A DNA stretch of 64,000 bases, taken from positions 5,211 through 69,210 of the forward strand of contig JAFXTY010000050.1 of the NCBI GenBank assembly GCA_017535435.1. The letters run 5' to 3'. Of the stretch, positions 1 to 64,000 are shown piece by piece. Position numbers and translations under genes: made by a program. The notes beneath the pieces are model-generated. The model saw only the letters and a program-made list of their open reading frames with translations, made no database searches and was not told the origin of the DNA. The number at the start of each line of letters is the position of its first letter. Within the stretch, counting starts at the first letter, position 1. Source of the stretch: Spirochaetia bacterium (GTDB taxonomy: Bacteria; Spirochaetota; Spirochaetia; CADAEX01).

Positions 1-36
1 GAACTACTGCTTGCAAACAAGGCAGAAGTCAATACC

Positions 37-549
37 ATGACTTCTTTTGGATGGACCCCTTTCCGCTTTGCCTGCTTTATGTTTCTTGTTGATAAAAAAG
101 AAAGAAAAGAGATCATCAGAATCTTAAAGGAAGCAGGTGCAAGGTCAGATATCAAAGGAGTGCCCTATTTATCTATCTGGGGAAAGATGACTTTCCATGA
201 AAAACTGAATGCATATATCAGCCGGTTCACACACCATGGCTTTTTCAAGGAATCCCTGATTTATAAGCGCTGCAAGATGGATAAGAGGACATTCTCTAAA
301 ATAAAGAACAATAAAAACCCGAACTATCATCCTAAGAAAAACAGTGTCTTGCAGCTGATAATAGGATTGGGACTGAAACTGTTTGAGGCCGAGGATCTTC
401 TGGCTTCCGTGGGTTACTCTTTTATCAAGAATGATGAGTTTGACAACATAATCAAAAAAAATATCAAGGCCAGGAAATATGATATCTCAGATATAGATGA
501 TGAGCTTTATAAGAAGACGGGGAAAACTCTCTGTTTCTATGAAAAATAA
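37..549 (+). CDS. hypothetical protein with C-terminal XRE-like helix-turn-helix segment
   Basis: 170-aa ORF near the window edge. C-terminal stretch KRTFSKIKNNKNPNYHPKKNSVLQLIIGLGLKLFEAEDLL has the spacing of an HTH_XRE recognition region. No other motif recognised. Confidence 0.4.
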   Translation: MTSFGWTPFRFACFMFLVDKKERKEIIRILKEAGARSDIKGVPYLSIWGKMTFHEKLNAYISRFTHHGFFKESLIYKRCKMDKRTFSKIKNNKNPNYHPKKNSVLQLIIGLGLKLFEAEDLLASVGYSFIKNDEFDNIIKKNIKARKYDISDIDDELYKKTGKTLCFYEK

Positions 550-882
550 TTACTGATGGCGTTTTTGGAGGATTGTAATAAGGTGAAGAACCGCCTCTTG
601 GTCGGTTTCGTCCAGGGTTTGAAAGACCTTGAGCAGCTTGCGGTATTTGGGCGGCAGGGAATCAATTAAGGCTTTTGTAGAAGAATCGCCTGTCATCAGG
701 TATTCCACCGAAACCCCAAGGGTTTGGGCAATCTTGACTGCATTATCAGCCGTGGGCAGTGAGTTATGACCGGTCAGGTAGTTTGCCAGCGTATTCCTGC
801 TGATTCCACATTTGACGGCCAGTTCTTTTATCTGTAGACCTTGGTATTCCAGCTCTGATTTTAAATTCTCCTTGAAACTCAT
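550..882 (-). CDS. XRE-family helix-turn-helix transcriptional regulator
   Basis: 110 aa. N-terminal LQIKELAVKCGISRNTLANYLTGHNSLPTADNAVKIAQTLGVSVEYL is a canonical HTH_XRE (Cro/C1) DNA-binding domain. Divergent from the AT-rich secreted-protein block. Confidence 0.75.
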   Translation of the reverse strand: MSFKENLKSELEYQGLQIKELAVKCGISRNTLANYLTGHNSLPTADNAVKIAQTLGVSVEYLMTGDSSTKALIDSLPPKYRKLLKVFQTLDETDQEAVLHLITILQKRHQ

Positions 883-940
883 ATTTATAGAATAATTAAA
901 TTTGGCTTATATGTGATTGATATAAACCTAAAATAATATA

Positions 941-972
941 TAATTGTTTTAAACAATTAAGTTTAATTGTTA
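941..972. promoter_or_regulatory. putative operator in the divergent promoter region: perfect 9-bp inverted repeat taattgttt-t-aaacaatta, plus a third half-site taattgtt about 23 bp downstream
   Basis: Read directly in the 883-996 intergenic region between the XRE regulator gene and the Tyr/Gly-rich protein gene. Coordinates +/-2. Confidence 0.3.
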
Positions 973-996
973 ATACATCGAAGGGAATGTAATTTA

Positions 997-1389
997 ATGG
1001 GTATTAAAAGAATAATCAGTATTATATGTTTGATGCTTGTAACAAGCAGTTTATCTTCCGCTTCTTTAAGCGAGCTTTTTATTATGGCTGAAGATGGGAC
1101 TTTCCTGGGCAACTTTGGAAGCGAGTATGATTCTCAATCTGTATATAACCAATATGGCAATTATGGTTCCCCCTATAGTTCAAAATCAATTATGAATCCT
1201 TATGGAACCTATGGGTCTGATTATTCTCAATATAGTCCTTTCAATGCTTATTCATCACATGGTCCCTGGCTGATGGACAGGAATGGCAATAATTATGGGC
1301 GTTTATCAATAAACAAATATGCCCATGGGGTGACCAATGATAGCTATAGGATTGCTTTGCAATTAAAGGCAATACGGGATTCTTTGTAA
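997..1389 (+). CDS. small secreted Tyr/Gly/Ser/Asn-rich repeat protein
   Basis: Start moved to ATG 997 (MGIKRIISIICLMLVTSSLSSA, a signal-peptide-like N-terminus) with AAGGGA 10 nt upstream. The mature part has degenerate repeats such as YNQYGNYGSPYSS, NPYGTYGSDYSQYS and NGNNYG. AT-rich codon usage. Confidence 0.55.
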   Translation: MGIKRIISIICLMLVTSSLSSASLSELFIMAEDGTFLGNFGSEYDSQSVYNQYGNYGSPYSSKSIMNPYGTYGSDYSQYSPFNAYSSHGPWLMDRNGNNYGRLSINKYAHGVTNDSYRIALQLKAIRDSL

Positions 1390-1408
1390 TAAAATAAGGA
1401 GATAAAAA

Positions 1409-1948
1409 ATGAGTTTAAGTTTTAATGAGATGCAGATTTTAGGATGGCAGATACAAGATGAACTGCGGGCAGAAAGAGCCAGCCGGGAACATATGGCATA
1501 TTTGAAGGCATATAGCGAACAGGCGCAAAGAATTGCCGAAAGCCGTCGGCAGCAGGATCAATTGGATATGCAAAGAGAGGCCCAGGAGCAGAATTTTGCT
1601 TATATGGCTCTTGCTTATGCTCCTCGCAGAACAGCGGAGAAACCAAATAAGGTAATAGTTGTTCCCAGTATTGATGTGGTTGTTGATGATAGACTTCTTG
1701 AATATTTTATGACAAACGATCAAGTTGAATTGGTTTTAAAACTTGATGAACTTGGTTTCCGTCCATGGACTACATCAGATTGGTTCTTGAACCTTGTTCT
1801 TGCACCAACAGTACGCAGTGCAATGGAGCGAAAAGGGGCTTTATTCTCTATATGTTTGGATACCCCGATAATGAATTACTGGAATCCTTCCGTCAGTCCA
1901 GTTCCGTTCTCCTGTTACCTTAATGAATCAATGTTTAAAGAGGAATAA
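1409..1948 (+). CDS. hypothetical protein
   Basis: 179-aa ORF with strong RBS TAAGGAG 8 nt upstream of the ATG. Gln/Arg-rich predicted coiled N-terminus. No family recognised. Confidence 0.5.
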   Translation: MSLSFNEMQILGWQIQDELRAERASREHMAYLKAYSEQAQRIAESRRQQDQLDMQREAQEQNFAYMALAYAPRRTAEKPNKVIVVPSIDVVVDDRLLEYFMTNDQVELVLKLDELGFRPWTTSDWFLNLVLAPTVRSAMERKGALFSICLDTPIMNYWNPSVSPVPFSCYLNESMFKEE

Positions 1949-1956
1949 ATAACACA

Positions 1957-2757
1957 ATGAAACACTCTAACTCTATATTTATTATACTGATTATTTCTCT
2001 CGTCTTATCATTTACAGCCTGCGGTGGTGGCGGGGATGACGAGGAAACAGAAGAAATAATCAATTTATTTGAAAATACAGAGTGGTATTTTTATGATAAT
2101 GACGAAATAGACACTTACAACAGCATAAGAATTTGGTATAACAGAAATGCATATATTCCATTTTCTTATTTAAGTTCTAATTACATATTTAGCCTTGTCG
2201 GCAATAGAGATGTTTATTATGAGCTGGAATCGTATGGCTCCGGTCCGGAAATGCATTTTTCAGTGGATGGCTTAGTTGTCAACAATTATGTAACCACCAT
2301 CAGTGGTGAATTATCCAGAAATAGATGGGATGCTGAAAATCATATTGCCTCTGCTGACTATTCCTATATTTATGCAAACTTGATGGTAGAAGCAGAAAAT
2401 GCTGAAACATATACAGGGATTATCCAAAATTGTGTAAAGAAGGGAGGGCATATTTCTAATCCTTTTATTGGCACTTCGTGGGAAACTGGTGGTGGAGACA
2501 CATTATATTTCAGAGATGATAAAGTATGTTTGGTTTCAGGTACAGAATATGAGTATCTGCTTACAATGGTTCCGACAGAAGATAATCAAGCAACACTCTT
2601 TTTAATCAGAAATAAAGATTATGGATCTGCCAGCATCTGGAATGGTTTTCAATATGTTCCAGTTGATAGTTTTTCAATAAAAGGCAAATATTCTGACTTT
2701 AATAATCTTTTGCAACTAACAGAAGAAATCACAGCCAATGTTTTTGATAGGAATTAG
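1957..2757 (+). CDS. putative lipoprotein
   Basis: 266 aa. Signal peptide plus lipobox LSFTAC followed by GGGGDDEETEE. AT-rich. No family recognised. Confidence 0.55.
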   Translation: MKHSNSIFIILIISLVLSFTACGGGGDDEETEEIINLFENTEWYFYDNDEIDTYNSIRIWYNRNAYIPFSYLSSNYIFSLVGNRDVYYELESYGSGPEMHFSVDGLVVNNYVTTISGELSRNRWDAENHIASADYSYIYANLMVEAENAETYTGIIQNCVKKGGHISNPFIGTSWETGGGDTLYFRDDKVCLVSGTEYEYLLTMVPTEDNQATLFLIRNKDYGSASIWNGFQYVPVDSFSIKGKYSDFNNLLQLTEEITANVFDRN

Positions 2758-2759
2758 AA

Positions 2760-3722
2760 ATGATTAATGTTAAACCCACCAAGTGCGTTTTATTGCTTTT
2801 CCTCCTCCTTCTCTCCCTCTTTTCCTGCAAAGCAGAGAACAAAATCCAGACTATTGCACAGCAGGTGTCGGAAGAAATCATGGAGCAGTATGAGCCGCTG
2901 GAAGGCGTGATGACACTGGTGGCAGATGCAAAGACTGGCGAGGTCATTGCCAGCGTGGACTTGGGCGGGACAGGCGATAATAGGTCAGAAACTTATACCT
3001 ATGAGCCAGGCTCGGTATTCAAGATTTTCAGCATAAGCTCAGCAATGTTCCTGCCAAATGGAATAACATCTGATTCCAAATTCAATTGCGAGGGTTTTTA
3101 TGACAAAGTAAAGGGCAATCCGATCAAATGTATAAAAGTCCATGGAGAAATTGATACTGGTGACATAATCAAATATTCATGTTACTCTGGCACTTGCTCT
3201 GCAGTAGAGACGGTCACAGACAAAGAATTACACTTTATGCTGAGCCAGTTTGGTTTTAGGGTACTGCCGCCTGAAGAATGGTCTGAGCGCTCGAAATATA
3301 CTGTTGCCCTTGGGCAAGGTATTGCTGTTACTGTCAAGCAGATGGTCAAAGCAGCTACTGTCTTTGCAAATCATGGAATGCTGGGTGCTGGCGAGATGGA
3401 GGTGGTTTCGCCAAAGGTTGCTGATGATATGCTGCTTATGATGGAAAAAGCAACTCAGCCGGATGGTATTGCCAGGCTGCATGGAGTAAAAGATTGCCGT
3501 GTTGCAATTGTGCCTGGAACCGCCCAGTGGTATGACCCAGAAACAAAAACCTACTCCGACAACAAGTTTGTTGCCTCTGCTTTGGCCATATTCCCCGTCG
3601 AAGAACCCAGATACATAGTCTATAACGTAGTTCTGCATCCCTCAAAGGGTGGAATAACCACTGGTACTGGTATCTGTGTTCCTGCCGTTGGAAAGATTAT
3701 AAATGAAGTAATAAGGAAATAA
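2760..3722 (+). CDS. lipoprotein with penicillin-binding-protein transpeptidase-like domain, truncated and degenerate
   Basis: Lipobox LFSC. The segment MTLVADAKTGEVIASVD...YEPGSVFKIF matches the class B PBP TGEI...EPGSxFK (SxxK) region. There is no N-terminal dimerisation domain and no clean SxN or KTG boxes (VPGTAQ in place of KTGT). Only 320 aa. Confidence 0.6.
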   Translation: MINVKPTKCVLLLFLLLLSLFSCKAENKIQTIAQQVSEEIMEQYEPLEGVMTLVADAKTGEVIASVDLGGTGDNRSETYTYEPGSVFKIFSISSAMFLPNGITSDSKFNCEGFYDKVKGNPIKCIKVHGEIDTGDIIKYSCYSGTCSAVETVTDKELHFMLSQFGFRVLPPEEWSERSKYTVALGQGIAVTVKQMVKAATVFANHGMLGAGEMEVVSPKVADDMLLMMEKATQPDGIARLHGVKDCRVAIVPGTAQWYDPETKTYSDNKFVASALAIFPVEEPRYIVYNVVLHPSKGGITTGTGICVPAVGKIINEVIRK

Positions 3723-3744
3723 GAATAATCGTTCTTGTTGTTTC

Positions 3745-4017
3745 TCAGTACAAATCGCTGTGCGTTCCAGTACGGAAGAGGTATAGCTCTAAATCTTTGT
3801 CATCTATTGAATAGATAAGCAACCAATCCGGTTGGATGTGGCATTCTCTAAAATCTTTGTAGTTCCCGAAAAGGGGATGATCATGGTATTTTTCTGGAAG
3901 CTTCTCTTGGTTTGCGAGTTTTGTGACAACCTCATCAAGCAGCTCGATTTTAAATCCGCGCTTAATGGCCAGTCTTAAGTCTTTGACAAATCTATTTGCC
4001 CGGATTATATTCAACAT
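3745..4017 (-). CDS. yafQ: type II toxin, YafQ/RelE family mRNA interferase
   Basis: 90 aa. ...DHPLFGNYKDFRECHIQPDWLLIYSIDDKDLELYLFRTGTHSDLY matches the YafQ C-terminal catalytic region. Overlaps the upstream antitoxin gene by 26 nt. Confidence 0.8.
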   Translation of the reverse strand: MLNIIRANRFVKDLRLAIKRGFKIELLDEVVTKLANQEKLPEKYHDHPLFGNYKDFRECHIQPDWLLIYSIDDKDLELYLFRTGTHSDLY

Positions 4018-4294
4018 GGTCTTCGCAAGCCTCTTTCATAATGTCGCTGAAGGAGTTATAGCGTTTATAGGCGAACTTATCTGTTTTCATCCTACTGTAT
4101 TCATTCAGTGCTTCTATAGTCTCCTTGTTGGGGATGTCCCGACGAATTTCAAAAGGAATACGCTGCTCCCGCACTGCCTGTTTGAGGAACAAAGTTATTG
4201 CAGAAGATAAATCCAGTCCTAAATCGGCCATAAGCTCCTGTGCCTGCGCCTTTAACTCGCTGTCTAAACTGATATTTGTACAAACTTTACTCAT
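3992..4294 (-). CDS. dinJ: type II antitoxin, DinJ/RelB family
   Basis: 100 aa. N-terminal ISLDSELKAQAQELMADLGLDLSSAITLFLKQAV is a RelB/DinJ ribbon-helix-helix fold. Immediately upstream of yafQ. Confidence 0.8.
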   Translation of the reverse strand: MSKVCTNISLDSELKAQAQELMADLGLDLSSAITLFLKQAVREQRIPFEIRRDIPNKETIEALNEYSRMKTDKFAYKRYNSFSDIMKEACEDHVEYNPGK

Positions 4295-4334
4295 ATTACC
4301 ACCATATTAAGTATATAATATGTGTGTAATGTGG

Positions 4335-5300
4335 TCAAGCTCTTCCTTTCTTCACCATAACCTCGTAGAGGAATACGGGGAACAGGGTCTCCTGCACCTC
4401 GGTGCGGACACTTCGGAAAAGCTTGTCGTATCGGGCGCAGGTGGCCATTATTTTTTCCAGGTCAGCAGTGGTGTACCGCTGGGCACCTGCGGTATGGGTG
4501 GTCTGACCACGCTTTGTGGTGACACCGTTCTTAAGGCAGGCTTCGTAGGAGCCAACACCCTGGTCCATCATGGTGCGCACGCCCAGCATACGCCGCAGCT
4601 GCCATATAAGGCCGCCCAACAGCTGTATGGGGGCTCCGTCCGATGACATCATCAGGTTCTTTGCAATCTCGGTAGCCTTCTCCAGGGTGCCCACCAATAG
4701 CTGGTCATAGAGAGTGAATACGTTCTCCTCTTTGCCGTTGAAGAGCATCTCCTCAATCGCTTCCAGGGTTATGGGCTCCTTGCTGTCGAAGAACAGAGCC
4801 AGCTTGTCGCACTCGTTCTTAACAGAAAGTGTATTGGCATCGCAGTTTCCCGCTATGAATGCAGCAGCATCGGAATCGATGGGAGTTCCCAGCCTGCGGA
4901 AATAGTTCTGGATATAGCTCCGCATCTGGGGCTCCTTAAGTTCCCAGAACACCTTCTCTTCCCCCACCGCCTTCTTAAGCTTTGCATCCACCTTCATGCC
5001 GCTGTCGGTAAAGATAAGCACAGCATCCTCGGAGGGCTTCTTCAGGTACTGCAGGAACAGGTCTATATCCTTCTTCTTGAGCTCTGCAGTATCATTAATG
5101 AATATAAGTTTGAAACTTGAGAACATAGAGAGGCTTTCCGCTGTCCCTATCACGTCATTCATATTGGAATCGTATGGATAGAAGGTGTACTCCTCGATCT
5201 CATCACCATACTGTTTCTTGATTTCTGTGCGGATTGAATCTATGTATGCTTTTTTCTCCCCCAGCTCCGGGCCGGTAAGGAGATAGCTGGGTTTAATCAT
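4335..5300 (-). CDS. holA: DNA polymerase III delta subunit
   Basis: 321 aa. Length and N-terminal YLLTGPE...K. pattern fit HolA. Placement is typical next to housekeeping genes. Confidence 0.65.
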   Translation of the reverse strand: MIKPSYLLTGPELGEKKAYIDSIRTEIKKQYGDEIEEYTFYPYDSNMNDVIGTAESLSMFSSFKLIFINDTAELKKKDIDLFLQYLKKPSEDAVLIFTDSGMKVDAKLKKAVGEEKVFWELKEPQMRSYIQNYFRRLGTPIDSDAAAFIAGNCDANTLSVKNECDKLALFFDSKEPITLEAIEEMLFNGKEENVFTLYDQLLVGTLEKATEIAKNLMMSSDGAPIQLLGGLIWQLRRMLGVRTMMDQGVGSYEACLKNGVTTKRGQTTHTAGAQRYTTADLEKIMATCARYDKLFRSVRTEVQETLFPVFLYEVMVKKGRA

Positions 5301-5563
5301 TCTTCTTCAAACTTGTTCTCGAAGATCTTGCTGATTGCTTCTACAGCTTCGGCCTCGTCGGCTCCGTCGGCCTTGAGGGTAAGGACAGTCTGATATGTGG
5401 CGGCAAGGGTAATTATGCCCATAATGGACTTTGCATTGATCTCATCGTCATCCTTTGACAGTGTGATGTCGGACTTGAACTTGTTGGCAACTTTGACAAT
5501 CATTGCAGCAGGTCTTGCGTGGATTCCCGCCCTGTTCCCAATTACGACTTGTTTACTGATCAT
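5297..5563 (-). CDS. ptsH: phosphocarrier protein HPr
   Basis: 88 aa. GIHARPA (His15 region) and KSIMGI (Ser46 region) motifs. Confidence 0.9.
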   Translation of the reverse strand: MISKQVVIGNRAGIHARPAAMIVKVANKFKSDITLSKDDDEINAKSIMGIITLAATYQTVLTLKADGADEAEAVEAISKIFENKFEEE

Positions 5564-5565
5564 AT

Positions 5566-6561
5566 TTATTCCTCGCCGAATTTATGTTCATTGTTGTAAA
5601 ATGAGGAGATATTCTTGGCCTCGAGCCACTGAATAGTCCTCCGGTTGAATTCCTTTGCCGAGAAGTAGCCCATGCTCTTGAGCCTTTCGTTCATGGCGCC
5701 GGTCTCAATTATGATAGGAATATTCCGTCCAGGCTTCACTGGGATGGTGAGGGATGGAATCTGCACTCCCAGAATCTCGGTGGTGTTCTCGTCGGTTCCA
5801 AGCCTGTTGTACTCTTTCTCGTTGTCCCATTCCTCCAGGTTAACCACCAGCTGTATCTCCTTCTGGTCCCGGACTGCTCCGATTCCATAAAGATGTGATA
5901 TGTTGATGATTCCCAGCCCCCTGATCTCCATGTGATGGGCCAGCTGCTGGTTGCCGCCCCGGCCTACCAGGCTGTTGCCATAGAGGTTCCTGATTTCCAC
6001 CACATCATCGGCAATAAGGCGGTGGCCCCGCTCTATAAGCTCCAGGGCAGTCTCACTCTTTCCTACACCGCTCTTTCCCTGGATAAGGATTCCCATTCCG
6101 TATACCTCCACCAGGTCGCCGTAAATAAGCTGTTTGGGTGCGAATACAGAGCCCAGGATACGGGAAAGGCGCCGGGTGAGCTCGGTGGTGGAAAGGGGGG
6201 TGACCAGCAGCGGGCAGTTGGCCTTGGATGCTATTGCCTTGATTTTCTCGCCAGGCTGAAGGCCGGTGGAGAAGATGCAGCATGGTATCTGGTATGAGAA
6301 GAATTTTTCTATGTTCTGGAAATCGAAGTTCTGCTCTTTCTCCATCTTCTCGATGAAGTTGGATTCTCTGATTCCGAAGATCTGGATACGCTGATAAGTG
6401 AAGTTGTCGAAGAAACCTATGAGGGCCAGACCGGGGCGGTCGAGAAAGGACATAGTTATCTCGTTCCCCAGCCCCTGGCGGCCTGCAACGCATTTCAGCG
6501 ACAGAGCATCATTTTCTTTCAGGTCCAGATCAAGGAGATCCAGGACTGTAAAATTCTTCAT
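5566..6561 (-). CDS. hprK: HPr kinase/phosphorylase
   Basis: 331 aa. Walker A GKSGVGKSETALELIERGHRLIADD and the C-terminal HprK signature. Directly upstream of ptsH. Confidence 0.9.
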   Translation of the reverse strand: MKNFTVLDLLDLDLKENDALSLKCVAGRQGLGNEITMSFLDRPGLALIGFFDNFTYQRIQIFGIRESNFIEKMEKEQNFDFQNIEKFFSYQIPCCIFSTGLQPGEKIKAIASKANCPLLVTPLSTTELTRRLSRILGSVFAPKQLIYGDLVEVYGMGILIQGKSGVGKSETALELIERGHRLIADDVVEIRNLYGNSLVGRGGNQQLAHHMEIRGLGIINISHLYGIGAVRDQKEIQLVVNLEEWDNEKEYNRLGTDENTTEILGVQIPSLTIPVKPGRNIPIIIETGAMNERLKSMGYFSAKEFNRRTIQWLEAKNISSFYNNEHKFGEE

Positions 6562-6609
6562 ACCATAACTATTTTATACTATGTAAGCACAAAAGGGAAG
6601 TGTGGAAAA

Positions 6610-6906
6610 TCAGTTGGATTTTTCCTGCATCTTCTCTTTTTCTTTCACAATCTTGGTCTTAACTTTTTCTGTAAGCTGGTCTATTGCATCATAGAGATCT
6701 CCGTTTGTGGTCTCGATATAGGCATCACCGCCCCATTTGAATGCGAAGTTGCTCTTCAGGGTGTACATGCCGTTTGCCCGCTCAACAGTGATCTCCAGGA
6801 ATGTCAGTGTGTCCTCTGCTGTTGCAAGACGCTTGAACTTCTTCTCAATCTGTTCCTTGGTCTTGTCAGAAACTTCATAATGGATTCCTCTGATTTCAAA
6901 ATTCAT
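6610..6906 (-). CDS. hpf: ribosome hibernation promoting factor (short HPF/RaiA form)
   Basis: 98 aa. Sigma-54-modulation-protein fold (MNFEIRG.HYEV...). Downstream of rpoN as in many bacteria. Confidence 0.85.
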   Translation of the reverse strand: MNFEIRGIHYEVSDKTKEQIEKKFKRLATAEDTLTFLEITVERANGMYTLKSNFAFKWGGDAYIETTNGDLYDAIDQLTEKVKTKIVKEKEKMQEKSN

Positions 6907-7069
6907 ACTTGCCTCCTGATTATTGATTTATATTTTGAAACTGTACGTCTGGCCATGTCGATTCCTCTCTCCTTGAGTATATCAGATATCTGCTGGTCGG
7001 AGAGATGTTTATCTTTGTTTGTCTCTAGAATTTCTTTTATGATTTCCAGCACGCTTTCCCCTGGGATGG
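6903..7069 (-). other. rpoN: C-terminal part of rpoN (HTH plus RpoN box) encoded in an alternate frame
   Basis: Frame B reads ...GESVLEIIKEILETNKDKHLSDQQISDILKERGIDMARRTVSKYKS, i.e. the sigma-54 C-terminal HTH and the RpoN-box ARRTVxKYR. It lies out of frame with the upstream 386-aa ORF. Confidence 0.7.
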
Positions 7070-8197
7070 GAAGAAGTAGCTGAAGGGGTAGAATCCCCAG
7101 TCGGTCTGAACATATTTGGAGTTTGCAATCCGCGATACTGTGGATTCGTTCCGCTTGATGATCTTTGCAAATTCCCGCTGTGTAAGGGGCTTTAGATACT
7201 TTGGCCCCTTGAGGAAGAAATCCCTCTGGCATTTTATGATTGCTTCTGCGGCTTTCTCCAGGGTATCTTTGCGCATCTCCAGTATATTGATGAAGTTATG
7301 GGCATCCTGCACCTTATCGTGAACAAACTCCTTTGCCTCTGGGTCTGCATCGGGGGCTTCATCCAGCTCGCTGAAGCTCTGGCTCACCTGCAGCTCCGGG
7401 ACTGCCAGGTCGTTCATATAGACAGAGAGCTCTCCATCCTTTGCTGTTATGGTGAGGGACGGGATCACAGACTGGTCGGGCTGAGTTGTGAAGGTTCTGC
7501 CAGGGAAAGGATTCAGGGTCTTGATGAAATCCCGGATTTCCAGCACCTGTTTCTCGGTTTTTTTCAAGGCTGCGGCGATAGTTTTATACTGCCCTTTCTC
7601 AAGCTCTTCCAGATATTCTTTTATTACCTCCCTGGTGCCATCAGGTTCGTCATCGCAGAGGGAGGCCTGGACTGCAAGGGATTCTTTATAATTGGAGACA
7701 CAGGTTCCCTGGGGATCCAGCATCTGCACCAGCTTGACCGCTTTGTCCAGGGTTTCCTCCTCCGCCTCGGGTACAGCCTCCTGGGGAGAAAACAGGAGAA
7801 AGCCATCATCGTTCAAATTTTGAACAAGTATTTCTGCGGCTTCTATAATTGCTTTGTCAATGTTTTTCTGCATTCCCAGCTGAATAAGCAGGTGATCCTG
7901 CAGGGATTCTTTCTGTGTAAGGGTGTTTTCGAGGAACTGCTGCTTCCGGTCGGCTTTATCCTCGTCCCAGTCGGTGGGGGTATCATCCTTCGGCCTGGAT
8001 TTCTCCAGGGAGCTGAGCAGGACTTCTGGGCTGTTTGCCTCTTCCAGGGCGGGGTTCTCTTCCAGCTTTTTCTTGATTTCCTCCCGAAGGTCAAGGACAG
8101 GCATTTCAAGGAGACGCATCATCATCCGCATCTGAGGGGCAATAATTTGTTTCTGGGTCTGTTCGGTAGCCAGATTGTTTGAAAGCATCGCCTGCAT
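7037..8197 (-). CDS. rpoN: RNA polymerase sigma-54 factor, N-terminal about 85 percent, frame-shifted
   Basis: 386 aa. Gln/Leu-rich activator-interacting region I, the core-binding region, and the C-terminus ...NESTVSRIANSKYVQTDWGFYPFSYFFPSQ. This is followed by a premature stop. Restoring one C in the C4 run at about 7058-7061 joins it to the RpoN-box segment. Confidence 0.8.
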   Translation of the reverse strand: MQAMLSNNLATEQTQKQIIAPQMRMMMRLLEMPVLDLREEIKKKLEENPALEEANSPEVLLSSLEKSRPKDDTPTDWDEDKADRKQQFLENTLTQKESLQDHLLIQLGMQKNIDKAIIEAAEILVQNLNDDGFLLFSPQEAVPEAEEETLDKAVKLVQMLDPQGTCVSNYKESLAVQASLCDDEPDGTREVIKEYLEELEKGQYKTIAAALKKTEKQVLEIRDFIKTLNPFPGRTFTTQPDQSVIPSLTITAKDGELSVYMNDLAVPELQVSQSFSELDEAPDADPEAKEFVHDKVQDAHNFINILEMRKDTLEKAAEAIIKCQRDFFLKGPKYLKPLTQREFAKIIKRNESTVSRIANSKYVQTDWGFYPFSYFFPSQGKACWKS

Positions 8198-8284
8198 ATC
8201 TATATTATACCCTAAAAAACAGAATTTGGCAAAAAAGTTTCTGCTATTGCGAAAAAGCTATAATCAATATATAATTATATAATT

Positions 8285-9148
8285 ATGAAACAATATCTTG
8301 ATTTAGTGAAATATGTGCTTGAGAACGGCCAGCGGAAAGTGAACCGGACTGGAGTAGCCACCTTGAGCTGTTTTGGAGTGTTCTATAAGGTGAATCTGGC
8401 AGAGGGGTATCCTCTCCTTACCACCAAGAAAGTTTATTTCAAATCCATGCTCCAGGAGCTTTTCTGGTATCTTTCCGGGGAGGAGCATATCCGGAACCTC
8501 CGCCAGCATACCAAGATATGGGATGCCTGGGCAGACGAGGAGGGACATCTGGAGACAGCATACGGCCGGTTCTGGCGGCGGTTCCCGGTGCCGGAGCAGG
8601 GGCTCCCGGGGGAGAAATGGGCCACAAAGTGGGTTACCACCGACCCTGTTACAGGACAGAAGACCTTTGACCAGATCCAGTACATCATCGATTCACTTAA
8701 AGAGATCAAGAAGAACCCGGAGTCCCCGGCCCTGCGGAGGCTGGTGGTAAGCGCCTGGCATCCGGCAAATGCGGCGGAAAGCCTGCTGCCTCCATGCCAT
8801 TACAGCTTCTGCTTCAACGTGACAGGCGGCAAGCTGAACTGCCATCTTACCCAGCGTTCTGCAGACATTGCCCTGGGTGTTCCTTTCAACATCGCATGCT
8901 ACGCTCTCCTTACCATGATGCTGGCAAAAGAGACCGGATTTGAGGTGGGCGAGTTCGCCCATACCCTTATAGATGCCCATATCTATGAGAACCATATAGA
9001 CGGCCTTAAGGAGCAGCTGACCCGGACCCCAGGCAAACTTCCTACAGTTAAGATTGCGGACAAGCCGTTCAACGAGCTGACTCCGGACGATATCGAACTT
9101 ATCGGCTATGAGCCTCAGGGTTTTATTAAATTTGGAGTTGCGGTTTAA
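8285..9148 (+). CDS. thyA: thymidylate synthase
   Basis: 287 aa. ThyA signatures (MKQYLDL..., active-site region ...LPPCH.) and correct length. Confidence 0.9.
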   Translation: MKQYLDLVKYVLENGQRKVNRTGVATLSCFGVFYKVNLAEGYPLLTTKKVYFKSMLQELFWYLSGEEHIRNLRQHTKIWDAWADEEGHLETAYGRFWRRFPVPEQGLPGEKWATKWVTTDPVTGQKTFDQIQYIIDSLKEIKKNPESPALRRLVVSAWHPANAAESLLPPCHYSFCFNVTGGKLNCHLTQRSADIALGVPFNIACYALLTMMLAKETGFEVGEFAHTLIDAHIYENHIDGLKEQLTRTPGKLPTVKIADKPFNELTPDDIELIGYEPQGFIKFGVAV

Positions 9149-9151
9149 GCC

Positions 9152-9628
9152 ATGAAAGAGATAAATGTCATTGTGGCAATGACAAAGAGCCGTGTGATCG
9201 GCAAGGATGGCGCACTCCCCTGGCACCTGAGCGAGGACCTTAAGCTGTTCAAAGCCCATACCACCGGCAATATAGTGATCATGGGGCGCAAGACCTTTGA
9301 TTCCATCGGCAGGCCCCTGCCCAACCGGCGGAACATTGTGGTGTCCAAAAGCATCCGGGAGGACGAGAAGGTAAGCGGCGTGGAGTATTTCCCGGACCTG
9401 GATCATGCTGTTGCATCAGCCCAGGAGGGAGACGGCCGCATCTTCATCATCGGAGGGGCCAGCATATATCACCAGATGATAGAAAAGGCTGACCGGCTTT
9501 ATATTTCAATGGTGGATGGAGAATTTGAAGGGGACACTTATTTCCCCGAAATCAGGGATGATGTGTGGAAGGTGGTGGCCACCGAGCCTCACGCTGGATT
9601 TACACTGAAAATATACGAGAGAAAATAA
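9152..9628 (+). CDS. folA: dihydrofolate reductase
   Basis: 158 aa. INVIVAM...IGKDG.LPWHL and IMGRKTFDSIGRPLPNRRNIV motifs. 3 nt after thyA. Confidence 0.9.
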   Translation: MKEINVIVAMTKSRVIGKDGALPWHLSEDLKLFKAHTTGNIVIMGRKTFDSIGRPLPNRRNIVVSKSIREDEKVSGVEYFPDLDHAVASAQEGDGRIFIIGGASIYHQMIEKADRLYISMVDGEFEGDTYFPEIRDDVWKVVATEPHAGFTLKIYERK

Positions 9629-9642
9629 TTGGAGAGTTGACC

Positions 9643-9918
9643 ATGGACATGGACGAATTGAAGCTTGAGATCAAGAAGATCATTATTTCATCATTGGAGC
9701 TTGAGGATGTAAAGCCTGAGAACATTGTGGACTCGGAGCCTCTTTTCGGAGCAGGTCTGGGACTTGATTCCATAGATGCGCTGGAGCTGGGAATTGCCCT
9801 TAAGAAACGTTTCGGTATCTCATTCTCGGCAGAGAGCAGCGACAACAGAAAGCATTTTGCATCGGTGGATGCACTTGCAGCATATATTTCAGCTCAGAAA
9901 AATGGAGAGGCAAAATGA
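9643..9918 (+). CDS. acyl carrier protein, APE-cluster type
   Basis: Start moved to ATG 9643 with GGAGAG RBS. The ORF-track N-terminal extension overlaps folA. LGLDSIDALEL phosphopantetheine-attachment motif. Confidence 0.85.
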   Translation: MDMDELKLEIKKIIISSLELEDVKPENIVDSEPLFGAGLGLDSIDALELGIALKKRFGISFSAESSDNRKHFASVDALAAYISAQKNGEAK

Positions 9919-10163
9919 CAAAAGAGGAAATTTTCGACAAGCTTAAAGAAATCTTCATCAGCGAATTTGAGCTGGATGAGTCAAAGATAACCATGGATGC
10001 CCTGGTGTTTGAGGATCTGGATCTGGACAGCATCGATGCAGTGGACATCATTGTAAAGATGAAGCGGTTCCTCCCTGCCAAGATCAACCCTGATTCCTTC
10101 AGAAAGGTCCGCACTGTAGGGGATGTGGTTGATGTTCTGTACGAGGCATCAAAGGCAAAATAA
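9915..10163 (+). CDS. acyl carrier protein, second copy
   Basis: 82 aa. DLDLDSIDAVDI motif. 4-nt overlap with the preceding ACP gene. Confidence 0.85.
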   Translation: MTKEEIFDKLKEIFISEFELDESKITMDALVFEDLDLDSIDAVDIIVKMKRFLPAKINPDSFRKVRTVGDVVDVLYEASKAK

Positions 10164-12314
10164 GTGGCTTGGACCCATAAGCAGATAAAGGCTGCCGTCT
10201 GCATCGGGTTTCTGGTGTGCGGCGGTATTATTGCCATTATCACCCGCTCTGCAAGGATTCTGACTTTCTACCCGGCGCTGGTGAACCTGTTCTTTCTGGT
10301 GCTATTCGGGCATACTTTATTTGCAGGTCCCAGCATGGTATATCGGCTTGCTACCCTTAAGGACAAGAGCATTGCCATAAGCCCTTATAGAAAAAAGATT
10401 GCAGCATACTGCCGGAATGTGACTCTGGTATGGTGCTGTTTTTTTATTGTGAACGGCAGTATAGCCCTGATGTCTGTGTTTGGAGATTCCTACCGGTTCT
10501 GGGCATTATATAACGGATGTATAGCCTACATCCTCATGGGACTTTTATTTTCAGGGGAGTATATTGTGCGTAAAGTTGTGCAGAAGAATATGAAAGGGGA
10601 TTTTATCCCTCTGACCCAGGTTAAGCTGAATTCCAGGGATATGGATTCTATTGTCTGCTATGAGGGAAGATATACAGATGGTGTTTTCAAGAGGTGGAGG
10701 GATTTTGCAGAAGACTGCACCAAGATGCGCCATTTCCTCTTGTCCCAGAATGTGGATAAGTGGATTTTGAACTGCGAGGACTGCTACTATTTCTATGTCA
10801 CTTTTGCCTCCCTGCTGCAGTGCAGGAAAGAGATTCTCCTTACAGCCAACATCACTCCTGAATTCATAAAAGAGATCCGGCTTCCCGGCATCGGTTTCCT
10901 TACCGACCAGAAGGCTCCGGATTCCACCGATATTGCTGCCATCATTGAGCAGCCTTCAATGGGAACCGAGGAGTTTCCCCCTATTGTTGCCTCGGAAACC
11001 AAGATTCATATGTATACATCAGGCAGCACCGGCCACCCGAAGGCAGTGCTCCAGCGGATGAAAGAGTTTGAGCTGGACAATGCCTTCATCATGTCCAAAT
11101 GGGGTGATGATTTCTATAAGCGCATAGTGTGCTCCTGCGTGAACCAGCACCATATCTACGGGCTTCTGTTCTCTGTGGTGCTTCCTTTTGCTGCCGGCGT
11201 TCCATTCCGCAGGAACCGTATCACTGTTCCTGCGGAGTTCAAGAGCCTTACCGACACCTCATATATGATTATCGCTGTTCCCGCGTTCCTTAAGAGGACA
11301 GTGGAGGATGAGACAGAATCCTTCGGCCTTAAGAGCCCTGTCATCTTCACATCTGGTGGCGTGCTCACCCCTGACGTGGCTAAGAAGACAGACCAGATCA
11401 TGGGATTCTGGCCTATCGAGGTATATGGAAGCACCGAGACCTCCGGCATTGCATACCGCCAGTCCAAGAACGGCCTTGAGTGGACACCCTTCGACAACGC
11501 CGAGATTTCACAGAATGCCGATGGCTGCCTGATTATCCGCTCTCCATACATAAGCGATCCGGCCGGCTTTGAGACTGCTGACCTGGTGGAGATTTTCCCC
11601 GACGGCCGTTTCCTGCTCAAGGGGCGTTCCGATTCTATTGTAAAAATCGAAGAGAAGCGTATCTCTGTGACTGAGGTGGAGAACCGCCTTAACCAGAACC
11701 CATATGTGAAGGACAGCTGTGTTATCGCAATGGCAGACCGGAGGCAGTACCTGGCGGCAGCCGTTGTTCTATCCCCTGCCGGCGTGGAGAAGTTTGCCGG
11801 CGCTGATAAATTTGATATCAACCAGTACTTCAGAAATTATCTGGCAGGCTTCTTCGAGGCTGTGGTGCTGCCCCGGAAATGGCGTTATCTGGATGCAATC
11901 CCCCAGAATGCCATGGGCAAGCGGAAAAAGGATGATATAAAGGCTCTCTTTGAGAAGAAGATAGAGGATATCCACGGCATCTCCTTTGAAATAAAGGAGC
12001 AGGAGGAGAATAAGGTTGTTGTTGCCTTTGTCGCTCCAGAGAACTGTGACTTCTACGACGGCCATTTTCCGGAGAAGAAATTTCTGCCGGCCGTAGCCCA
12101 GTTCCACATTGCGGTCAAGGTGGCAGAGCAATACTTTAAAGTTGAGATTCCACTGGTGGAGACCAAGAGAATCAAGTTCTCCCATCCTATTCAGCCTGAT
12201 ACCCCTATGCTCCTGACTATAACTAATGATGGAGACAAGCTGCAGTTTACCTATAACGACGAGGCTGGAAGGGAGCATTCAAGAGGCACCTTCCTTGCAA
12301 AGGAGCGGCAGTGA
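10164..12314 (+). CDS. tri-domain fusion: 4-TM membrane domain, AMP-dependent adenylating ligase, and C-terminal FabA/FabZ-like hotdog dehydratase
   Basis: 716 aa with GTG start directly after the ACP stop. Residues 1-150 are hydrophobic helices. Adenylation cores are YTSGSTGHPKAV, YGSTETSG and GR.DS.VKI. The C-terminus FYDGHFPEKKFLPAVAQFHIAV resembles the FabZ HFPG..VMPGVL active-site region. Confidence 0.75.
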   Translation: MAWTHKQIKAAVCIGFLVCGGIIAIITRSARILTFYPALVNLFFLVLFGHTLFAGPSMVYRLATLKDKSIAISPYRKKIAAYCRNVTLVWCCFFIVNGSIALMSVFGDSYRFWALYNGCIAYILMGLLFSGEYIVRKVVQKNMKGDFIPLTQVKLNSRDMDSIVCYEGRYTDGVFKRWRDFAEDCTKMRHFLLSQNVDKWILNCEDCYYFYVTFASLLQCRKEILLTANITPEFIKEIRLPGIGFLTDQKAPDSTDIAAIIEQPSMGTEEFPPIVASETKIHMYTSGSTGHPKAVLQRMKEFELDNAFIMSKWGDDFYKRIVCSCVNQHHIYGLLFSVVLPFAAGVPFRRNRITVPAEFKSLTDTSYMIIAVPAFLKRTVEDETESFGLKSPVIFTSGGVLTPDVAKKTDQIMGFWPIEVYGSTETSGIAYRQSKNGLEWTPFDNAEISQNADGCLIIRSPYISDPAGFETADLVEIFPDGRFLLKGRSDSIVKIEEKRISVTEVENRLNQNPYVKDSCVIAMADRRQYLAAAVVLSPAGVEKFAGADKFDINQYFRNYLAGFFEAVVLPRKWRYLDAIPQNAMGKRKKDDIKALFEKKIEDIHGISFEIKEQEENKVVVAFVAPENCDFYDGHFPEKKFLPAVAQFHIAVKVAEQYFKVEIPLVETKRIKFSHPIQPDTPMLLTITNDGDKLQFTYNDEAGREHSRGTFLAKERQ

Positions 12315-13057
12315 GCGAGTTCGCACCAGGGGCTGTGATCCCGGTCTACAACCATGGCAGCACCGCAGAGCCCATAGTTGATTTCCTTGTCTCACACCGC
12401 ATCCCTGTTGTCCTGGTGGATGACGGCAGCTACCTCAAGAGCAAGGCTGCCCTGGCCAAGATAGAGAAAAAATACCCTGATGATGTGACCCTGCTTACCC
12501 TTCCCGAGAACCAGGGCAAAGGGGCTGCGGTGATGATCGGCATAGAGATGGCGGCAAACCTGGGCATGACCCATGTGCTTCAGATTGATGCAGACGGACA
12601 GCACGATATCAACAGGGTAATGCCTTTCTTTGAGCTTTCAAGGAAGCACCCGGAAGCCCTGATATGCGGTTACCCGGAATATGACGAGACGGTGCCTAAG
12701 AACCGGCTGACAGGGCGGAAGATCACCAATACCATGATAGCAATCGAGACTCTGGGCAGCGGCATACGGGACGGAATGTGCGGCTTCCGGGTCTATCCTG
12801 TGGAGTCCACTCTTAAAATACGTAAGAAGCTGGCGTTTCCCCGCATGGGCTTTGACATAGATATTCTGGTAAAGCTTTACTGGTCCGGTGTCCCTGTCAT
12901 AGACAGCCCTGTCAAAGTGACGTACCCGGAGGGTGGAACTTCCAATTTCCGCATGGTGCACGACAACATAGAAATAAGCATGGTTCATACCCGCCTTTTC
13001 TTCGGAATGCTGTTCAGGCTTCCCAAGCTGATTGCCCTGAGGAAGCTCAATGGCTGA
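12311..13057 (+). CDS. family 2 glycosyltransferase
   Basis: 248 aa. VVLVDDGS and DADGQHD (D.D.H) motifs of GT-A/GT2. Confidence 0.75.
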   Translation: MSEFAPGAVIPVYNHGSTAEPIVDFLVSHRIPVVLVDDGSYLKSKAALAKIEKKYPDDVTLLTLPENQGKGAAVMIGIEMAANLGMTHVLQIDADGQHDINRVMPFFELSRKHPEALICGYPEYDETVPKNRLTGRKITNTMIAIETLGSGIRDGMCGFRVYPVESTLKIRKKLAFPRMGFDIDILVKLYWSGVPVIDSPVKVTYPEGGTSNFRMVHDNIEISMVHTRLFFGMLFRLPKLIALRKLNG

Positions 13058-13994
13058 GAAAGAGCACTGGTCAAAGCAGCATGAGAAAGGAAAGCTCTGG
13101 ATGCGGAAATTCACACTGGCCTGCATCAGGATACTTCCTGGAATAGTTGTACGTATTCTTGCTATCCCGATAGGCTTTTTCTTCTGGCTCATCTCGGGGC
13201 CGGAGCGGAAGGCGATTATAAAATATCTTAAGAAAGTAAGGCCCGACAGAAAGCCCTATACGCTGCCCCTGTTCCTCGCCTTTTCCATCACTATCATAGA
13301 GAAGGTGGAGTCCTGGGCCGGCAAGATAAGGCTGGGCAAGATACATTTCCAAGATGATGATATAAATACAATCTGGAAGGAACTGGAGCAGGGCAAAGGA
13401 GCGCTTCTTGTCTGCTCTCACCTGGGCAACATGGAGATGCTCCGGGCTATTGCAGACTTCGGCGATATCGGGGTTTCCCGCAGGGTTCCTGTGATTTCCA
13501 TCGTGGACTTCAAGGTGACAGCTGGGTTCAACAAGATGATAGAAGATGCCAACAGCAGTTCTATGCACAACATAATCAGCGCCTATGACATTGGTCCTGA
13601 TACTATGCTTATGCTGCAGGAGCATGTTGCCAAGGGCGGCATAGTAGTTATAGCCGGTGACAGGAATACAGAGGGAAAACTGGACAGAAATTTTGACATC
13701 GATTTTCTGGGGTCTTCCGCCCATTTTCCTCAGGGGCCTTTTATCATTGCGTCCCTTCTGGAGTGTCCGACCTACTTTGTCTTTGCCGTCAGGCAGAAGC
13801 CTCTCTCTGTTTCGGCAGAATACAATATGCACATTCATAAGACAAGGGTGAAGTTTTCCGGCAGCAGGGCAGAGAAGAAGCAGCAGATACGGCAGATGGC
13901 CGAGGAATTTGTCTCCTATCTGGAGAAATATTGTAACAAATATCCCCTTCAGTGGTATAATTTTTATGAATACTGGGAAAAAGGTGAATTATGA
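13050..13994 (+). CDS. LpxL/HtrB-like lysophospholipid acyltransferase
   Basis: 314 aa. N-terminal TM segment and an acyltransferase-like core (LLVCSHLGNMEML). Position matches the LpxL-like acyltransferase of APE clusters. Confidence 0.6.
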   Translation: MAEKEHWSKQHEKGKLWMRKFTLACIRILPGIVVRILAIPIGFFFWLISGPERKAIIKYLKKVRPDRKPYTLPLFLAFSITIIEKVESWAGKIRLGKIHFQDDDINTIWKELEQGKGALLVCSHLGNMEMLRAIADFGDIGVSRRVPVISIVDFKVTAGFNKMIEDANSSSMHNIISAYDIGPDTMLMLQEHVAKGGIVVIAGDRNTEGKLDRNFDIDFLGSSAHFPQGPFIIASLLECPTYFVFAVRQKPLSVSAEYNMHIHKTRVKFSGSRAEKKQQIRQMAEEFVSYLEKYCNKYPLQWYNFYEYWEKGEL

Positions 13995-14401
13995 GTATTG
14001 AAACATCAGTTGAGTTTAAAGTGGAATTTTATGACGTGGATGCCATGGGAGTGGTATGGCACGGCAACTATGTGAAATACATGGAGCTGGGGCGGTGTGC
14101 CCTTCTTGATAAGATAGGCTATGGCTACAACGAGATGAAGGAGAGCAATTATGCTTTTCCGGTAGCCTCCCTCAAGCTTAAGTATATAAAGCCGCTGATG
14201 TTCAAGCAGACTGCAGTCATAAAGGCAGTTCTTACCGAATATGAGAACCGGATCAAGATAGAGTATTTCATCTATGATAAAGAATCGGGAGAACTGGTCA
14301 CCAAGGGAGAGAGCATCCAGATGGCTCTGAATATGAAGACCCTGACAACCTCTTTCCAATGCCCGGAATGCTTTATCAAGAAGGTTGAAGCTCTGTTATG
14401 A
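13991..14401 (+). CDS. 4HBT/YbgC-family acyl-CoA/ACP thioesterase (hotdog)
   Basis: 136 aa. FKVEFYDVDAMGVVWHGNYVKYME is the 4HBT active-site region. Confidence 0.75.
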   Translation: MSIETSVEFKVEFYDVDAMGVVWHGNYVKYMELGRCALLDKIGYGYNEMKESNYAFPVASLKLKYIKPLMFKQTAVIKAVLTEYENRIKIEYFIYDKESGELVTKGESIQMALNMKTLTTSFQCPECFIKKVEALL

Positions 14402-15000
14402 GAAAAATTCTGTTATTCCTTATTCTGTTTCTCGCTTTCACAAGCCTGCTGGCCGCTGATCAGCTGGAGGAGGTCTATTCCAGGATCTCGAGCCATCCGG
14501 TGACCAAGGGAGAACTCACCCAGGAGCAGTATATCAAGATGGCAAACCGCAGTCTCATTTCCAAAGGGACTTTTGTCATGGCTTCCGATAATGGAGTCAT
14601 CTTTGAGATCATCGATCCTTTCCCATCCTCTTTGGTTGTGACCCCGGAGAAGATGGTGCAGACCCTGCCCGGCGATGTGGTTTCTGTCATGGACGGTAAA
14701 GATAATGCCATGTTCAGCAATATTGCAAAGATAATCCATTCTGTCTTTGCAAATGATGTGCAGGTGCTCAAGGACAACTTCCAGGTCTCTGTGACCGGGG
14801 GGCCCAAGGATGTGGTCACACTGATTCCAAAGGATCCTCTTCTATCCATGCTTTTTCAGAAAATCACTCTGGCCGTGGGTGATTCCATAGATTCTGTCTC
14901 TATAATCGAGACAGGTGGCAACTGGGTGAACTATACTTTTTTCAATAAAACTTTTCCGGAGAAGCTGACTGAAGATGAAAGGCAGCGGCTGGCCAATTAG
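14398..15000 (+). CDS. LolA-like outer-membrane lipoprotein carrier family protein
   Basis: 200 aa with signal peptide. Size and position (between the thioesterase and the MMPL exporter) match the LolA-like component of APE clusters. Sequence similarity judged only by eye. Confidence 0.5.
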   Translation: MRKILLFLILFLAFTSLLAADQLEEVYSRISSHPVTKGELTQEQYIKMANRSLISKGTFVMASDNGVIFEIIDPFPSSLVVTPEKMVQTLPGDVVSVMDGKDNAMFSNIAKIIHSVFANDVQVLKDNFQVSVTGGPKDVVTLIPKDPLLSMLFQKITLAVGDSIDSVSIIETGGNWVNYTFFNKTFPEKLTEDERQRLAN

Positions 15001-17200
15001 GCGGATCCTTTTCCTCTGTGGGGTGGCTGCAGCCTTTATTGCCGCTCTGTGCCGGGGGATAAACCTGGATACCAGCTTTTTCTCTATCTTCCCGGAGTAC
15101 AGCTCATTGTCGGAGGTAGAGAAAAAAATATCCCAGAACACATCCTCATCTGTCTATATCTTTGCAGAAAGCTCTGATTTTGATACCGCAAAGAGGGGAG
15201 CCGAAGCTTTCTATGATGCATTTATAGACTCCGATATTTTCAGAAGTCTGGTGATGTATCAGGATGCAGATTCCTTCGATGAGGTAAAGACTTTTCTCTT
15301 TGAACACAGATATCAGCTTATTGATGATGATACCCTTGCCCTTCTGGATGCGGGAAAGGCAGATGCTGTTGCAAAGGGAGCCCTTTCCCAGGTTTACAGT
15401 CCCTTCTCCTTTGCCGATTTAAGCCATCTGGATAAAGACCCGTTCCTTCTGACAGAAAAAAATATGAAAAAGTATGCATCTCTGGGAGCGGGCAATATGT
15501 TCATGAAGGAGGGATGCCTTGCGGCCAAGTCTGCAGGAAAGTGGTATGTGATGATAAGGGGTACAGTGACCGATTCTTCCCTCTCCTTCTCCAAAAAAAA
15601 TGGAATAGGAAAAGTATATGAGCAGATAAAAATCCTGGAGCAGGAAAATCCGGAGATTGCCTATATCTGTTCGGGCGTTCCTTTCCATAGCTATGAGAGT
15701 TCTTCCAAGGCCATGAAGGAGATTTCTTGGATAACAGGAATATCCCTGACGCTGGTAGCTCTTATTATTTTTGTTGCATTCCGTTCTTTGGTCCCCATGC
15801 TTATTTCTCTGGCCAATATTACAGTATCGCTGATGTTCGGCCTGGCTGTGGCTCTGATTTTCTATGGTAAAATAAATGCCCTTGCACTGGTTTTCGGAAC
15901 CACCCTTATAGGAGTCAGCATCGACTATTCTATACACTGGTTTGTAAACCGGGAGAGATTATTCCGAAGCCTTGCAGTGAACTGCCTTTCTACCGAGGTG
16001 AGCTGGTGCCTGCTGATGCTGGCTCCATTCCCGCTTCTGCGGCAGATTGCTCTGTTCTCGGCAGCAGGCCTCCTGTGCTCCTATCTGACAGTGCGGCTTA
16101 TTTATCCCCTGTGTCCTGCTGCAGAGGGCTGTTCTGCCGAGGCTGGAGATAAAGCAGGACAGGGGTCTGGGGGACACCTTGCCCGGACTGCCGGGATACT
16201 GGTTATAGCTCTCTGTCTTATAGCCTCTGCTGCCTCAGGCATAAGAATAAAAAACAATATCAGGGGAATGTATACAATGTCGGATCACCTGCTGGAGTGG
16301 GAAAAGAAGGCTTCCGGCATACTTGGCCTGGGCAGCAGCGGTCAGTACTTTATCGTAGCCGGCCGTGGCCCTCAGGAACTGCTGGGCCGGGAGGAGCAGC
16401 TGACAGCCGCCTTGGAAAAGGAGAAGAAGGCTGGCGCCCTGGGTGGCTATGCCGCCATCACCAACTATGTCCCTTCCATGGCGCGCCAGGCCAGGAGCTA
16501 CCAGGCGGCTTCCCTGCTTCTCCAGCGCTCCCAGGCGCAGCTGAAAGCTCTTGGTTTCGGGAGCGCTGCGGCCGCTCCGTTTGAGCTTGATTACAGGAAC
16601 AGCGCGGGCAAGGTGGTGTCCTTGAATACAACTCCCTCCTTCCTGCAGGAGAGCATCGACACCCTCTACCTGGGAAAAGTCGGTGACACATATTACTCCG
16701 TGGTGTTCCCTCTGCAGGTCAAGGACAGCGAAGCCCTTAAAAGCCTTGCCGACGGAAATCATATTTTCTTCATGTCTAAAATCAAGGATATAGAACAAGA
16801 GCTGGATCACCTTACCAAGATAGCTTTATGCTTTATTCTGGCCTCTTATCTGCTGGTGTTCCCGCTCCTGTTTGTTGTATATAAGAAAAAGGCCCTGGGG
16901 ATTGCACTGGTTCCTGTAGCTGTGATTCTTGGTTCCCTTGCCTTTGTATCCTCCACCGGAGGAGTGGACCTCTTTGCCTGTTCAGGCATCGTCCTTATAT
17001 TCGGCCTTGGTCTGGATTATCTTGTATATGGTCTTGAGAAAAAGTCTGGAAAAGCCACACTCCTTTCCTTCATCACCACAGAGCTTTCCTTCGGCGCTTT
17101 GGCATTAAGCAGCTTTGTCCCTGCCCATGTGTTCGGTCTTACTGTCTGTGCGGGATTGGCTTTAGCTTATCTTCTCTCCTGCTTGATTAACCGCAGTTAA
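14975..17200 (+). CDS. MMPL/RND-superfamily exporter
   Basis: 741 aa. Two 6-TM bundles, each preceded by a periplasmic loop. GxS.DYS.H-type motif (GVSIDYSIHW) typical of MMPL/SSD proteins. Confidence 0.8.
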   Translation: MKGSGWPIRRILFLCGVAAAFIAALCRGINLDTSFFSIFPEYSSLSEVEKKISQNTSSSVYIFAESSDFDTAKRGAEAFYDAFIDSDIFRSLVMYQDADSFDEVKTFLFEHRYQLIDDDTLALLDAGKADAVAKGALSQVYSPFSFADLSHLDKDPFLLTEKNMKKYASLGAGNMFMKEGCLAAKSAGKWYVMIRGTVTDSSLSFSKKNGIGKVYEQIKILEQENPEIAYICSGVPFHSYESSSKAMKEISWITGISLTLVALIIFVAFRSLVPMLISLANITVSLMFGLAVALIFYGKINALALVFGTTLIGVSIDYSIHWFVNRERLFRSLAVNCLSTEVSWCLLMLAPFPLLRQIALFSAAGLLCSYLTVRLIYPLCPAAEGCSAEAGDKAGQGSGGHLARTAGILVIALCLIASAASGIRIKNNIRGMYTMSDHLLEWEKKASGILGLGSSGQYFIVAGRGPQELLGREEQLTAALEKEKKAGALGGYAAITNYVPSMARQARSYQAASLLLQRSQAQLKALGFGSAAAAPFELDYRNSAGKVVSLNTTPSFLQESIDTLYLGKVGDTYYSVVFPLQVKDSEALKSLADGNHIFFMSKIKDIEQELDHLTKIALCFILASYLLVFPLLFVVYKKKALGIALVPVAVILGSLAFVSSTGGVDLFACSGIVLIFGLGLDYLVYGLEKKSGKATLLSFITTELSFGALALSSFVPAHVFGLTVCAGLALAYLLSCLINRS

Positions 17201-17782
17201 GGTGAAATCGGGGAGATCATTGTATTTCTTGATGATCAGGTTATCTCTGTCTGTCTTACGTTCAAAGGCTGTGGCCATAACATAGCCGCCCCCCTCATAC
17301 ATCGAGTAGAAAAGGCTGCTCTGGCAGAGAATTCTACTTCCGCTTATGGAGAAGGAGGGGGTCTCCCTTACTGCTCCGACAGTGGTTCCCAGCAGCTTTA
17401 TATGAGCCTCCTTGAGCACCCACAGCATCATAAAACGTCTCTGTTTCTCTTGGGGATTTCCAGCCTCTTCCAAGAAGGCTTTCTCCTCTGGATGAAAAAA
17501 CTTCTCCGCTATGGCAATGGAAACTTTTCTGTCAGAGCGCTCGATATCGCATCCTGTCTTTCCTTCTGACATTGTACAGATCACCAGATTCTTGGCATGG
17601 GAGATGTTGAAATCCACATTGCAATCGGTATACTCCGGCCTCCCTGCCTGGGTTATGTGCCGTTCCGGGTGGCTGCCTATCAGCTCTTCTTCCATAAGGG
17701 AAAGGAGCTCAAGCCCTTTTGTGTGCTGCTCCTTATAAATGTGAGATTCTGATGATAAAATGCCCAGTCTGCTTTCCATCAA
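17162..17782 (-). CDS. Sfp-type 4'-phosphopantetheinyl transferase
   Basis: 206 aa. FNISHA, GCDIE and WVLKEAHIKLLG motifs (PPTase motifs 1-3). Antisense to the cluster. Its 3' end overlaps the MMPL gene end by 39 nt. Confidence 0.7.
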   Translation of the reverse strand: MMESRLGILSSESHIYKEQHTKGLELLSLMEEELIGSHPERHITQAGRPEYTDCNVDFNISHAKNLVICTMSEGKTGCDIERSDRKVSIAIAEKFFHPEEKAFLEEAGNPQEKQRRFMMLWVLKEAHIKLLGTTVGAVRETPSFSISGSRILCQSSLFYSMYEGGGYVMATAFERKTDRDNLIIKKYNDLPDFTLTAVNQAGEKIS

Positions 17783-17842
17783 TGCAAGTATATAGCTTTT
17801 TTTACTGGAAAGGAAGTCAATTAACTGTTATTATATAATATT

Positions 17843-18415
17843 ATGAAGGTTGCTCTTAAGCTTCTGACCGTTCTAATGATCTCCATCCTCCTCTTCTCCT
17901 GTGTCACCAGACGGGAGAATGATGCCAGATATTCGGTATATGTTACAAACGAGGCAAAATTCGAGCTTCTGCCCCCTTCAGCCTTCCAGGAGAACATGGA
18001 CCGGTTCCAGAACATAACCGGCTATTTCCAGAATAAAGTGCACATCTTCGGAGCCTATATCAAGAGCGATGACGAGAGGGTGGCAATCACCTTCTTCAAC
18101 CAGATGGGAGGTAGCGTGGGAGATCTGCTTTACACAGGGGATTCCCTTCAGGCCGATTCACATTTCACCCCTCCTGGGGCAAAATTTGAATATATGATGG
18201 CAGACTTCCAGTTCTGCTACTGCAAAAAGGAACTCCTTGCCGAAAGCCTTGAGGCTGTGGGACTCCGTTTCGGGTGCACTGAGCAGGATGGAAAGGAGAT
18301 CCGGCAGATATGGGATAAGGACCAGCTGGTAATCCAGGTGGAAAAAGAGAAAAACCATACCAGTCTCCAGAATTTCCTGCGGCAGTACAGATACGATATC
18401 CAGGAGGGAACCTGA
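17843..18415 (+). CDS. putative lipoprotein
   Basis: 190 aa. Lipobox LLFSC. Sits where APE clusters carry a small lipoprotein. Confidence 0.5.
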   Translation: MKVALKLLTVLMISILLFSCVTRRENDARYSVYVTNEAKFELLPPSAFQENMDRFQNITGYFQNKVHIFGAYIKSDDERVAITFFNQMGGSVGDLLYTGDSLQADSHFTPPGAKFEYMMADFQFCYCKKELLAESLEAVGLRFGCTEQDGKEIRQIWDKDQLVIQVEKEKNHTSLQNFLRQYRYDIQEGT

Positions 18416-19521
18416 TGGCTGTCTATCTTTCTTCCCCGGGTGTTGCATGCTGTGCCGGAAGCGGACTTGCAGCCCTGCATGATGCAGTTTTGGAAAGGAA
18501 GCCATGGCATAAGACTGACCTTGCAATGGAAGCTCTTATGGATGATGCCCTGTCTCAGATCAAGGATGCCGTGGCCTTGGCTGTAAATCGTTATGGAAAC
18601 AGCCGTATAGGAGTTTTTGTAGGCTCCTGCGACAACGGCACTTCCTATTCCCTGCCGGCACACAAGCAGTTCTTTGAAACCGGCTCATTTCCTGCTGGCT
18701 ACTCATTCTCATACCAGAAGGCAGATTATCCCGCCGCATATATTCAGAAAAAACTGGGGCTCCGTGGCTTTGCCGCCGCCTGTGCCACCGCCTGCGCCTC
18801 CAGTGCCAGCGCTATAATCAAGGCATGCCAGCTTATAAAGGCAGGTTTCTGCGATGCAGCTGTTGCAGGGGGTGTGGATATAGCCTCCAGGATTGTCCTT
18901 TCCGGCTTTGGGGCACTGGAGGCAGTTTCCCCAGGTCTTACCAATCCTTTCAGTAAGAACAGGGACGGTATTTCCCTTGGAGATGGAGCCGCATTCTTTG
19001 TCATTGCCCGGGAAGACCTGTGGGAAACAGGCATACAGCTTCTGGGCTGGGGTGAAAGCTCCGATGCCCATCACATTACTGCTCCCGAGGCCAGCGGCGC
19101 ACAGGCGGCTGCCGCAATAAAGAAGGCATTGGACAGCGCCGGGCTTAAGCCGACTGATATCGATTACATAAACCTTCATGGAACCGGAACCAAGCTGAAC
19201 GATCTTATGGAAAGCCGGGCCGTGGCCAGTAACTTTGGATCGGGGATGCCTCCTGTAAGCTCCACAAAGCCGGTCACTGGCCACACCCTGGGGGCGGCTG
19301 GGGCTCTTGAGCTTGCAATCTGCTGTTCCCTCATCACTGCCGGCGACGGCAAGCTTCCTCCCCAGCTCTGGGACGGAGAAAAAGATGAAGAGCTGGAACC
19401 TCTTAACTTTGCAGAAAAAGAAAAAACATATAAAGGCATCCGCACCTGCATGAGCAACACCTTCGGCTTCGGCGGCTGCAATGTGAGCCTGATAATTGGA
19501 GAGAAAGATGAAGGCCATTGA
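18415..19521 (+). CDS. beta-ketoacyl-ACP synthase (KS)
   Basis: 368 aa. Thiolase-fold KS with the active-site Cys region (ACATACASSAS) and His/His region (NLHGTGT..., GHTLGAAG). Confidence 0.85.
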   Translation: MAVYLSSPGVACCAGSGLAALHDAVLERKPWHKTDLAMEALMDDALSQIKDAVALAVNRYGNSRIGVFVGSCDNGTSYSLPAHKQFFETGSFPAGYSFSYQKADYPAAYIQKKLGLRGFAAACATACASSASAIIKACQLIKAGFCDAAVAGGVDIASRIVLSGFGALEAVSPGLTNPFSKNRDGISLGDGAAFFVIAREDLWETGIQLLGWGESSDAHHITAPEASGAQAAAAIKKALDSAGLKPTDIDYINLHGTGTKLNDLMESRAVASNFGSGMPPVSSTKPVTGHTLGAAGALELAICCSLITAGDGKLPPQLWDGEKDEELEPLNFAEKEKTYKGIRTCMSNTFGFGGCNVSLIIGEKDEGH

Positions 19522-19966
19522 GAAAGATGAACTTATAAACCTGCTTCCTCACAAGGGAAGGATGTTCCTCCTGGACCGTGCGGTGGATGTGGATTATGAG
19601 GATTATTCCATAAAGACCCAGGTGGATGTGACAAAGAATTCCATGTTCTATGACGAGGGGCTGGGAGGGATTCCTTCTTACATAACCTTTGAATATATGG
19701 CTCAGAGCATCTCTGCCCTTTCTGGCTTTGCCAACAGGCGCAAGGGATTGCCTCCGAAGGTGGGAGTCATCCTCAGTGTCTCTGACTTCAAAACCTTTGT
19801 TCCTGTGCTTGAGGCGGGAACAACTGTCACAGTCGCAGATTACCATCAGGCTGTGGTGGACCGGGTCTTCTCTTTCAACTGCACAGCCCATGTGGGTGAC
19901 ACTCTTGTGGCATCCGGCAAGCTTACAGTGATGGACATTGATGATCTGAGCGAATTGGGTATATGA
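19496..19966 (+). CDS. FabA/FabZ-like 3-hydroxyacyl-ACP dehydratase
   Basis: 156 aa. LPHKGRMFLLDR matches the FabZ LPHRYPFLLVDR region. Confidence 0.75.
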   Translation: MERKMKAIEKDELINLLPHKGRMFLLDRAVDVDYEDYSIKTQVDVTKNSMFYDEGLGGIPSYITFEYMAQSISALSGFANRRKGLPPKVGVILSVSDFKTFVPVLEAGTTVTVADYHQAVVDRVFSFNCTAHVGDTLVASGKLTVMDIDDLSELGI

Positions 19967-19983
19967 TGAAGGAAGGAGCTTTT

Positions 19984-20709
19984 ATGGATAAAAAGAAAGT
20001 GCTTGTGACCGGGGCTGGCCGGGGTATTGGCCGCGCCATTGCCTTGGCCTGTGCAAAGGCAGGATATGAGGTTATTGCCCATTACAATAAAAGCAGCCGG
20101 CCGGCAGCTGAGCTGAAATCTGAGATTGAAGCAGGCGGCGGTGTATGCCGGCTTATCCAGTTTGATATCTCTGACCGGGCCGACTGCCGCAGGAAACTTG
20201 AGGCTCTATGGGAAGAGCAGGGGCCGCTGTGGGGCATTGTGTGCAATGCTGGAATCTGCTCCGACAACACCTTTGTGGCTCTGTCTGACAATCAGTGGGA
20301 TTCTGTCATCAACACCAACCTGAACGGTTTCTTCAATGTCCTTTCTCCGCTTGTAATGCCTATGTGCCGCAAGAAAAAGGGACGCATAGTGACAATAGCC
20401 TCTGCCTCCGGCATCATAGGAAACCGGGGTCAGGTCAACTACAGCGCCTCCAAGGCCGGGATCATAGGTGCCACCAAGGCTCTTGCAACCGAACTTGCCA
20501 GCCGTTCCATCACCGTGAACTGCGTGGCTCCGGGGGTAATTGAGACAGATATGATAGGGGAGGTTCCCGAGGACAAGGTTCTGCCTGCCATCCCTATGGG
20601 GAGATTCGGAAAACCTGAGGAAGTGGCTCCTGTTGTAGTATTCCTCCTCTCTGAGGAAGCATCTTACATAACACGGCAGGTTATTTCTGTAAACGGTGGT
20701 CTATTATGA
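19984..20709 (+). CDS. 3-oxoacyl-ACP reductase (SDR)
   Basis: Start at ATG 19984 with GGAAGGAG RBS. TGAGRGIGRAIA Rossmann motif and YSASKAG catalytic Tyr-x3-Lys. Confidence 0.85.
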   Translation: MDKKKVLVTGAGRGIGRAIALACAKAGYEVIAHYNKSSRPAAELKSEIEAGGGVCRLIQFDISDRADCRRKLEALWEEQGPLWGIVCNAGICSDNTFVALSDNQWDSVINTNLNGFFNVLSPLVMPMCRKKKGRIVTIASASGIIGNRGQVNYSASKAGIIGATKALATELASRSITVNCVAPGVIETDMIGEVPEDKVLPAIPMGRFGKPEEVAPVVVFLLSEEASYITRQVISVNGGLL

Positions 20710-21929
20710 ACAGAAGAGTTGTGGTAACTGGCGGAAGCGTAATCTCTGCCCTGGGAAATGAATGGAACGAGATTTTTGCAAACCTGAAGCAGAAGAAGAA
20801 CAAAATCAAATATATGCCTGAATGGGAGAGGTACCAGGGGATGAACACCCGTCTGGCCTGTCCTGTGGATTTTAAGGCTCCCGATTTCCCCCGGAAAAAA
20901 ACCAGGGGCATGGGACGCATTGCCCTTATGGCTGTGACCAGTGCAGATAATGCTCTTAAGGATGCAGGCCTTCATGAAAGCCCGGAGCTCAAGGCTGGAC
21001 GATGTGGAGTCTCCTACGGTTCCTCTGCCGGCAGCATCGACTCCCTCCTGGACTTCTACTCCATGCTTATAACAGACACTGCAAACAAGATAAGCGCCAC
21101 CACCTACATAAAGATGATGCCCCAGACCTGCGCTGCCAACATCAGTGTCTTCTATGGCCTTACCGGCCGTCTTATAACCACCAATACGGCCTGCACATCA
21201 GGCAGCATGTCCATAGGATATGCCTTCGAAAGCATAAGAAACGGACAGCAGGACATAATGCTTGCCGGCGGTGCCGAGGAGCTTTCCCCCGCCGATTCTG
21301 CTGTGTTTGACGTGCTCTTTGCTGCCAGCGGGTTGAATGATAAACCAGAGCTGACCCCAAAGGCCTACGATAAGAATCGGGACGGACTGGTGATCGGCGA
21401 AGGTTCGGGAACCCTCATCCTTGAGGAATATGAGCATGCTGTGGCAAGAGGTGCCAAGATTTATGCCGAGATGGTGGGCTTTGGAACAAACACCGACGGT
21501 ACACATATAACCCAGCCCAACAAGACCACTATGCGCCGGGCCATGGAACTGGCCCTGGAAAGCGCAGGTCTTACCCCCGACAGGATAGGCTATGTGAATA
21601 CCCACGGCACCGCGACTCTGGCCGGCGATGTGGCAGAAAGCCATGCTACCTACGAGGTGTTCGGAGGTAAAGTACCAGTCAGCACAATCAAGAACTATAT
21701 CGGGCACACCCTGGGCGCCTGCGGCGTCATTGAGGCATGGACATCAATCAATATGATGAGGGAGGGGTGGCTTGCCCCGAACATTAATCTGACCGAGGTG
21801 GATCCAGAATGCGCTCCGCTTGATTACATAATGGGCGATGGAAGGGAGACCAAAGTGGACTACATAATGTCCAACAACTTCGCCTTCGGAGGAATCAACA
21901 CATCTCTTATTTTCAAGAGGTTATCATGA
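20706..21929 (+). CDS. beta-ketoacyl-ACP synthase II-like (KS)
   Basis: 407 aa. TACTSG active-site Cys, HGTAT and GHTLGACG His motifs. ATGA-type overlap with the KR gene. Confidence 0.85.
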   Translation: MNRRVVVTGGSVISALGNEWNEIFANLKQKKNKIKYMPEWERYQGMNTRLACPVDFKAPDFPRKKTRGMGRIALMAVTSADNALKDAGLHESPELKAGRCGVSYGSSAGSIDSLLDFYSMLITDTANKISATTYIKMMPQTCAANISVFYGLTGRLITTNTACTSGSMSIGYAFESIRNGQQDIMLAGGAEELSPADSAVFDVLFAASGLNDKPELTPKAYDKNRDGLVIGEGSGTLILEEYEHAVARGAKIYAEMVGFGTNTDGTHITQPNKTTMRRAMELALESAGLTPDRIGYVNTHGTATLAGDVAESHATYEVFGGKVPVSTIKNYIGHTLGACGVIEAWTSINMMREGWLAPNINLTEVDPECAPLDYIMGDGRETKVDYIMSNNFAFGGINTSLIFKRLS

Positions 21930-23008
21930 TGGATTACTATTCTGACAAGATGAGGGCAATAGATGCCAAGACCAAGGCCCAGGAAATTGCCTTTGCCCCT
22001 CTGGCCTTCCAGACAGTGCTGGCACTGCGGAACCTGGGGATGCTGAAGAGTATCAACGATTCAGGGGATGCGGGGCTTACAGCTGAAGCAGTTGCCGAGA
22101 AGGCAGTAGTCTCTCTCTACGGAGCAAAAGTTCTTCTGGAATTTGCCCTGGGAATGGGGGTGGTCAAACTGGTTCCCGAAATCAAGGAAGAGCGGTATGT
22201 CCTGTCAAAGACAGGCTGGTTCCTTCTTGAGGATGATATGACCCGGGTCAACATGGACTTTGTGAACGATATCTGCTACAAAGGGGCTTTCAATCTCACA
22301 GAATCTGTAAAAAACGGAAAGCCGGAGGGACTGGCTGTATTCGGGAAATGGACAACAATCTATGAGGCTCTTTCCACCCTGCCGGAACAGGCCAAGAAAA
22401 GCTGGTTCGCCTTTGACCATTTCTATTCCGACATCGCCTTCCCCGAGGCGCTGCCCATAGTATTTGCCCAGAAGCCGAAGAAACTGCTTGATATCGGCGG
22501 CAATACTGCCAAATGGAGCATCTGCTGCTGCAAGTATAATCCAGATGTGAAGGTGACCATAGTGGATCTGCCGGGCCAGACCGCAGTAGCCCGGGAGAAT
22601 GCGGCAAAGGCTGGATTCGGTGACAGAATCGATACCTGCGAGGGGAATATCCTTGCCGATTCCACAGTATTGCCAAAGGGCTATGATGCAGTGTGGATGA
22701 GCCAGTTCCTGGACTGCTTCTCCTTGAAGCAGGTTACCAAGATCATTAAGAAAGTAGTGTCTGCTGCAGGGAATAATACTGATATTTTTGTGCTGGAGCC
22801 CTTGTGGGACTGCCAGAAGTTCCAGGCCTCATCCTACTCCCTCCAGGCCACATCCATATACTTTACCTGCATGGCCAATGGAAACAGCAAGATGTACCGC
22901 TGTCAGGAGCTGTTAGATGCCATAGAGGCCGGCGGTGCCAAGCTGGAGACAGCCCACCATAACCTGGGCTCCAACAGTTATTCGCTCCTCCGGTTCAGGA
23001 AAAAATAA
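21926..23008 (+). CDS. SAM-dependent O-methyltransferase (class I, with dimerisation domain)
   Basis: 360 aa. LLDIGGNTAKWS (motif I, GxGxG-like) and a downstream acidic residue. Confidence 0.75.
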   Translation: MMDYYSDKMRAIDAKTKAQEIAFAPLAFQTVLALRNLGMLKSINDSGDAGLTAEAVAEKAVVSLYGAKVLLEFALGMGVVKLVPEIKEERYVLSKTGWFLLEDDMTRVNMDFVNDICYKGAFNLTESVKNGKPEGLAVFGKWTTIYEALSTLPEQAKKSWFAFDHFYSDIAFPEALPIVFAQKPKKLLDIGGNTAKWSICCCKYNPDVKVTIVDLPGQTAVARENAAKAGFGDRIDTCEGNILADSTVLPKGYDAVWMSQFLDCFSLKQVTKIIKKVVSAAGNNTDIFVLEPLWDCQKFQASSYSLQATSIYFTCMANGNSKMYRCQELLDAIEAGGAKLETAHHNLGSNSYSLLRFRKK

Positions 23009-23652
23009 TGGAGCTTTATATCAACCGATGGGCCTTTTGGGCACCGCCTTGCGACAACCAAGCCGCCTCGCCGCCCCTGGACTATGTCCCGCCTCTATTA
23101 AAGCGCAGACTCAGCCAGCTGACCAGGATGACCATAGAGGTTGTGCACCAGGTGCTGGATGCAGCCCCTGAAAGCGGCCTGGTCTTTGTCTCGTCGGGCG
23201 GCGAGTCGGCCCGGCAGCTGCAGGTTGACAGGATGCTTATCGAGGATGGCGGCATACTGCCGGCTCCCTTCTCCCTGTCAGTCTTCAACGCCTCTCCAGC
23301 CATGGCTACCATAGCCCTGGGTATGAAGGGAGGCTACACCGCACTGTTCCCGGCTCAGAACCTTTTCCAGGAGGGACTTGTATACGGAGCTGCCCCTGTC
23401 ATGGCTGGAGAGACAGAATCTGCGATTCTGGTGTTTGCCGACCAGCAGCTGCCGGCCGAGTATATGGCCATTGCCTCCCCGGAGGACATAATTCCACCCT
23501 ATGTAGCCTCCTTCGTCCTCTCTTCTGTAAAACAGCCCGGCGGTATGGCAATAACTTTGAATCCCGAAGCTGCCTGCATCGGTGAAGCAGTTCCTTACTC
23601 ATCCCTGGAGGAACTTATAACCATGCTCAAGGGGGAGGCTTCCAGTGTCTAA
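23008..23652 (+). CDS. KS-N-terminal-like / chain-length-factor-like protein lacking the catalytic Cys
   Basis: 214 aa. Position and size match the CLF-like partner of APE KS enzymes. Low-complexity Ala/Pro-rich region. Weak similarity judged by eye. Confidence 0.5.
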   Translation: MELYINRWAFWAPPCDNQAASPPLDYVPPLLKRRLSQLTRMTIEVVHQVLDAAPESGLVFVSSGGESARQLQVDRMLIEDGGILPAPFSLSVFNASPAMATIALGMKGGYTALFPAQNLFQEGLVYGAAPVMAGETESAILVFADQQLPAEYMAIASPEDIIPPYVASFVLSSVKQPGGMAITLNPEAACIGEAVPYSSLEELITMLKGEASSV

Positions 23653-24412
23653 GCTTCTCCTCTGGTACCGTATTTTTGTGAAGCTCTTCCTATTCTTTGT
23701 CTTTGGAGTCGGCAGCCTTGTCCTCATAACCGCAGTGTTTCCTACAATCCGCCTTTTATCGGCATCAAATCAGGCCTTCAAGCGGAAATCCAGGAAGGCT
23801 ATGTGCAATACCCAGAAGTTCTTTGTATGGCTTGGAACACTGATGGGGGGCTTTGAGCTGAAGGTGGATGACAAGGAATATTTAAGCCATCTTTCCGGCA
23901 AGATAGTAGTGGCAAACCATCCGTCGCTGCTGGATGTGGTTATGCTCCTTTCTGTGATTCCCAATGCCGACTGCATAATCAAAGCATCCTTGGGACACCA
24001 TAACATTGTAAGCAACATAGTGAACACCCTCTATATTTCCAACTCTCTGGATTTTGACCACCTGACAAAGGAATGCACCAAATCGCTCCAGGAAGGCAAC
24101 TGTCTGATCATTTTCCCGGAAGGAAGCCGTACCAAAGCCGACGGAGTCCACCACTTCCAGCGGGGAGCTGCCCATATCGCCCTGTCATCAGGATGCAGCC
24201 TGATTCCGGTGTGTATCGGCGGTACTGATAAATATGGGCTTAGAAAACATGATCCGATGCTCTCCTATAATCCTAAGGAGAAATTCATCTATACACTCAA
24301 GACTCTTCCCGAGGTGAATCCTGCTGATTATGCAGATATTCCGGTTCCGGCAGCGGCTCGGAGAATCACAGAGAAGATTAAATCTGACATAGAGACTGAG
24401 CTGAATCGTTGA
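23645..24412 (+). CDS. 1-acyl-sn-glycerol-3-phosphate acyltransferase (PlsC-like)
   Basis: 255 aa. N-terminal TM segment. VVANHPSLLDVV (H.4D acyltransferase motif I) and FPEGSRT (motif III). Confidence 0.7.
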   Translation: MSKLLLWYRIFVKLFLFFVFGVGSLVLITAVFPTIRLLSASNQAFKRKSRKAMCNTQKFFVWLGTLMGGFELKVDDKEYLSHLSGKIVVANHPSLLDVVMLLSVIPNADCIIKASLGHHNIVSNIVNTLYISNSLDFDHLTKECTKSLQEGNCLIIFPEGSRTKADGVHHFQRGAAHIALSSGCSLIPVCIGGTDKYGLRKHDPMLSYNPKEKFIYTLKTLPEVNPADYADIPVPAAARRITEKIKSDIETELNR

Positions 24413-24467
24413 CAAAGAAAAACATTCTTAATATAAATAGATTATATTTCTGAAAAGGGGAATTCAT

Positions 24468-24686
24468 TTGGCAAAGGAAGAAGCGATAGAGATAGAAGGT
24501 ATTGTCAAAGAGGCACTGCCAAACACCATGTTCAAGGTGGAACTGAAGAACGGACACATTATTCTGGCACACCTGTCAGGAAAGATGAGAAAGTTTTACA
24601 TCCGTATTGTTCCAGGCGACAAGGTTAGAATAGCTCTTTCCCCATACGACCTGACCAGAGGAAGAATCATCTTCCGGGAAAAATAA
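24468..24686 (+). CDS. infA: translation initiation factor IF-1
   Basis: 72 aa with TTG start and AAAGGGG RBS. Near-identical to the IF-1 consensus (...GIV.EALPN.MFRVEL.NGH.VLAH.SGKMRK..IRI..GD.V.VE.SPYDLT.GRI..R). Confidence 0.9.
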
Positions 24687-25100
24687 TTATTTTTTGACTG
24701 CAACCCAGACAGCTCCGGAGCCTCCATCAGCAGCCCCGGGAATTCCATGCTTTCCGGCATAAGAGGAATGCTCAATAAAATCCATAACTGCTTTCTTAAG
24801 CTTCGGCTCTTCTTTTGAGTGGATTCCCTTTCCGTGTATGATAAGCACTTTTTTCCATCCTTTTTTATGCGCTTCTATAAACAAGCTGTTAAGCTGTGCC
24901 TGTGCCTCGGCCACTGTAAGCCCATGGAGATCGATGGTGGCATCTGCAGATATTTTCTCATAATTTATTGAACGCCTCGGCGCCTGCGGCTGGGACTCTT
25001 TTTCTTTTATCTGGGCTTCCGCTTTTTTTGCCTCCGGGGTTTTTTCCCACTGGGCAAAGATATCGGCAAAGCTTTTTTTCTTAGGATCTGTAGTCTGCAT
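24687..25100 (-). CDS. Smr-domain protein
   Basis: 137 aa. IDLHGLTVAEAQAQL...VLIIHGKG is the Smr (MutS2 C-terminal-like) signature. Confidence 0.65.
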   Translation of the reverse strand: MQTTDPKKKSFADIFAQWEKTPEAKKAEAQIKEKESQPQAPRRSINYEKISADATIDLHGLTVAEAQAQLNSLFIEAHKKGWKKVLIIHGKGIHSKEEPKLKKAVMDFIEHSSYAGKHGIPGAADGGSGAVWVAVKK

Positions 25101-26364
25101 TTTCCTTCACATAGGCATAGGAGAGGTCTGTTCCCTTGACTTCAGCACATCCTTTTCCTTTATCAGAAAGCTTATACAGAACATCTACAGTCATGTTATG
25201 CTCGGGGTAGGTCTTGTGGTCTGAATCAAAGGAGCGCTCTTTCATATATTTGGAGAGCTTGTCCTCCTTGCGTCTGTCGATGCAGAAGGAGCCCTTGTCA
25301 AATACCAGCTCCTTCCCAAGCCATATGCTCATCTGGTCCTTGTCGAAATCCAGGCCGTTGTTGCCCATGAAGTCTCCTACGCTGGAGACCAGGCGGCCTA
25401 CATTGGGGTCGTTGCCGAAAACAGCGGTGGTGACAAGGGGTGAGTTGATCACGGCCTTGCCAACTGCCTTTGCAATATCATTGTTCTGTGCCCCTGTCAC
25501 CTTGACTTTTATGACATGGCCTGATCCTTCGGCATTGCGGACAATATCCTCGGCCAGTTCGGTGCAAAGCTTAAGGAGGGCCTCCTCAAAAAGCTTCTCA
25601 TCCACTGCCGGCTTGGCTGCGGAGCTGAGGAGAATGACAGAGTCGCTGGTGCTCTGGTCGCTGTCCACTGAGATGCAGTTGTATGTCTGGTCTGCAACGC
25701 GCTTGAGGCACTTCTGCAGGAAGCTCTTGCTCATTGAGATGTCGGTGAGTATGTAAGAAAGCATGGTGGCCATGTTGGGCTCTATCATGCCGGCTCCTTT
25801 TGCCACAGCCACAATGCGGCCCCGGCCCACCTTTATGGAGCGGAGCTTGGGGAATGCATCGGTGGTCATTATGCCTTTGGCCAGCTTGACACCAGTACCT
25901 CCCTCAAGGGATGCAACCAGCTGGGGAATCTTATCTTTCATTGCCTTGATGGGGAGCCGCCAGCCTATGATTCCTGTGGAGCAGGGAAAGTATTCCTCTG
26001 CCTTGCCGCCGGCAGTCTTGGCCAGTGTCTCAAGGAGGCTGATGGAATCCTCTATTCCGGTTTTCATGCAGACATTTGCAATCTTGTTGTTGATCAGGAT
26101 GCCCCGGATCTGTCTGGCTTTAAGCCTTTCTCTTCCGATTATGACAGGAGAGCCTGGACATTTGTTGCTGGTGAATATGCCGGCAAAACGTGTTGTCGGT
26201 TTGTCCAGCATAATAAGTGACATATTCATGGGAAGGGGGTTGATAAGTTTTCTTTCTTCAGGGAAAAACGACAGGGGAAGAACAGCAGTCTTGAAGCCTT
26301 CCGGAAGCTGTCCCCGCTTTTCCAGGGCAGCTATATATGCATCATAAGATTCATATTTTTCCAT
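25081..26364 (-). CDS. argJ: bifunctional glutamate N-acetyltransferase / amino-acid acetyltransferase
   Basis: 427 aa. Self-cleavage site ...PNMATMLSYILTD (ATML), KGAGMI and VDSDQSTSD motifs. Confidence 0.85.
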   Translation of the reverse strand: MEKYESYDAYIAALEKRGQLPEGFKTAVLPLSFFPEERKLINPLPMNMSLIMLDKPTTRFAGIFTSNKCPGSPVIIGRERLKARQIRGILINNKIANVCMKTGIEDSISLLETLAKTAGGKAEEYFPCSTGIIGWRLPIKAMKDKIPQLVASLEGGTGVKLAKGIMTTDAFPKLRSIKVGRGRIVAVAKGAGMIEPNMATMLSYILTDISMSKSFLQKCLKRVADQTYNCISVDSDQSTSDSVILLSSAAKPAVDEKLFEEALLKLCTELAEDIVRNAEGSGHVIKVKVTGAQNNDIAKAVGKAVINSPLVTTAVFGNDPNVGRLVSSVGDFMGNNGLDFDKDQMSIWLGKELVFDKGSFCIDRRKEDKLSKYMKERSFDSDHKTYPEHNMTVDVLYKLSDKGKGCAEVKGTDLSYAYVKENADYRS

Positions 26365-26382
26365 AGCTTAAATTTATAGAAA

Positions 26383-26850
26383 TTAATTGAGCAGTGCAAG
26401 ATAAAAATTGGCCAAAGCAATATTTTCCCTTGCCGGCTGATAATCAGGATTTATATCAAGGGCCCTGCGGAAGAATTCCTTCGCTTTCTTATAATCCTTG
26501 CGGCGGAAAAAGATGGTGCCCATATTGTTGCAGAGCACATCGCTTTCCCCTTGCTCAAGGGCTTTCTGAAACAGCGTTTCCGCCTCTGTGTCCCGTTCTG
26601 CCTTAAGATGGACTGTCCCCAATGCGGTGAGGATATCAGCGTCATCACATTTAAGGGCAAGGGCTTTCTCCAGATAGAGGCGGGCATCATCCAGCCTCTC
26701 CTGATCGGAGGCAAGAAGACCCAGATTATAGAAGGCCAGATGGTTTGAGCTGTCTGCCTTGGCTGCCAGAAGGAACAAATCCTCTGCCTTCTGCATATCA
26801 TCTTCGGCCAGAGCGTCGGCACCTTTCATCATAAGTTCCTGTGAGTCCAT
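26383..26850 (-). CDS. tetratricopeptide-repeat protein
   Basis: 155 aa. Three to four 34-residue TPR units with the W/LG/Y/A/F/A/P spacing. Confidence 0.65.
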   Translation of the reverse strand: MDSQELMMKGADALAEDDMQKAEDLFLLAAKADSSNHLAFYNLGLLASDQERLDDARLYLEKALALKCDDADILTALGTVHLKAERDTEAETLFQKALEQGESDVLCNNMGTIFFRRKDYKKAKEFFRRALDINPDYQPARENIALANFYLALLN

Positions 26851-26927
26851 AGATTAAATATAGTGATAGTGAAAACGTTTGGCAATCGGCCTATAATATG
26901 TTATAATCAATAGATGGGGAGGATGAT

Positions 26928-28211
26928 TTGATTAACCTGCGCAGATTTTACAAGGAGAAACAGCTCTACATAATTGTTGTAATCGCAGTTGTCCTTCTTT
27001 TCTGCTTCGTGGGATATATCGCCACCTCCTTCTTCAATATGATGCAGGACAACATGGTGCGCCGTGTGGAGAGCAGCAGCATCTATGAGCAGTGGCTCCT
27101 TACTAAATCGGCGGCCGAGATCTTCCTTACCTCGGGCAAGCAGCCGGAGCTTAAGACAAATGTGAACATGAACATAAGGGCTCTGGACAAAAGCTTTGCT
27201 GTACTGGAGGGAGAGACTGCCCAGGTGTTCCTTGGGGATGACGAGTTCAAGGACAAGGTCCCCAGCTTGCTTCAGAACTGGAACTATATTAAATATTACC
27301 TGTTTGAGATTGTAAGCAACGAAGACAGCTACCGGAATTTCGAGACCCAGATATTCTGGCTTTCCAACGACACCAACCGTTTCTCCAGCGAGCTCAAGGA
27401 TCTCGCCTCCTTCATGGATCAGTACCACAGAAGGCAGCTGAACATGCTGTGGAAAGTCTTCCTGGGCCTTATATTCCTGTACCTCTCCTTCACTGCTATC
27501 TTCATCTTCTTCTTCAACCGTTTCAGCAAGACCCACAGGGCAGAGCAGGAGTACAAGCAGCTCCTGGCAGAGTCTATGGAGAACCGGGAGATAGAGAAGC
27601 AGAATATGGTGCTGGAGATTCACGATACTGTAATCCAGGATATGGTCTATTCAAAAATGCTCTGTATGGACCTGGTGAATCAGTATAAAGGAGACCGGGG
27701 ACAGGAGCAGATCATGGCCCTGACCAACAAGCTGGCCGGAGCTCTGCAGCAGATGCGTGATATCTCCTATGGCATAAGGCCTCCGGAGCTGGAGAAAAAC
27801 CTGGATGAGATTGTCTCCAACTATGTGAAGAACTGGGAGATCAAGACAGGCAGGAAAGCTGAATATTCTGCCATTGGCCTTGAGTCTGTCAAAGTTAAGA
27901 ACTCCCTGAAGCTCAATATCTATCGTATTATCCAGGAGCTTATGACCAACATCGAGAAACATTCCGATGCCACCGGAGTAAAAATAAACATAATCATTTC
28001 CTGGCCAAGTCTGCTGCTCAAGGTGTCGGATGACGGCAAGGGCTTCAACCTGGAGCAGGCCCTGGAGAAGTCAGACGGCAAATCCCATTCAGGACTCCGG
28101 GGTGTCATGGAGCGGGTCAAGATATCAAAGGGAACAATAAAAATCAAATTCTTGCAGGAACGGGGTACTGTGGTGAATATCACATTCCCATTGGAGGATA
28201 TAGATGACTGA
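26928..28211 (+). CDS. sensor histidine kinase (NarL/DegS-class, HisKA_3 plus HATPase)
   Basis: 427 aa with TTG start and GGGGAGG RBS. One TM segment on each side of a periplasmic domain of about 150 aa. H-box EIHDTVIQDM. HATPase N/G boxes in the C-terminus. Confidence 0.8.
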   Translation: MINLRRFYKEKQLYIIVVIAVVLLFCFVGYIATSFFNMMQDNMVRRVESSSIYEQWLLTKSAAEIFLTSGKQPELKTNVNMNIRALDKSFAVLEGETAQVFLGDDEFKDKVPSLLQNWNYIKYYLFEIVSNEDSYRNFETQIFWLSNDTNRFSSELKDLASFMDQYHRRQLNMLWKVFLGLIFLYLSFTAIFIFFFNRFSKTHRAEQEYKQLLAESMENREIEKQNMVLEIHDTVIQDMVYSKMLCMDLVNQYKGDRGQEQIMALTNKLAGALQQMRDISYGIRPPELEKNLDEIVSNYVKNWEIKTGRKAEYSAIGLESVKVKNSLKLNIYRIIQELMTNIEKHSDATGVKINIIISWPSLLLKVSDDGKGFNLEQALEKSDGKSHSGLRGVMERVKISKGTIKIKFLQERGTVVNITFPLEDIDD

Positions 28212-28869
28212 TGTGATCAATGTAGTTATTATCGAAGATCACGCCCTTATGAGGGAGGGGATCAAGGCTATCATCAGCCGGGATGAAAAGATAAAAGTTA
28301 TAGGGGAAAGCGACAATGTGGATGAAGGATATGATGTGGTCATGAACTGCAATCCAGATATCCTGCTCCTGGATATAGCGCTCCACGGAAGCTCCGGCCT
28401 TGTGCTGGCAAAACGGCTTCTGGCCGCAAAGCCTGGCCTGCTCATCATAATCATTACTGCCTACTCCAAGATAGATTATATTCTCGAGGCAGTGGAGAGC
28501 GGCGTCAAAGGGTATATCCTCAAGGAATCCTCCCCCGAGAACCTGGCAGATGCCATAGAGAAGGTGTATGCCGGAGAGATTTACATAGACAGCTATATAT
28601 CAAACAAAGTGATAAAATCCCTTATCACCAAGAATGATGTGGAGATTGCCGAGGACAACAAGTCGGCCTACAGCAAGCTGTCCCTCAGGGAGCAGCAGAT
28701 ACTCAAGCTCCTTATCGACGGTGTCCCTATCAAGGATATAGCCGAGGAGCTTTTCATCAGCTCAAAGACAGTGGAGAACCACAAGGCCAGCATCATGGTC
28801 AAGCTCAAATGCAAGAACATGACCGAGCTTATCCGCTACGCCATAAGCATAGGACTTATTGATGTTTAG
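28204..28869 (+). CDS. response regulator, LuxR/NarL family
   Basis: 221 aa. Receiver domain (DILLLDIAL, phospho-acceptor Asp) and C-terminal LuxR HTH (LSLREQQILKLLIDGVPIKDIAEELFISSKTVENHK). Overlaps the kinase gene. Confidence 0.85.
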   Translation: MTDVINVVIIEDHALMREGIKAIISRDEKIKVIGESDNVDEGYDVVMNCNPDILLLDIALHGSSGLVLAKRLLAAKPGLLIIIITAYSKIDYILEAVESGVKGYILKESSPENLADAIEKVYAGEIYIDSYISNKVIKSLITKNDVEIAEDNKSAYSKLSLREQQILKLLIDGVPIKDIAEELFISSKTVENHKASIMVKLKCKNMTELIRYAISIGLIDV

Positions 28870-29845
28870 AAAACCTTTATTTTCCATCCTTCTATGCCTG
28901 CTCCTCTTCTCCTGCGGCGGCAAACAGGCCAATGTGGCCATATCCAAGCCTATGCTCACCATCCGGTCTTCTTACATGAATACCCCCTTCTTCCTGGCCG
29001 GTACAGTTCTGGAAGGAATCATAAACTACAACACTAAGCTGCTTTCTGTGAACGAATCGGAGAATACCAATGGCAACGAGAAGATAAAGTCGCTTATGGA
29101 AGGTACTGCAGATCTGGCAGTTCTTTCAGGGCCAGAGGGATATATGGCATTCAACGGGCATCCTAACTACTGGTCAGCTCCTCAGAACATCAGAGCTCTG
29201 TTCGGCATCTTCCCCTCGATATATACGGGATTCACCCATATTGAGGACCTGAATAGCATATCAGATCTGATAGGGCACAGAATTGCACTGAACACAGAAT
29301 CGTCGGTATCGGGAGACCTGCTGTTATATTTCCTCAAGCTTAACGGAATCAACACAGACAACACCAAGATATTAAGGGTGGAGCAGAGCGAAGGAGAGAG
29401 GCTTTTCTCCGAGGGCTTTGTGGATTTCATCTGGTACAATATGAGCTATAAGTATACCTTTGCAAAAAATGTTCCTCCTGATATTCCTATCCGCCAGTAT
29501 AATGTGACTCCATTCACCTTCAAGGAGAAGGATAAGCTGCGGGAATTCCTCTCTGTCTATCCGGTGTTCTATACCGAGAGCATGGTGGATGTGAGCGAGG
29601 ATAAAGAGGCAGAGCTGGATGAGAAGACCTTTGCCTCCTCCACCTTCATCGCCTGCTCCGAGAATATGGATGAGGAGACTGCCTATACAATCACCAAGGC
29701 CTGGTTCGAGAACATCGATTATATAAAAATATTCTTCCCAAGCTACAACGAAAGGACAGCCCAGGTCTATTTCCAGCGCCGTGTTCCGGTTCCTTTCCAC
29801 CCAGGCGCGATCCGATATTTCAAAGAGATCGGTTTTATGAACTGA
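28859..29845 (+). CDS. TAXI-family TRAP-type solute-binding lipoprotein, orphan
   Basis: 328 aa. Lipobox LLFSC. C-terminal ...VPVPFHPGAIRYFKEIGF resembles the conserved TAXI C-terminus. No TRAP membrane component nearby. Confidence 0.5.
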   Translation: MMFRKPLFSILLCLLLFSCGGKQANVAISKPMLTIRSSYMNTPFFLAGTVLEGIINYNTKLLSVNESENTNGNEKIKSLMEGTADLAVLSGPEGYMAFNGHPNYWSAPQNIRALFGIFPSIYTGFTHIEDLNSISDLIGHRIALNTESSVSGDLLLYFLKLNGINTDNTKILRVEQSEGERLFSEGFVDFIWYNMSYKYTFAKNVPPDIPIRQYNVTPFTFKEKDKLREFLSVYPVFYTESMVDVSEDKEAELDEKTFASSTFIACSENMDEETAYTITKAWFENIDYIKIFFPSYNERTAQVYFQRRVPVPFHPGAIRYFKEIGFMN

Positions 29846-29985
29846 TACTTTTTTTTCCCGATTAGAGCCGAAAAATGGGGCTTTTCCCAACTTGAAAACC
29901 ACTCTTCCCCTGGTGATAATGAAAATGTAATATTTCTTTTCATCCTCTTTTGGATATGTGATCCCCCATTACATATTCGTACATT

Positions 29986-30017
29986 TCAGCTGCACTTCCC
30001 AGTGCAGCTTTTTTTTA
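29986..30017 (+). terminator. rho-independent terminator (stem cagctgcact / agtgcagc, loop tccc, T8 tail)
   Basis: Read directly, about 140 nt downstream of the TAXI gene stop and just upstream of hisI. Coordinates +/-2. Confidence 0.5.
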
Positions 30018-30041
30018 TTATAATATATGCGAGGTCGGTGT

Positions 30042-30434
30042 ATGGAGAAAAAAGAGTATACTGAACAGCTTATGGTAAATTTCGGAGAGGATGGAAAGAC
30101 CCTGCTTCCTGTGGTAACTCAAGACTGCCGCACAAAAGAGGTGCTTATCCTTTCTTTCATCAACAAAGAGGCCTTTGAGGAGACCCTGCGCAGCGGCTAT
30201 GCCACATACTGGAGCCGCAGTCGGAACGAACTGTGGAAAAAAGGGCTTACCTCCGGCGACATGCTGAAGGTGGAGGAGATCCGCATCAACTGTGAGCAGA
30301 ACTCCTTCCTGTTCCTTGTGACACCAATGGGCAAAGGGGCCTGCCATGCAAAAAGGGAAAGCGGCGATGCTCATACCTCCTGCTATTACCGGCGTCTTGG
30401 AAAAAACGGCAGCCTTGAATTTGTGGAGAAGTGA
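30042..30434 (+). CDS. hisI: phosphoribosyl-AMP cyclohydrolase
   Basis: Start at ATG 30042 (GAGGT RBS). C-terminal GKGACHAKRESGDAHTSCYY matches the HisI ...ACHTG...SCF metal-binding signature. Confidence 0.8.
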   Translation: MEKKEYTEQLMVNFGEDGKTLLPVVTQDCRTKEVLILSFINKEAFEETLRSGYATYWSRSRNELWKKGLTSGDMLKVEEIRINCEQNSFLFLVTPMGKGACHAKRESGDAHTSCYYRRLGKNGSLEFVEK

Positions 30435-31495
30435 GGACAACTATGGAAACTAAAGATAAACTTATAATCGGAATGCCTGCCGGTTCTCTGGCCAACCCTA
30501 CCCGGGGCGGCAACCTGGTGGATCTGCTGGCAAAAGCTGGATTCCCTGCCAAAGGCTACGACGCAGGCGGTCCTACCGATTTCACATCTGTGAACTTCCT
30601 GTTCGGCTGGGACGGCAGGCCCCAGGAGTTCTGCACACAGCTGGCCCTGAACGAGCTGGATATAGCCATTGCCGGGGACGACTGGATGCAGGAGCGGATT
30701 CTTGAGATGAAGATGGCTTACGGCATAGAGCTGGCTCCTGAGAAAGTATTGTCGCTGCACAGGGGCAACATAAACCTGGTAGGAATTGTGGACGGCTCTT
30801 TCCATGAGTCAACCACCGAAGAGTTCCTTACAAACCTTATCAAGCGCAAGGATCAGATAACTGTAGTGACAGAGCTGCCATACATGGCTCTCAACTGGAT
30901 TCAGAATAAACTCAAGAAAATCGGGGCACCGGAGAAGTTCCAGAAGTGGTCTATCCAGAAGTACAAGACTCCTGCGAAAGAGGGCTGCGGAATTATTATC
31001 TACGAGACCTGGGGAAAGACCGAGGCAAAGCTTAAGAACGGCGGTGCCGACATCGGTTTGGAAATAACCCAGAGCGGCAGCGCACTCCGCAACTACGGCC
31101 TTAAGATCCTGGAGTGGGTGTTCTCCTCCGAGACAGGAATCTGGATTTCTTCCGAACTGCAGAAGTCTGCACCTAAGATGGAGCTCCTGAAGATGTTCCT
31201 CATAAACCTGTACGGAATTATCAACGCAGAGAACAAGGTTATGCTCTACTTCAATGTTCCATCCGGCAATGATGATGAAATCAAGGCTTACCTCAAGGCC
31301 AACAACCTGTTTGCCGAGGAGCCTACCATCATACAGGGGCAGGAGTTCTCCCAGTACTGCATCCAGCTTGAGTCTGCCAGCAAGGAGAAGCCTATAGCCA
31401 TGGTGCGCTACCAGCTCCTTAAGCTTGGGGCAAAGAGCATCGAGACTGTCCCTATTCTCTCCTCTATACCGGATCTTCAGGTTTTAGGCTTATGA
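30431..31495 (+). CDS. hisG: ATP phosphoribosyltransferase, long form with C-terminal regulatory domain
   Basis: 354 aa. LIIGMPAGSL, LDIAIAGDDW and GGADIGLEITQSGSALRNYGL follow the HisG PRT-fold signature regions (G.AD.I.D...TG.TL..N.L). Longer than a typical HisG, so the boundaries carry some uncertainty. Confidence 0.7.
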   Translation: MRTTMETKDKLIIGMPAGSLANPTRGGNLVDLLAKAGFPAKGYDAGGPTDFTSVNFLFGWDGRPQEFCTQLALNELDIAIAGDDWMQERILEMKMAYGIELAPEKVLSLHRGNINLVGIVDGSFHESTTEEFLTNLIKRKDQITVVTELPYMALNWIQNKLKKIGAPEKFQKWSIQKYKTPAKEGCGIIIYETWGKTEAKLKNGGADIGLEITQSGSALRNYGLKILEWVFSSETGIWISSELQKSAPKMELLKMFLINLYGIINAENKVMLYFNVPSGNDDEIKAYLKANNLFAEEPTIIQGQEFSQYCIQLESASKEKPIAMVRYQLLKLGAKSIETVPILSSIPDLQVLGL

Positions 31496-32211
31496 AATAT
31501 TTAAGAGTTCTGGCTCTGGCTCTGGTGCTGCTGGTCTCTTTCAGCTGCACTGTAAAGCAGGATCTTACCATCAAGAGCGGAAAGGATGGGGAGATCTTCA
31601 TAGACCTTGAGCTGAACCCTGTCTTTGTACGCTACATAAACGATCTTTCCGAGACCACAGGCAAGAGTGCAAAGAGCGGTATCTTCAACACCGAGGAGAT
31701 AACCAGGGAGCTCAAGGAATATCCTTCTGCCCGCCCTGTATCTGTAGTCTCCCCGGAGCCCTCAAAGCTTATCCTTATACTTAAGACCGAGAACTACACC
31801 AAGCTGCTGCCGGACAAGTATGTCCCTTTCATCCGTATCTCCGATTCCGGCAAGGTGCGGAAAGTGACATTCCACATAGGAAGGGACAACTACAAAGCTC
31901 TGGACGAGATCTTTGAGATAAGCGACAACCCCATTCTCTCAGGCCTGGCGCCGCAGATAGACAAGCCATATTCAAAATCGGAATATGTGGATCTGCTCCA
32001 GTATGTCTTTGAGGATTATCTTGAGAAAGGGGAGTCGGCCCAGAAGATCCTGGACAAATCCTATGTCCAGCTGAACATCAAGACATCGGGAAAAGTGCTT
32101 TCCTCCGACAAGGGCTCCTTCAAGGGAAACAGCCTTTGGATAAAGCTTCCGCTGGTGGATTTCCTTACATTAGAGAAGACAGTGGAGTTCAGTTTCACTT
32201 ATTCTATCTGA
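31492..32211 (+). CDS. putative lipoprotein
   Basis: 239 aa. Signal peptide plus lipobox VSFSC. No family recognised. Confidence 0.5.
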   Translation: MKYLRVLALALVLLVSFSCTVKQDLTIKSGKDGEIFIDLELNPVFVRYINDLSETTGKSAKSGIFNTEEITRELKEYPSARPVSVVSPEPSKLILILKTENYTKLLPDKYVPFIRISDSGKVRKVTFHIGRDNYKALDEIFEISDNPILSGLAPQIDKPYSKSEYVDLLQYVFEDYLEKGESAQKILDKSYVQLNIKTSGKVLSSDKGSFKGNSLWIKLPLVDFLTLEKTVEFSFTYSI

Positions 32212-32866
32212 ATTTCAGAATAGGCCAGCCATGCTTCTTGGCGCAGCGGGTCAGCCTGAAATCAGGGTTCACAGCCACCGGGTTTCCAACTTCCATGAAC
32301 ATAGGATAATCGTGGATGCTGTCTGAATAGAAGGAAGAAGCTGCAAGATCGATATTGTTCTCTTTTATATACTCGAGGACTTTTCTTCTTTTCTCTTCCC
32401 GGAATGCAGGCTTGCCCTCGAACCGTCCCAGACATTTCCCATCCTTGAATGCGAACTTTGTCGCAATGATGGCATCAACTCCAAGGTAGTCAGCCAGAGG
32501 CTTTATGATAGTCTCCATGGAAGAGGTGGCCAGGATGATCTTTTTGCTGTTGCTCTTCAGGTGGTCTATGTAGCGCTTTGCATCTCCGTAAACCTTCTCC
32601 TTCTTCATCATATTGTTGAAATTCTCCACGGCCAGTTCATCCAAGAAGGACTTCTCTATCCCCACCATCTCGTCAAAGTGCCGGTCAAAGTGCTTGTCTG
32701 CCATGTGGCCGAACTTGTAGTTCATGCATATATAGGGAATGTGCCGGAGTATGGTTATGGAGAAAACTTTACGCTTTATAAGGAGCAGCAGATAGCTGAG
32801 AGATGTGATATTTTTTGTAATTGTGTGATCCACGTCGAAAATTTCGGCGCCCAGTTTCTCTTCCAT
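32204..32866 (-). CDS. HAD-superfamily subfamily IB hydrolase
   Basis: Start moved to ATG 32866 (MEEKLGAEIFDVDHTITKN is HAD motif I, D.D.T). The ORF-track extension to 33109 overlaps galU. GNPVAVNPD-type motif III/IV region. Confidence 0.7.
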   Translation of the reverse strand: MEEKLGAEIFDVDHTITKNITSLSYLLLLIKRKVFSITILRHIPYICMNYKFGHMADKHFDRHFDEMVGIEKSFLDELAVENFNNMMKKEKVYGDAKRYIDHLKSNSKKIILATSSMETIIKPLADYLGVDAIIATKFAFKDGKCLGRFEGKPAFREEKRRKVLEYIKENNIDLAASSFYSDSIHDYPMFMEVGNPVAVNPDFRLTRCAKKHGWPILKFR

Positions 32867-32939
32867 TGCTTTTAATATAATGAGTTGTAATATTTTCTGC
32901 AAGTCTTGATTATTTATTGATTTAATATATATTGTAAGT

Positions 32940-33800
32940 ATGAAAGGTGTAATTATCGCCGCCGGATACGGCACCCGTTTTCTGCCGGTGACCAAGACGG
33001 TTCCCAAGGAGATGCTTCCTATCATAGACCGTCCTGCCATAGATTTTATTGTCTCTGAATTCATACAGTCTGGAATTAAAGAAATTCTTATTCTCACATC
33101 ACGCCGCAAGAAAGCCCTGGACGATTACTTTGACCGGGAGACAGAGCTTGAGGAAGTATTTATGCGGGAAGGAGCTGCCGCAAAGCTTGCGAAGATAGCA
33201 CCCCCCGAGGCTGATATCTTCTTCCGCCGCCAGAACGAGATGAAAGGGACAGGCCATGCCCTTATGCAGGTTAAGTCTTTTGTAGGGGATGAGCCTTTTG
33301 TTGTGGCTTATCCTGACGATCTTCATACCGGCGATGTGCCCCTGGCTGCCCAGCTTATAAAAAAGTATGAGGAGACAGGCTGCAGCGTAATGTCTGCACT
33401 CCATAACCCGCCCCATCTTGAGCGGTATGGAATATTGAAGCTTGATTCTGACAAAGCCCATGTGGTTGATATAGTTGAGAAGCCGGCTCCAGGCACTGAG
33501 CCCAGCCAGGAGGCATCCATAGGGCGCTATCTATTCACTCCCGACATCTTCCCGTTCCTTGCGGAGGGCTGGGAGAAACATTGCCAGGCAGGTAATACAG
33601 GGGAATATTTCCATGTCTATGCTCTTAAGAAGCTGATGGATCAGAAAAAAGTTGTATGCGCAGTAATCAAGGGGGAGCGGCTTGATACCGGAACTCCTGC
33701 CGGATACCTGAGCGCAATAATCAGATATGCCTATGAGAACCCGGAGTATCGGAAAGTGATTCTGGAAGAAGTGGAGCGCCTTGAGGGGAAGAAGAAATGA
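32940..33800 (+). CDS. galU: UTP--glucose-1-phosphate uridylyltransferase
   Basis: 286 aa. GVIIAAGYGTRFLPVTKTVPKEMLPIIDRPAIDFIV is the GalU N-terminal nucleotide-binding signature. Confidence 0.85.
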   Translation: MKGVIIAAGYGTRFLPVTKTVPKEMLPIIDRPAIDFIVSEFIQSGIKEILILTSRRKKALDDYFDRETELEEVFMREGAAAKLAKIAPPEADIFFRRQNEMKGTGHALMQVKSFVGDEPFVVAYPDDLHTGDVPLAAQLIKKYEETGCSVMSALHNPPHLERYGILKLDSDKAHVVDIVEKPAPGTEPSQEASIGRYLFTPDIFPFLAEGWEKHCQAGNTGEYFHVYALKKLMDQKKVVCAVIKGERLDTGTPAGYLSAIIRYAYENPEYRKVILEEVERLEGKKK

Positions 33801-34294
33801 AAAAAGCAGTTATAGCCTTGATCCTTTTTGCTTTTGTTGCCTCATTCCTTTTCGGCAGCGGGGCAAGGGAGCTGGGAAGAAGCGACACCAAGACTCTGAC
33901 CGACAATATAATAAAGTGGAAGAACCATGATATCAAATCCTACTCAATCACAGTGGTGTATGCTGCTGCAAACAGACCCGACACACTGTTGGAGCTGAAG
34001 GTGGAGAACAAGAAGGTTGTCAGATGTCTGATGAACGAGATTGAAGTCTCTGATTTTTCCGGGGCTCAGCTGTACACCATTGATGCTATGCACGAATCCA
34101 CCAAGAAGTTGGTTCGCAAAAACAAGAAGAATGCCCCGATGCTCTATATTGTCAAATATGATGAGACATATGGCTATATAACCAGCCTGGTACGGATCTA
34201 TAACCCCAAGGCAGAGGCTGCCATGGCTCCCAACGATTTCAGCTATAGAATAAAATGTTATGACTTTGTTCCAGAGGAGCCGGTAAAGAAATGA
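33797..34294 (+). CDS. secreted hypothetical protein
   Basis: 165 aa with signal peptide. Directly upstream of the metalloprotease gene, ATGA overlap. Confidence 0.5.
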   Translation: MKKAVIALILFAFVASFLFGSGARELGRSDTKTLTDNIIKWKNHDIKSYSITVVYAAANRPDTLLELKVENKKVVRCLMNEIEVSDFSGAQLYTIDAMHESTKKLVRKNKKNAPMLYIVKYDETYGYITSLVRIYNPKAEAAMAPNDFSYRIKCYDFVPEEPVKK

Positions 34295-36000
34295 GGAAGT
34301 TCATCCCTCTTCTTCTGCTATTGTTGATATCCCCATTGCTGTGGGCTGCCTCTCCCAAGCCTGGTTCCGGGCATACTCATGACGGAAGTATAAGACCAGA
34401 TATGGAGGAGATGGGGCTCTATAGTTCTTCTGATGGAGTAATGCGCACCTCTGCCATGACAAAAGCTGCTGTCAGCACCACAGGGAATAAAAAGATTCTG
34501 GTCATCCTGGCCGATTTCGGAGATTTTAAATTTAATAAAGATTATGTAGTTGATGACAATGGCGCCAATGCCAAATATTCACAGGATCATAATAAAGACT
34601 ATTATGATGACTTGCTCCAGGGCAGCTATGGGCTTACTATGAAAAAATTTTATGATCAGCAGTCCCGGGGAAACCTGAACCTCTCCTTCCAGGTGCTTGG
34701 ACCATATACGGCCGATAATTATTTTAGTTATTATGGGGAAAATGATGCTGCAGAAAATGATAAAAGACCTGGAACTTTGGCTCAGGAGATGATGACGAAG
34801 GCAATAGGCAGTGCAGCTGCCGATCTGGACAACTGTGCTGTGATCATAATCCATTCCGGTCCAGGGGAAGAAGAAAATAAATATAAATTCAGTAATTTTA
34901 TCTGGTCCCATAAAAGTTCTCTGACCCAGCAGAATAATAAAAAATATTATCCATATGAGGATAATCTTTCCCCTGTGGAAATAGTTCCGGGCAAGTTTTT
35001 TGATAATTATATCATTGTGCCGGAATATACAATCTGGAGTGCAATAGGTGCACCGCCGCCCGAGGCAACTGTAGGGGTAATATGTCATGAGTTCGGCCAT
35101 GCCCTTGGGCTTAAAGATGCCTACGATACCACTGGTGCCACCGCAGGCGTTGGACAATGGAGCCTTATGGGGGGCGGCGAATGGGGAACCATGGGAACTT
35201 GTGGAGTAGCTCCAGGGGAAGATCCTACTCCTTTCATGGCTTGGGAATTGGCTAAGCTGGGCTGGATTACAGAGAAGGATATAACCCCTGCTGTCGGAGA
35301 AAGTAAATATTATGAATTTGACAATATGAATGAGTCATCAGAGGTCTACCGTGTCAATTTGAGCAATGATCAGCATCTGACCTTTGAAGGGATGGCAAAG
35401 AATCTGTCAGGTTCCGGAATGGCAGTATACGAGACAGGGCTGCTTATCACCCAGGTCCATGAAGGAATAATTGAAAATTATAGTTCAGCGAACCGCATCA
35501 ACAGCACCGGTTACAGACCCCACGGCTCAATGGTGGTGGAGGCCAAGGCATCGAACTACAAGGCCAATGGTCTGGGAGACCTGTGGCGGGGCAGCAGAAA
35601 CACCTACCGTGTTACAACTACAGCCCTGTTCAGAAGCGATACATTGACCTCTGTCGGCCCTGTCAAGAATTCCGAGGCAGAGCTGCCTGTCCTGCCTCTT
35701 TTCATCAGCACAATAATCGGCTCCGGTGTGGCTATATCAATTCTTCTGTTATGGTACCATGGCCGGAAAAAACTGTGCTTTGCTGTAGCATGTGCCGCAT
35801 TTGCAGCCTGTTTCAGCATGTCCTGTGCTATCAGCGGTGGTGGCGGCGGTGGTGGCGGTGTATATGACGGCGGTCCTAACACCAACTACTATACCAACAT
35901 GTCAAATGTTCATTCCAAGACAGGAAATTCAGGCATAACAATCTACAATATCAAATGCAACGAAGATGGAAGCGGCAGTTTCTGTGTCAAGAAAGAGTAG
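34291..36000 (+). CDS. M6-like (immune inhibitor A-type) zinc metalloprotease with C-terminal TM anchor and Gly8/Cys-rich tail
   Basis: 569 aa. Signal peptide. HEFGHALGLKDAYD is the HExxHxxGxxD zincin motif. The C-terminus has one TM helix, then a Cys-rich segment and GGGGGGGG. Confidence 0.7.
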   Translation: MRKFIPLLLLLLISPLLWAASPKPGSGHTHDGSIRPDMEEMGLYSSSDGVMRTSAMTKAAVSTTGNKKILVILADFGDFKFNKDYVVDDNGANAKYSQDHNKDYYDDLLQGSYGLTMKKFYDQQSRGNLNLSFQVLGPYTADNYFSYYGENDAAENDKRPGTLAQEMMTKAIGSAAADLDNCAVIIIHSGPGEEENKYKFSNFIWSHKSSLTQQNNKKYYPYEDNLSPVEIVPGKFFDNYIIVPEYTIWSAIGAPPPEATVGVICHEFGHALGLKDAYDTTGATAGVGQWSLMGGGEWGTMGTCGVAPGEDPTPFMAWELAKLGWITEKDITPAVGESKYYEFDNMNESSEVYRVNLSNDQHLTFEGMAKNLSGSGMAVYETGLLITQVHEGIIENYSSANRINSTGYRPHGSMVVEAKASNYKANGLGDLWRGSRNTYRVTTTALFRSDTLTSVGPVKNSEAELPVLPLFISTIIGSGVAISILLLWYHGRKKLCFAVACAAFAACFSMSCAISGGGGGGGGVYDGGPNTNYYTNMSNVHSKTGNSGITIYNIKCNEDGSGSFCVKKE

Positions 36001-37153
36001 AAATAAATCTTCTTCCGAAGAGTATTGTGAAAAGAGCCAGAAGGGGAATGAAGGCCCAGCAGGTGGACTGAAGCCCCACCATCAGAACAAGCAGGAACAC
36101 TACGCACATGACAGCCATGAAGGCAGATATCCATTTGAACCGGAATAAGATAGATAACGGACAGCACCACAATAGATTCAGGTTCCACTTGGTGGCGGTG
36201 TGGTCTGAGATAAACCACAGATAGAAGATCAGAATCCCGGCCAGGAAGTTCAGCGTAACCAGGGTGTATTCATAGCAGCTTAAAATTCTTTTTGCCCAGC
36301 CTTTTTTCCTGATGCAGCCCAGGTAGATAAGTATCAGTTCAACCACCAGCAGAAGAATGGCAAGGAGCAGAGGCAGGCTGATTTTTATCGGGTCATTTTT
36401 CAGGTCATTTAAAGGGTCGGTTATCGGGTCAGCAGTTGACCTGAATAAGACTTCGTCGCTGGCCACCAGCGGCCTCCCCTCGTTTAAGGTGCTGCCTCCA
36501 ATGATATCGTGCACAAGGGCTGGGAGGAAGAAGCTGTCGGAAGGAAGCACCTGCTGATCAAGAGGCATTCCCAGCACCAGCTGGATTCCCACATCAAACC
36601 AAGGGGATTTCTTCAGATGGTACCTGATATAATCCCTGTAGCTTTTTTCCCCTATTTTTGCAATGACCGCCTGATCATATATGATGTCGTTTCCAATTGT
36701 TTTATCCAGTACAGATTGGATACGGGTGGAACAGTTGTCCTTGATGAAGTCATATTTATAGTAGCGGTTTTCTGGCATCGCGTTTTCTGTCAGGAAGGCA
36801 TATATCCGGGCAATTTCCTCAGGAGTCAGGTTCAGTTTCTGTTCCACTACGCTGCGGTTCTCTAAAAGAGTATAGTTCTTGAACGTCCGCCTGAACTTCA
36901 CCACCCCAAGGAAATAATCCAGCTGACCATGGACAAACTTAGGGACGAATTCAGGATCCTGAAAGTCGAAGGTGCCGAAGTTATAGAGAATATCGATGTC
37001 GTTATCTTCATCCAAATAGCGGAATGCGGTGTGGCCGAAGGCTGAGTAGATGGCATCTCCCGGGTACACGGTGATAAGGCTGAGTTCCGGCTGTGCAGAG
37101 AGAGTGAGGGCAGAAAAGAATAGAAGAAGGAAAAAAAGTCTAAAGCCTTTCAT
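35987..37153 (-). CDS. DUF4105 (Lnb N-terminal-like) membrane protein
   Basis: 388 aa. Signal peptide. The segment ITVYPGDAIYSAFGHTAFRY...GTFDF resembles the DUF4105/Lnb periplasmic domain. C-terminal 4-5 TM helices. Convergent 14-nt overlap with the protease gene. Confidence 0.6.
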   Translation of the reverse strand: MKGFRLFFLLLFFSALTLSAQPELSLITVYPGDAIYSAFGHTAFRYLDEDNDIDILYNFGTFDFQDPEFVPKFVHGQLDYFLGVVKFRRTFKNYTLLENRSVVEQKLNLTPEEIARIYAFLTENAMPENRYYKYDFIKDNCSTRIQSVLDKTIGNDIIYDQAVIAKIGEKSYRDYIRYHLKKSPWFDVGIQLVLGMPLDQQVLPSDSFFLPALVHDIIGGSTLNEGRPLVASDEVLFRSTADPITDPLNDLKNDPIKISLPLLLAILLLVVELILIYLGCIRKKGWAKRILSCYEYTLVTLNFLAGILIFYLWFISDHTATKWNLNLLWCCPLSILFRFKWISAFMAVMCVVFLLVLMVGLQSTCWAFIPLLALFTILFGRRFISTLS

Positions 37154-37172
37154 CTTTTTCAGTATACAACCA

Positions 37173-38384
37173 TTAAGAGAATAAATCTATTATTTTTTCT
37201 GCTGCCCGGAAGGCGGTGGAGAAGCAGCCCTGAAGCAGATAGCCGCCGGTGGGGGCCTCCCAGTCTGCCATCTCCCCGATTACAAAGCAACCGGGCCTGG
37301 ATTTGAGCATGAGGCTGGAGTCAAGCTGAGAGAGGGCGACGCCGCCGGCCGAGGAAATGGCCTCCTCCAGAGGGCGGCAGCCAGTTATGGCCAGGGGCAG
37401 GTTTTTGACCTGGGAGAGGTCGCCATCTGGGGAGAGCTCCCGGAAAAGCAGATAAGGGAGGCCTGTAAGGCCAAGGGTCTTGCGGGCATAGTTGGAGAGG
37501 GAGCTCTTCCTCCTGGGTTTGGAGAGGCGGCGTTGAAGCTGCTGGGCAGACAGGTGGGGCAGGAGATCTGCAGTTATGGTACATTTGCCCGACTTTGCCA
37601 GCTCCTGCCGGATATACCAGCCTATGGAATAAACCCCGCTCCCCTCCAGACCGTACCCGGTCAGCACCACCTCGCCGGTGCTGGGGCTGCCACTGCAGGT
37701 GAGGGCGATATCCAGGCTGGTGCCTGAGCCAGGGACGTGGCCCGCAATGCGCTCCCGCAGGAGCGGCGACCAAGCCGCCTCCACCCCGCAGTTGGCAGCC
37801 CGGAGGGGAGCAACCTGGATGCCGGCAGCCTGGAATGCATTCACCCAGGCTCCGTTGGAGCCGGTCTCCGGTCTGCTGCCGCCACCCAGGGCGAAAACAG
37901 CGTACTCAGCCTCCAGCCCCAAAGCGCTCTCCCCCTGCCGGAACATAAACTGCCCCGCCTTGCTTCCGAAGCCGGTGAATTCGCAACCCCCCTTGAATGT
38001 GAACAGAGGCGAGGCCTCAAGCCTTTCCAGCCAGGCGGCAAGCACCTCCTGGACCGGAACCTTGGTAAAAATCTTGCCCCCGTTGCCCACAAAGGTGTCA
38101 GACCCTATTTTCCTGTACCATTTAATCAGATCATCAGGGGAGAAATCCTCCAGAAGCCCCTTGAAAAGAGCCTCGTTGCCATAATACTTAACAGATAGTT
38201 CCCCGGGGGTTCCCCTATGGGTGCAGTTGAGCCCTCCGCTGGAGCCTGCCAGCAGAAACTTCCGGCCCGGAGCTGCCATCCTGTCCACAAGAAGTACAGG
38301 AATACCGGCCTCCACAAGGCGGTATGCGCAGAAAAGCCCGGCAGGGCCTGCTCCAACTATCAGAACTCTCTTCCCTTTCCCCAT
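37173..38384 (-). CDS. BaiN/HI0933-family NAD(P)/FAD-dependent oxidoreductase
   Basis: 403 aa. N-terminal VLIVGAGPAGLFCAYRL dinucleotide-binding motif. Family-typical length. Confidence 0.75.
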   Translation of the reverse strand: MGKGKRVLIVGAGPAGLFCAYRLVEAGIPVLLVDRMAAPGRKFLLAGSSGGLNCTHRGTPGELSVKYYGNEALFKGLLEDFSPDDLIKWYRKIGSDTFVGNGGKIFTKVPVQEVLAAWLERLEASPLFTFKGGCEFTGFGSKAGQFMFRQGESALGLEAEYAVFALGGGSRPETGSNGAWVNAFQAAGIQVAPLRAANCGVEAAWSPLLRERIAGHVPGSGTSLDIALTCSGSPSTGEVVLTGYGLEGSGVYSIGWYIRQELAKSGKCTITADLLPHLSAQQLQRRLSKPRRKSSLSNYARKTLGLTGLPYLLFRELSPDGDLSQVKNLPLAITGCRPLEEAISSAGGVALSQLDSSLMLKSRPGCFVIGEMADWEAPTGGYLLQGCFSTAFRAAEKIIDLFS

Positions 38385-38480
38385 GCCGATATTGTCCTTT
38401 CTTAAGCCCGATTAGTCAAGATTTCTTTTTTGTTGCCAATTTATTATTTATATCTTAAAATAGAAACACAGGAGTAAATA

Positions 38481-40184
38481 ATGTATCCACACAGAACATT
38501 CCATTTCTTGGAACCTTTCAAGGGAAAGCTATTCAATGGAGATATTCCTACCCTGGCAGAGCTCTTCCAGGTTGCGGCCGCCCGCTACCTGGACAAAAAA
38601 TGTCTTACCACCTACAACCCAGACAAATTTGTCCTCACCTTCCGGGAGGCCCGGGATAAAATTCTCACCCTTGCCGCTTCCCTGGTGGAAAAAGGGGTCA
38701 AGCCTGGGGACAGGGTAGTCCTGACAGGCAAGAACCGGCCGGAATGGGCTGTGGCCTACTATGCCATCGCATCAGCCGGAGCAATCATTGTTCCTCTTGA
38801 CTATACCCTCCACGAGGATGAGCTCAAGAACCTCATCGACTTCAGCGAGCCGGTGGCTGCTATTGTGGATAAAGAAAAATACAGCATGGTGAAAGGGATG
38901 CTGCCCGATGGAGCCCCTTACTATGCTCTTGATCCGGCCAACGACAACTATGTCCTCTCCTTGGAGAATGCACCGCTGGAGAAGCCGGTGCCCCGTGAGG
39001 TGAAGGATCTGGTGGCAATCCTCTACACATCTGGAACCACAGGAATTCCAAAGGGAGTAATGCTCTCCAACTCCAACTTGGTGAACGACTGCTTCCTGGC
39101 CCAGATGAACATGCAGATTTATCATACCGACGTGTTCTATGCCCTCCTTCCGGTACATCATGCATATACTATGCTTTCAGTCCTGGTTGTGGGAATTGCC
39201 CAGAGCGCCGAGGTTGTATTTGCCAAGCGCCTTGTGGTCAAGGAGATGCTCAAAGACCTGAAGGATGGCCAGATAACTATCTTCCTGGGTGTCCCCATGC
39301 TCTTCAACAAGCTGATCGCCAACATCATGAAAGGGGTCAGGGAAAAGGGAATCGTGCTCTACAGCATAGTGCGGTTCCTCATGTTCATAAGCGGAATCCT
39401 GAAGAAGTGCGGCATCAAGATTGGAAAGAAGCTGTTCGGCAAGATGATCCTGGACAAGGCGAACCTCTCCAGCATCCGTATATGTATAAGCGGTGGCGGA
39501 CCACTTCCAGCCTCCACATTCCGTATGTTCAACCAGCTGGGTCTTGATTTCGTGCAGGGCTATGGCCTTACCGAGACATCCCCGATTGTCACACTGAACC
39601 CAATCTATCACTTCAAGGTCAAGTCGGTAGGTCTGGTTCTTCCTGAGATTCAGGTCAAGATCATCAACCCGGACAAAGAGGGACGGGGTGAGATTGCCCT
39701 CAAGGGTCCTACAGTGATGCAGGGTTACTATAAGAACCCATCTGCCACCGACGCTGTGATGGACTTGAACGGCTATTTCTACACCGGCGACATGGGATAT
39801 CTGGACAAGGAGAACTTCCTCTACCTGACCGGCCGCAAAAAGAACATCATTGTCACAGCAGGTGGAAAGAATGTATTCCCGGAGGAAATCGAGGACCGGT
39901 TCCAGCTATATCCCGAGATCGAGCAGATTCTGGTGAGGGGCTACTTCATGGATGGCAAGAAGAAAGAGGCTGCTGGAGAGATGATCGAGGCTCTGATCTA
40001 CCCTTCCGAGGAGCTGAGGAACACAGGAGATCCGGATGGAATCCAGAAGAAGCTTGAGGAGATTGTGAACACCGTGAACCGGCAGCTTGCAAGCTATATG
40101 AAGATTGCCCGGGTGCGGGTTGTGGACCAGCCTTTTGAGGAGTCTTCCACAAAGAAGATAAAACGGTATAAAGTAAACGCATAA
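38481..40184 (+). CDS. long-chain-fatty-acid--CoA ligase (AMP-binding)
   Basis: 567 aa. LYTSGTTGIPKGVMLS, QGYGLTETS, YTGDMGY and GRKKNIIV adenylate-forming core motifs. Confidence 0.85.
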   Translation: MYPHRTFHFLEPFKGKLFNGDIPTLAELFQVAAARYLDKKCLTTYNPDKFVLTFREARDKILTLAASLVEKGVKPGDRVVLTGKNRPEWAVAYYAIASAGAIIVPLDYTLHEDELKNLIDFSEPVAAIVDKEKYSMVKGMLPDGAPYYALDPANDNYVLSLENAPLEKPVPREVKDLVAILYTSGTTGIPKGVMLSNSNLVNDCFLAQMNMQIYHTDVFYALLPVHHAYTMLSVLVVGIAQSAEVVFAKRLVVKEMLKDLKDGQITIFLGVPMLFNKLIANIMKGVREKGIVLYSIVRFLMFISGILKKCGIKIGKKLFGKMILDKANLSSIRICISGGGPLPASTFRMFNQLGLDFVQGYGLTETSPIVTLNPIYHFKVKSVGLVLPEIQVKIINPDKEGRGEIALKGPTVMQGYYKNPSATDAVMDLNGYFYTGDMGYLDKENFLYLTGRKKNIIVTAGGKNVFPEEIEDRFQLYPEIEQILVRGYFMDGKKKEAAGEMIEALIYPSEELRNTGDPDGIQKKLEEIVNTVNRQLASYMKIARVRVVDQPFEESSTKKIKRYKVNA

Positions 40185-40930
40185 TGTTAGTCATTCCAGC
40201 TATAGACCTGTTGGGCGGCAAGTGTGTCCGCCTTTACAAGGGAGATTACAGCAAAGTCACAGTTTATAGCGACGACCCGGTGGCAATGGCCCGTGGTTTT
40301 GTGGATGCCGGTGCCAAGCGGATTCATCTGGTGGACCTGGATGCAGCCCGGGGCGGGGTGAACAACCGCTACGTTATTGCCAGGATCTGCAGGGAGGTGA
40401 ATGCTCTCTTTGAGCTTGGTGGCGGTATCCGCACAGAAGATGATGTGAAGGAGATCCTTGATATCGGGGTGGACCGTCTTATCCCGGGTACAGTGTTTGC
40501 GAAAGACCCGGAGTGCGGCGCCCGGTGGACAGCCCGGTATGGGAAGAAGTTCATAGCAGGAATAGATGCTCTGAAGGGCGAGGTGAAAGTATCAGGCTGG
40601 CAGCAGGGCTCAAGTATCTCGGATGTGGACCTGGCAAAGAAGGCTGCTGAGTGCGGCATGTGCTCCATCATCTACACCAATATTGTGAAGGACGGTACTC
40701 TCTCGGGCCCCGATACAGAGCGCACCCTTACAGTTGCCGAGGCCTCCGGCATTCCGGTGACAGTCTCCGGAGGTATAAGCTGTGAGCAGGATTTTGCCGA
40801 TATAGTTAACAACCCGCGGTGTGCTGGACGCATCGGCGGCATAATCACCGGCAAAGGGTTCTACGAGAAGAAATTTGACCTTGCCACTGTGATTTCAAAA
40901 TACCAAAAGGATGAAGGAATTATCTTCTGA
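40184..40930 (+). CDS. hisA: 1-(5-phosphoribosyl)-5-[(5-phosphoribosylamino)methylideneamino]imidazole-4-carboxamide isomerase
   Basis: 248 aa. MLVIPAIDLLGGKCVRLYKGDY N-terminal signature. (beta/alpha)8 phosphate-binding GG motifs. Confidence 0.85.
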   Translation: MLVIPAIDLLGGKCVRLYKGDYSKVTVYSDDPVAMARGFVDAGAKRIHLVDLDAARGGVNNRYVIARICREVNALFELGGGIRTEDDVKEILDIGVDRLIPGTVFAKDPECGARWTARYGKKFIAGIDALKGEVKVSGWQQGSSISDVDLAKKAAECGMCSIIYTNIVKDGTLSGPDTERTLTVAEASGIPVTVSGGISCEQDFADIVNNPRCAGRIGGIITGKGFYEKKFDLATVISKYQKDEGIIF

Positions 40931-41790
40931 TGAAAATTAAGGATATCTTGCAGCAGAATAAAGTGACTATCTCTTTCGAGGTTTTCCCTCCAAAGAAGGC
41001 GGACGGCCTTGAGGCGGTGGAGAAGGCTACCGAGCAGATTGCCTCCCTTAAGCCCGATTTCATGAGCGTGACCTATGGGGCCGGGGGTTCCACCAACAAG
41101 ATGACACTGGAGATAGCCTCCAACCTGCAGCATAAACATGGTGTGACAGTGCTGCCTCACTTTACCTGCGTGGCATCATCCAAAAGCTATGTTCGGGAAA
41201 TGGTGGGCCAGATCAAGGCCCTGGGCATCGAGAACATCATGGCCCTCCGGGGTGATATCCCCCAGGATGGGGTTGTAGGGACCGACTATAAATATGCCTC
41301 CGACCTTATCCGGGACATAAAGGAGCAGTCTGACCTGTGCATCGGCGGCGCCTGCTATCCCGAGGGACATATCGAGTGCAGGCATAAAGAGGACGACATC
41401 ATCCATCTCAAGGAGAAGGTGGAGGCAGGATGCGACTTCCTCACCACCCAGATGTTCTTTGACAACAATATCCTGTACAACTTCCTCTACCGCATACGGG
41501 AGAAGGGAATCACTGTGCCGGTGCTGGCAGGAATAATGCCTATAACCAACGCCCGGCAGCTGGAGAGGAGCGTGGCTCTCTCCGGCACGCACGTGCCCCA
41601 ACGGTTCCGGGCCATAGTGGATAAGTTCGGCGACAACCCACCTGCCATGAAGCAGGCCGGAATCGTCTATGCTGCCGGCCAGATCATCGACCTGATCGCA
41701 AACGGCATCACCCATATACATGTTTACTCCATGAACAAGCCGGAGGTTGCAGCCGGTATCTTGAACAATCTCTCCAGCGTCCTCCGATAG
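40930..41790 (+). CDS. metF: methylenetetrahydrofolate reductase
   Basis: 286 aa. ISFEVFPPK N-terminal signature and MetF-typical length. ATGA-coupled to hisA. Confidence 0.85.
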   Translation: MKIKDILQQNKVTISFEVFPPKKADGLEAVEKATEQIASLKPDFMSVTYGAGGSTNKMTLEIASNLQHKHGVTVLPHFTCVASSKSYVREMVGQIKALGIENIMALRGDIPQDGVVGTDYKYASDLIRDIKEQSDLCIGGACYPEGHIECRHKEDDIIHLKEKVEAGCDFLTTQMFFDNNILYNFLYRIREKGITVPVLAGIMPITNARQLERSVALSGTHVPQRFRAIVDKFGDNPPAMKQAGIVYAAGQIIDLIANGITHIHVYSMNKPEVAAGILNNLSSVLR

Positions 41791-41797
41791 GTGCAGT

Positions 41798-42415
41798 ATG
41801 TCAGAAATACCCACAATACTCAAAAAGCTGGAAGGAACATCTGAGCAACAGATCCTTGTAGAGATAGAAGCTGCTTATGAAAGGATTGATCAGGAGCAGA
41901 AGGGCTGGTATGAGAAATCAGACTTCCTTTGTCCCCAGGGCTGCGGCGACTGCTGTGCCCATTTTGAGCCAGATCTTATGGTTTCGGAAGCACTTTATAT
42001 GGGAGCCTGGCTCTTGGAACATCAGCCAGTCCTGGCCCACAGTGTTGCAGAGGAAAAATTCCCCTTTTATGATAAAGAACATTGCCAGTTCTTCAACCCC
42101 GATTCCTCATTGCACTGCTCCATCTATGGAGGCAGGCCTTTCATCTGCCGCCTTTTCGGGGCCAGCGGTGTCAGGTCAAAGTCCGGGGAACTGGTGTGGA
42201 AACCCTGCCGGTTCTATCCATCGGAGCAGCTGGCAATGCATATTCCCCCTTTGATGCATAGGCAATATTCTTCAGAAGAACTTATGCAGATCTTCGGGAC
42301 AGTTCCCCCTGATATGGGAGCCCTTATGTCCGGGACAGATGCAGACACAGTCCTCCTCAGGGATATCCTGCCTAAGATTATAAGACATCTTCTTTTTATC
42401 ATTGGAATGAACTAA
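41798..42415 (+). CDS. YkgJ-family Cys-cluster protein
   Basis: 205 aa. CPQGCGDCCAHFEP (CxxCxxCC) plus downstream Cys pairs. Confidence 0.55.
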   Translation: MSEIPTILKKLEGTSEQQILVEIEAAYERIDQEQKGWYEKSDFLCPQGCGDCCAHFEPDLMVSEALYMGAWLLEHQPVLAHSVAEEKFPFYDKEHCQFFNPDSSLHCSIYGGRPFICRLFGASGVRSKSGELVWKPCRFYPSEQLAMHIPPLMHRQYSSEELMQIFGTVPPDMGALMSGTDADTVLLRDILPKIIRHLLFIIGMN

Positions 42416-43450
42416 TCATTTTTTCAGATTGAGTTCAAGCAGAATCGGGAAGTGGTCGCTGCACCCCTCGCCGCTGGCCTTGTCATAAGGCCTCGGATGG
42501 TCTTTCTTGCTGGTGTTCCACTGGGTCTTCACAACCTGGAAGCCTGCAAAATAAAAACCCTTATTATCGGTGAGATTTGATCCCAGGAAGAAGTTGTCGA
42601 TAGTCTCCCACCGGCTCCGGTAGACATAGCTGCCTGGCTCCTGGTTCTTGTCCCATAGCCACGGGGAGAAAAGGTACTTCTGGTTTTTGTTCTGGTCATC
42701 CCCGGTTATCCGCAGGTACTGGAAACGGGAGGGAAGGTTCACCTGGGCCGGCATTATGGCTCTGACTATGCCCTTTCCTTCCCTCTCGTACTCGTCGGCA
42801 CATTCATTGAAGTCACCTAAAAGAAGAACCTCGGCCTTGGGATTCTCGTCGTAAATCGCCTTGAGACGGGCGTTGACCACATCTGCGGCGCACAGCCTCT
42901 TAGGCTCGGTGTTCTTTCCCACCTTGGATTTCCAGTGGTTGTTCAGGATGATAAGCTCGTGGCCGTGGATGTCGAAGGAAACCTCCACAATCTGCCGTAA
43001 GTCATGGCCTGAGTCAGCCTGGGGAGCATGATATTTCACATAGTTGAAAGGATACTTGCTTATGAAAGCAGATTGGATTGCCGAGTTCCTGTTCTCCGAA
43101 ACAGCTATATATTTATAGCCGTAATCCTTAAGGTAGCCCTTGGTCAGCTCGGTGAGGATACCCTTGTTCTCAATCTCCTGGAAGCCAATGATGTCCGGCC
43201 CGTCAGGAGCGGCATCGATGGTCACCCGGCTTATCTGGAGCAGCTTGCCCATGTAGTCCTTCTCGGTCCAGTTGCCGTTCTTGGGATTGTACTTTGCATA
43301 CTCCGACCCCTGCTCTGCACCGTCGAACATGTTCTCCACATTGAAGGACATGACCCGGATGGAACGGGGCTCCTTGGGCTCTGGCAGAGGGCTGCACTTG
43401 GTCCAAGAGATAAATACTATGGCAAAAACAAGTATCAAAGATTTTTTCAT
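42416..43450 (-). CDS. endonuclease/exonuclease/phosphatase (EEP) family lipoprotein
   Basis: Start at ATG 43450 (MKKSLILVFAIVFISWTKCS, signal/lipobox). VMSFNVENMF and GDFN...DH motifs of the EEP fold. Confidence 0.7.
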   Translation of the reverse strand: MKKSLILVFAIVFISWTKCSPLPEPKEPRSIRVMSFNVENMFDGAEQGSEYAKYNPKNGNWTEKDYMGKLLQISRVTIDAAPDGPDIIGFQEIENKGILTELTKGYLKDYGYKYIAVSENRNSAIQSAFISKYPFNYVKYHAPQADSGHDLRQIVEVSFDIHGHELIILNNHWKSKVGKNTEPKRLCAADVVNARLKAIYDENPKAEVLLLGDFNECADEYEREGKGIVRAIMPAQVNLPSRFQYLRITGDDQNKNQKYLFSPWLWDKNQEPGSYVYRSRWETIDNFFLGSNLTDNKGFYFAGFQVVKTQWNTSKKDHPRPYDKASGEGCSDHFPILLELNLKK

Positions 43451-43506
43451 GATACTTGATATACTCAAAAAAAGTTCATTTTGATTTAACTTTTGGAAAA
43501 AATTTT

Positions 43507-44868
43507 TCATTTTATTCGTAAAACCAGATCCTTAAAGGAATTACCGCGGTCGAACTCGTTCTTGAAAAGCTCAAAGGAGGTGGCTCCCGGGGAGAAGAGA
43601 ACTATATCGCCGCTCTCGGAACCCTTGTATGCAGCATCCAGGGCCTCTGCCAGTGTGCTGTATGGGCCGTTGTAACGGCATCCATGGGCATCCAGTTCGG
43701 CAATCATCTTGTCAGTGGCACTGCCCCTGAGCAGGTACATCTTCTTGGCTGCCTTTGCAATCTCAGGCAGAAGGTCGAACATCAGGTTCTTGTCGGTGCC
43801 TCCGGCGATAAGCACCACCGGCGCCTCAAAGCTTTTTACTGCGGCCAGGCAGGCCTGTGGGATGGTGGCAGTGGTGTCGTTGTAGAATTTTCTTCCGTTA
43901 TATTCCCGGACAAACTCAAGCCGGTGGGGAATCCCCTTGAAGTCGGCCAGCGCATTCATAATATCGGTGCTCTTGAAACCGTAGAGGTACATGGTGGCGG
44001 CAGCAATCAGCAGGTTTCTCCTGTTGTGTTCTCCCGGGATAAGAAGCTTTTCCGGCAGTATCTGCTCTTTCTTGCCATTCAGTTTTATGTAGCCTTTCTT
44101 GCCCTCAAGCCAGATCTGCTCCTCCTTGCCCATGTCAGAGCCGGAGAACCAGATGGGGTGTGCCGGAGTCTCGTCAAAGAACTGCTTCCCGTAGTCGTCA
44201 TCAAAATTGCAAAGGGTGTACTGATTCTTGGTCTGGCTCTGGTAGATCACTTTCTTGTCGTCGGCATACTCCTGCACCGAATTGTACCGGTTCTGATGCT
44301 CGTGCATTATGTTGGTGATTACCGAAACCACCGGCTTCAGAAGCCCCTTCCCCCGGATGTCGGCCAGCTGCCAGGAGGAGAGCTCCAGGATCACCAGAGA
44401 CTTGTCGGTAAGCTCTTCAAGGAAGGAAAGAGGCGAGATAGTGATATTGCCACCCAGGAAAGTATCGCTCTTAAGCTTTTTCATGCCGTGGTAGATGGCA
44501 GATACAGTGGTGGATTTTCCCTTGCTGCCAGTGACTGCAATGACATCGCCCTTGAACTCAGAGAGGAATATGGAGATGTCGGTTTCTATCCTTTTCGCTT
44601 TGGCCAAGTAAGGAGAAGTAAGTGGTACGGCAGGGTTCTTGATTACGATATCAGCATTCTCGAAATCGGACATCTCGTGCTTCTCAAGCACATAACGGAT
44701 ATCGTATTCAGAGAGCATATCCATGGAAGGCTTAAGTATCTGGGCAGAGCGAAGGTCTGTGACTGTAACCTTGGCCCCTTTGGAAGCGAAGAATTTGGCT
44801 GCTGCCATGCCACCTCCGTTGAGACCCAGTCCCATTATGGTGATTTTCTTGCCGGTGTAGTCTTCCAT
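43507..44868 (-). CDS. murD: UDP-N-acetylmuramoyl-L-alanine--D-glutamate ligase
   Basis: Start at ATG 44868 with GAGGGG RBS. KKITIMGLGLNGGGMAAAKFFASKGAKVTVTD N-terminal Rossmann signature. VTGSKGKST P-loop. Confidence 0.85.
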   Translation of the reverse strand: MEDYTGKKITIMGLGLNGGGMAAAKFFASKGAKVTVTDLRSAQILKPSMDMLSEYDIRYVLEKHEMSDFENADIVIKNPAVPLTSPYLAKAKRIETDISIFLSEFKGDVIAVTGSKGKSTTVSAIYHGMKKLKSDTFLGGNITISPLSFLEELTDKSLVILELSSWQLADIRGKGLLKPVVSVITNIMHEHQNRYNSVQEYADDKKVIYQSQTKNQYTLCNFDDDYGKQFFDETPAHPIWFSGSDMGKEEQIWLEGKKGYIKLNGKKEQILPEKLLIPGEHNRRNLLIAAATMYLYGFKSTDIMNALADFKGIPHRLEFVREYNGRKFYNDTTATIPQACLAAVKSFEAPVVLIAGGTDKNLMFDLLPEIAKAAKKMYLLRGSATDKMIAELDAHGCRYNGPYSTLAEALDAAYKGSESGDIVLFSPGATSFELFKNEFDRGNSFKDLVLRIK

Positions 44869-44937
44869 TGTCCCCTCACAAAAATAATTATAGCACACTT
44901 AAAATAAATGATATATACTAATAATTGGGAAGTTAAA

Positions 44938-45249
44938 ATGGATTATCAAGATTATGAAGAAACATTAGAAATACTTGCTGATAAACGTTTGTCCAAAGAT
45001 TTAAAGATTGGAATTCAGCAGATTAAAGAAAATAAACTCGTTGATTGGTCAGAATTCGAAAAAGGCCTCGCTATGTTTACTCCTGATTTTATGGAGGATG
45101 GGCGGATCCAACCAGAGTTATTGAAAAAAAGTGGAGATTGGAATTCGGAGCAGGAAACCCTGTACCTCTGTTCAATACCAGGAATGAGAGAATCACTCCT
45201 TGAGGCACGCAAAGAACCTTTGGAAGAAAGTGTTGAGGATATAGACTGA
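44938..45249 (+). CDS. small acidic protein with two Phd/YefM-antitoxin-like C-terminal motifs
   Basis: Start at ATG 44938 with GGGAAG RBS. Contains EETLEILADKRLSKDLKIGIQQI and EQETLYLCSIPGMRESLLEAR. Both resemble the YefM ...[20 protein letters not shown] segment. AT-rich. Confidence 0.45.
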   Translation: MDYQDYEETLEILADKRLSKDLKIGIQQIKENKLVDWSEFEKGLAMFTPDFMEDGRIQPELLKKSGDWNSEQETLYLCSIPGMRESLLEARKEPLEESVEDID

Positions 45250-45265
45250 TAATGTGGACACATTA
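45250..45265. promoter_or_regulatory. 7-bp inverted repeat taatgtg-ga-cacatta in the 80-nt gap upstream of the GIY-YIG gene
   Basis: Read directly. Possible operator. Coordinates +/-2. Confidence 0.2.
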
Positions 45266-45330
45266 TGAATAAAAATATTCTACCATGTCATTAAAACAAG
45301 CGGCGGAATTATAAACCTTGGAGGAAATAA

Positions 45331-46203
45331 ATGAATACTGAAATAATTGCAACAATTCAGCAGCTTCTTAAAGGACGAAACTTAGAATTTGATAATGCTA
45401 AGAAGATAAAACTAGTCCGTCATAAAGATTCAAGACCCATGGATGAGCGGAAGATACAGGGTGAACCATATACAGGTTCACTATATAATTTATATCGAAA
45501 TGAATATGAAAGATTTTTGAAATATCAGAATGAACAACGATCAGCTAATTTTATAAATGTTGAATATATTGTTGCATTTATTGGAGAAGATGGTACAGAT
45601 TCAAGGTTTATTGGAGTTTATAAAAATAATGGTGTAGTTGGTAAATTTGAAGATCATCATATATTTGATTTTGAAGAAGTACCTGGTTTTGAAATATTAA
45701 AAGAGCGAGTTGTTGTCGATTGGGGTAAAAATGCTATTTCGTGGCATCAGTGGTATGAAAATGAAAAGGCCGTGATAAGAATTGACAGAGGTCTAATAGA
45801 AAACGATATTCCTCTTTTTATAAGCTATAATGATGTTTTGCTTACATATCGACAATTAAAAACAATTTTTGATAAAGAAATAGCGGATTGGAAAAGACGT
45901 CTTGATTGTTGTAATTGCATTTATTTGATTCAGGATACAAATAATGGGAAGCAATATATCGGATCCACCTACAATAAAGAAGGTATTTGGGGACGCTGGA
46001 AAGATTATGCAGAATCAGGACACGGGGATGATGTGCTTCTAAAAAAAGAAATTGATAAAGATCCATTATATGCCATGAAATATTTTCATTGGATAATTCT
46101 CGAATTATTGCCTTTGAAAATATCAGAAAATGAAGCAATAGATAGAGAAAAATTATGGAAAAGAAAACTATGTTCTTTGTCTTTGGGATATAATAAAAAT
46201 TAG
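45331..46203 (+). CDS. GIY-YIG nuclease-domain protein with unknown N-terminal domain of about 190 aa
   Basis: 290 aa. C-terminal CIYLIQDTNNGKQYIGSTYNKEGIWGRWKDYAESGHGDD carries the GIY...YIG...R...E/H layout of the GIY-YIG fold. RBS GGAGGA. AT-rich relative to flanks. Confidence 0.6.
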   Translation: MNTEIIATIQQLLKGRNLEFDNAKKIKLVRHKDSRPMDERKIQGEPYTGSLYNLYRNEYERFLKYQNEQRSANFINVEYIVAFIGEDGTDSRFIGVYKNNGVVGKFEDHHIFDFEEVPGFEILKERVVVDWGKNAISWHQWYENEKAVIRIDRGLIENDIPLFISYNDVLLTYRQLKTIFDKEIADWKRRLDCCNCIYLIQDTNNGKQYIGSTYNKEGIWGRWKDYAESGHGDDVLLKKEIDKDPLYAMKYFHWIILELLPLKISENEAIDREKLWKRKLCSLSLGYNKN

Positions 46204-46220
46204 AAATATAGAAATAATAT

Positions 46221-46913
46221 ATGCTAATCGATGCACACACCCATATTGTTCCAGACTCCGATGACATCACCGTTATCTATAATTCGGTGACTGCAGAGGA
46301 CTGGGAGCGCATTCCTGCAAGCCCGAATATCATCCCATTCTACGGCATACATCCATGGCATGCAAAAAGTTGTTCAAAAATTGAACTTGTGGCTTTGGGG
46401 CAGTTTATCAAGGAGAAAAAGGCAGCAGACATCAGGTTCGGAATAGGGGAGACTGGCCTTGATAAAACAGATAGAAATCCCGATTTTGAAGACCAGAAAG
46501 GCTTTTTCGCCTTCCATCTCTGGCTGGCTCAGCAGTATCAGGTGCCCGTTGCTGTACACTGTGTCCACGCATGGGGTCCTTTTATGGAAATCCTCTCGGA
46601 GGTGCCGGATAATCTTCCTGTCTTGATGCACTCCTATTCAGGCTCTCTGGAAACGGCAAAAACTCTTCTTAAACGCAACACCTGGTTCTCTTTCTCCCCG
46701 TCGGTACAGCGCATCGAAAAACAGACCGAAGTGCTCCGGCAGATTCCTCTTGAAAACATGTTCCTTGAGACCGATTTTACCGAGATTCCATCATCAGGTT
46801 ACCGGGAGACTTTAGAAGAGCTTTATAACTTTGCCGCCGGGGTAAAAAATGTAACTCCCGAAACAGTAAAAAAATATATTGAAAATAATATTAAAACACT
46901 ATTTTCCCCTTGA
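46221..46913 (+). CDS. TatD-family metal-dependent hydrolase
   Basis: 230 aa. MLIDAHTHI N-terminal His pair and later His/Glu/Asp ligands (VHCVHAW, LETDF). Confidence 0.75.
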   Translation: MLIDAHTHIVPDSDDITVIYNSVTAEDWERIPASPNIIPFYGIHPWHAKSCSKIELVALGQFIKEKKAADIRFGIGETGLDKTDRNPDFEDQKGFFAFHLWLAQQYQVPVAVHCVHAWGPFMEILSEVPDNLPVLMHSYSGSLETAKTLLKRNTWFSFSPSVQRIEKQTEVLRQIPLENMFLETDFTEIPSSGYRETLEELYNFAAGVKNVTPETVKKYIENNIKTLFSP

Positions 46914-46965
46914 AAAAAATGTCACCTTGTTCCTATAATTACCTTTGGGAGGAACGGGGGGAACT

Positions 46966-48483
46966 ATGTTCAAAAAAGGGTTTGACAATGACTTATATCT
47001 TAAGCTTCAGAGCGAGACAATTCTTGCCAGGATAAAGGATTGCAACAGCGACAAGCTCTATCTGGAATTCGGTGGCAAAATCCTGTTCGACCTCCATGCC
47101 GCCCGGGTTCTGCCCGGTTTCGACCCCAATGTGAAGATGCACCTTCTGGCCAAGATGAAAGACTCTGTGGATGTCATCATGTGCATCTCTGCTCCCGACA
47201 TCGAGAAAAAGAAAGTGAGGGCTGATTTCGGAATCACCTACGACTCCGATGTGATGAAGACCATCGACGACTTCCGGGCCTGGGGCATCTCGGTAAAAGC
47301 TATTGTCATAACCCGATACGACGGACAGCCATCAGCCGACGCCTTCCGCACCACCATGGAAAGCCGGGGAATGAAGGTCTACACCCACAAATTCACCAAA
47401 GGTTACCCTACCGATGTTGACCTGATTGTAAGCGAGCAGGGCTATGGAGCCAACCCATATATCGAGACCGAGAAACCTATAGTTGTAGTGACCGGCCCCG
47501 GCCCAGGAAGCGGTAAGCTGGCCACCTGCCTTTCCCAGATGTACCACGAGCAGAAGCGTGGGGTCAAGGCTGCCTATGCCAAGTTCGAGACCTTCCCTAT
47601 CTGGAACATTCCTCTTAACCACCCTGTGAACAGGGCCTATGAGGCTGCTACTGCGGAACTCAAGGATGTGAACATGATAGATCACTTCCACCTTGAGGCT
47701 TACAATATCAAGACAGTCAACTACAACCGGGATATCGAAGCATTCCCTATTGTCCAGCGGATCATCGAGAAGATCACAAATGCACCATCAGTATACAAAT
47801 CTCCTACAGACATGGGAGTGAACCAGGCTGGAAACGCTATTGTTGACGACGATGTTGTACGCAGAGCAGGGGAACAGGAAGTTATACGCCGTTACTTCCG
47901 GTATGCCTGCGAGCAGGCTCTTGGCTTATGCACTGCCGACACACTGCAGCGTGTGGAGCTTATTATGAATGACATGGGGCTCAGGCAGGAGGACCGGAGC
48001 ACTGTGGTTCCTGCCCGGGAAGCTGCCCAGATCGCAAAAGAGCGGAACAAGGGAAACCGTGGTATCTACAGCGGCGCTGCAATTGAACTGCCGGACGGCA
48101 CTATTGTGACAGGCCATAACTCACCGCTTCTCCACGCCGCATCCAGCGTTGTCCTCTCTGCCACCAAGAAGCTGGCAGGAATACCTGATGAAGTTGAGCT
48201 TCTTCCAAGCACTATCCTTAAATCCCTGGCCGACTTCAAGGAGGATGTCCTTAAGAGTGCATCTGTAAGCCTGAACCTGGAGGAGACCCTCATAGCCTTT
48301 GCCCTGGCTGCCGCCATAAATCCTACTGCCGCATCTGCCCTTAAGAAGCTTAAGGAACTGGAGGGGTGCGAGATCCACATGACCCATGTGCCATCCCCAG
48401 GTGATGCTGACGGACTAAGAAAGTTAGGCTTCCATTCCACCAGCGATGCTGAGTTTGCCACAAAGGCCCTCTACCGCCGATAA
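46966..48483 (+). CDS. DUF1846/UPF0371-like conserved protein
   Basis: About 505 aa. MFKKGFDNDLYLKLQSE N-terminus recalled as typical of DUF1846. Start uncertain (alternative TTG at 46945). Confidence 0.55.
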   Translation: MFKKGFDNDLYLKLQSETILARIKDCNSDKLYLEFGGKILFDLHAARVLPGFDPNVKMHLLAKMKDSVDVIMCISAPDIEKKKVRADFGITYDSDVMKTIDDFRAWGISVKAIVITRYDGQPSADAFRTTMESRGMKVYTHKFTKGYPTDVDLIVSEQGYGANPYIETEKPIVVVTGPGPGSGKLATCLSQMYHEQKRGVKAAYAKFETFPIWNIPLNHPVNRAYEAATAELKDVNMIDHFHLEAYNIKTVNYNRDIEAFPIVQRIIEKITNAPSVYKSPTDMGVNQAGNAIVDDDVVRRAGEQEVIRRYFRYACEQALGLCTADTLQRVELIMNDMGLRQEDRSTVVPAREAAQIAKERNKGNRGIYSGAAIELPDGTIVTGHNSPLLHAASSVVLSATKKLAGIPDEVELLPSTILKSLADFKEDVLKSASVSLNLEETLIAFALAAAINPTAASALKKLKELEGCEIHMTHVPSPGDADGLRKLGFHSTSDAEFATKALYRR

Positions 48484-48555
48484 TTGTTCTTGCTAAAAAA
48501 TCTCAGTAGTAATATATTAATTATAATAGGCTAATACCTATATAAGGAGTTCTCA

Positions 48556-51500
48556 ATGCAGAGCGTAGGAATCAATATTGGTTCTTCCAGCTTGAAGATA
48601 GCTTGCGTTGCAGATGGTAAGCTTTTGTGGGCTGAGAGTATTCCCCACGAGGGCAATTTCCACGATGCGGCAGAAAAAATATTAGAAGCTCATCCCATTG
48701 AAAAAGGGGCAAGAGCATTGGCAACCGGAACAGAGGGACGTTTTCTCTTCTCTGTCAACAAGACTGTGGAGCCTCTCTGTATTGAAGAGGCCCTGAAGGA
48801 GCTTAAGCTCAAGGCAGATGCCATTGTCTCCCTGGGCGGTGAGGATCTGGTAGTCTACACCCTCAATGACGAGGGAAGAATCATAAACAACTTCTCCGGC
48901 AGCAAGTGTGCCTCCGGAACTGGAGAGTTCTTCAAGCAGCAGCTTGCCCGTATGGACATGAAGCTGGAGGATGTGAACGGTGTTCCAGACACAGCCCGTA
49001 TACTTGAGCTTTCAACAAGATGCTCGGTATTCATGAAGAGCGACTGCACCCACCGGCTCAACAAGGGCGAGGCAACTAAAGAGGATATTGTCCTTTCCCT
49101 CAGCAATGTGATGGCTGTGAAGGTCATCGACTTCCTCAAGAAGGCAAGAATAAGCAAGGGCAAGGTCATCCTTGTGGGTGGAATCACCAGGAACCGCCAT
49201 ATCATCCGGTTCATCAAGGAGAAGGCTCCTGATATCGAATTTATCATCCCGGAGGAGGCATCTTACTTCGAGGCCCTGGGTGCCGCATATCTGGCAGCTA
49301 AGGATGGAAGCCCGATGCCGGAGCCAGGCAAGCTCATCACAAAGAATAAGGTAAGCTTCACCCACCTTGAGAGCCTTAAGACACAGCTTTCCAAGGTCAC
49401 ATACTTCCCTGCAAAGCATGGCAAGACAGTTGCAGGCAGAGAATACATACTGGGAGTGGACGGCGGTTCCACAACCACCAAGGCATGTCTTATCGACATG
49501 GAGACAGACGAGATAACTGCATCCTTCTACGGCCGTACCCATGGCGACCCGGTGAAGGCTCTCAAGCAGTGTCTCCAGGAAATCAAAAAGCAGGTCAAAG
49601 CCGATATCGGTGACGGCAAAATCAATATAACACTGGCATCAACCACAGGCTCATCCCGGGAGATTCTGGGAGTGTTCCTGGAGACACCGGCTGTATACAA
49701 CGAGATTATCGCCCACACCGAGGGAACCACATACTTCTCCAACGATGTGGACACTATCTTCGAGATCGGCGGTCAGGATGCAAAATATGTGCTCCTCAAG
49801 AACAAGGTTCCTATCGACTATGCCATGAACGAGGCCTGCTCTGCAGGTACAGGATCCTTCCTTGAGGAATCTGCCTCCGGAGACCTTAACATTGCCCATG
49901 CATGGGAGATCGGGGACATTGCCCTTGAGGCAGAGAACCCGCTTAAGTTCGGCGAGCACTGCTCTGCCTTCATCAACTCAGATATCCGCAAGGCTATCCA
50001 GCAGGGTGCAACACGGGCCGACATCACAGCAGGTATTGTCACATCCATAGTCTCCAACTACCTTAACAGAGTTGTGGGAAACAGGACTGTGGGCAACAAG
50101 ATATTCCTCCAGGGTGGAGTTGCCAAGAACAAGGCTATCCCACTGGCCTTCGCACTCCTTTTAGGCAAGGAGATTCTGGTGCCGCCAGATCCTGAGCTCA
50201 TGGGCTGCTTCGGCGTAGGCCTTCTGGCAAAGCAGAAGTTCAAAGAGGGGCTTATTTCCAAGGCAACCTTCGACATCGACAAGATCCTTGAGACTGAGAT
50301 CATCTATGAGAGCGAGTTCAAGTGCAAATCCTGCGAGAACCAGTGCCCTATCCGTATCCTCAAGGTAAACGGCAACAAGTATATGTTCGGCGGCCGGTGC
50401 TCCAAGTACACCAACTCCAGGAAGAAGAAGCTGTTCGACGAGTCCAAGATCCGGAACTTTGTGGATGAGCGCAACGACCTTATGTTCAAGACCTTTGCTC
50501 CGGACGAGGCCAGCTTTGTGAAGAAGAGGGACTACACTGTAGGTATTCCCAAGGCATTCTCTGTCTATACGCTCTATCCCTTCTACTCCTGGTATTTCCA
50601 CCAGCTGGGAATAAAGACAGTGCTTTCAGACAAGGTGCCCCACTCCGGTGTTGCCAGGGTTGAGTCCACCTACTGTTTCCCTGCGGAGATTGCCCACGGT
50701 GCGGTTCAGGATATCCTGGACAAGCATACAGACTACATATTCCTGCCTCATTACCGGGACATGCCCAGCCACGAGAGCGACATACACGCAAACTTCTGTC
50801 CTATTACCCAGAGCCTGCCATACTACATAAGAAAGGCTTTCCCCGAGATTCCCGAGGAGAAGATCCTTTCACCTGTAGTAAGCTTCAGAACTGGACTGGA
50901 CAAGGCTATAGAGTTCTTTATCCAGTTGGGAGAGAAACTGGGATTCACTGCTGCCGAAGCTAGAGATGCCTTCAATGTGGCACTTAAGAAGCAGAATGAG
51001 TATCAGGAGGCTGCATTCAAGCTGGGCGAGGAAGCTTTGGAATATGCCAAGAGTCAGAAACAGCCTGTCATTGCACTTCTGGGCCGTCCATATAACGCAT
51101 TTGCCAAAGAGGCAAACATCGGTATCCCACGGAAGTTCACAAGCCGTGGCAACACAGTCATTCCGTTTGATATCCTGCCTATAGGCAACAAGAAAATATT
51201 CCCGAATATGTACTGGTACTATGGCCAGAAGGATATGCACACTGCCTTCAATATGAAGGAGAACCCTAACATATTTGTCACCTGGGTCAGCAACTTCTCC
51301 TGTGCACCAGACTCTTTCATGCTCCACTACCTTAAGTGGATAATGGGGACCAAGCCGTTCCTGGTGCTGGAGCTGGATTCCCACTCTGCAGATGCAGGTG
51401 TGGACACCCGTGTTGAGGCATTCCTGGATATTATCGAGGGCTACCGCCTGAAGTACAGCGGAAAGGACGAGGAGCGCTATGACAACGGCCTCCGGTTTGT

Positions 51501-52833
51501 GAACGACGGCAAGAGCGAGCCCCATCTCCATAACGAGCATACAGGTGAGGATATTGCTATCCGCGGCAACAAGAAGGTGAAGATTCTCCTCTCCAACATG
51601 GGTGATATCTCTGCCAGGTCCATGGCTGCCACAGCCCAGTCCCTGGGCTTCAATGCCGAGGCTGTTCCTATTCCGACACCACGGACACTGCGTTTTGCCC
51701 GGAACCATGCATCTGGAAAGGAGTGTGTTCCTTCCCTGCTGCTTCTGGGTTCAATGCTTGAGTATTTTGCATCTGACAAATACGACAAGAGTACCACATA
51801 TATGATATTTGTCCCCATAACTACAGGGCCATGCCGTACAGGCCAGTACTTTGTCTTCTACCAGAACCTGTTCCGGGACCTTAGGCTTGAGAACGTGGTT
51901 GTATTCACCTTGAGTGCAGACCACTCATATTCAGAACTTGGGGCAGGATTCTCCAAGATTATGTGGTGGGCATTGTGTGCCGCCGACTATCTTAAGGATA
52001 TTCAGACAGTTCTCCGTACCTGTGCCAAGGACAGAACATATGCCATGGCCGAGGTTCAGGAAGGTGTCAAGTATGTCCTTGAGGAGGCCAGAAAGAGCTG
52101 GAAGAACATAGTTCCGGCCCTTAAGGTGTTTGCTGACAGGGTCAAGAAAATTCCGCTAAAGAAAGATCCAGCCACCTGTCCGAAGGTTCTGGTTGTGGGC
52201 GAAATCTATGTGCGCCGTGATGACTATGCAGTGGACGAGATTATCAGATCCTGTGCAGATAAAGGCATTATAGCCAAAGTTTCCGGCATAGGGGAGTGGA
52301 TCCACTATACCGACTTTGTGCAGGAGTACTTCCTTAAGCGGGAGCGGACAGTATTCCCATGGTATAAGAAGATATTCAGCGACAACACCAAAAAGCTGCT
52401 TGTTCTTAAGCTTGCAGAAGCCTGGAAGGAGTCTACCGAGGCTAAGATAAGAGAGGCACTGGAGCCCTGTGGCCTGATACCAAAGTCGCCTCACGATATG
52501 AAGAAGATTATGGCCAATACCCTCAAGTTTGTAAGCTACGAGCTTAACTCCGAGATCTCCATCTCCAGCGGTGCAGCTGCTACAGCTATGGAAGAAGGTT
52601 ATTCCGGCGTTGTTAATATATCTCCATTTGCATGTCTTATCGGACGTGTCATCGAAGGGCTCTATATGCCATATGCACGGCAGCACAAGTATCCAGCTAT
52701 CTCCATAGAGATTGACGGCAACCAGCTGCCTCCGAACATTATCAATAAGCTTAACATCTTTATGCTCAATGTCATCAGGTACAAAGAGAATCCAGGTGTA
52801 GCAGAGCTGATTGATTACGAGGATGAGAAGTAG
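48556..52833 (+). CDS. giant CoA-substrate-specific enzyme activase (two BadF/BadG/BcrA/BcrD ATPase domains) fused to a 2-hydroxyacyl-CoA-dehydratase D-component-like domain
   Basis: 1425 aa. Two acetate/sugar-kinase-fold ATPase domains (MQSVGINIGSSSLKIA..., second LGVDGGSTTTKACLI...). Cys pairs and a dehydratase-like C-terminal region of about 800 aa. Confidence 0.8.
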   Translation: MQSVGINIGSSSLKIACVADGKLLWAESIPHEGNFHDAAEKILEAHPIEKGARALATGTEGRFLFSVNKTVEPLCIEEALKELKLKADAIVSLGGEDLVVYTLNDEGRIINNFSGSKCASGTGEFFKQQLARMDMKLEDVNGVPDTARILELSTRCSVFMKSDCTHRLNKGEATKEDIVLSLSNVMAVKVIDFLKKARISKGKVILVGGITRNRHIIRFIKEKAPDIEFIIPEEASYFEALGAAYLAAKDGSPMPEPGKLITKNKVSFTHLESLKTQLSKVTYFPAKHGKTVAGREYILGVDGGSTTTKACLIDMETDEITASFYGRTHGDPVKALKQCLQEIKKQVKADIGDGKINITLASTTGSSREILGVFLETPAVYNEIIAHTEGTTYFSNDVDTIFEIGGQDAKYVLLKNKVPIDYAMNEACSAGTGSFLEESASGDLNIAHAWEIGDIALEAENPLKFGEHCSAFINSDIRKAIQQGATRADITAGIVTSIVSNYLNRVVGNRTVGNKIFLQGGVAKNKAIPLAFALLLGKEILVPPDPELMGCFGVGLLAKQKFKEGLISKATFDIDKILETEIIYESEFKCKSCENQCPIRILKVNGNKYMFGGRCSKYTNSRKKKLFDESKIRNFVDERNDLMFKTFAPDEASFVKKRDYTVGIPKAFSVYTLYPFYSWYFHQLGIKTVLSDKVPHSGVARVESTYCFPAEIAHGAVQDILDKHTDYIFLPHYRDMPSHESDIHANFCPITQSLPYYIRKAFPEIPEEKILSPVVSFRTGLDKAIEFFIQLGEKLGFTAAEARDAFNVALKKQNEYQEAAFKLGEEALEYAKSQKQPVIALLGRPYNAFAKEANIGIPRKFTSRGNTVIPFDILPIGNKKIFPNMYWYYGQKDMHTAFNMKENPNIFVTWVSNFSCAPDSFMLHYLKWIMGTKPFLVLELDSHSADAGVDTRVEAFLDIIEGYRLKYSGKDEERYDNGLRFVNDGKSEPHLHNEHTGEDIAIRGNKKVKILLSNMGDISARSMAATAQSLGFNAEAVPIPTPRTLRFARNHASGKECVPSLLLLGSMLEYFASDKYDKSTTYMIFVPITTGPCRTGQYFVFYQNLFRDLRLENVVVFTLSADHSYSELGAGFSKIMWWALCAADYLKDIQTVLRTCAKDRTYAMAEVQEGVKYVLEEARKSWKNIVPALKVFADRVKKIPLKKDPATCPKVLVVGEIYVRRDDYAVDEIIRSCADKGIIAKVSGIGEWIHYTDFVQEYFLKRERTVFPWYKKIFSDNTKKLLVLKLAEAWKESTEAKIREALEPCGLIPKSPHDMKKIMANTLKFVSYELNSEISISSGAAATAMEEGYSGVVNISPFACLIGRVIEGLYMPYARQHKYPAISIEIDGNQLPPNIINKLNIFMLNVIRYKENPGVAELIDYEDEK

Positions 52834-53689
52834 AAAGTTTTTGATACTGCTGGTTCTTTGCCTGGGAATATTGTTTTCTGCCCAGGCAGAGCCGGTAGTA
52901 AGTTATCTGGGGCCACAGGGCACCTATTCTCAGGAAGCCTGTCAGGTTTTCTTCGGTCAGCAGGGAGAATTCCTTCCTTTTGAGAGCGTAAGTAAAGCAG
53001 TTCAGTCTCTGGTCGAGGGTAAATGCGATTATGCGGTGATTCCTCAGGAGAACACAATCGGTGGTGCTGTCCTTGATTATGTTGATGTGCTGATAGCTCA
53101 TAAAGAAGTCTATGTCTGTGGCGAGGTGGAGCTCCTTATAAGTCAGAACCTTTTAGCCATTCCTGGCACAAAGCCGAGTGATATTAAAGAAGTTTTCTCC
53201 CATAAGCAGGGCATTATACAGGGTCGGGAATGGCTTGATAAAAACATTCCTGATGCAAAGGTGACCGAGGTCTCAAGCACGGCGGAAGGGGCACGGCTGG
53301 TTTCTGAAAAGGGGGATTCATCTTATGCGGCTATTTCATATGCAGCCTGTGCTGGTGTGTATGGCCTTGAGATTCTTGCCCCGGGTATCCAGAACAATAA
53401 CAGCAACAAGACCCGCTTCTATGTGCTTTCCGTAGAAAAGCCTGTATCCGGATCTGGTGAGAGGATTGCATTTATTGCTTCGGGAGATGCAAAAAGTCTG
53501 CCTGCTCTTATGGCAGATATGAAAAAGAAAAAGATGACACTGGTCACAATTCACGACTGCCCCAAGAAGACAGAACTGGGAGAATATTATTACCTTATTG
53601 AATGTACCGGATCATATAAAAGCTATCAGAAGCTGGCAGGAAAAAGCAGTTTTGACCTGCGCTACCTGGGCAGTTTTGATGTACGCTGA
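52823..53689 (+). CDS. prephenate dehydratase (PDT plus ACT-like domain) with N-terminal signal peptide
   Basis: Start at ATG 52823 (MRSRKFLILLVLCLGILFSAQA|EP). PDT signatures LGPQGTYSQEA, NKTRFYVLS and STAEGAR. C-terminal ACT-like segment. Confidence 0.7.
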   Translation: MRSRKFLILLVLCLGILFSAQAEPVVSYLGPQGTYSQEACQVFFGQQGEFLPFESVSKAVQSLVEGKCDYAVIPQENTIGGAVLDYVDVLIAHKEVYVCGEVELLISQNLLAIPGTKPSDIKEVFSHKQGIIQGREWLDKNIPDAKVTEVSSTAEGARLVSEKGDSSYAAISYAACAGVYGLEILAPGIQNNNSNKTRFYVLSVEKPVSGSGERIAFIASGDAKSLPALMADMKKKKMTLVTIHDCPKKTELGEYYYLIECTGSYKSYQKLAGKSSFDLRYLGSFDVR

Positions 53690-53694
53690 CTAAC

Positions 53695-54249
53695 TTATCT
53701 CTCCTTTTCCGATACAAAGCAGGCTACCAGCCCGTAGATAAGTGTAGGGCGGATCCAGATTTCTGTAAGCATATAGTTGGTATATTCATTGATTGGATTG
53801 AGGTAGATGACATAGTTGTACAGTCCTGCAATGGCTGTATCAATGATGAAAAGAAGCCACAGATTGCGTTTGGTGTAACTCTTCCAGTCCTTGCGGGCAT
53901 AGAAGAAAGTCAGCAGCAGGAGCAGCATCACCGATAGCGTAAGGCAGACCAACTGGAGTGGGTAACTTTCCAGTGGCGGCGGAAAAAGGATATCCCGCAG
54001 CAGTACTGTAATGCCTACGAATACCGAGCTCCAGTAGTTGAAACGCTGGCTGTCCAGCCGTCTAAAGAAGTACAACGCCATCATCACCAGGCAGGCGATA
54101 TAGCACAGGTTAAGCACCAGTTCGGGCCATGCCTCGGCCAGACCGAAATGCTTTATTCCATAGAGCATTATGCCTACCGAGAGCACAGCCGCTACAGCGG
54201 TAAATCCAATGTCTATGATCTGTGATTTCTTTCTGAATCTTGTTTCCAT
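53695..54249 (-). CDS. hypothetical polytopic membrane protein
   Basis: 184 aa with about 5 predicted TM helices. Last gene of the minus-strand operon, 1 nt after the RsbW-like gene. Confidence 0.45.
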   Translation of the reverse strand: METRFRKKSQIIDIGFTAVAAVLSVGIMLYGIKHFGLAEAWPELVLNLCYIACLVMMALYFFRRLDSQRFNYWSSVFVGITVLLRDILFPPPLESYPLQLVCLTLSVMLLLLLTFFYARKDWKSYTKRNLWLLFIIDTAIAGLYNYVIYLNPINEYTNYMLTEIWIRPTLIYGLVACFVSEKER

Positions 54250-54250
54250 G

Positions 54251-54670
54251 CTATCTTGAAAATACTTTTGTCATATTAAGGATATTCTTACCATCCCTGT
54301 ATGTATAGCTCATATCATCAACTTTCTGCCTGGAATAAAAAATGCCAAGACCGCCTATAGGCTTGTCTTCCACAGCAAGGCTTGTATCCGGCCCGTCTTG
54401 TTCCAGCGGATTGAATGGTATTCCGCTGTCTGTAATGGTGATACAGGCTTTGTTTTCTTCCGGGTAGAGGAGAAAGTTTATGGCAACGTTTCCACCGTTT
54501 TCGCCGTAGGCATAGCTTGCTATGTTTATGAAAAGCTCTTCCAGCACCATCTTTATCTGCATGAACTCTTTTTGGGGACATGAAAGCAGAGAAAGGCTTT
54601 CTGTTACGAAAGCAAACACTTTGTTGAGATTTTCTTTCTGTGCTGCTATTTCCAGTATTTTTTCAATCAT
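54251..54670 (-). CDS. RsbW/SpoIIAB-like anti-sigma regulatory Ser kinase (HATPase)
   Basis: 139 aa. MVLEELFINIASYAY (N-box-like), ITDSGIPF (G1) and GGLGI (G2) motifs. Confidence 0.7.
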   Translation of the reverse strand: MIEKILEIAAQKENLNKVFAFVTESLSLLSCPQKEFMQIKMVLEELFINIASYAYGENGGNVAINFLLYPEENKACITITDSGIPFNPLEQDGPDTSLAVEDKPIGGLGIFYSRQKVDDMSYTYRDGKNILNMTKVFSR

Positions 54671-54681
54671 AATTACACCTC

Positions 54682-56133
54682 CTATGCCATATGAATAAGC
54701 AGCATGGTGATGTCGTCAAACTGCTCTGTCTGAGATGCAAATGCATCCACATCCTGTTTGATTCCCAAAAGGAAAGATTCCTCTCCCCGGTTGTCCAGCC
54801 TGTTCAGCGTTGCAATCAGGCGGCTGTCTCCGTATAGACCGCCTTCTGAATTGTGAGCTTCGGTGACGCCGTCGGTGTATAAGAAGATAGTGTCACCGCT
54901 CTGCAGCTCCAGTGTCGATTCCTTGTATACGGTGCCTTCCATGCCGGCCAGCATAAGCCCATGACGCTTCTTTAAGAATTCAAAGTCCCCTCCGGATTTT
55001 GCAAAACATGGCGAATTATGCCCGGCATTGGTATAAGTGATCAGGTGGGTCTCTGTATCCAGAATTCCTATCCAGGCGGTGGCAAACATCTCTTCTGTAT
55101 TGTTCTCGCATAACATGCGGTTAACATCGGTAAAAATCTCGGCTGTAGAACGCTTCATGGAGGCATGGTCTTTTATCATAGTCTTTACAGTCATCATAAA
55201 GAGGGCAGCTGGTACACCTTTTCCTGATACGTCGGCTATTACAAAGCCGATATGGTTGCTGTCTATCTCGAAAAAGTCGTAGAAATCGCCACCCACTTCC
55301 TTTGCAGTATCCATGGATGCGTATATCTGGACATCCGGGTGGGACAGCAGGATATGGTTTACCGAGGGGAGCGAGCCGTACTGTATATTTGCCGCAATGT
55401 TCAAATCGGCTTCCACGGTGGCTATCCGGCTCTGGCTTTTTACCACAGTATCGGTGTTAAGGTTAGTGATAAGGTAGACAAGAGGATAAGAAAACATACA
55501 GCTGGTAATAAAAAAATCATTATTGCCTTTTAAAATATAATACTGAATAGAATAGATAAAAAAGATGAGCACAAGAAAAATAGTAAAGTGGATTGCAGTA
55601 CGATAGTTTTCTGTGTGTTTTTTTCGTTCTTTGATTATAGTTCGTGCTACCAGAATAATTGGAGTCAGGGTATACAGGAAAAATACTGGTGCAAAAATAT
55701 AGTTATAGGCAGGCAGGAACTGTATCATATTCTCTTCATCCACCATGTAGAGAAAGTGAGTCCAGGGCATAGTAATGCAGAGCAGCATCACTATGCAACC
55801 AGGGATAATATATAATAGCCATACTTTATGGATGACCAGGCCGAACCGTTCATGTACATAGCAGTTTATGAGGGAGCAGATTATAAAAAGCGTCATGGTA
55901 TACAACCCCCATATCAGGTAGTTGAGTGCCACCATTATGACTCCCCCTCCAGTCACAAACCCTGAAAACGCATCTAAAAGGGACATAAGAATGATTGAGA
56001 GCAGCAGAAGGGTAAGCTTGTCGGAAAAACCCATTTTATACAGCACAATGTTGTTGTAGAGAAGAATGAACAGCAGAAAGAGCGAGAAGATAACCAGCTC
56101 ATAGTAGAGGGCATCTGTTGTCAGAATATCCAT
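54682..56133 (-). CDS. PP2C-family Ser phosphatase (RsbU/SpoIIE-like) with N-terminal polytopic membrane domain
   Basis: 483 aa. About 8-10 TM helices, then a PP2C core (GGDFYD, VIADVSGKG, LYTDGVTEA metal-binding Asp motifs). Confidence 0.8.
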   Translation of the reverse strand: MDILTTDALYYELVIFSLFLLFILLYNNIVLYKMGFSDKLTLLLLSIILMSLLDAFSGFVTGGGVIMVALNYLIWGLYTMTLFIICSLINCYVHERFGLVIHKVWLLYIIPGCIVMLLCITMPWTHFLYMVDEENMIQFLPAYNYIFAPVFFLYTLTPIILVARTIIKERKKHTENYRTAIHFTIFLVLIFFIYSIQYYILKGNNDFFITSCMFSYPLVYLITNLNTDTVVKSQSRIATVEADLNIAANIQYGSLPSVNHILLSHPDVQIYASMDTAKEVGGDFYDFFEIDSNHIGFVIADVSGKGVPAALFMMTVKTMIKDHASMKRSTAEIFTDVNRMLCENNTEEMFATAWIGILDTETHLITYTNAGHNSPCFAKSGGDFEFLKKRHGLMLAGMEGTVYKESTLELQSGDTIFLYTDGVTEAHNSEGGLYGDSRLIATLNRLDNRGEESFLLGIKQDVDAFASQTEQFDDITMLLIHMA

Positions 56134-56157
56134 ATAACATCTCCTTCTTTTTAATCG

Positions 56158-57891
56158 CTATCCTGTTACCATGAAAGTATTGCGGTTGTAACTCATGGTG
56201 GTAAGGTACTTCTTGTTGCCCTTGAGTGCATCCATATAGCCGGAGACCACAAAGGCAAGGCAGGATACTGCATTTGCATCCTCATCTGCCAGATTGAACA
56301 GCACGCCGTCGTCCTTGGTGATAATCTGTACGGCATTGTCCCGCAGAATGACGGTACATTCTGCTGAGATAAGCTGCTTTCCTGAGCCGTTTTTCTCGTA
56401 GATAAGCATGTACAGATCCTCGATCAGATGCTTGCAGCGGAAAATTATTTTTTTTCTTATACCAGCAGCTGCAAGGAAAACCTCAACCTGCTTCTGAGTA
56501 GCAATGACATTCTCTGGTGTCACTGTAAATTCGTAGAAGGCAATATTGCCGGCATCAGTTTTTTCTTTAAGCAGCAGGGGCCAGTTTGTCTTTCCATATC
56601 TTATGCGTACATACAGCATTGTAATGATGTATGCCACCAGCGGGGAGAGTGCGGATCCGAAAAACAGTCCGTAAAGGCCGAATAGTTTTCCACAGATTAT
56701 ACAGACAGGAACAGCCACCAGTGCATCCCGCATACCGCAGATTGCAACCCCCAGCATAATTCTGTCGATAAGCAGGTAGTAGGAACTCAGCAGATACAGC
56801 ATACTTATGGGGACAAATCCCAGTGCCATGATACGGATGCCATTTGTAGCATAGGCTGCTGCAGGAGAGTTTGTAACGCCGTAGATTCTGGCTATAAAGG
56901 GAGCTAGGAGGACAAATAGGGCGAACATAAAAAGTGCCTCAAGGATGGCAGCCTTCTGGGCCAGAGCATAGCATTTTTTTACACCATCATAAGTCTCTTC
57001 TCCCAGATATATATTCATCAGCGGAGTGATTGCCTCGCCGATGCCGTCAAAAACCAGCTGGAATTCCTTTATGAACAGGATAAATGCCACTAAAATAAGC
57101 ATTTCTGGACCATAGGTGCTGACTATAAAGCGGTTGATGACTACGGTGAATATTCCAATGAACAGGTAGGAGCTGGCATCTATGGCGCTGTACTTGGCAG
57201 CAGTGGCCAGGCCGCGGAAAGAAAAGTAAATGCCTGGCTTGAAGGATGAGCTTGGGCGGAAAAAATGCATACAGGAGATAGCCAAGGAAAGTGCAGTCCC
57301 GGCAAAGGATGCAAAACCGATGCCCGCAATCCCCCAGAAAGGGGCAAGGGCGATAGAAAGCACCAGGTTTCCAACCATCTGTGCTATGTTGGCGGCAAAG
57401 CTTATGCTTTCATCGCCGTCAGTCAGCACCATCTCTGTCATAAGCATATTCAGGGGAGACAGCAGAATGGCACAGCTGTACCAGAAAAGATAAGGCTTTG
57501 CCAGCAGGAATACAGTCTGTTCCGGCTCATAAAAGAGCAGGTAGCGGTCTCCAAAAGTCAGGAGCATGGCAAACAGAATGCCGCCTGTCATTATTGCGGC
57601 AGTAAAACCCAGCGAAAACCAGCGCCCGGCAGCTTTCTGGTCAAATTCCCCCATGGCCTTGGCATATAGAATCGGAATTCCTATAGAAATAAGGCCTGCG
57701 AAAAACGAGGCGGCGGAATATGCCGGAGCTACCAGGCTGATAGCGGCAACAGCATCCTTTCCCAGCGCAATTCCTGCGATTATTGAATCTGAGATCAGAA
57801 GTGCGGTAACCACTACCATGGTCATGGTACCTGGAAGCAGCAGCGAGATAAATTTTTTCTGCAGAAAGGTCGGGGCAGACTTTATTTCCAT
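56158..57891 (-). CDS. MATE-family efflux transporter fused to a C-terminal RsbW-like (anti-sigma kinase-fold) domain
   Basis: 577 aa. 12 TM MATE core of about 450 aa. The C-terminal 125 aa FYEFTVTPENVIATQKQVEVFLAAAGIRKKIIFRCKHLIEDLYMLIYEKNGSGKQLISAECTVILRDNAVQIITKDDGVLFNL align by eye to RsbW (EMKVPAQPEYVGIIRLTLSGVASRMGY...EIEDLKIAVSEACTNAVQHAY...EVSI...EDRLEVIVADEGDSFDF). No GGLGL box. Confidence 0.7.
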   Translation of the reverse strand: MEIKSAPTFLQKKFISLLLPGTMTMVVVTALLISDSIIAGIALGKDAVAAISLVAPAYSAASFFAGLISIGIPILYAKAMGEFDQKAAGRWFSLGFTAAIMTGGILFAMLLTFGDRYLLFYEPEQTVFLLAKPYLFWYSCAILLSPLNMLMTEMVLTDGDESISFAANIAQMVGNLVLSIALAPFWGIAGIGFASFAGTALSLAISCMHFFRPSSSFKPGIYFSFRGLATAAKYSAIDASSYLFIGIFTVVINRFIVSTYGPEMLILVAFILFIKEFQLVFDGIGEAITPLMNIYLGEETYDGVKKCYALAQKAAILEALFMFALFVLLAPFIARIYGVTNSPAAAYATNGIRIMALGFVPISMLYLLSSYYLLIDRIMLGVAICGMRDALVAVPVCIICGKLFGLYGLFFGSALSPLVAYIITMLYVRIRYGKTNWPLLLKEKTDAGNIAFYEFTVTPENVIATQKQVEVFLAAAGIRKKIIFRCKHLIEDLYMLIYEKNGSGKQLISAECTVILRDNAVQIITKDDGVLFNLADEDANAVSCLAFVVSGYMDALKGNKKYLTTMSYNRNTFMVTG

Positions 57892-58187
57892 TCGATGTCA
57901 AAAACGCTGTCAAGGCAGGTGCTTTCCAGCACGTCCTTAAAGTTCTCTCCTACGTTGATAAGTTTCATAGAAGCCTTTTTCTGCTTGAGCGTCTTGAATG
58001 TAGAAAGCAGTACGCGGATTCCGGCAGAGGAGACATAATCACAGTCGGTGAAATCCAGCACCAGGGCGGTGATCTTATCAATCTGTGTACCGATAACGGC
58101 AGATAATTCCGGGCTGGTAAGCGTATTCAGCTCACCGGAAAGAGCAATTGTCTGTTTTCCATCAGAAACAGTAGATGTTAATTCCAT
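57882..58187 (-). CDS. STAS-domain anti-sigma-factor antagonist (SpoIIAA/RsbV-like)
   Basis: 101 aa. LDFTDCDYVSSAGIRVLL with a conserved phosphorylatable Ser (DYVSS) and the STAS fold pattern. Confidence 0.8.
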   Translation of the reverse strand: MELTSTVSDGKQTIALSGELNTLTSPELSAVIGTQIDKITALVLDFTDCDYVSSAGIRVLLSTFKTLKQKKASMKLINVGENFKDVLESTCLDSVFDIEWK

Positions 58188-58202
58188 ATATTTCCTCCAG
58201 CT

Positions 58203-61199
58203 TCAGCCATCACAGATACGATATAGCATATTTGACTGTTTTGCAAGCAAGTTGATTTGTCTGGACGACAGTGTGATATCAGGATTTTCTGCCGTCATTA
58301 AGAGCATTTCACAGGAAGCAGCAAATAGGTTTACGAACCTTTCCATACTTTCCCGTCTGTACTGGGCTGAGTTATAATCAAGAATAAAACCGAATCCGTC
58401 TCTGCTCTCAAGTATCTCAATCTCAGGTGAATTGCCGCAGCCACAGGGGAATTCATCGGTCTCCAAGGGCTCTGCCGTATTCTTCATGAAACTGCGGTAT
58501 TTGTCACATTCGTACATATCTCCCTGATATAAAAGACATAAGACTTCATGCCCTTGGTACAACCCGATTCTGTCAAAGTAGGAGATGCTTCCATGGGCAA
58601 TACTTTCAAGAACCTGCTCCTTTGCCTGCATAAGCAGATCTTTCAGCTTGGTTTTATCATCAATAGTGAATGCAATAGGAAAGTCCTTATAAAAGAGTCC
58701 GATGGAACGCTGTACAGAGACATCTTCCCGTCCGTTCCATACCCAGGAGAGCATGACATTCCGGGCTTTGTCATACATAGCAATTGCCAGGGCAACAGCT
58801 GCAGTATAGAATTCATTCTTCCCCAGTCCATAATGCTGGCAGAGGGATGTGACACGATCTTTTGAGAATTTAAAATCACCCTCTATACTGTCCAGGATAT
58901 TCTTATCTGTGTCAAAATCGGTCCGGGGCCGGGTATGCCAGCCATCTTTGTCATAGCGGTTTTTAAAGTACGCAACATCATGGGAATAAGTTTCGGTGTT
59001 CTTGAAGTCTGCTTCTTTCTGCATAGCCTGGTAGGTGAAATCGGCCCCTAGTTCGGTGCCGCCCAGGCTTAGAGCAATGTCGTCCATAAGAATTTCCATA
59101 GAAGAGCCATCTGCAACAACATGGTATACATCAAAAAGAAAAACGTTCTGCTCCGGAGTGCTTATAATCCGGGTTCGGAAAAGGGGGCTGCCGTCAAGCA
59201 GGAATGGTCTTACAAAGTGTTTTTCGGCATCGGCAAGTTCTTCCATGTTCATGGTCTCCACAGGTATTTCCTTGTCAAAACCAGCCTCATAGCGCAGATA
59301 ATAGGTGTCACCCTCTTTCTCGATGACGCTCAAGAGTGCAGGATGGGCAGAAAGGGCTTTCCTGACAGCCTGGGCGAACTGGCTCAAGTCCACATTGTCC
59401 GAAAGTATGGCCTTATACGCAAGGTTGTACATGACTGTTCCTGGAGCCGACAGTTCACAGCGGAGCATATAAAGCTGAATATCGTTTAATGGTGCTTTTG
59501 TCAGCCTGTTTTTTCCCTGTACACTGGCAGATGTTTGAGCCATAAGAGCATCCACTGCTTCTGCAATAGCCCGCACAGTCCGTTTCTCAAAAATAAGAGG
59601 CACGGACAAAGGAAGAGTATTGCATTTGACCAGGAGATTCATGGCGCATATACTGTCACCACCAAGGGCAATAAAATCATCATCAATACCGATTTGCCCT
59701 ACATTTCCAGATTCGTTCAGAACTTTCTTAAAAGCATCACAAAGCATTTTCTGTGTCTTAGTCTCTGGTGGCACATATTCAGCATGATTCTCGCTGAAAG
59801 CTGGTGGTGTCAGTGATTTTTTGTCTATCTTGCCGTTTGTGTTCAGGGGCATTTTCTCAAAGTGGATAAAGTATGAAGGAATCATGTACTCGGGAAGAAG
59901 CTTTTTTAAGGATGTGCGGATTGTCTCCTCAGGAACAGCAGTCTCCTTCTGGTAATAGGCACAGAGAAAATGAATTCCCGTGTTCTCAAAAGCCTTTACA
60001 GCTACAACCTTTGTTCCCAGCACTTTTTTAAGTGCAGTCTCCACCTCGGCAGGCTCCACACGGTTTCCGTTGATCTTGACCATATCGTCTGCCCGTCCCA
60101 GAATGTATAAAAGTCCGTCTTCTCCCCGTCTGGCAAAGTCCCTGGTGCGGAAGAATTTTTTTCCTCCTATCCAGATGAATGCTTTATCATTCTCTTCCTG
60201 CTGGTTCAGGTAGCCCCGGAAATAGGGCAGGTAAAGGCAGATTTCCCCTTCTTTTTCAGAAACCTTGCCGTCATCAAGAAGCACCATATCGGTATAGGAG
60301 CATCCAGACCCAATCGGCGTGTTTGAATATGGCCTGTCGATCACAAAGCTGCAGGCTGTGGACATAAGCTCTGTATTGCAGTAGAGATTGCGGAAGTCGA
60401 ATCTGTCGCTATAGGTATCGCTTACCCGTTCGGAAGAAAGCATAATAACCTTGGGTGAAAGGCTTTTGTTTTCAGAAAGGGGTTTTATCATCGAGGCTGT
60501 CAGGAACATTGCGTCAATCCTGTGGTCTTTTAAAAACTGCATGTAAAGCATAGGATTTTTGACGACAGCATCGGAAACTATATAAATTGTAACGGCATCG
60601 TAGAGCATACTCACATTGATAATGATAAAAGCAGAAAAAGTTACCGGCGCCACATTTGCAAAGCGGAGGGAATCGTCCTTCATGGTATAGGGTTTCACAA
60701 CTTCCTCGGCTGTACCTGTTGTCGTAAAACGGTACACACCATATTCTTCTACAACTCCTTTCGGCTTTCCTGTGCTGCCTGATGTGTAGATGATAAAGGC
60801 AAGGTCATGCTCGTCGCTCTCTGCCCAATCTGCTTCTGGAAGGGGCTTGTAGCTCATGGCCTTATCCCAGTGCATACTGTCAAATACCAGTCTGGCACCC
60901 GAGTCCTTAAGCACATGCTCTATGCGCTCCTGGCCCATGGCATCGGAAATGGGTACAAAGGCACAGCCGCATTTTATTACCCCAAGTTCCACAGCAACAT
61001 ATTCCATGGATTTTTCCAACTTTATGGCAACCAGTTCTTCTTTTTGGAGCCCCAGTGTTTTTAAGTATGCGGCAACACGGCTTGAATAATCATTCAGCTG
61101 GGCATAGGTGGTTTTACGCTCGCCGTCCCGGTCAACTATAGCGGCGCGTCCAGGGTATTTCCCTGCCACTTCTGATAATCTATGTAAGAATGGAATCAT
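58203..61199 (-). CDS. single-module nonribosomal peptide synthetase, domain order A-T-C
   Basis: 998 aa. Adenylation cores IIYTSGSTGKPKGV, GRADDMVKINGNRVEPAEVE and NGKIDKK. Carrier-domain Ser in IALGGDSICAMNLL. C-terminal condensation domain with YHVVADGSSM (HHxxxDG). Confidence 0.8.
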   Translation of the reverse strand: MIPFLHRLSEVAGKYPGRAAIVDRDGERKTTYAQLNDYSSRVAAYLKTLGLQKEELVAIKLEKSMEYVAVELGVIKCGCAFVPISDAMGQERIEHVLKDSGARLVFDSMHWDKAMSYKPLPEADWAESDEHDLAFIIYTSGSTGKPKGVVEEYGVYRFTTTGTAEEVVKPYTMKDDSLRFANVAPVTFSAFIIINVSMLYDAVTIYIVSDAVVKNPMLYMQFLKDHRIDAMFLTASMIKPLSENKSLSPKVIMLSSERVSDTYSDRFDFRNLYCNTELMSTACSFVIDRPYSNTPIGSGCSYTDMVLLDDGKVSEKEGEICLYLPYFRGYLNQQEENDKAFIWIGGKKFFRTRDFARRGEDGLLYILGRADDMVKINGNRVEPAEVETALKKVLGTKVVAVKAFENTGIHFLCAYYQKETAVPEETIRTSLKKLLPEYMIPSYFIHFEKMPLNTNGKIDKKSLTPPAFSENHAEYVPPETKTQKMLCDAFKKVLNESGNVGQIGIDDDFIALGGDSICAMNLLVKCNTLPLSVPLIFEKRTVRAIAEAVDALMAQTSASVQGKNRLTKAPLNDIQLYMLRCELSAPGTVMYNLAYKAILSDNVDLSQFAQAVRKALSAHPALLSVIEKEGDTYYLRYEAGFDKEIPVETMNMEELADAEKHFVRPFLLDGSPLFRTRIISTPEQNVFLFDVYHVVADGSSMEILMDDIALSLGGTELGADFTYQAMQKEADFKNTETYSHDVAYFKNRYDKDGWHTRPRTDFDTDKNILDSIEGDFKFSKDRVTSLCQHYGLGKNEFYTAAVALAIAMYDKARNVMLSWVWNGREDVSVQRSIGLFYKDFPIAFTIDDKTKLKDLLMQAKEQVLESIAHGSISYFDRIGLYQGHEVLCLLYQGDMYECDKYRSFMKNTAEPLETDEFPCGCGNSPEIEILESRDGFGFILDYNSAQYRRESMERFVNLFAASCEMLLMTAENPDITLSSRQINLLAKQSNMLYRICDG

Positions 61200-62341
61200 C
61201 TGATAGATCCTAAGGTGTCTTTGAAATAATCCAGGACAGCTTTAAGTCCGCACTCCAAATCGGCCTTGTTCAAAAGCAGGTTTACCCGGAAGCAGAATCG
61301 GTGTTTTAAGTCAAGGCACTGCATAACACCAGGATAGGCAAAGTAGCCTTTATCTTTCATCAGCATCTTCATGGCATCGACGAAGAGCCTGTCATCAATC
61401 GTACGATCAATAAAAATCATGGCGTAATGCCCGGACACTTCCGAAGAAACTGTGGCAAAATCATAATCAGACAGTATATGCCTGACCAGCGAAAGATTTT
61501 CAGCCCAGAATTGATTATAGATGGAAAGACATTCATCAAAATTAGGTGAGATAAAATGATGATATCCCTGCCGGCATGAATAGTTGATAGAGCCTCCAAA
61601 GCTGTCATTCAGACTGTTGATTGCATCGTAATATTTTTTATGCACCACCAGGACAGAGAATTTTATTCCCTGGATACCAAGCGCTTTATGGGGGCTGTAT
61701 ATGTAGATAAGGTTTTCCTGAATCCCGAATGTCCGGGAAAGCTCCCTGCCGTTTATGCACAGGGATTCGTCTAAGATTACAAGCTTACCTGCATTCAGAA
61801 GTTTCTGAATGCCCTCTTTTACCCGCCGTTTGAAATAAATACTGCAGGAATTTAGAGGAGAAGTGAACCAGAAGGCATTGCAGTCAGACTGCAGAAGGAG
61901 GTCTGCATCAAATGATTCATTTATGTTCTCCATGAAGTCATCGAATATTGTGTAGTCCATTTTTAAGGCATCACAGCAGTCTGGAACGGAAAAATAGTAG
62001 GGGGTGATGATTCCAAGCTTTGCAGCCATTTCTGAAAGAAGAATTGAGACCATAGAAATGGAGAGGGTGCTCTGGGTCAGTGCATGGAAAAACGCATTTT
62101 TACAGTCGTCGGCAGAAAATCCCAGCTTGTCCGCAATTATCTCTTTTACATCCTCTGGAAAGTAATAATAGTAGTCGAATACATCCTGCTCGTTGTCAAC
62201 CTTCAGAATCTTTTTGATTTTTTCTTTATATTCAGAACCGGTATTCCAATAGGAAAGGTTTACAGGAGGCTGCTCCCGGCATTCTTTTTCTGCCTCATCC
62301 AGTTCCATCTCAATTTCATAATCAGTCATATAATTTTTCAT
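61196..62341 (-). CDS. PLP-dependent fold-type I enzyme (aminotransferase/decarboxylase-like), family unresolved
   Basis: 381 aa. LVILDESL (acidic residue before the PLP region) and YSPHKALGIQGIKFSVLV (S.HK Schiff-base Lys context). Similarity judged by eye only. Confidence 0.45.
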   Translation of the reverse strand: MKNYMTDYEIEMELDEAEKECREQPPVNLSYWNTGSEYKEKIKKILKVDNEQDVFDYYYYFPEDVKEIIADKLGFSADDCKNAFFHALTQSTLSISMVSILLSEMAAKLGIITPYYFSVPDCCDALKMDYTIFDDFMENINESFDADLLLQSDCNAFWFTSPLNSCSIYFKRRVKEGIQKLLNAGKLVILDESLCINGRELSRTFGIQENLIYIYSPHKALGIQGIKFSVLVVHKKYYDAINSLNDSFGGSINYSCRQGYHHFISPNFDECLSIYNQFWAENLSLVRHILSDYDFATVSSEVSGHYAMIFIDRTIDDRLFVDAMKMLMKDKGYFAYPGVMQCLDLKHRFCFRVNLLLNKADLECGLKAVLDYFKDTLGSIR

Positions 62342-63482
62342 ACTCCGTGTAGGTATAGCTTTTAATAGGCTTTATTCCAGACATTCTACTATATAAGAGG
62401 ATATCTGGAAAGTTGATTCCATTGAAATAGTTGACTTGTGCAAAGGAATATGAACCCATGTCGCCGAAAATGATTTTATCTCCAGGCTTCAGGGGCGATG
62501 AAAAGTCGTATTCCCCGAACACATCCCCGGAAAGGCAGCTGTTACCTGCAAGCAGATAGCTGTATTTCTTTTGGTCAGCGCGTCCTTTTTCTGGATAGAC
62601 CACAGGGAGCTGGTAATAGTTTTTAAGGACATCAAGGGCATGGCAGGAAAGGGATGTGTCAAGAATTGCTATGTCCTTTTCGTTGTGCACTATGTCCAGT
62701 ACAGTAACAACTAGGAAGCCTGCCTCCATAACCAGATATTCACAGGGCTCTATGTAGGTCTTTAAATGATATTTTGTATGCAGGATATCCAGATTCGCCT
62801 GGAAATGGTAAAAGTCAAAATCATCCTCGGTCAGGGCCTGCCCTCCCCCTAAGTTTATCCAGGAGACATAGGGAAAATAGCCAGAGAACTTTTCTATCCC
62901 GGCAGAAAGGAGATTGTTGAAATCTTTGGAAGAATTTCCGCATAGGGCATGGATATGGAAGCCGGAGATACGGTCCATGATATCTGGCTCAACTTTAGAA
63001 AGAGCCTCTTTTGTAAGTCCGAACCGGGAATAACGGCCACAGGGATTGTAGACAGCTTCTTTTACTGCATTGATTTCTGGATTAAGACGCAGGGCAAAAT
63101 TATTCTTTGCAGTCCCCACCTGATTGAAAACTGAAATCTGCTGTGGAGAGTTAAGGACAATATGGGAACAGATGGTGGCAATCGCCTCGGCATCTTCTGC
63201 CTTGTAAGCTGGGGTGTGAATATGAACTTCCTTTCCCAGGCCACTTCCCAGCTTAGCCTCAAAAAGCCCCGATGCAGAGGTCCCTTCTACATAAGGCTTG
63301 ATTAAAGGAAATGCCTTTGCCAGTGGAAAACCTTTCATGGCAAAAAGGAGTGAAAGCCCTGCTTTGTCAGATTTTGCCTTTATAGCCTTCAGGTTTTTTG
63401 TGAGAATATCGGTATCAATAATGTAGCAAGGTGTTTTGACCTTTTCTGTCCAGCCTGCAAAGGTGCCAAAATCAGAAGTCAT
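62322..63482 (-). CDS. carboxynorspermidine/carboxyspermidine decarboxylase-like (fold-III PLP decarboxylase)
   Basis: 386 aa. N-terminus KTPCYIIDTDILTKNLKAI resembles the NspC ...TPYYLIDE..L..NL start. LFAMKGF PLP-Lys region. Family-typical length. Confidence 0.65.
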   Translation of the reverse strand: MTSDFGTFAGWTEKVKTPCYIIDTDILTKNLKAIKAKSDKAGLSLLFAMKGFPLAKAFPLIKPYVEGTSASGLFEAKLGSGLGKEVHIHTPAYKAEDAEAIATICSHIVLNSPQQISVFNQVGTAKNNFALRLNPEINAVKEAVYNPCGRYSRFGLTKEALSKVEPDIMDRISGFHIHALCGNSSKDFNNLLSAGIEKFSGYFPYVSWINLGGGQALTEDDFDFYHFQANLDILHTKYHLKTYIEPCEYLVMEAGFLVVTVLDIVHNEKDIAILDTSLSCHALDVLKNYYQLPVVYPEKGRADQKKYSYLLAGNSCLSGDVFGEYDFSSPLKPGDKIIFGDMGSYSFAQVNYFNGINFPDILLYSRMSGIKPIKSYTYTEYEKLYD

Positions 63483-63997
63483 TTAATGTCCAGACCCTCT
63501 TTTTTGATGCACTCAACTTCTGGAACGCCATAGAGCAGCTGCACCAATGCCTTGGCATACTGGAAGCCGAAATCAAAGTCGCCGATATATCCGCCGGATG
63601 TAGTCACATAGTAGAACTTCTTTGCCTTGCACAAACCCTTAGGGTAACCTTCGGGGGTGTAGCGGAAAGTGATGCCACATACAGATGTGGCCTCGAAGTA
63701 AAGCTTTATCAGAGCTGGAAAGGAAAGATCCCAGTATGGAGCAGCCATTACTATGATATCAGCATCGGCAAACTGTTTGGCATACCGGAAAAACTGGTCG
63801 CTGAAATCATTTGCGGCAAGGGCTTTATCCCGTTTTGCAATATCAGCAATAGTAAGTGGTCTTAAGTTCTCATCTGCCAGATTCAGTACTTCTGCTCTCT
63901 CCCCAGTCTCTTTCTCCAGCTTTGAAAGAAGGTCTTCTGCCAGTTTAAGTGTCCGTGATTCCGGGCGTATGCAGGCATTTATAAACAATGTGCTCAT
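63479..63997 (-). CDS. flavodoxin-like-fold NAD(P)H-dependent FMN reductase / azoreductase-like protein
   Basis: 172 aa. TLFINACIRPESRT N-terminus and the MAAPYWDLSFPALIKLYFE pattern of the Flavodoxin_2 family. First gene of the minus-strand operon as seen in the window. Confidence 0.6.
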   Translation of the reverse strand: MSTLFINACIRPESRTLKLAEDLLSKLEKETGERAEVLNLADENLRPLTIADIAKRDKALAANDFSDQFFRYAKQFADADIIVMAAPYWDLSFPALIKLYFEATSVCGITFRYTPEGYPKGLCKAKKFYYVTTSGGYIGDFDFGFQYAKALVQLLYGVPEVECIKKEGLDIK

Positions 63998-64000
63998 AGT

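Follow-up and report, generated by a model that had tools for sequence, protein, structure and literature searches.

An uncultured rumen spirochaete with a probable aryl-polyene lipid gene cluster of the Escherichia coli/Xenorhabdus type

The closest described counterparts of the locus presented here are the aryl-polyene (APE) clusters of E. coli CFT073 (APE_Ec, apeA-R, c1204-c1186) and Xenorhabdus doucetiae (ape), and the roles of the Ape proteins were taken from two studies of these systems (PMC8253772; bioRxiv 10.1101/2020.12.19.423268). In both, the starter is 4-hydroxybenzoate from primary metabolism, and the E. coli cluster depends on the unlinked AcpT (PMC8253772). The methyltransferase ApeB puts methyl groups on the ring, giving a 4-hydroxy-3-methyl- or 3,5-dimethylphenyl group (bioRxiv 10.1101/2020.12.19.423268). 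In Spirochaetota, arylpolyene clusters have been listed by antiSMASH surveys for Treponema_D sp900541945 (PMC8863827, PMC10904984), and "numerous" such clusters for rumen members of the phylum (PMC9177762).

We analyzed a stretch of 64,000 nucleotides, referred to as the window, from a metagenome-assembled genome (MAG) that is recorded at NCBI as "Spirochaetia bacterium" and has ruminant MAGs as its nearest species-level genomes. An earlier note on this DNA had suggested a spirochaete host, which agrees with the NCBI record and with the mainly Treponema and Spirochaetia relatives of one of the cluster proteins, and the flanking genes that it named, hprK and rpoN, are present. Judged by homology, this uncultured rumen spirochaete very probably has, at positions 9643-24412, a genuine, intact and functional APE (APE/APEL) lipid cluster of the E. 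coli/Xenorhabdus type.

Gene content, order and intactness

The cluster consists of 16 tightly packed genes on the plus strand and one gene on the minus strand (Table 1), and the NCBI protein accessions are consecutive across it, with exactly 17 CDS. All 16 plus-strand reading frames of the earlier note were recovered at their coordinates and in their order, with domain contents that agree with Pfam and NCBIfam. For 15 of the 17 products the best BLAST match is the E. coli Ape counterpart, with identities of 25-58%, and the gene order is collinear with the E. coli ape cluster except for one block permutation. The NCBIfam models matched by the spirochaete products are also those matched by the E. 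coli Ape proteins, at comparable scores, and the best matches among solved structures are the Xenorhabdus complexes ApeO:ApeC (6QSP) and ApeI:ApeP (6QSR). The ApeO-type ketosynthase, the methyltransferase and the LolA-like protein are among the products that fall short of the curated cutoffs of their models (Table 1).

Table 1. Genes of the cluster, with coordinates in the window, strand and the matches behind each assignment (percentages are identities to E. coli Ape proteins).
Feature	Coordinates	Strand	Evidence
ACP, ApeE type (expected carrier of the aryl-polyene chain)	9643..9918	+	PF00550; NF006617 93.9 bits (cutoff 70); 58% to ApeE; DSIDA serine motif
ACP, ApeF type	9915..10163	+	NF003757 96.1 bits (cutoff 65); 41% to ApeF
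Fusion protein: ApeG-like membrane, ApeH-like adenylating ligase and ApeI-like dehydratase	10164..12314	+	PF00501, PF13193, PF22818
GT2 glycosyltransferase, N-terminal half of ApeJ	12311..13057	+	PF00535; 45% to ApeJ residues 5-246
LpxL-like acyltransferase, C-terminal half of ApeJ	13050..13994	+	PF03279; 30% to ApeJ residues 246-554
Hot-dog (4HBT) thioesterase, ApeK type	13991..14401	+	PF13279, PF03061; 42% to ApeK
LolA-like periplasmic carrier, ApeL type	14398..15000	+	PF03548; LolA2_flexi 64 bits (below cutoff 125); 27% to ApeL, full length
RND/MMPL exporter, ApeM type	14975..17200	+	Weak PF03176, PF00873; 27% to ApeM over 764 aligned positions, E 4e-50
Sfp/AcpT-type 4'-phosphopantetheinyl transferase	17162..17782	-	PF01648 50.4 bits; AcpT best NCBIfam model, 47 bits, below cutoff
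DUF3261 lipoprotein, ApeN type (LolB-like)	17843..18415	+	PF11659 56.8 bits; LFSC lipobox
Elongating ketosynthase, ApeO type	18415..19521	+	6QSP_A best PDB match, E 1e-65; 42% to ApeO; NF006618 371 bits (cutoff 407)
Dehydratase, ApeP type	19508..19966	+	PF22817 41 bits (cutoff 27); 6QSR_B best PDB match; 30% to ApeP
3-Ketoacyl-ACP reductase, ApeQ type	19963..20709	+	NF004200 FabG 353 bits (cutoff 273); 53% to ApeQ
Initiating ketosynthase, ApeR type	20706..21929	+	NF006587 646 bits (cutoff 470); 54% to ApeR over full length
SAM-dependent methyltransferase, ApeB/FlxJ family	21926..23008	+	NF053543 474 bits (cutoff 560); 48% to ApeB
Chain-length factor, ApeC type	23008..23652	+	PF13723 109 bits; 6QSP_B best PDB match; 25% to ApeC
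PlsC-type lysophospholipid acyltransferase, ApeD type	23645..24412	+	PF01553; 34% to ApeD

Near-universal overlap of neighboring genes, as claimed before, was found at 14 of the 15 same-strand junctions, which overlap by 1, 4, 8, 14 or 26 nt or abut with a 0-nt gap, seven of them being 4-nt overlaps of the ATGA/GTGA type. The sole same-strand gap, of 642 nt between the MMPL and DUF3261 genes, contains the minus-strand gene for a phosphopantetheinyl transferase; this gene and the MMPL gene overlap by 39 nt at their 3' ends. This antisense gene had been overlooked when the locus was described as one translationally coupled operon; it splits the cluster, which thus comprises two translationally coupled plus-strand blocks. 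The gene was also called in six independent assemblies, and it is conserved at this position in several Treponema loci as well as in the host clade.

What was observed directly on the cluster comprises its gene content and order, its homology and intactness, and purifying selection. In comparison with a relative that is about 82% identical in DNA, dN/dS was 0.03-0.15 (0.10 for the phosphopantetheinyl transferase gene) for the 15 genes covered by the relative's locus, which are all but those for the chain-length factor and the PlsC-type acyltransferase.

Predicted pathway and its alternatives

The components that mark the APE family were found as follows. The two ACPs match the models that are also matched by E. 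coli ApeE and ApeF. Of the two dedicated ketosynthases, one is of ApeO type, with readable Cys-His-His motifs, and the other is of ApeR type; a chain-length factor of ApeC type is predicted to be the partner of the ApeO-type enzyme. The two dehydratases are of ApeI and ApeP type. Among the Pfam and NCBIfam assignments of the 17 products there is no enoyl-reductase domain next to the ApeQ-type ketoreductase, so that double bonds would be kept and a conjugated polyene is expected. The lipid-anchoring enzymes ApeD and ApeJ, the latter as two genes, and the export set of RND exporter, LolA-like protein and DUF3261 protein (ApeM, ApeL and ApeN) are also represented. The N-terminus of the DUF3261 protein, MKVALKLLTVLMISILLFSC, contains the LFSC lipobox that had been pointed out before; the protein gave no pairwise BLAST match to E. 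coli ApeN and is linked to it through the Pfam family PF11659 only.

The fusion protein of 716 aa has an ApeG-like part at about residues 1-140, an ApeH-like part at about 148-600 and an ApeI-like part at about 610-716, with BLAST segments of 37%, 29% and 27% identity, respectively. Its C-terminus has ApeI (6QSR_A) as best PDB match and carries a GHF catalytic His motif, with a score of 24.8 bits for PF22818 that is below the cutoff of 28.5. The best NCBIfam model for the ligase domain is that for 4-coumarate-CoA ligase (TIGR02372), as it is for E. coli ApeH. By analogy, this domain would load an aromatic acid, most likely 4-hydroxybenzoate, onto an ACP, but its identity to ApeH is only 29%, so that its substrate may be a different one. 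No gene for a source of 4-hydroxybenzoate is encoded in the window or in 80 related loci. Ubiquinone synthesis would not be expected in anaerobic treponemes, and a UbiC source can therefore not be assumed.

The methyltransferase had previously been taken for an O-methyltransferase that indicates a methylated head group of xanthomonadin or flexirubin type. Its resemblance to ApeB speaks for methylation at ring carbons instead of a methoxy head group of xanthomonadin type; its score on NF053543 is practically that of E. coli ApeB (472 bits).

The following pathway is proposed by analogy with the studied Ape systems; aromatic starter, chain length, anchor structure, product, expression and biological role are all inferred. 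The embedded phosphopantetheinyl transferase would prime both ACPs, after which the ApeH-like domain may adenylate the aromatic acid and load it onto the ApeE-type ACP. The ApeR-type ketosynthase would carry out the first extension, and the ApeO-type ketosynthase with the ApeC-type chain-length factor, the ApeQ-type ketoreductase and the dehydratase pair of ApeI domain and ApeP would add further malonyl units, giving a conjugated polyene as enoyl reduction is left out. The phenol ring would be methylated by the ApeB-type enzyme, and the PlsC-type acyltransferase, the GT2 glycosyltransferase and the LpxL-like acyltransferase are proposed to make a glycerophospholipid-sugar anchor and to esterify the polyene to it. 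Transport of the lipid to the outer membrane would fall to the RND pump together with the LolA-like protein and the DUF3261 lipoprotein. The pathway is predicted to yield a yellow, cell-bound pigment-lipid of the aryl-polyene type.

Three other readings were weighed against an aryl-polyene lipid. A generic locus for type II fatty-acid synthesis or lipid A modification, with no polyene product, would account for the ketosynthase, ketoreductase, dehydratase, ACP, LpxL-like and PlsC-like domains, which are also found in housekeeping lipid synthesis. However, enoyl reductase, FabD and FabH are all absent from the cluster, whereas a chain-length factor and the ApeI/ApeP-specific dehydratase families are present. 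The two ketosynthases score 371 and 225 bits on the FabF model TIGR03150 (cutoff 494), while the ApeR-specific model NF006587 is passed, and the locus is collinear with the E. coli ape cluster, the block permutation aside. The ketosynthase scores, the ApeO:ApeC and ApeI:ApeP structure matches and the homology to E. coli ape led us to reject this reading, which has practically no chance of being correct; the previous assignment to the APE type thus holds, also in view of the one-to-one homology and the shared NCBIfam models. A cluster of flexirubin or xanthomonadin type, the product of which would be an aryl polyene esterified to dialkylresorcinol, or brominated and methoxylated, is very improbable too. 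It is suggested by the FlxJ family, LolA2_flexi and FlxB models, which are among the best matches of the methyltransferase, the LolA-like protein and the ketoreductase, but every flexirubin-named match is below its curated cutoff, E. coli ApeB scores alike on the FlxJ model, and the gene-for-gene match is to the E. coli cluster. Ammonia-lyase (tyrosine or other), DarA/DarB-type, chorismatase and halogenase domains were found neither in the cluster nor in those other parts of the window that were scanned.

It is also conceivable, if improbable, that the APE-like machinery makes a non-aromatic conjugated polyene glycolipid, the ligase loading an aliphatic or other starter so that there is no aryl head. 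Such a product would fit the low identity between ligase domain and ApeH and the absence of a starter-supply gene in or near the cluster and in the 80 related loci, and the Xenorhabdus enzymes also yield a non-aryl, conjugated C26:5 acyl chain (bioRxiv 10.1101/2020.12.19.423268). Against it stand the retention of the ApeB-type methyltransferase, the known substrate of which is a phenol ring, the 4-coumarate-CoA ligase model shared with ApeH, and the well-conserved ApeE-type ACP. Returning to the aryl-polyene reading, no endogenous source of 4-hydroxybenzoate is evident, and for this reason we propose uptake, with little confidence: plant phenolic acids from the surroundings may feed the pathway in rumen and gut spirochaetes, and the polyene glycolipid might then be a regular constituent of the outer membrane that serves some purpose besides defence against oxygen radicals, and not that defence itself. 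If so, the cluster would represent a widespread, uncharacterized envelope-lipid pathway of Treponema-like bacteria.

Distribution among spirochaetes

In total, 419 relatives of the fusion protein were identified in species-level genomes, and the best 80 of these 419 are nearly all from Treponema or Spirochaetia. The identity of the best segment is 87-91% within the host's own clade of ruminant MAGs, as compared to mostly about 48-59% for the other matches (61% in one Spirochaetia MAG from horse faeces), which separates the host clade from Treponema. The cluster architecture recurs in related species genomes, and no recurrent extra gene family was found across the 80 related loci. The related loci include some from camel-rumen RUI MAGs (L055, L070 and L082), which belong to the series studied in PMC9177762. 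APE-type clusters are common in Treponema-like genomes, and genome surveys have recorded them before. The claim that they are poorly documented in spirochaetes is correct for the chemistry only, while for the genomics it is contradicted by the antiSMASH surveys and by the 419 relatives.

Comparison with described clusters

The clusters listed for Treponema_D and rumen Spirochaetota share phylum, gut or rumen habitat and predicted class with the cluster described here; those reports give the cluster class only, without gene-level description or chemistry. The flexirubin clusters of Bacteroidota have related components, namely a methyltransferase of the FlxJ family, a ketoreductase, a LolA-like protein and a ketosynthase, but differ in having tyrosine ammonia-lyase and dialkylresorcinol genes, and the flexirubin-specific models all remain below their cutoffs in the spirochaete.

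With the E. coli and Xenorhabdus clusters, the spirochaete cluster shares 17 of 18 ape functions, the order E-F-G-H-I-J-K-L-M-N-O-P-Q-R and the packing of genes by overlapping stop and start codons. An enoyl reductase and an ammonia-lyase are absent from all of them; the lack of a tyrosine/histidine ammonia-lyase had been reported correctly, but it is no deviation from the type. Unlike in E. coli and Xenorhabdus, ApeG, ApeH and ApeI are joined in one protein in the spirochaete, and ApeJ is split into glycosyltransferase and acyltransferase genes. The apeB-C-D block follows apeR at the end of the cluster, whereas it precedes apeE in E. coli, and the lipoprotein ApeA of the E. coli set is lacking. 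An antisense phosphopantetheinyl transferase gene is located between apeM and apeN, with none in the E. coli cluster, and the spirochaete genes follow immediately on the downstream side of thyA-folA, in surroundings of housekeeping genes and not in a genomic island. The cluster is a slightly rearranged version of the E. coli/Xenorhabdus cluster and adds one more case to the known APE type.

Gene content and family assignment of the cluster

The plus strand between 9643 and 24412 encodes 16 ORFs, all intact, whose products were assigned with Pfam and NCBIfam (see table), and the assignments agree throughout with the gene list of the earlier note. Genes overlap or abut at 14 of the 15 same-strand junctions, and the sole gap (17200-17843) is occupied by a minus-strand gene for a 4'-phosphopantetheinyl transferase. 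The 3' ends of this gene and the RND/MMPL transporter gene overlap by 39 nt, and its start is separated from the DUF3261 gene by a spacer of 60 nt with promoter-like consensus hexamers in both directions. The cluster thus consists of two translationally coupled plus-strand blocks flanking an antisense transferase gene, rather than of a single operon as had been claimed. The total of 17 genes agrees exactly with the numbering of the NCBI protein accessions from MBR4684110 (the fusion protein) to MBR4684127 (ArgJ).

Scans for consensus promoters and terminators gave only weak, non-diagnostic matches, the best promoter-like site (8247-8275) being located upstream of thyA. The thyA and folA genes lie directly 5' of the first acyl carrier protein (ACP) gene, which starts only 14 nt after the folA stop. 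This spacing and the position of the promoter-like site suggest that the first block may be co-transcribed with these thymidylate/folate genes.

Features of the cluster and of the flanking regions in the window
Feature	Position	Strand	Remarks
RelB/YafQ toxin-antitoxin pair	3745-4294		
rpoN	6903-8198	-	two overlapping ORFs
thyA and folA	8285-9628	+	
ACPs (first two cluster genes)		+	best E. coli matches ApeE (58% identity) and ApeF (41%)
Fusion protein, 716 aa	10164-12314	+	membrane N-terminus without domain assignment, AMP-binding ligase, ApeI-like dehydratase; successive segments correspond to ApeG, ApeH and ApeI
GT2 glycosyltransferase		+	aligns with one half of ApeJ
LpxL-like acyltransferase		+	aligns with the other half of ApeJ
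Hot-dog thioesterase		+	ApeK counterpart, 42% identity
LolA-like protein		+	ApeL counterpart, 27%
RND/MMPL transporter		+	ApeM counterpart, 27%
4'-Phosphopantetheinyl transferase	17162-17782	-	PF01648; top NCBIfam model AcpT, score under that model's cutoff
DUF3261 lipoprotein		+	tied to ApeN by common Pfam family only
First ketosynthase (KS)		+	ApeO counterpart, 42%
ApeP-like dehydratase		+	ApeP counterpart, 30%
FabG-type ketoreductase		+	ApeQ counterpart, 53%
Second KS		+	ApeR counterpart, 54%
FlxJ-family methyltransferase		+	ApeB counterpart, 48%
Chain-length factor (CLF; Ketoacyl-synt_2)		+	ApeC counterpart, 25%
PlsC-type acyltransferase		+	ApeD counterpart, 34%
"Activase", 1425 aa	48556-52833	+	two BcrAD/BadFG ATPase stretches, DUF2229 domain; name as given by NCBI
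Prephenate dehydratase	52811-53689		overlaps the "activase" gene by 23 nt
MatE transporter	56158-57891	-	
NRPS-like A-T-C protein	58203-61199	-	
381-aa protein	61196-62341	-	without assignment
Carboxynorspermidine-decarboxylase-like enzyme	62322-63482	-	nspC model 347 bits, cutoff of 409 not reached

We compared the proteins to the ape-encoded proteins of a complete E. coli genome. The Ape counterpart was the top match for 15 of the 17 proteins; pairwise BLAST and phmmer gave neither a link between the DUF3261 protein and ApeN nor a counterpart to ApeA in the window. The first KS and the CLF have their best PDB matches in the two chains of 6QSP, and the two dehydratase units (the ApeI domain and the ApeP-type protein) in the two chains of 6QSR, which we take to be ApeO:ApeC and ApeI:ApeP from Xenorhabdus doucetiae, the search output giving generic molecule names. 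The NCBIfam models matched by the E. coli Ape proteins are also those matched by the window proteins, with similar scores (e.g., 472 for ApeB and 474 for the window methyltransferase with the FlxJ-family model), and TIGR02372 is the top model for both ApeH and the window ligase.

The nine genes proposed as a core set for calling an ape cluster (apeO, R, E, F, C, I, P, Q, M; Grammbitter et al., bioRxiv 10.1101/2020.12.19.423268) are all present, and no enoyl reductase, FabD or FabH was found among the cluster products. A generic FAS II or lipid A locus, the reading that the earlier note had set against its own, is thereby ruled out. Judged by its sequence, the cluster is of genuine aryl-polyene (APE) type with minor architectural variation, as had been proposed.

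We also considered whether the ApeP-type dehydratase is defective, since it has Gly at the position of the Xenorhabdus ApeP His. This was dropped because E. coli ApeP has Asn at this position and the GHF motif is retained in the ApeI domain, so that the missing His lies within the normal range of the family. The same genes were found in six independent assemblies with 98.5-99.99% DNA identity. Relative to a related locus with ~82% DNA identity (L014), dN/dS values were 0.03-0.15 for 15 genes including the transferase, the CLF and PlsC-type acyltransferase being left out as they have no match in L014.

Starter unit, head group and proposed route

The absence of an ammonia-lyase had been read as a deviation, but the E. 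coli and Xenorhabdus clusters also lack this gene and use 4-hydroxybenzoate from chorismate lyase as starter (PMC8253772). No source of 4-hydroxybenzoate is encoded in the window or in 80 related loci. A search of these loci for recurrent additional genes, covering the cluster and its surroundings to a distance of 3 kb, revealed no ammonia-lyase, chorismate lyase or halogenase; its hits were confined to housekeeping genes of the flanks and spurious ORFs on the antisense strand. Ubiquinone synthesis is not expected in anaerobic treponemes. The prephenate dehydratase gene suggests that the chorismate-derived aromatic amino-acid pathway is present.

Because the cluster retains an ApeB-type methyltransferase, a phenolic head group methylated at ring carbon, as in E. 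coli, is favoured over the methoxy group implied by the O-methylation proposed earlier. Deletion of apeB in Xenorhabdus yields desmethyl products (bioRxiv 10.1101/2020.12.19.423268).

The route is modelled on studied systems, and we infer all that concerns the product by analogy with these. The ACPs would first be primed and an aromatic acid loaded, after which the ApeR-type KS would initiate synthesis and the KS:CLF pair, the ketoreductase and the dehydratase pair would elongate the chain without enoyl reduction. Ring methylation would follow, a glycerophospholipid-sugar anchor would be assembled and esterified with the polyene, and the product would finally be exported to the outer membrane.

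Host, distribution and flanking regions

Four proteins from different parts of the window are identical to proteins of a single NCBI MAG with the label Spirochaetia bacterium. Among species-level genomes, the nearest are MAGs from ruminants under the labels Spirochaetia or Spirochaetaceae, with fusion proteins that are 87-91% identical (best segment). The spirochaete host suggested previously is confirmed. No matches to Rfam families or tRNAs were found in the window, and hence no marker RNA for host placement. In the species-level genome collection, we found 419 relatives of the fusion protein. All but four of the best 80 loci bear the labels Treponema, Spirochaetia, Spirochaetaceae, Spirochaetales or Brevinematales; their sources are rumen, termite gut, horse and human gut. 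The labels of the four exceptions (L034, L041, L044, L085) are Lachnospiraceae, Anaerovoracaceae, Collinsella or "bacterium". All four belong to one "cleanbin" series and carry Treponema-like ape loci, so that mis-binning or mislabelling of these contigs is probable.

A tblastn matrix identified several further ape genes in most of the longer loci, in which the B-C-D block is located upstream, divergent or co-directional. Some loci contain two ACPs and the fusion protein only. In eight Treponema loci (L059, L062-L064, L070, L079, L081, L083) the two ACPs are present, the fusion protein matches residues ~16-599 only, without the ApeI domain, and the other ape genes are absent within 10 kb; here, the ACP-ligase module may have been put to different use. 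Among the extra ORFs of another Treponema locus (L016), Pfam was informative only for a second LpxL-like acyltransferase. The antisense transferase is kept in the host clade and also occurs in several Treponema from termite gut, among them the cultured Treponema sp. TIM-1, whose locus (L021) has the full set of genes.

Aryl-polyene clusters are one of the most widespread types of biosynthetic cluster in bacteria, and the chemically characterised products known to us are proteobacterial or from Bacteroidota. The APE class in Spirochaetota is already known from genome mining and is not known to have been studied chemically. The earlier remark that such clusters are poorly documented in spirochaetes therefore holds for their chemistry but not for their occurrence, as surveys list arylpolyene clusters in Treponema_D sp900541945 (PMC8863827, PMC10904984) and describe them as "numerous" in rumen Spirochaetota (PMC9177762). 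With up to 419 species-level genomes encoding a relative of the fusion protein, and further ape genes in most of the best 80 loci, the APE-type cluster is a frequent trait of host-associated spirochaetes. This helps with annotation and with selecting a carrier in culture, for example Treponema sp. TIM-1 or T. brennaborense, for chemical work.

Upstream of the cluster, the split of rpoN coincides with a C run one base shorter at ~7062 (CCCC as compared to CCCCC); in L008, an otherwise 99.99% identical assembly, rpoN is a single ORF of 431 aa. The split is probably a homopolymer assembly error, and possibly a real frameshift. The GC content is 0.38-0.41 at 1-4300, which contains ORFs without Pfam matches and the toxin-antitoxin pair, and at 44000-46000, as compared to ~0.50 in the rest of the window; these stretches may be variable or acquired. 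A second small biosynthetic-looking gene group is located on the minus strand (56158-63482), and the carrier domain of its NRPS-like protein would also need a phosphopantetheinyl transferase.

Comparison with the E. coli cluster

The finding leaves the known working of APE clusters unchanged. The order E-F-G-H-I-J-K-L-M-N-O-P-Q-R of the E. coli cluster is retained, whereas apeB-C-D are located 3' of apeR in the window and 5' of apeE in E. coli. ApeG, ApeH and ApeI are fused into one protein, ApeJ is divided into two genes and ApeA is absent. The spirochaete variant is marked by this fusion and by its own phosphopantetheinyl transferase, which is embedded in the cluster; the E. coli ape cluster lacks such a gene, the function being supplied by AcpT from an unlinked locus (PMC8253772).

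Follow-up and report, generated by a model that had tools for sequence, protein, structure and literature searches.

An open reading frame (ORF) at positions 10164..12314 (+) of the analysed 64,000-nt stretch of DNA (hereafter, the window) probably encodes a genuine three-domain protein in which the products of apeG, apeH and apeI have been joined end to end and which works as a membrane-tethered enzyme of initiation and dehydration. Its host is a rumen spirochaete, and the locus is an aryl-polyene (APE) pigment-lipid cluster. The ORF codes for 716 amino acids, and its GTG start codon directly adjoins the TAA stop codon (10161-10163) of an 82-aa ACP gene, exactly as the initial annotation had it. 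The TAA-GTG junction, with an AAGG sequence about 8 nt upstream, is also kept in two related genomes, L002 and L003. At the distal end, the stop codon of the ORF overlaps the GTG of the next gene (GTGA, 12311-12314). BLASTP analysis revealed that the protein is collinear with ApeG, ApeH and ApeI of E. coli CFT073, with next to no added linker. The three-part architecture that had been proposed (membrane domain, ligase, hotdog domain) is thus borne out, each part matching an E. coli Ape protein in order. As judged by these alignments, 716 stop-free codons that match three known proteins in order would be far beyond chance.

The source is a metagenome-assembled genome (MAG), and L017, a related MAG, carries an in-frame stop within the same gene. 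Both facts favour the view that the long ORF is an artefact, in which a sequencing or assembly frameshift joined two or three genes. We consider this hardly credible. Assemblies from NCBI, ENA, JGI and Logan contain 716-aa proteins with 83-100% identity, and more distant homologues (50-55% and about 30% identical) also combine these domains in a single chain. The architecture recurs in over 100 sequence clusters drawn from independent assemblies, and the fusion was found in 16 species-level genomes of two phyla. The homologues thus speak against the sequencing frameshift that the initial annotation had named as a possible refutation: the same protein recurs in many independent assemblies, and its homologues at 50-55% identity are likewise fused. 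Because the architecture is conserved across independent assemblies and genomes, the frameshift artefact was ruled out and the fusion is regarded as real.

The N-terminal part, residues 1-143 (10164..10592, +), is an ApeG-like (COG4648-type) membrane domain. It aligns with E. coli ApeG with 36% identity over 133 residues (BLASTP, E 4e-27), and the ApeG alignment contains 31 invariant columns. The domain is hydrophobic, with Kyte-Doolittle peaks up to 2.5, and was modelled by AlphaFold2 (AF2) as four long helices (residues 5-27, 30-53, 76-106 and 110-143) with a mean pLDDT of 84.7. Loop charges are strongly asymmetric (12 K+R residues on the predicted inner side versus 2 on the outer), and both termini of the four-helix bundle are predicted to be cytoplasmic, which would put residues 30 and 108 outside and residues 56 and 145 inside. 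Conserved residues of the domain include R61, Y82, N97, N117, E132 and R136. The initial annotation had seen a generic membrane anchor here; the part is indeed hydrophobic, but it is a homologue of the conserved ApeG protein. As in the E. coli order, it is located between the second ACP and the ApeH part.

The window domain begins at the equivalent of E. coli ApeG residue 64. The first two ApeG helices are missing here and in the entire 716-aa clade and are present in 770-820-aa homologues, so that the full ApeG architecture (~190 aa, ~six helices) is not found in the window. Since these two helices are missing, the domain may not keep full ApeG function. To our knowledge ApeG, though conserved in APE clusters, is uncharacterised by experiment. 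When curated families in Pfam and NCBIfam were searched with the ApeG domain, only VC0807_fam, IspZ and IspA matches were obtained, all of them sub-threshold. Comparison of ApeG with E. coli YciB by hhalign gave a probability of 76%; this similarity lies below any curated threshold, is only a hint and may just reflect the composition of transmembrane segments.

The central part, residues 148-597 (10605..11954, +), corresponds to ApeH, an aryl-acid adenylating and ACP-loading (ANL) enzyme. It aligns with residues 5-449 of E. coli ApeH with 29% identity (BLASTP, E 3e-51), and Pfam identified AMP-binding (268-432) and AMP-binding_C (504-586) domains in the fusion protein. The ANL motifs YTSGSTGHPK (284-293), YGSTETSG (421-428), GRSDSIVKI (487-495) and GK586, which correspond to the phosphate-binding loop, the YGxTE motif, the GRxD hinge and the catalytic Lys of the C-terminal subdomain, are invariant in 51 homologues. 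The best Foldseek matches of the domain in the PDB are the aryl-acid ligases CahJ, 4-chlorobenzoate-CoA ligase and EntE (E about 1e-21). The whole AF2 model, in which the arrangement of domains is unreliable (pTM 0.59), retrieved ANL enzymes only, as expected. Together, the Pfam domains, motifs and alignment confirm the proposed adenylating ligase. ApeH is known to load the ACP directly (PMC8253772), and work cited in that paper describes in vitro loading of 4-hydroxybenzoate onto ApeE by Xenorhabdus doucetiae ApeH with no CoA intermediate. The APE cluster was found to contain neither a chorismate lyase nor an ammonia lyase.

The C-terminal part, residues 607-711 (11982..12296, +), is a short hotdog domain of about 110 aa. 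It is 27% identical to E. coli ApeI (E 1e-6) and matches the ApeI-like family PF22818, for which the cut-off is 28.5 bits, with 29.7 bits for residues 600-716 by themselves but only 24.8 bits, below the cut-off, in the context of the full protein; all 15 of the 15 homologous domains scanned match this family. The domain also matches chain A of PDB entry 6QSR, with E 6e-7 by sequence and E 9.7e-18 when a profile of homologues is used, and AF2 places strands around a central helix (643-658). The hotdog assignment had been based on a short GHFP motif, and it held: the HMM finds an ApeI-type dehydratase domain at residues 613-698. The motif itself occupies residues 633-636 (12060..12071, +) and includes His634, the proposed catalytic histidine. 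His634 is invariant in 51 homologues, and the surrounding YFDGHFP is invariant or nearly so. The domain is not FabZ: it scores 14.8 bits against an NCBIfam equivalog cut-off of 113, and the position equivalent to the FabZ glutamate is His648, a histidine in this clade. Matches of the homologue profile to FabZ structures are weak (E 1e-6 to 1e-3).

The partner expected for an ApeI protein is encoded separately in the window, at 19496..19966 (+), by a gene for an ApeP-like hotdog protein (PF22817, 41.1 bits; 6QSR_B, E 1.7e-5; alignment with E. coli ApeP). This protein keeps the glutamate (Glu66 in FEYMAQ), but a Gly takes the place of the FabZ histidine; E. coli ApeP likewise keeps the glutamate and has Asn at the His position. 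Since ApeP has Gly or Asn there, the only active-site histidine available in both the window and E. coli is that of ApeI. The active site would then be split, with ApeI giving His and ApeP giving Glu, and His648 would be harmless only if that half-site goes unused. The His/Glu assignment draws on our own alignments and on a brief description in PMC8041823, in which ApeI and ApeP are said to form a heterodimer that has a single active site. The idea of a built-in dehydratase therefore stands only in part: the hotdog domain is real, but it would be one protomer of an ApeI:ApeP heterodimer and unable to act by itself. Because ApeI is the proposed His-donating half of that heterodimer, its reading as a stand-alone dehydratase has to be corrected.

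The features of the ApeI domain could also be read in another way, namely that it has no catalytic part and, as a pseudo-dehydratase, serves only to dock ApeP, with all of the chemistry taking place on ApeP. The small size of the domain and the histidine at its acidic position agree with such a role, as does the printed alignment, in which X. doucetiae ApeP shows His as well as Glu. Near-complete conservation of YFDGHFP around an invariant His634 is, however, difficult to reconcile with a loss of catalysis, and the Gly and Asn at the His position of the window and E. coli ApeP proteins leave ApeP without its own histidine. We therefore consider the docking role quite improbable and favour a catalytic ApeI protomer.

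The fusion ORF is part of a complete APE cluster that spans 9640..24412. [quoted passage not shown] The first gene (9640..9918, +) encodes an ApeE-like ACP, the likely starter-unit acceptor, and the second (9915..10163, +) an ApeF-like ACP whose stop codon adjoins the GTG of the fusion; both were assigned by Pfam (PP-binding) and follow the E. coli order. The remaining genes are located at 12311..24412. Among them are genes for the attachment and export of the lipid (GT2, acyltransferases of lipid-A and PlsC type, 4HBT thioesterase, LolA-like protein, MMPL/RND exporter and DUF3261), the same set that is annotated in E. coli CFT073. The others encode KS, ApeP, KR, KS, O-methyltransferase and chain-length factor, and a PPTase gene lies on the minus strand (17162..17782). 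By Pfam, the PKS core comprises two PP-binding and two ketoacyl-synt domains, Ketoacyl-synt_2 (chain-length factor), adh_short, and the ApeP-like and ApeI-like proteins. A type II PKS core is thus present, with two KS and a chain-length factor, a KR, an ApeI/ApeP pair and tandem ACPs. The gene set equals that of E. coli CFT073 c1186-c1204 (see also PMC8253772), which corroborates the identification of an APE cluster; its predicted product is an aryl-polyene lipid.

To see how widely the three genes are fused, 80 genomes or loci were surveyed, and all four fusion states were found. The complete G-H-I fusion is present in 12 Spirochaetota and 4 Fibrobacterota. Most Treponema have apeG fused to apeH with apeI separate, while a separate apeG next to an apeH-apeI fusion is the commonest state in Proteobacteria (31 of 34 loci). 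The fully split arrangement of E. coli type occurs in just 3 of the 80 genomes. The initial annotation had described the three functions as separate genes, which holds for E. coli-type clusters but not as a general rule. Among the best 150 representatives of 50%-identity clusters, 14 were G-H-I, 20 G-H, 84 H-I and 24 H only; identity to the most divergent G-H-I clusters is about 30%. In a tree of the H domain, the G-H-I forms and the G-H forms with separate I are interspersed. The three-part fusion is not unusual; it is a lineage-specific, common arrangement. An H-I fusion was already published for Acinetobacter baumannii (PMC8041823). For G-H fusions, no description was found in the literature on ApeG/COG4648 or on APE in Treponema and Fibrobacter.

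The following sequence of events may be proposed. The fusion would have originated from apeG, apeH and apeI as neighbours, since in E. coli-type clusters these genes are adjacent, in the same order and with stop/start overlaps. The ApeG-like bundle would span the cytoplasmic membrane, its two ends facing the cytoplasm, and so keep the remaining domains at the inner surface. The ApeH-like domain would adenylate an aromatic acid starter, which is 4-hydroxybenzoate in characterised systems, and load it straight onto the ACP whose gene immediately precedes the fusion. The ApeI-like domain would pair with ApeP to form a single-site heterodimeric dehydratase (His634 and ApeP Glu66) that acts after every KS/KR round and so builds the polyene. 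Because ApeG would anchor the ligase and the dehydratase half is on the same chain, both initiation and dehydration would be tethered to the membrane, near the acyltransferases and the MMPL exporter, possibly with a kinetic gain. Channelling of the growing chain at the membrane, as suggested in the initial annotation, would be a reasonable inference.

The role of ApeG is the part of this scheme where a different view has been published. Two papers propose that ApeG, as a COG4648 "pyrophosphatase", drives transport (PMC8253772; bioRxiv 10.1101/2020.12.19.423268). The ApeG part of the fusion could accordingly serve export by energising or assisting the MMPL transporter ApeM, and G-H fusion would then merely have joined neighbouring co-translated genes with no functional contact between their products. 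Fusion of adjacent genes can indeed be nearly neutral, and ApeG, L, M and N are found together in APE clusters. Yet G is immediately upstream of H in 80 of 80 loci and is never fused to M, L or N, and in the H-domain tree G and H are fused in essentially all of the Spirochaete and Fibrobacter clade, with L030 and L039 the only exceptions. Moreover, searches of Pfam, NCBIfam and PDB with the ApeG domain returned no pyrophosphatase family or fold (such absence is no disproof), and a 143-residue four-helix bundle has little space for a nucleotide or PPi site. On balance, we find a role of the ApeG part in export unlikely. By the Rosetta-stone argument, the recurrent, phylum-spanning G-H fusion suggests that ApeG partners or anchors the starter-loading enzyme and is not a transport-energising pyrophosphatase. 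A broader generalization, to which we give slightly less than even chances, is that ApeG is a membrane-docking or substrate-handling subunit of the loading enzyme and that APE assembly and dehydration are membrane-bound in all producers, E. coli included.

The main value of the fusion is its hint at a joint action of the membrane protein ApeG and the loading enzyme. The fusion pattern leads to a prediction that is cheap to test: ApeG should bind ApeH and be needed for initiation rather than export. As the H-I fusion was already known, the recurrent ApeG-ApeH fusion is the modestly new point. There is also a consequence for annotation, for the 700-820-aa "AMP-binding protein" entries in Treponema and Fibrobacter conceal three functions. 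Apart from these points, fusion of neighbouring genes is an ordinary event.

The closest known counterparts of the fusion are E. coli CFT073 ApeG (c1198), ApeH (c1197) and ApeI (c1196), which are the same proteins in the same order and cluster context. In contrast to the single chain in the window, E. coli makes each of them as a polypeptide of its own, from genes with overlaps of 4 and 14 nt. E. coli ApeG has about 60 more N-terminal residues (the two helices), and E. coli ApeI has Asp in place of His648. The 6QSR entry, whose chain A the C-terminal domain matches, is the ApeI:ApeP structure from the X. doucetiae cluster. FabZ and FabA share the hotdog fold and the GHFP catalytic-His motif, but FabZ is a homodimer or hexamer with His and Glu on each chain, whereas the window domain is shorter and appears, from its sequence, to be half of a heterodimer. 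For the membrane part, E. coli YciB/IspZ, a small multi-helix inner-membrane protein, bears a faint profile similarity to ApeG. E. coli Aas, in which a membrane-bound acyl-ACP synthetase and an acyltransferase form one protein, may be seen as a precedent for an inner-membrane ANL enzyme within a multidomain lipid-handling protein. In the A. baumannii ApeH-ApeI protein, ApeI is attached to the ApeH C-terminus through an H-I junction of the same kind as in the window, and this protein, co-expressed with ApeP, was used in an in vitro APE assay for both of its activities, acyl-ACP synthetase and dehydratase (PMC8041823). It lacks a membrane domain because ApeG is encoded there by a separate gene. 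The Treponema-type ApeG-ApeH proteins (such as those of L008, L010 and L013) belong to the same clade as the window protein, with which they share 45-55% identity and the same G-H junction; in these genomes ApeI is split off by a stop codon and has a start codon of its own, which overlaps that stop or lies close to it.

The fusion ORF (10164..12314, + strand) is one open frame of 716 codons beginning with GTG. The TAA stop of the second ACP gene (9915..10163, + strand, 82 residues) abuts this GTG and leaves no room for an upstream extension. Both the length and the start described in the initial annotation are borne out by the ORF list. The TAA-GTG junction and an AAGG about 8 nt upstream are identical in two related genomes. 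Some databases carry an alternative 659-aa gene call from Met58. The GTG start is preferred because the Met58 start would drop residues 9-57, a segment that is also conserved in E. coli ApeG. Hydropathy analysis placed all strongly hydrophobic segments within the first 131 residues, and Pfam revealed AMP-binding (268-432), AMP-binding_C (504-586) and ApeI-like (613-698) domains, in agreement with the proposed membrane, ligase and hotdog parts.

A search across 5.8 billion proteins found an identical protein from a Spirochaetia MAG, dozens of 716-aa relatives (83-99% identity) from NCBI, ENA, JGI and Logan, and about 80 further clusters of 700-820-aa proteins from Treponema and Spirochaetia at 50-55% identity. 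ApeI-like and AMP-binding domains were present in all of these relatives. A frameshift artefact, against which the initial annotation had advised a check, is therefore excluded by the identical protein and the many relatives with the same domains; the architecture recurs across independent databases. The protein is already public; JGI names the proteins of this group ‘uncharacterized membrane protein / acyl-CoA synthetase / 3-hydroxymyristoyl-ACP dehydratase’ and IMG lists its three COG parts. One homologous locus (L017, 725..3136, Treponema sp. MAG Im510_bin72) contains an otherwise intact ApeG-ApeH-ApeI ORF with one in-frame stop in the ligase domain, which may be a sequencing error, a pseudogene or recoding.

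The aryl-polyene (APE) cluster of E. coli CFT073, with genes named apeA to apeR (PMC8253772), was used as a reference. Its apeG (193 aa), apeH (452 aa) and apeI (117 aa) genes are consecutive, with overlaps of 4 and 14 nt. Residues 9-141 of the window protein matched ApeG 64-189 (36% identity, E 4e-27), residues 148-597 matched ApeH 5-449 (29%, E 3e-51) and residues 630-702 matched ApeI 28-102 (27%, E 1e-6), with essentially no added linker. Judged by these alignments, the fusion protein is an end-to-end joining of three neighbouring genes. The nearest structural relatives of the ApeH domain are the aryl-acid ligases CahJ, 4-chlorobenzoate-CoA ligase and EntE.

The ORF sits inside a canonical APE cluster (about 9640..24412, by Pfam). 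Two ACPs precede it, and it is followed by a GT2 glycosyltransferase, a lipid-A-type acyltransferase, a 4HBT thioesterase, a LolA-like protein, an MMPL/RND transporter, a 4′-phosphopantetheinyl transferase (PPTase; 17162..17782, − strand), DUF3261, KS, an ApeP-like dehydratase, KR, KS, an O-methyltransferase, a chain-length factor and a PlsC-type acyltransferase. The E. coli cluster has no dedicated PPTase (PMC8253772). Immediately upstream, on the same strand, lie thyA (8285..9148) and folA (9152..9628), the latter with almost no gap to the cluster start; the thyA-folA-ACP order was also seen at another homologous locus, L002.

The membrane domain (10164..10592) is a shortened ApeG homologue. 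About 55-60 extra N-terminal residues with two more helices are present in E. coli ApeG and in the spirochaete homologues of 770-820 aa but absent from the 716-aa clade. AlphaFold2 predicted a bundle of four helices, the second and third separated by a short amphipathic stretch (mean pLDDT 84.7). In the loops, 12 K+R residues fall on the predicted cytoplasmic side versus 2 on the other. This distribution fits a model with both termini inside, a topology that is needed for the ATP- and ACP-dependent ligase to lie in the cytoplasm. ApeG has been labelled a ‘COG4648 pyrophosphatase’ and suggested to energise export (PMC8253772; bioRxiv 10.1101/2020.12.19.423268). We found no support for a pyrophosphatase in the domain: no Pfam or NCBIfam family scored above threshold, and a PDB fold search gave no match at E <1. 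The domain profile matched E. coli YciB of the YciB/IspZ family (L082, 3852..4391) faintly (hhalign probability 76%), a six-helix homologue matched Pfam IspA and TIGR ispZ at E about 0.02, and NCBIfam VC0807_fam scored 26 bits. All these matches are sub-threshold and could be explained by transmembrane composition alone.

The hotdog assignment, originally made from a short motif, held up. Against the Pfam ApeI-like family, whose cut-off is 28.5 bits, residues 600-716 scored 29.7 bits when scanned alone and 24.8 bits within the full protein, and 15 of 15 homologous C-terminal domains tested matched the same family. PDB 6QSR chain A was matched by the domain sequence (E 6e-7) and by a profile of homologues (E 9.7e-18); judging by cluster homology, this chain is the Xenorhabdus doucetiae ApeI, although its deposited name is ‘AMP-dependent synthetase and ligase’. 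The AlphaFold2 model (mean pLDDT 80) has strands round a central helix (643-658). The C-terminal hotdog domain is thus real. Identity as a FabZ orthologue was rejected (14.8 bits, cut-off 113).

In APE clusters the dehydratase is an ApeI/ApeP heterodimer with a single active site (PMC8041823). The ApeI domain retains the GHFP histidine, His634, invariant in 51 homologues. Where FabZ has its glutamate, here residue 648 (residues 643-648 are encoded by 12090..12107), the window clade and the homologous protein P0040 have His, and other homologues Asp or Glu. ApeP, encoded separately (19496..19966), keeps the glutamate (FEYMAQ), while its FabZ-histidine position is Gly in the window, Asn in E. 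coli and His in X. doucetiae. We infer that the sole working site would combine the ApeI His with the ApeP Glu; the fusion protein would therefore be unable to dehydrate alone. The residue variation fits drift at an unused half-site, as might be expected of one composite active site. Of the built-in dehydratase first proposed, the ApeI-type domain stands, but as half an enzyme that probably needs the Glu of ApeP.

Fusion states were surveyed in 80 loci, which an ApeG-domain alignment retrieved from a GTDB set with a single genome for each species; ApeG (G), ApeH (H) and ApeI (I) segments were scored by whether they share one stop-free frame. Spirochaetota contained 12 G-H-I loci (plus one with an in-frame stop), 18 G-H loci with separate I (plus three on truncated contigs), two with G separate from H-I, one fully split and one G-I with H deleted. 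Fibrobacterota contained four G-H-I loci and one with G separate from H-I. Among Proteobacteria, 31 had G separate from H-I, two were fully split and one lay on a truncated contig with I not seen. The single Myxococcus locus had G separate from H-I, and the two remaining loci, from unclassified bacteria, had G-H with separate I. Three separate genes, the arrangement given in the initial annotation, are the E. coli type, but most of the 80 loci carry a fusion. A search of 50%-identity cluster representatives agreed with this pattern: among the best 150 were 84 H-I, 24 H-only, 20 G-H and 14 G-H-I proteins, and identity to the query was as low as about 30% for some of the last.

H domains fell into two main groups in a rough neighbour-joining tree that carries no support values, one of Spirochaete and Fibrobacter sequences and one of proteobacterial ones. 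In the former, G-H is fused in nearly all (exceptions L030 and L039), with G-H-I and separate-I forms intermixed; in the latter, G is separate from H-I except in the fully split L055 and L079. Since the states are interspersed, the H-I junction was made or broken repeatedly. Fibrobacter G-H-I loci (L015, L018, L028, L044; 49-53% identity to the window's G domain) group with spirochaete sequences, not apart, which suggests that the cluster was transferred horizontally between Fibrobacterota and Spirochaetota of the rumen or gut. In Treponema primitia ZAS-10 (L020, NZ_JAJQRB010000074.1, 4865..5662), ApeG-like is joined directly to ApeI-like in frame and the whole ApeH is missing, as is the GT2 gene; OMT, both ACPs, acyltransferase and ApeP are retained. 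The locus is either a variant that arose by natural in-frame deletion or one served by a ligase encoded elsewhere.

The best-supported reading of the fusion protein is a membrane-tethered initiation and dehydration module. ApeG would keep ApeH at the membrane's inner face, ApeH would adenylate an aromatic acid and load the adjacent ACP, and the ApeI domain would recruit ApeP to form the dehydratase that acts in each round of elongation. Such tethering would bring the polyene-ACP close to the membrane acyltransferases and exporter, in line with proposals that APE-lipids are assembled at the inner leaflet (bioRxiv 10.1101/2020.12.19.423268). What is new here is limited to the G-H fusion that runs through the lineage; among the papers searched, the two that mention ApeG describe no fusion. 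By Rosetta-stone logic it predicts ApeG to be a partner of the loading enzyme, not of the transporter, which is directly testable in E. coli. E. coli ApeJ is a single 558-aa GT2-plus-acyltransferase protein, whereas in the window it is split into overlapping GT2 (12311..13057, 248 aa) and acyltransferase (13050..13994, 314 aa) genes while G-H-I is fused. Of the two junctions, H-I has already been published, in a fusion from Acinetobacter baumannii (PMC8041823), and in Treponema and Fibrobacter of the rumen and gut the triple fusion is typical. The fusion protein represents a variant domain architecture within a known system rather than a new one.

Follow-up and report, generated by a model that had tools for sequence, protein, structure and literature searches.

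An AT-rich cassette of approximately 1.3 kb, carrying two genes on the forward strand, was found between the divergent core genes murD and tatD in the window, i.e., the whole 64-kb stretch of DNA analyzed here. The first gene, referred to as ORF A, encodes a small protein, and the second, uzuA, encodes a protein of 290 amino acids (Table 1). The flanking genes named in a preliminary description of this DNA were confirmed by domain matches, and so was the AT-rich two-gene island: the GC content ranges from 0.29 to 0.39 across positions 44800-46300 as opposed to approximately 0.47-0.57 on either side, and the 1,344 nt at 44876-46219, with 31.6% GC versus 47.9% for the window, form the minimum among all stretches of this length in the window (z = -4.5). 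The GC3 was 0.196 for uzuA and 0.327 for ORF A, compared to 0.659 for murD and 0.472 for tatD.

The conserved columns of the junction alignment placed the left edge of the cassette where native murD-proximal sequence ends, at approximately 44897. Similarity to the empty site of a related genome (L013) stops at 44875 and restarts at 46220, and the tatD gene starts 17 nt past the uzuA stop codon. The murD orthologs of related genomes are 74-93% identical, and the tatD orthologs adjoin murD at empty sites. No integrase or transposase was found in the island and no tRNA in the 64-kb window, and a search for flanking direct repeats and terminal inverted repeats at the cassette gave nothing beyond chance matches.

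Table 1. Features of the murD/tatD junction and their coordinates in the window.
Feature	Coordinates	Strand	Basis
murD, core gene, left hotspot boundary	43507..44868	-	Mur ligase domains
AT-rich inserted cassette in the murD/tatD intergenic hotspot	44898..46220	.	GC content, junction alignment, empty-site comparison
ORF A, 103 aa, acidic, three antitoxin C-terminal tails	44938..45249	+	Profile and tblastn matches
Tail 1, toxin-binding C-terminus of a 90-aa Phd/YefM antitoxin	44944..45069	+	P0138 match
Tail 2, VapB (AbrB/MazE-type) C-terminal motif WSEFEKGLAMFTPDFMEDGRIQP	45046..45135	+	NCBIfam VapB
Tail 3, C-terminus of an 80-aa YefM antitoxin, partner YoeB	45097..45246	+	P0127/P0134/P0137 matches
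Relic of deleted yoeB toxin gene	45252..45272	+	Identity to L072 yoeB
uzuA, predicted Uzume single-gene defense protein, 290 aa	45331..46203	+	PADLOC UzuA profile
UzuA N-terminal alpha/beta domain, ~190 aa, family-specific	45331..45900	+	AF2 model, family comparison
UzuA C-terminal GIY-YIG nuclease domain	45913..46200	+	Pfam, I-TevI fold and profile, invariant columns
TatD-family hydrolase gene (tatD), core gene, right hotspot boundary	46221..46913	+	Pfam TatD_DNase E 1e-37

The uzuA gene is preceded by a GGAGG Shine-Dalgarno sequence at 45320-45324. In a PADLOC search, which the preliminary description had proposed, its product matched the UzuA profile PDLC03973 along its full length (E value 1.4e-78 and 262 bits, with residues 7-290 aligned to 3-278 of the 278 model positions) and a second UzuA profile, PDLC03974, with an E value of 8e-47. 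For ORF A, no match was found with either PADLOC or PHROGs. Besides the full-length match, the protein has the C-terminal GIY-YIG domain with its catalytic residues, and its homologs in four other contexts (L009, L066, L068, and L070) are single genes without a conserved partner, as their upstream and downstream neighbors showed no similarity to each other or to ORF A in an all-against-all comparison. The candidacy of ORF A as a conserved Uzume component was dropped because the upstream neighbors in these four contexts share no similarity. By its sequence, the 290-aa protein is a full-length and ordinary member of the already described UzuA family. Homology searches yielded 642 close homologs and, at E<=1e-10, 860 cluster representatives; relatives were found on 420 plasmid records versus only 3 phage records, and in many unrelated contexts including mobile DNA and variable islands. 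The homologs on Bacillus plasmids are only approximately 33% identical to the protein at this locus. Uzume is said to have been described by Millman and colleagues in 2022 as a single-gene anti-phage system, the reported anti-phage activity being that of a distant family member alone, and both PADLOC and DefenseFinder contain models for it. The literature lists it as a validated single-gene system with GIY-YIG homology and an unknown mechanism, and a search under the name UzuA returned unrelated papers only.

The GIY-YIG module that had been noted at the C-terminus was recovered by Pfam (residues 195-280, E value 3.9e-5, 24.3 bits versus a gathering cutoff of 22.6), by Foldseek against the catalytic domain of I-TevI (1mk0 and 1ln0; probability 1.0, TMt 0.69), and by the UzuA family profile against I-TevI (E value 4.9e-9). 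All catalytic residues are intact: among 26 homologs, Y198, Y209, R222, and E273 are invariant and N288 is nearly so, and in the family profile these positions align with GIY, YIG, R27, E75, and N90 of I-TevI. Sequence and modeled fold together identify the domain as an I-TevI-like, presumably DNA-cleaving effector.

The N-terminal domain was modeled with AF2 (pLDDT of 82.9-87.8), and its earlier characterization as unrecognised holds insofar as no Pfam family was found in it among 50 diverse members; it does, however, fall inside the PADLOC UzuA model and so belongs to a named defense family. A profile search of UzuA against PDB sequences gave I-TevI as the sole match, and Foldseek searches of PDB and BFVD with a full-length and an N-domain-only model returned no hit for the N-terminal domain at E<=0.001. 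Weak and scattered Foldseek matches included YTH, Lon-N, and cereblon-type (PUA-like) folds as well as PD-T4-3, together with a phage protein annotated as PD-(D/E)XK superfamily (E value 8.5e-3, TMq 0.28). A second active nuclease in this domain is unlikely, since no D, E, or K is present among its family-conserved residues. The domain would most likely serve in target selection or infection sensing.

ORF A encodes 103 amino acids, or 113 if an alternative ATG at 44908 is used, and its acidic character was upheld by an isoelectric point of 4.3 and 26 D+E versus 13 K+R residues. The two YefM/Phd-like motifs attributed to it proved to be real (Pfam PhdYeFM_antitox with an E value of 0.002, below threshold), with a third, VapB-type tail located between them, so that three C-terminal toxin-binding tails of type II antitoxins are present (69%, 41%, and 69-89% identity). 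Tail 1 is 69% identical over 42 amino acids to residues 45-86 of P0138, an antitoxin whose gene adjoins a ParE_toxin gene and whose partner is a ParE/RelE-family toxin; the DNA of this tail shares 78% nucleotide identity with L063. Tail 2 matched the NCBIfam VapB model at positions 42-70 of 76 with an E value of 0.002, and is 41% identical over 44 amino acids to a VapB encoded at the same junction in L017, where the partner is a PIN-domain VapC. Tail 3 is 69% identical over 49 amino acids to P0127 and P0134 and 89% identical over the overlap to P0137, its DNA is 81% identical to L072 at the nucleotide level, and the partner genes of its source antitoxins are annotated as YoeB_toxin.

An N-terminal dimerization or DNA-binding domain was not found in ORF A: the profile PF02604 matched only at model positions 44-70 of 74, with a score of 18.3 bits under a cutoff of 29.8, and alignments to genuine antitoxins begin at antitoxin residues 30-45. 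No cognate toxin gene (YoeB, ParE/RelE, Doc, or VapC) lies directly downstream, where a seven-codon yoeB relic is followed by uzuA, and none was found within the 64-kb window. ORF A appeared to be the only unusual part of the cassette, being by its sequence neither a canonical antitoxin nor a conserved Uzume partner.

The relic lies in the 81-nt gap between ORF A and uzuA. It reads ATG TGG ACA CAT TAT GAA TAA (MWTHYE*), in which the first two codons of yoeB are joined to the last five, and it is identical at 24 of 24 nt to the 3' end of the L072 yoeB gene (2983-3006), which begins with ATGTGG and ends with ...ATGTGGACACATTATGAATAA. The inverted repeat previously noted in this spacer does exist (ATAATGTG at 45249-45256 and CACATTAT at 45259-45266). 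The hairpin that it would form does not exceed shuffled sequence in stability (z = -0.22), and the repeat lies inside the yoeB relic, which argues against a regulatory feature in its own right. No Rfam match and no terminator-like site was found in the 81-nt spacer. A regulatory hairpin or RNA element was ruled out here, given the absence of an Rfam match, the shuffle-level energy, and a repeat explained by the relic.

The comparison of this junction among related Spirochaetia genomes, as suggested in the preliminary description, revealed a small variable hotspot for defense and toxin-antitoxin genes. The junction is empty in five genomes (L013, L015, L016, L018, and L019), and others carry three alternative cargos. 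In L017, it is occupied by vapBC. In L050-L055, it contains an ORF A-like gene together with a hydrolase gene (an alpha/beta-hydrolase in L050), and in L056-L059, it contains a pair resembling a restriction-modification (RM) system, an ORF A-like gene, and a second UzuA, which is 30% identical to the uzuA product of the window and matches the PADLOC UzuA model with an E value of 1.2e-58. The uzuA DNA itself is 99.9-100% identical between genomes in which the flanks are only 77-84% identical (murD approximately 83%, tatD 77-80%), with sharp break points between the near-identical segment and the diverged flanks, and uzuA is AT-rich relative to its host in every sampled case. The near-identity of uzuA in such diverged surroundings indicates a recent horizontal transfer. 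The presence/absence pattern at a conserved junction, in combination with the foreign composition, marks the segment as an island, and the earlier view of it as a horizontally acquired defense element is sustained on the same grounds. The available sequences also support a predicted nuclease effector within the segment 44898-46220.

The ORF A protein returned 20 hits among 5.8 billion proteins, all from this locus and lineage, and shorter two-tail forms of it exist (P0124-P0126). An ORF A-like gene is nevertheless present in three different cassette types, and its reading frame is kept across a 14-codon indel between the form in the window and the L050 form, which are 62% identical. In four comparisons with orthologs, the dN/dS of ORF A was 0.13-0.23 with a significant synonymous excess, for example 0.20 (Fisher p 2.6e-5) and 0.135 (p 6e-12), values similar to the 0.136 of tatD. 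The low dN/dS of ORF A may in part stem from gene conversion by paralogous antitoxins that are functional. As the fusion is under purifying selection, it probably still works, and ORF A is probably an orphan antitoxin that binds toxins of the above families in trans.

Taken together, we consider it probable that the segment is a horizontally acquired hotspot cassette whose payload, uzuA, is a stand-alone Uzume gene, and that ORF A is a remnant of toxin-antitoxin modules outside the Uzume system. Under this model, uzuA would be the functional payload and an Uzume-type anti-phage gene, the activity of the present copy being predicted. Since the cassette contains no methyltransferase, self-protection must come by one of two routes, which appear about equally likely: like the type IV enzyme CMoRE/PD-T4-3, UzuA may recognize some phage-specific feature of DNA, or, as in abortive infection, it may be inactive until infection. 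ORF A would be what is left of successive modules at the site (phd-parE-like, vapBC-like, and yefM-yoeB), with the toxin genes lost and the toxin-binding tails joined in a single frame. The yoeB gene would have been lost by deletion between two ATGTGG repeats, leaving the seven-codon relic, and ORF A and the relic would then document a stepwise decay of toxin-antitoxin modules in the hotspot, including the deletion of a toxin gene between two 6-bp repeats. The cassette may move between species by recombination, with a left end point in the conserved tail 3 or the start of murD and a right end point in the start of tatD; the exchange seems to rely for homology on the starts of the conserved genes and on the antitoxin tail.

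Other readings were weighed against this one. ORF A and uzuA could form a toxin-antitoxin or abortive-infection pair, in which a labile ORF A product restrains the GIY-YIG nuclease until infection. The order of the genes, with the small acidic gene first, resembles that of such modules; an ORF A-like gene immediately precedes a UzuA-family gene in two of the three cassette types and abuts or overlaps the next gene in L056 (2208/2209) and L050 (3412/3412), so that some functional link is conceivable, and the purifying selection on ORF A would also be expected of an antitoxin. This pairing, which the preliminary description had entertained, was not borne out. ORF A has no DNA-binding domain, and its tails are 41-89% identical to those of antitoxins partnered with ParE/RelE, VapC, and YoeB rather than with GIY-YIG proteins. 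A yoeB relic separates the two genes, the downstream gene in L050 encodes an alpha/beta-hydrolase and no nuclease, UzuA homologs elsewhere lack any relative of ORF A, Uzume is described as consisting of one gene, and PADLOC returned nothing for ORF A. We regard such a pair as very unlikely. No more credible is the notion of uzuA as a selfish gene for a free-standing GIY-YIG homing endonuclease, which copies itself into the murD/tatD junctions of related genomes and has no part in defense. The I-TevI catalytic domain is indeed the nearest solved fold, weak matches to TIGR01453, the PADLOC HEase model, and PHROGs 314, 7168, and 5123 were observed, and homing would produce what is seen here, an identical and sharply bounded gene that occupies one site in genomes that have diverged. 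However, the TIGR01453 score is 24.4 against a cutoff of 56.05, the domains come in the opposite order, the nuclease being C-terminal, and no NUMOD or HTH module was present in 50 members. In addition, the family occurs in many unrelated contexts and on plasmids far more than in phages, the same site accepts unrelated cargo (vapBC, a hydrolase gene, and an RM-like pair), and the full-length match is to the UzuA defense model; homing therefore seems highly improbable.

The nature of ORF A admits a wider range of readings. One possibility for ORF A, though a rather doubtful one, is a non-functional scar that recombination left during repeated turnover of toxin-antitoxin cassettes and that stays open by chance. 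Each of its three parts is a piece of an antitoxin gene, no toxin gene is left apart from the yoeB relic, and the extension in the 113-aa form resembles a truncated strand of the Phd N-terminal domain; the restriction to one locus and lineage and the two-tail forms fit a scar as well. The low dN/dS in all four comparisons, the frame kept through the indel, and the retention in three cassette types argue against it. At the other end, ORF A could be a selected poly-antitoxin, a single 12-kDa acidic protein that joins tails of three unrelated antitoxin families and neutralizes several toxin classes in trans without a DNA-binding domain, an idea that we consider unlikely. If true, the cell would be immunized against addiction or toxin-antitoxin-based killing from incoming plasmids and phages, and the resident toxin genes of the hotspot could be deleted and replaced by defense cargo such as Uzume. 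A protein neutralizing several toxin families would represent a new type of anti-addiction or anti-toxin-antitoxin factor and a simple tool for probing toxin-antitoxin specificity. ORF A also points to antitoxin tails that, once fused, can be maintained by selection.

In the favored reading of a transferred cassette with an Uzume payload, a spirochaete member is added to a known defense family whose mechanism is unsolved. UzuA of the window resembles other Uzume proteins in its size range (approximately 280-300 aa), its family-specific N-terminal domain followed by a C-terminal GIY-YIG domain, its stand-alone gene, and its full-length HMM match, and it differs from them in its ruminant-gut spirochaete host, for which a very recent cross-species transfer is evidenced, and in the location of its gene, which follows an orphan composite antitoxin in a mini-island of two genes. 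In defense islands, fixed junctions between core genes host defense hotspots. The murD/tatD junction is similar, as it holds Uzume, an RM-like pair, a toxin-antitoxin module, or nothing among relatives; in contrast to such hotspots, it is very small (0-3.5 kb), and neither an integrase nor a tRNA nor flanking repeats were found at it. With an empty site, Uzume, an RM-like pair alongside a second type of Uzume, and vapBC in sister genomes, it constitutes a clean natural experiment.

UzuA has the catalytic fold of I-TevI and other GIY-YIG homing endonucleases as well as their residues Y, Y, R, E, and N. Unlike I-TevI, it has no NUMOD/HTH module and carries its nuclease at the C-terminus, its gene lies outside introns and phage genomes, and its score stays below the TIGR01453 cutoff. 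CMoRE/PD-T4-3, a type IV 5hmC-dependent GIY-YIG restriction enzyme with an N-terminal GIY-YIG domain, a GIYxY-YIG motif, and a C-terminal modified-cytosine pocket (PMC12923530), is likewise a single-gene defense protein that combines GIY-YIG with a second, sensing domain and has no methyltransferase partner. The domain order is reversed in UzuA, the Foldseek similarity to PD-T4-3 is weak (E values of 0.17-0.9, TM 0.21-0.27), and PADLOC gave no PD-T4-3 match for UzuA, which places it outside this type IV group. A mechanistic resemblance is possible, and by analogy, CMoRE/PD-T4-3 offers a plausible working model for UzuA.

ORF A combines the toxin-binding tails of YefM (partner YoeB), Phd/YefM (ParE/RelE), and VapB (VapC) at 41-89% identity. 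In contrast to these type II antitoxins, it lacks the N-terminal domain, has three tails in tandem, and is adjacent to no toxin gene. Chromosomal antitoxins can act in anti-addiction against toxins of incoming plasmids and phages (PMC3920263), and by analogy, the toxin-less chromosomal ORF A may neutralize incoming toxins in the same manner, a role that would provide a reason for the purifying selection on it. Known examples of anti-addiction are complete toxin-antitoxin modules or single antitoxins, whereas ORF A is a fusion of tails from three families.

The junction between murD and tatD in the window contains an AT-rich island occupied by two ORFs on the forward strand, ORF A and uzuA (product UzuA). 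The GC content was 0.29-0.39 across positions ~44800-46300 versus 0.47-0.57 in both flanks, and the segment 44876-46219, with 31.6% GC versus 47.9% for the window, was the lowest among all windows of the same length (z = -4.5). The GC content at third codon positions was 0.196 in uzuA and 0.327 in ORF A, compared with 0.659 in murD and 0.472 in tatD. Relative to the empty site, homology ends at 44875 and restarts at 46220, and the junction alignment places promoter-proximal conserved columns as far as ~44897. Hence, the two-gene island of the preliminary description is real and well delimited. Because no native tatD upstream sequence is left and the gene starts 17 nt past the uzuA stop (46204-46225), tatD is probably expressed by read-through from the island.

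Features of the murD-tatD junction, of other stretches of the window, of related loci (L numbers), and of ORF A
Feature	Position	Strand	Description
HTH_3/CI-like repressor gene	550-882	-	within AT-rich stretch 550-2757
CxxCxxCC-domain gene	41798-42415		205 aa, between MTHFR and exo/endo-phosphatase genes
murD	43507-44868	-	left neighbor of island
ORF A	44938-45249	+	103 aa, pI 4.3; 113 aa when started from the alternative ATG, 44908
Inverted repeat in ORF A-uzuA spacer	45249-45256 / 45259-45266		spacer of 81 nt; 8-bp repeat, 2-nt gap
yoeB relic	45252-45272		7 codons, MWTHYE and stop
uzuA	45331-46203	+	290 aa, GGAGG in front
tatD	46221-46913		TatD-family hydrolase gene, right neighbor of island
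BcrAD_BadFG ATPase + DUF2229 fusion	48556-52833		1425 aa, 2-hydroxyacyl-CoA dehydratase activator type
L017 junction	5260-5888	-	intact vapB (76 aa, MazE/AbrB-type) and vapC (132 aa, PIN); no Uzume cassette
L014, L001-L008 junctions			ORF A and uzuA
L050-L055 junctions			ORF A-like 119-aa gene overlapping 170-aa alpha/beta-hydrolase gene
L056-L059 junctions			315-aa gene, methyltransferase/specificity fusion, 68-aa ORF A-like gene, second UzuA
ORF A, first tail	residues 3-44		C-terminal tail of 90-aa Phd/YefM antitoxin P0138 (69% identity), whose neighbor is a ParE-family toxin
ORF A, second tail	residues ~23-66		VapB tail motif FTPDFMEDGRxQP; 41% identical to L017 VapB at same site; NCBIfam VapB E 0.002
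ORF A, third tail	residues 54-102		tail of 80-aa YefM antitoxins (69-89% identity), whose neighbor is YoeB

Positions 550-2757 (~35% GC) rank second in AT content within the window and may be another acquired element; besides the repressor gene, they include three forward ORFs of 140, 179, and 266 aa without a Pfam match. A second presence/absence polymorphism involves the CxxCxxCC-domain gene, which the window shares with L002 and L013 but which is missing from other, otherwise collinear loci such as L001, L003, and L005. The ATPase fusion downstream of the island occurs in all related loci and is ordinary-looking.

Junctions were fetched from related genomes via MurD, and the gene content of these loci was compared by mapping every flanking protein to them. 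The island was absent from five Spirochaetia genomes (L013, L015, L016, L018, and L019), where the junction is an empty gap of 48-90 nt and, in two of the five, MurD is 92-93% identical to that of the window; in several others the site holds different cargo. For example, in L050 (3053-3924), the stop of the 119-aa gene, a three-tail form of ORF A, overlaps the hydrolase gene start, and further upstream, in both L050 and L054 (2830-3015), a mini-ORF ending in ...SERDIRKGKYRSASEVFSDLRRKL resembles another antitoxin tail. In L056 (1-3000) and L057 (157-4135), the 315-aa protein belongs to no family, the RM-like gene encodes a 652-671-aa fusion of N6-methyltransferase, Eco57I, and specificity domains, and the 68-aa gene is a two-tail form. 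The second UzuA of L056-L059 has 263 aa and is 30% identical to that of the window (PADLOC UzuA, 1.2e-58).

Between the window and L014, L001, L005, and L004, DNA identity was ~83% in murD and 77-80% in tatD, versus 99.9-100% in uzuA, 98.8% in the spacer, and 97.4% or 89.7% in ORF A, and the shift was abrupt, on the left at ~44882 or ~45184 and on the right at ~46225. The lack of any difference in 873 nt is incompatible even with the divergence of ORF A (Poisson P ~1e-10). On this sequence evidence, the cassette, and latest the segment from the ORF A end through uzuA, has moved very recently between species-level lineages. No tRNA, integrase, or flanking repeats were found with the cassette. 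The exchange end points fall on strongly conserved stretches, namely the starts of murD and tatD and the antitoxin tail, which suggests short-homology recombination. Together with the presence/absence pattern, the composition, and the UzuA match, these identities bear out the earlier proposal of a horizontally acquired defense element.

The DNA directly after the ORF A stop (TA ATG TGG ACA CAT TAT GAA TAA) is identical at 24 of 24 nt to the yoeB 3' end of a yefM-yoeB locus (L072), where the yoeB start, ATGTGG, overlaps the stop of yefM and the gene terminates in ...AGG ATG TGG ACA CAT TAT GAA TAA. The seven codons are thus the relic of a toxin gene deleted between two ATGTGG repeats. The inverted repeat noted in the preliminary description is present, though as part of this relic, and its hairpin has unremarkable stability (z = -0.22). 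In addition, the 10 extra codons of the 113-aa form of ORF A resemble a truncated Phd N-domain strand. With such antitoxin remnants, the relic, and the tail-like mini-ORFs, the hotspot is a graveyard of TA modules.

ORF A itself is a composite of antitoxin tails. Only ~20 relatives were detectable among 5.8 billion proteins: orthologues at the same locus are 62-91% identical, and the remainder are ordinary 80-90-aa Phd/YefM antitoxins, each matching just half of ORF A. No N-terminal dimerization or DNA-binding domain was found in ORF A, where the Pfam Phd/YefM match is sub-threshold and spans only model positions 44-70. Of the three defining features of a type II antitoxin, ORF A lacks two, this domain and an adjacent cognate toxin gene.

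Whether ORF A is a scar or a working protein was assessed from dN/dS (Nei-Gojobori). The ratio was 0.20 between the window and L005 (16 synonymous changes on 59 sites, 16 non-synonymous on 250; Fisher p 2.6e-5), 0.23 against L014, 0.135 against the 119-aa L050 form (p 6e-12), and 0.20 against the 68-aa form; the corresponding values of tatD and murD were 0.136 and 0.056. These low values, a frame kept intact across a 14-codon indel, and retention of an ORF A-type gene in three cassette types argue for a working protein and against a scar, while gene conversion by functional paralogues could account for part of the low dN/dS and inflate the signal. The three-tail fusion under selection is the unusual element of the locus, with no precedent known to us. 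Most plausibly, ORF A would be an orphan antitoxin binding ParE/RelE-, VapC-, and YoeB-type toxins in trans, following the "anti-addiction" logic (reviewed in PMC3920263); that it neutralizes multiple toxins is a tentative proposal held with low confidence.

A toxin-antitoxin pair of ORF A and UzuA, one of the options first envisaged, is not supported, as the tails match antitoxins partnered by ParE, VapC, and YoeB and UzuA homologues occur elsewhere without ORF A. In four other contexts, the genes upstream of UzuA homologues (94-242 aa) have no similarity to ORF A or to one another, and the ORF A-like gene of L050 precedes the hydrolase gene instead of uzuA. Hence, uzuA is regarded as an Uzume system sufficient on its own, and ORF A as a separate resident of the hotspot. 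The two may still be functionally linked in this lineage, since in two cassette types an ORF A-like gene directly adjoins a member of the UzuA family. The UzuA homologue of L068 lies in an evident defense island with PLD-like, AAA, and GmrSD genes. In another organism (L009:6962-7526), an intact Phd/YefM-ParE pair lies behind a homologue of 71% identity, indicating that TA modules and Uzume genes co-localize repeatedly with no fixed arrangement.

The assignment of uzuA to Uzume rests on a full-length PADLOC UzuA match (E 1.4e-78; residues 7-290 aligned to positions 3-278 of the 278-position model), and the protein shows every testable defining feature of this system. The GIY-YIG module recognized in the preliminary description was confirmed by three approaches: Pfam detects nothing but a GIY-YIG domain at the C-terminus (residues 195-280, above gathering score); in an AlphaFold model built from 26 homologues (mean pLDDT 87.8), this domain superposes on the catalytic domain of the homing endonuclease I-TevI (Foldseek prob 1.0, TMt 0.69, 28-31% identity); and a profile built from 50 diverse members of the family matches I-TevI residues 3-90 (E 4.9e-9), keeping GIY, YIG, Arg, Glu, and Asn in register. 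The catalytic positions Y198, Y209, R222, E273, and N288 are invariant or nearly so across homologues. The N-terminal ~190 residues form a confidently predicted alpha/beta domain without a Pfam family among 50 members checked or a significant fold match in PDB or BFVD; weak, scattered matches were to PUA-like reader folds, PD-T4-3, and one phage "PD-(D/E)XK superfamily" protein.

At E<=1e-3 the family comprised 1534 cluster representatives, and at the stricter E<=1e-10 it comprised 860; its members were AT-rich relative to their own hosts wherever sampled. Relatives occurred in 420 plasmid records (Klebsiella, Enterobacter, and Bacillus thuringiensis) versus only three phage records; the literature describes Uzume as mostly carried on plasmids within the Bacillus cereus group. 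Relatives in these collections are labeled just "GIY-YIG nuclease family protein" or misannotated as "excinuclease ABC subunit C", and PHROG 26160, of unknown function, matches UzuA residues 75-290 (E 6e-28).

The cassette is of foreign origin, inserted in a hotspot that also hosts RM-like and TA cargo. UzuA is a predicted GIY-YIG nuclease with intact catalytic residues and a conserved family-specific domain; it would cleave invading DNA, with the N-terminal domain providing target choice or infection sensing. As the cassette contains no methyltransferase, two sub-models are considered, in which UzuA would be either a type IV-like enzyme recognizing phage-specific DNA, like CMoRE/PD-T4-3, or a nuclease held inactive until a trigger arrives, in the manner of abortive infection.

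The main gene belongs to an already catalogued system: Uzume is listed in the literature as a single-gene system with GIY-YIG homology and unknown mechanism and is attributed to Millman et al. (2022). The locus thus adds a further member of a known defense family in a typical yet unusually compact hotspot. UzuA differs from homing endonucleases in both defining score and architecture, with the NCBIfam group I intron endonuclease model remaining sub-threshold (24.4 bits versus a cut-off of 56). The type IV 5hmC-dependent enzyme CMoRE/PD-T4-3 is a single-gene GIY-YIG system shown to recognize phage-specific DNA, whereas UzuA has no homology to PD-T4-3 and the opposite domain order.
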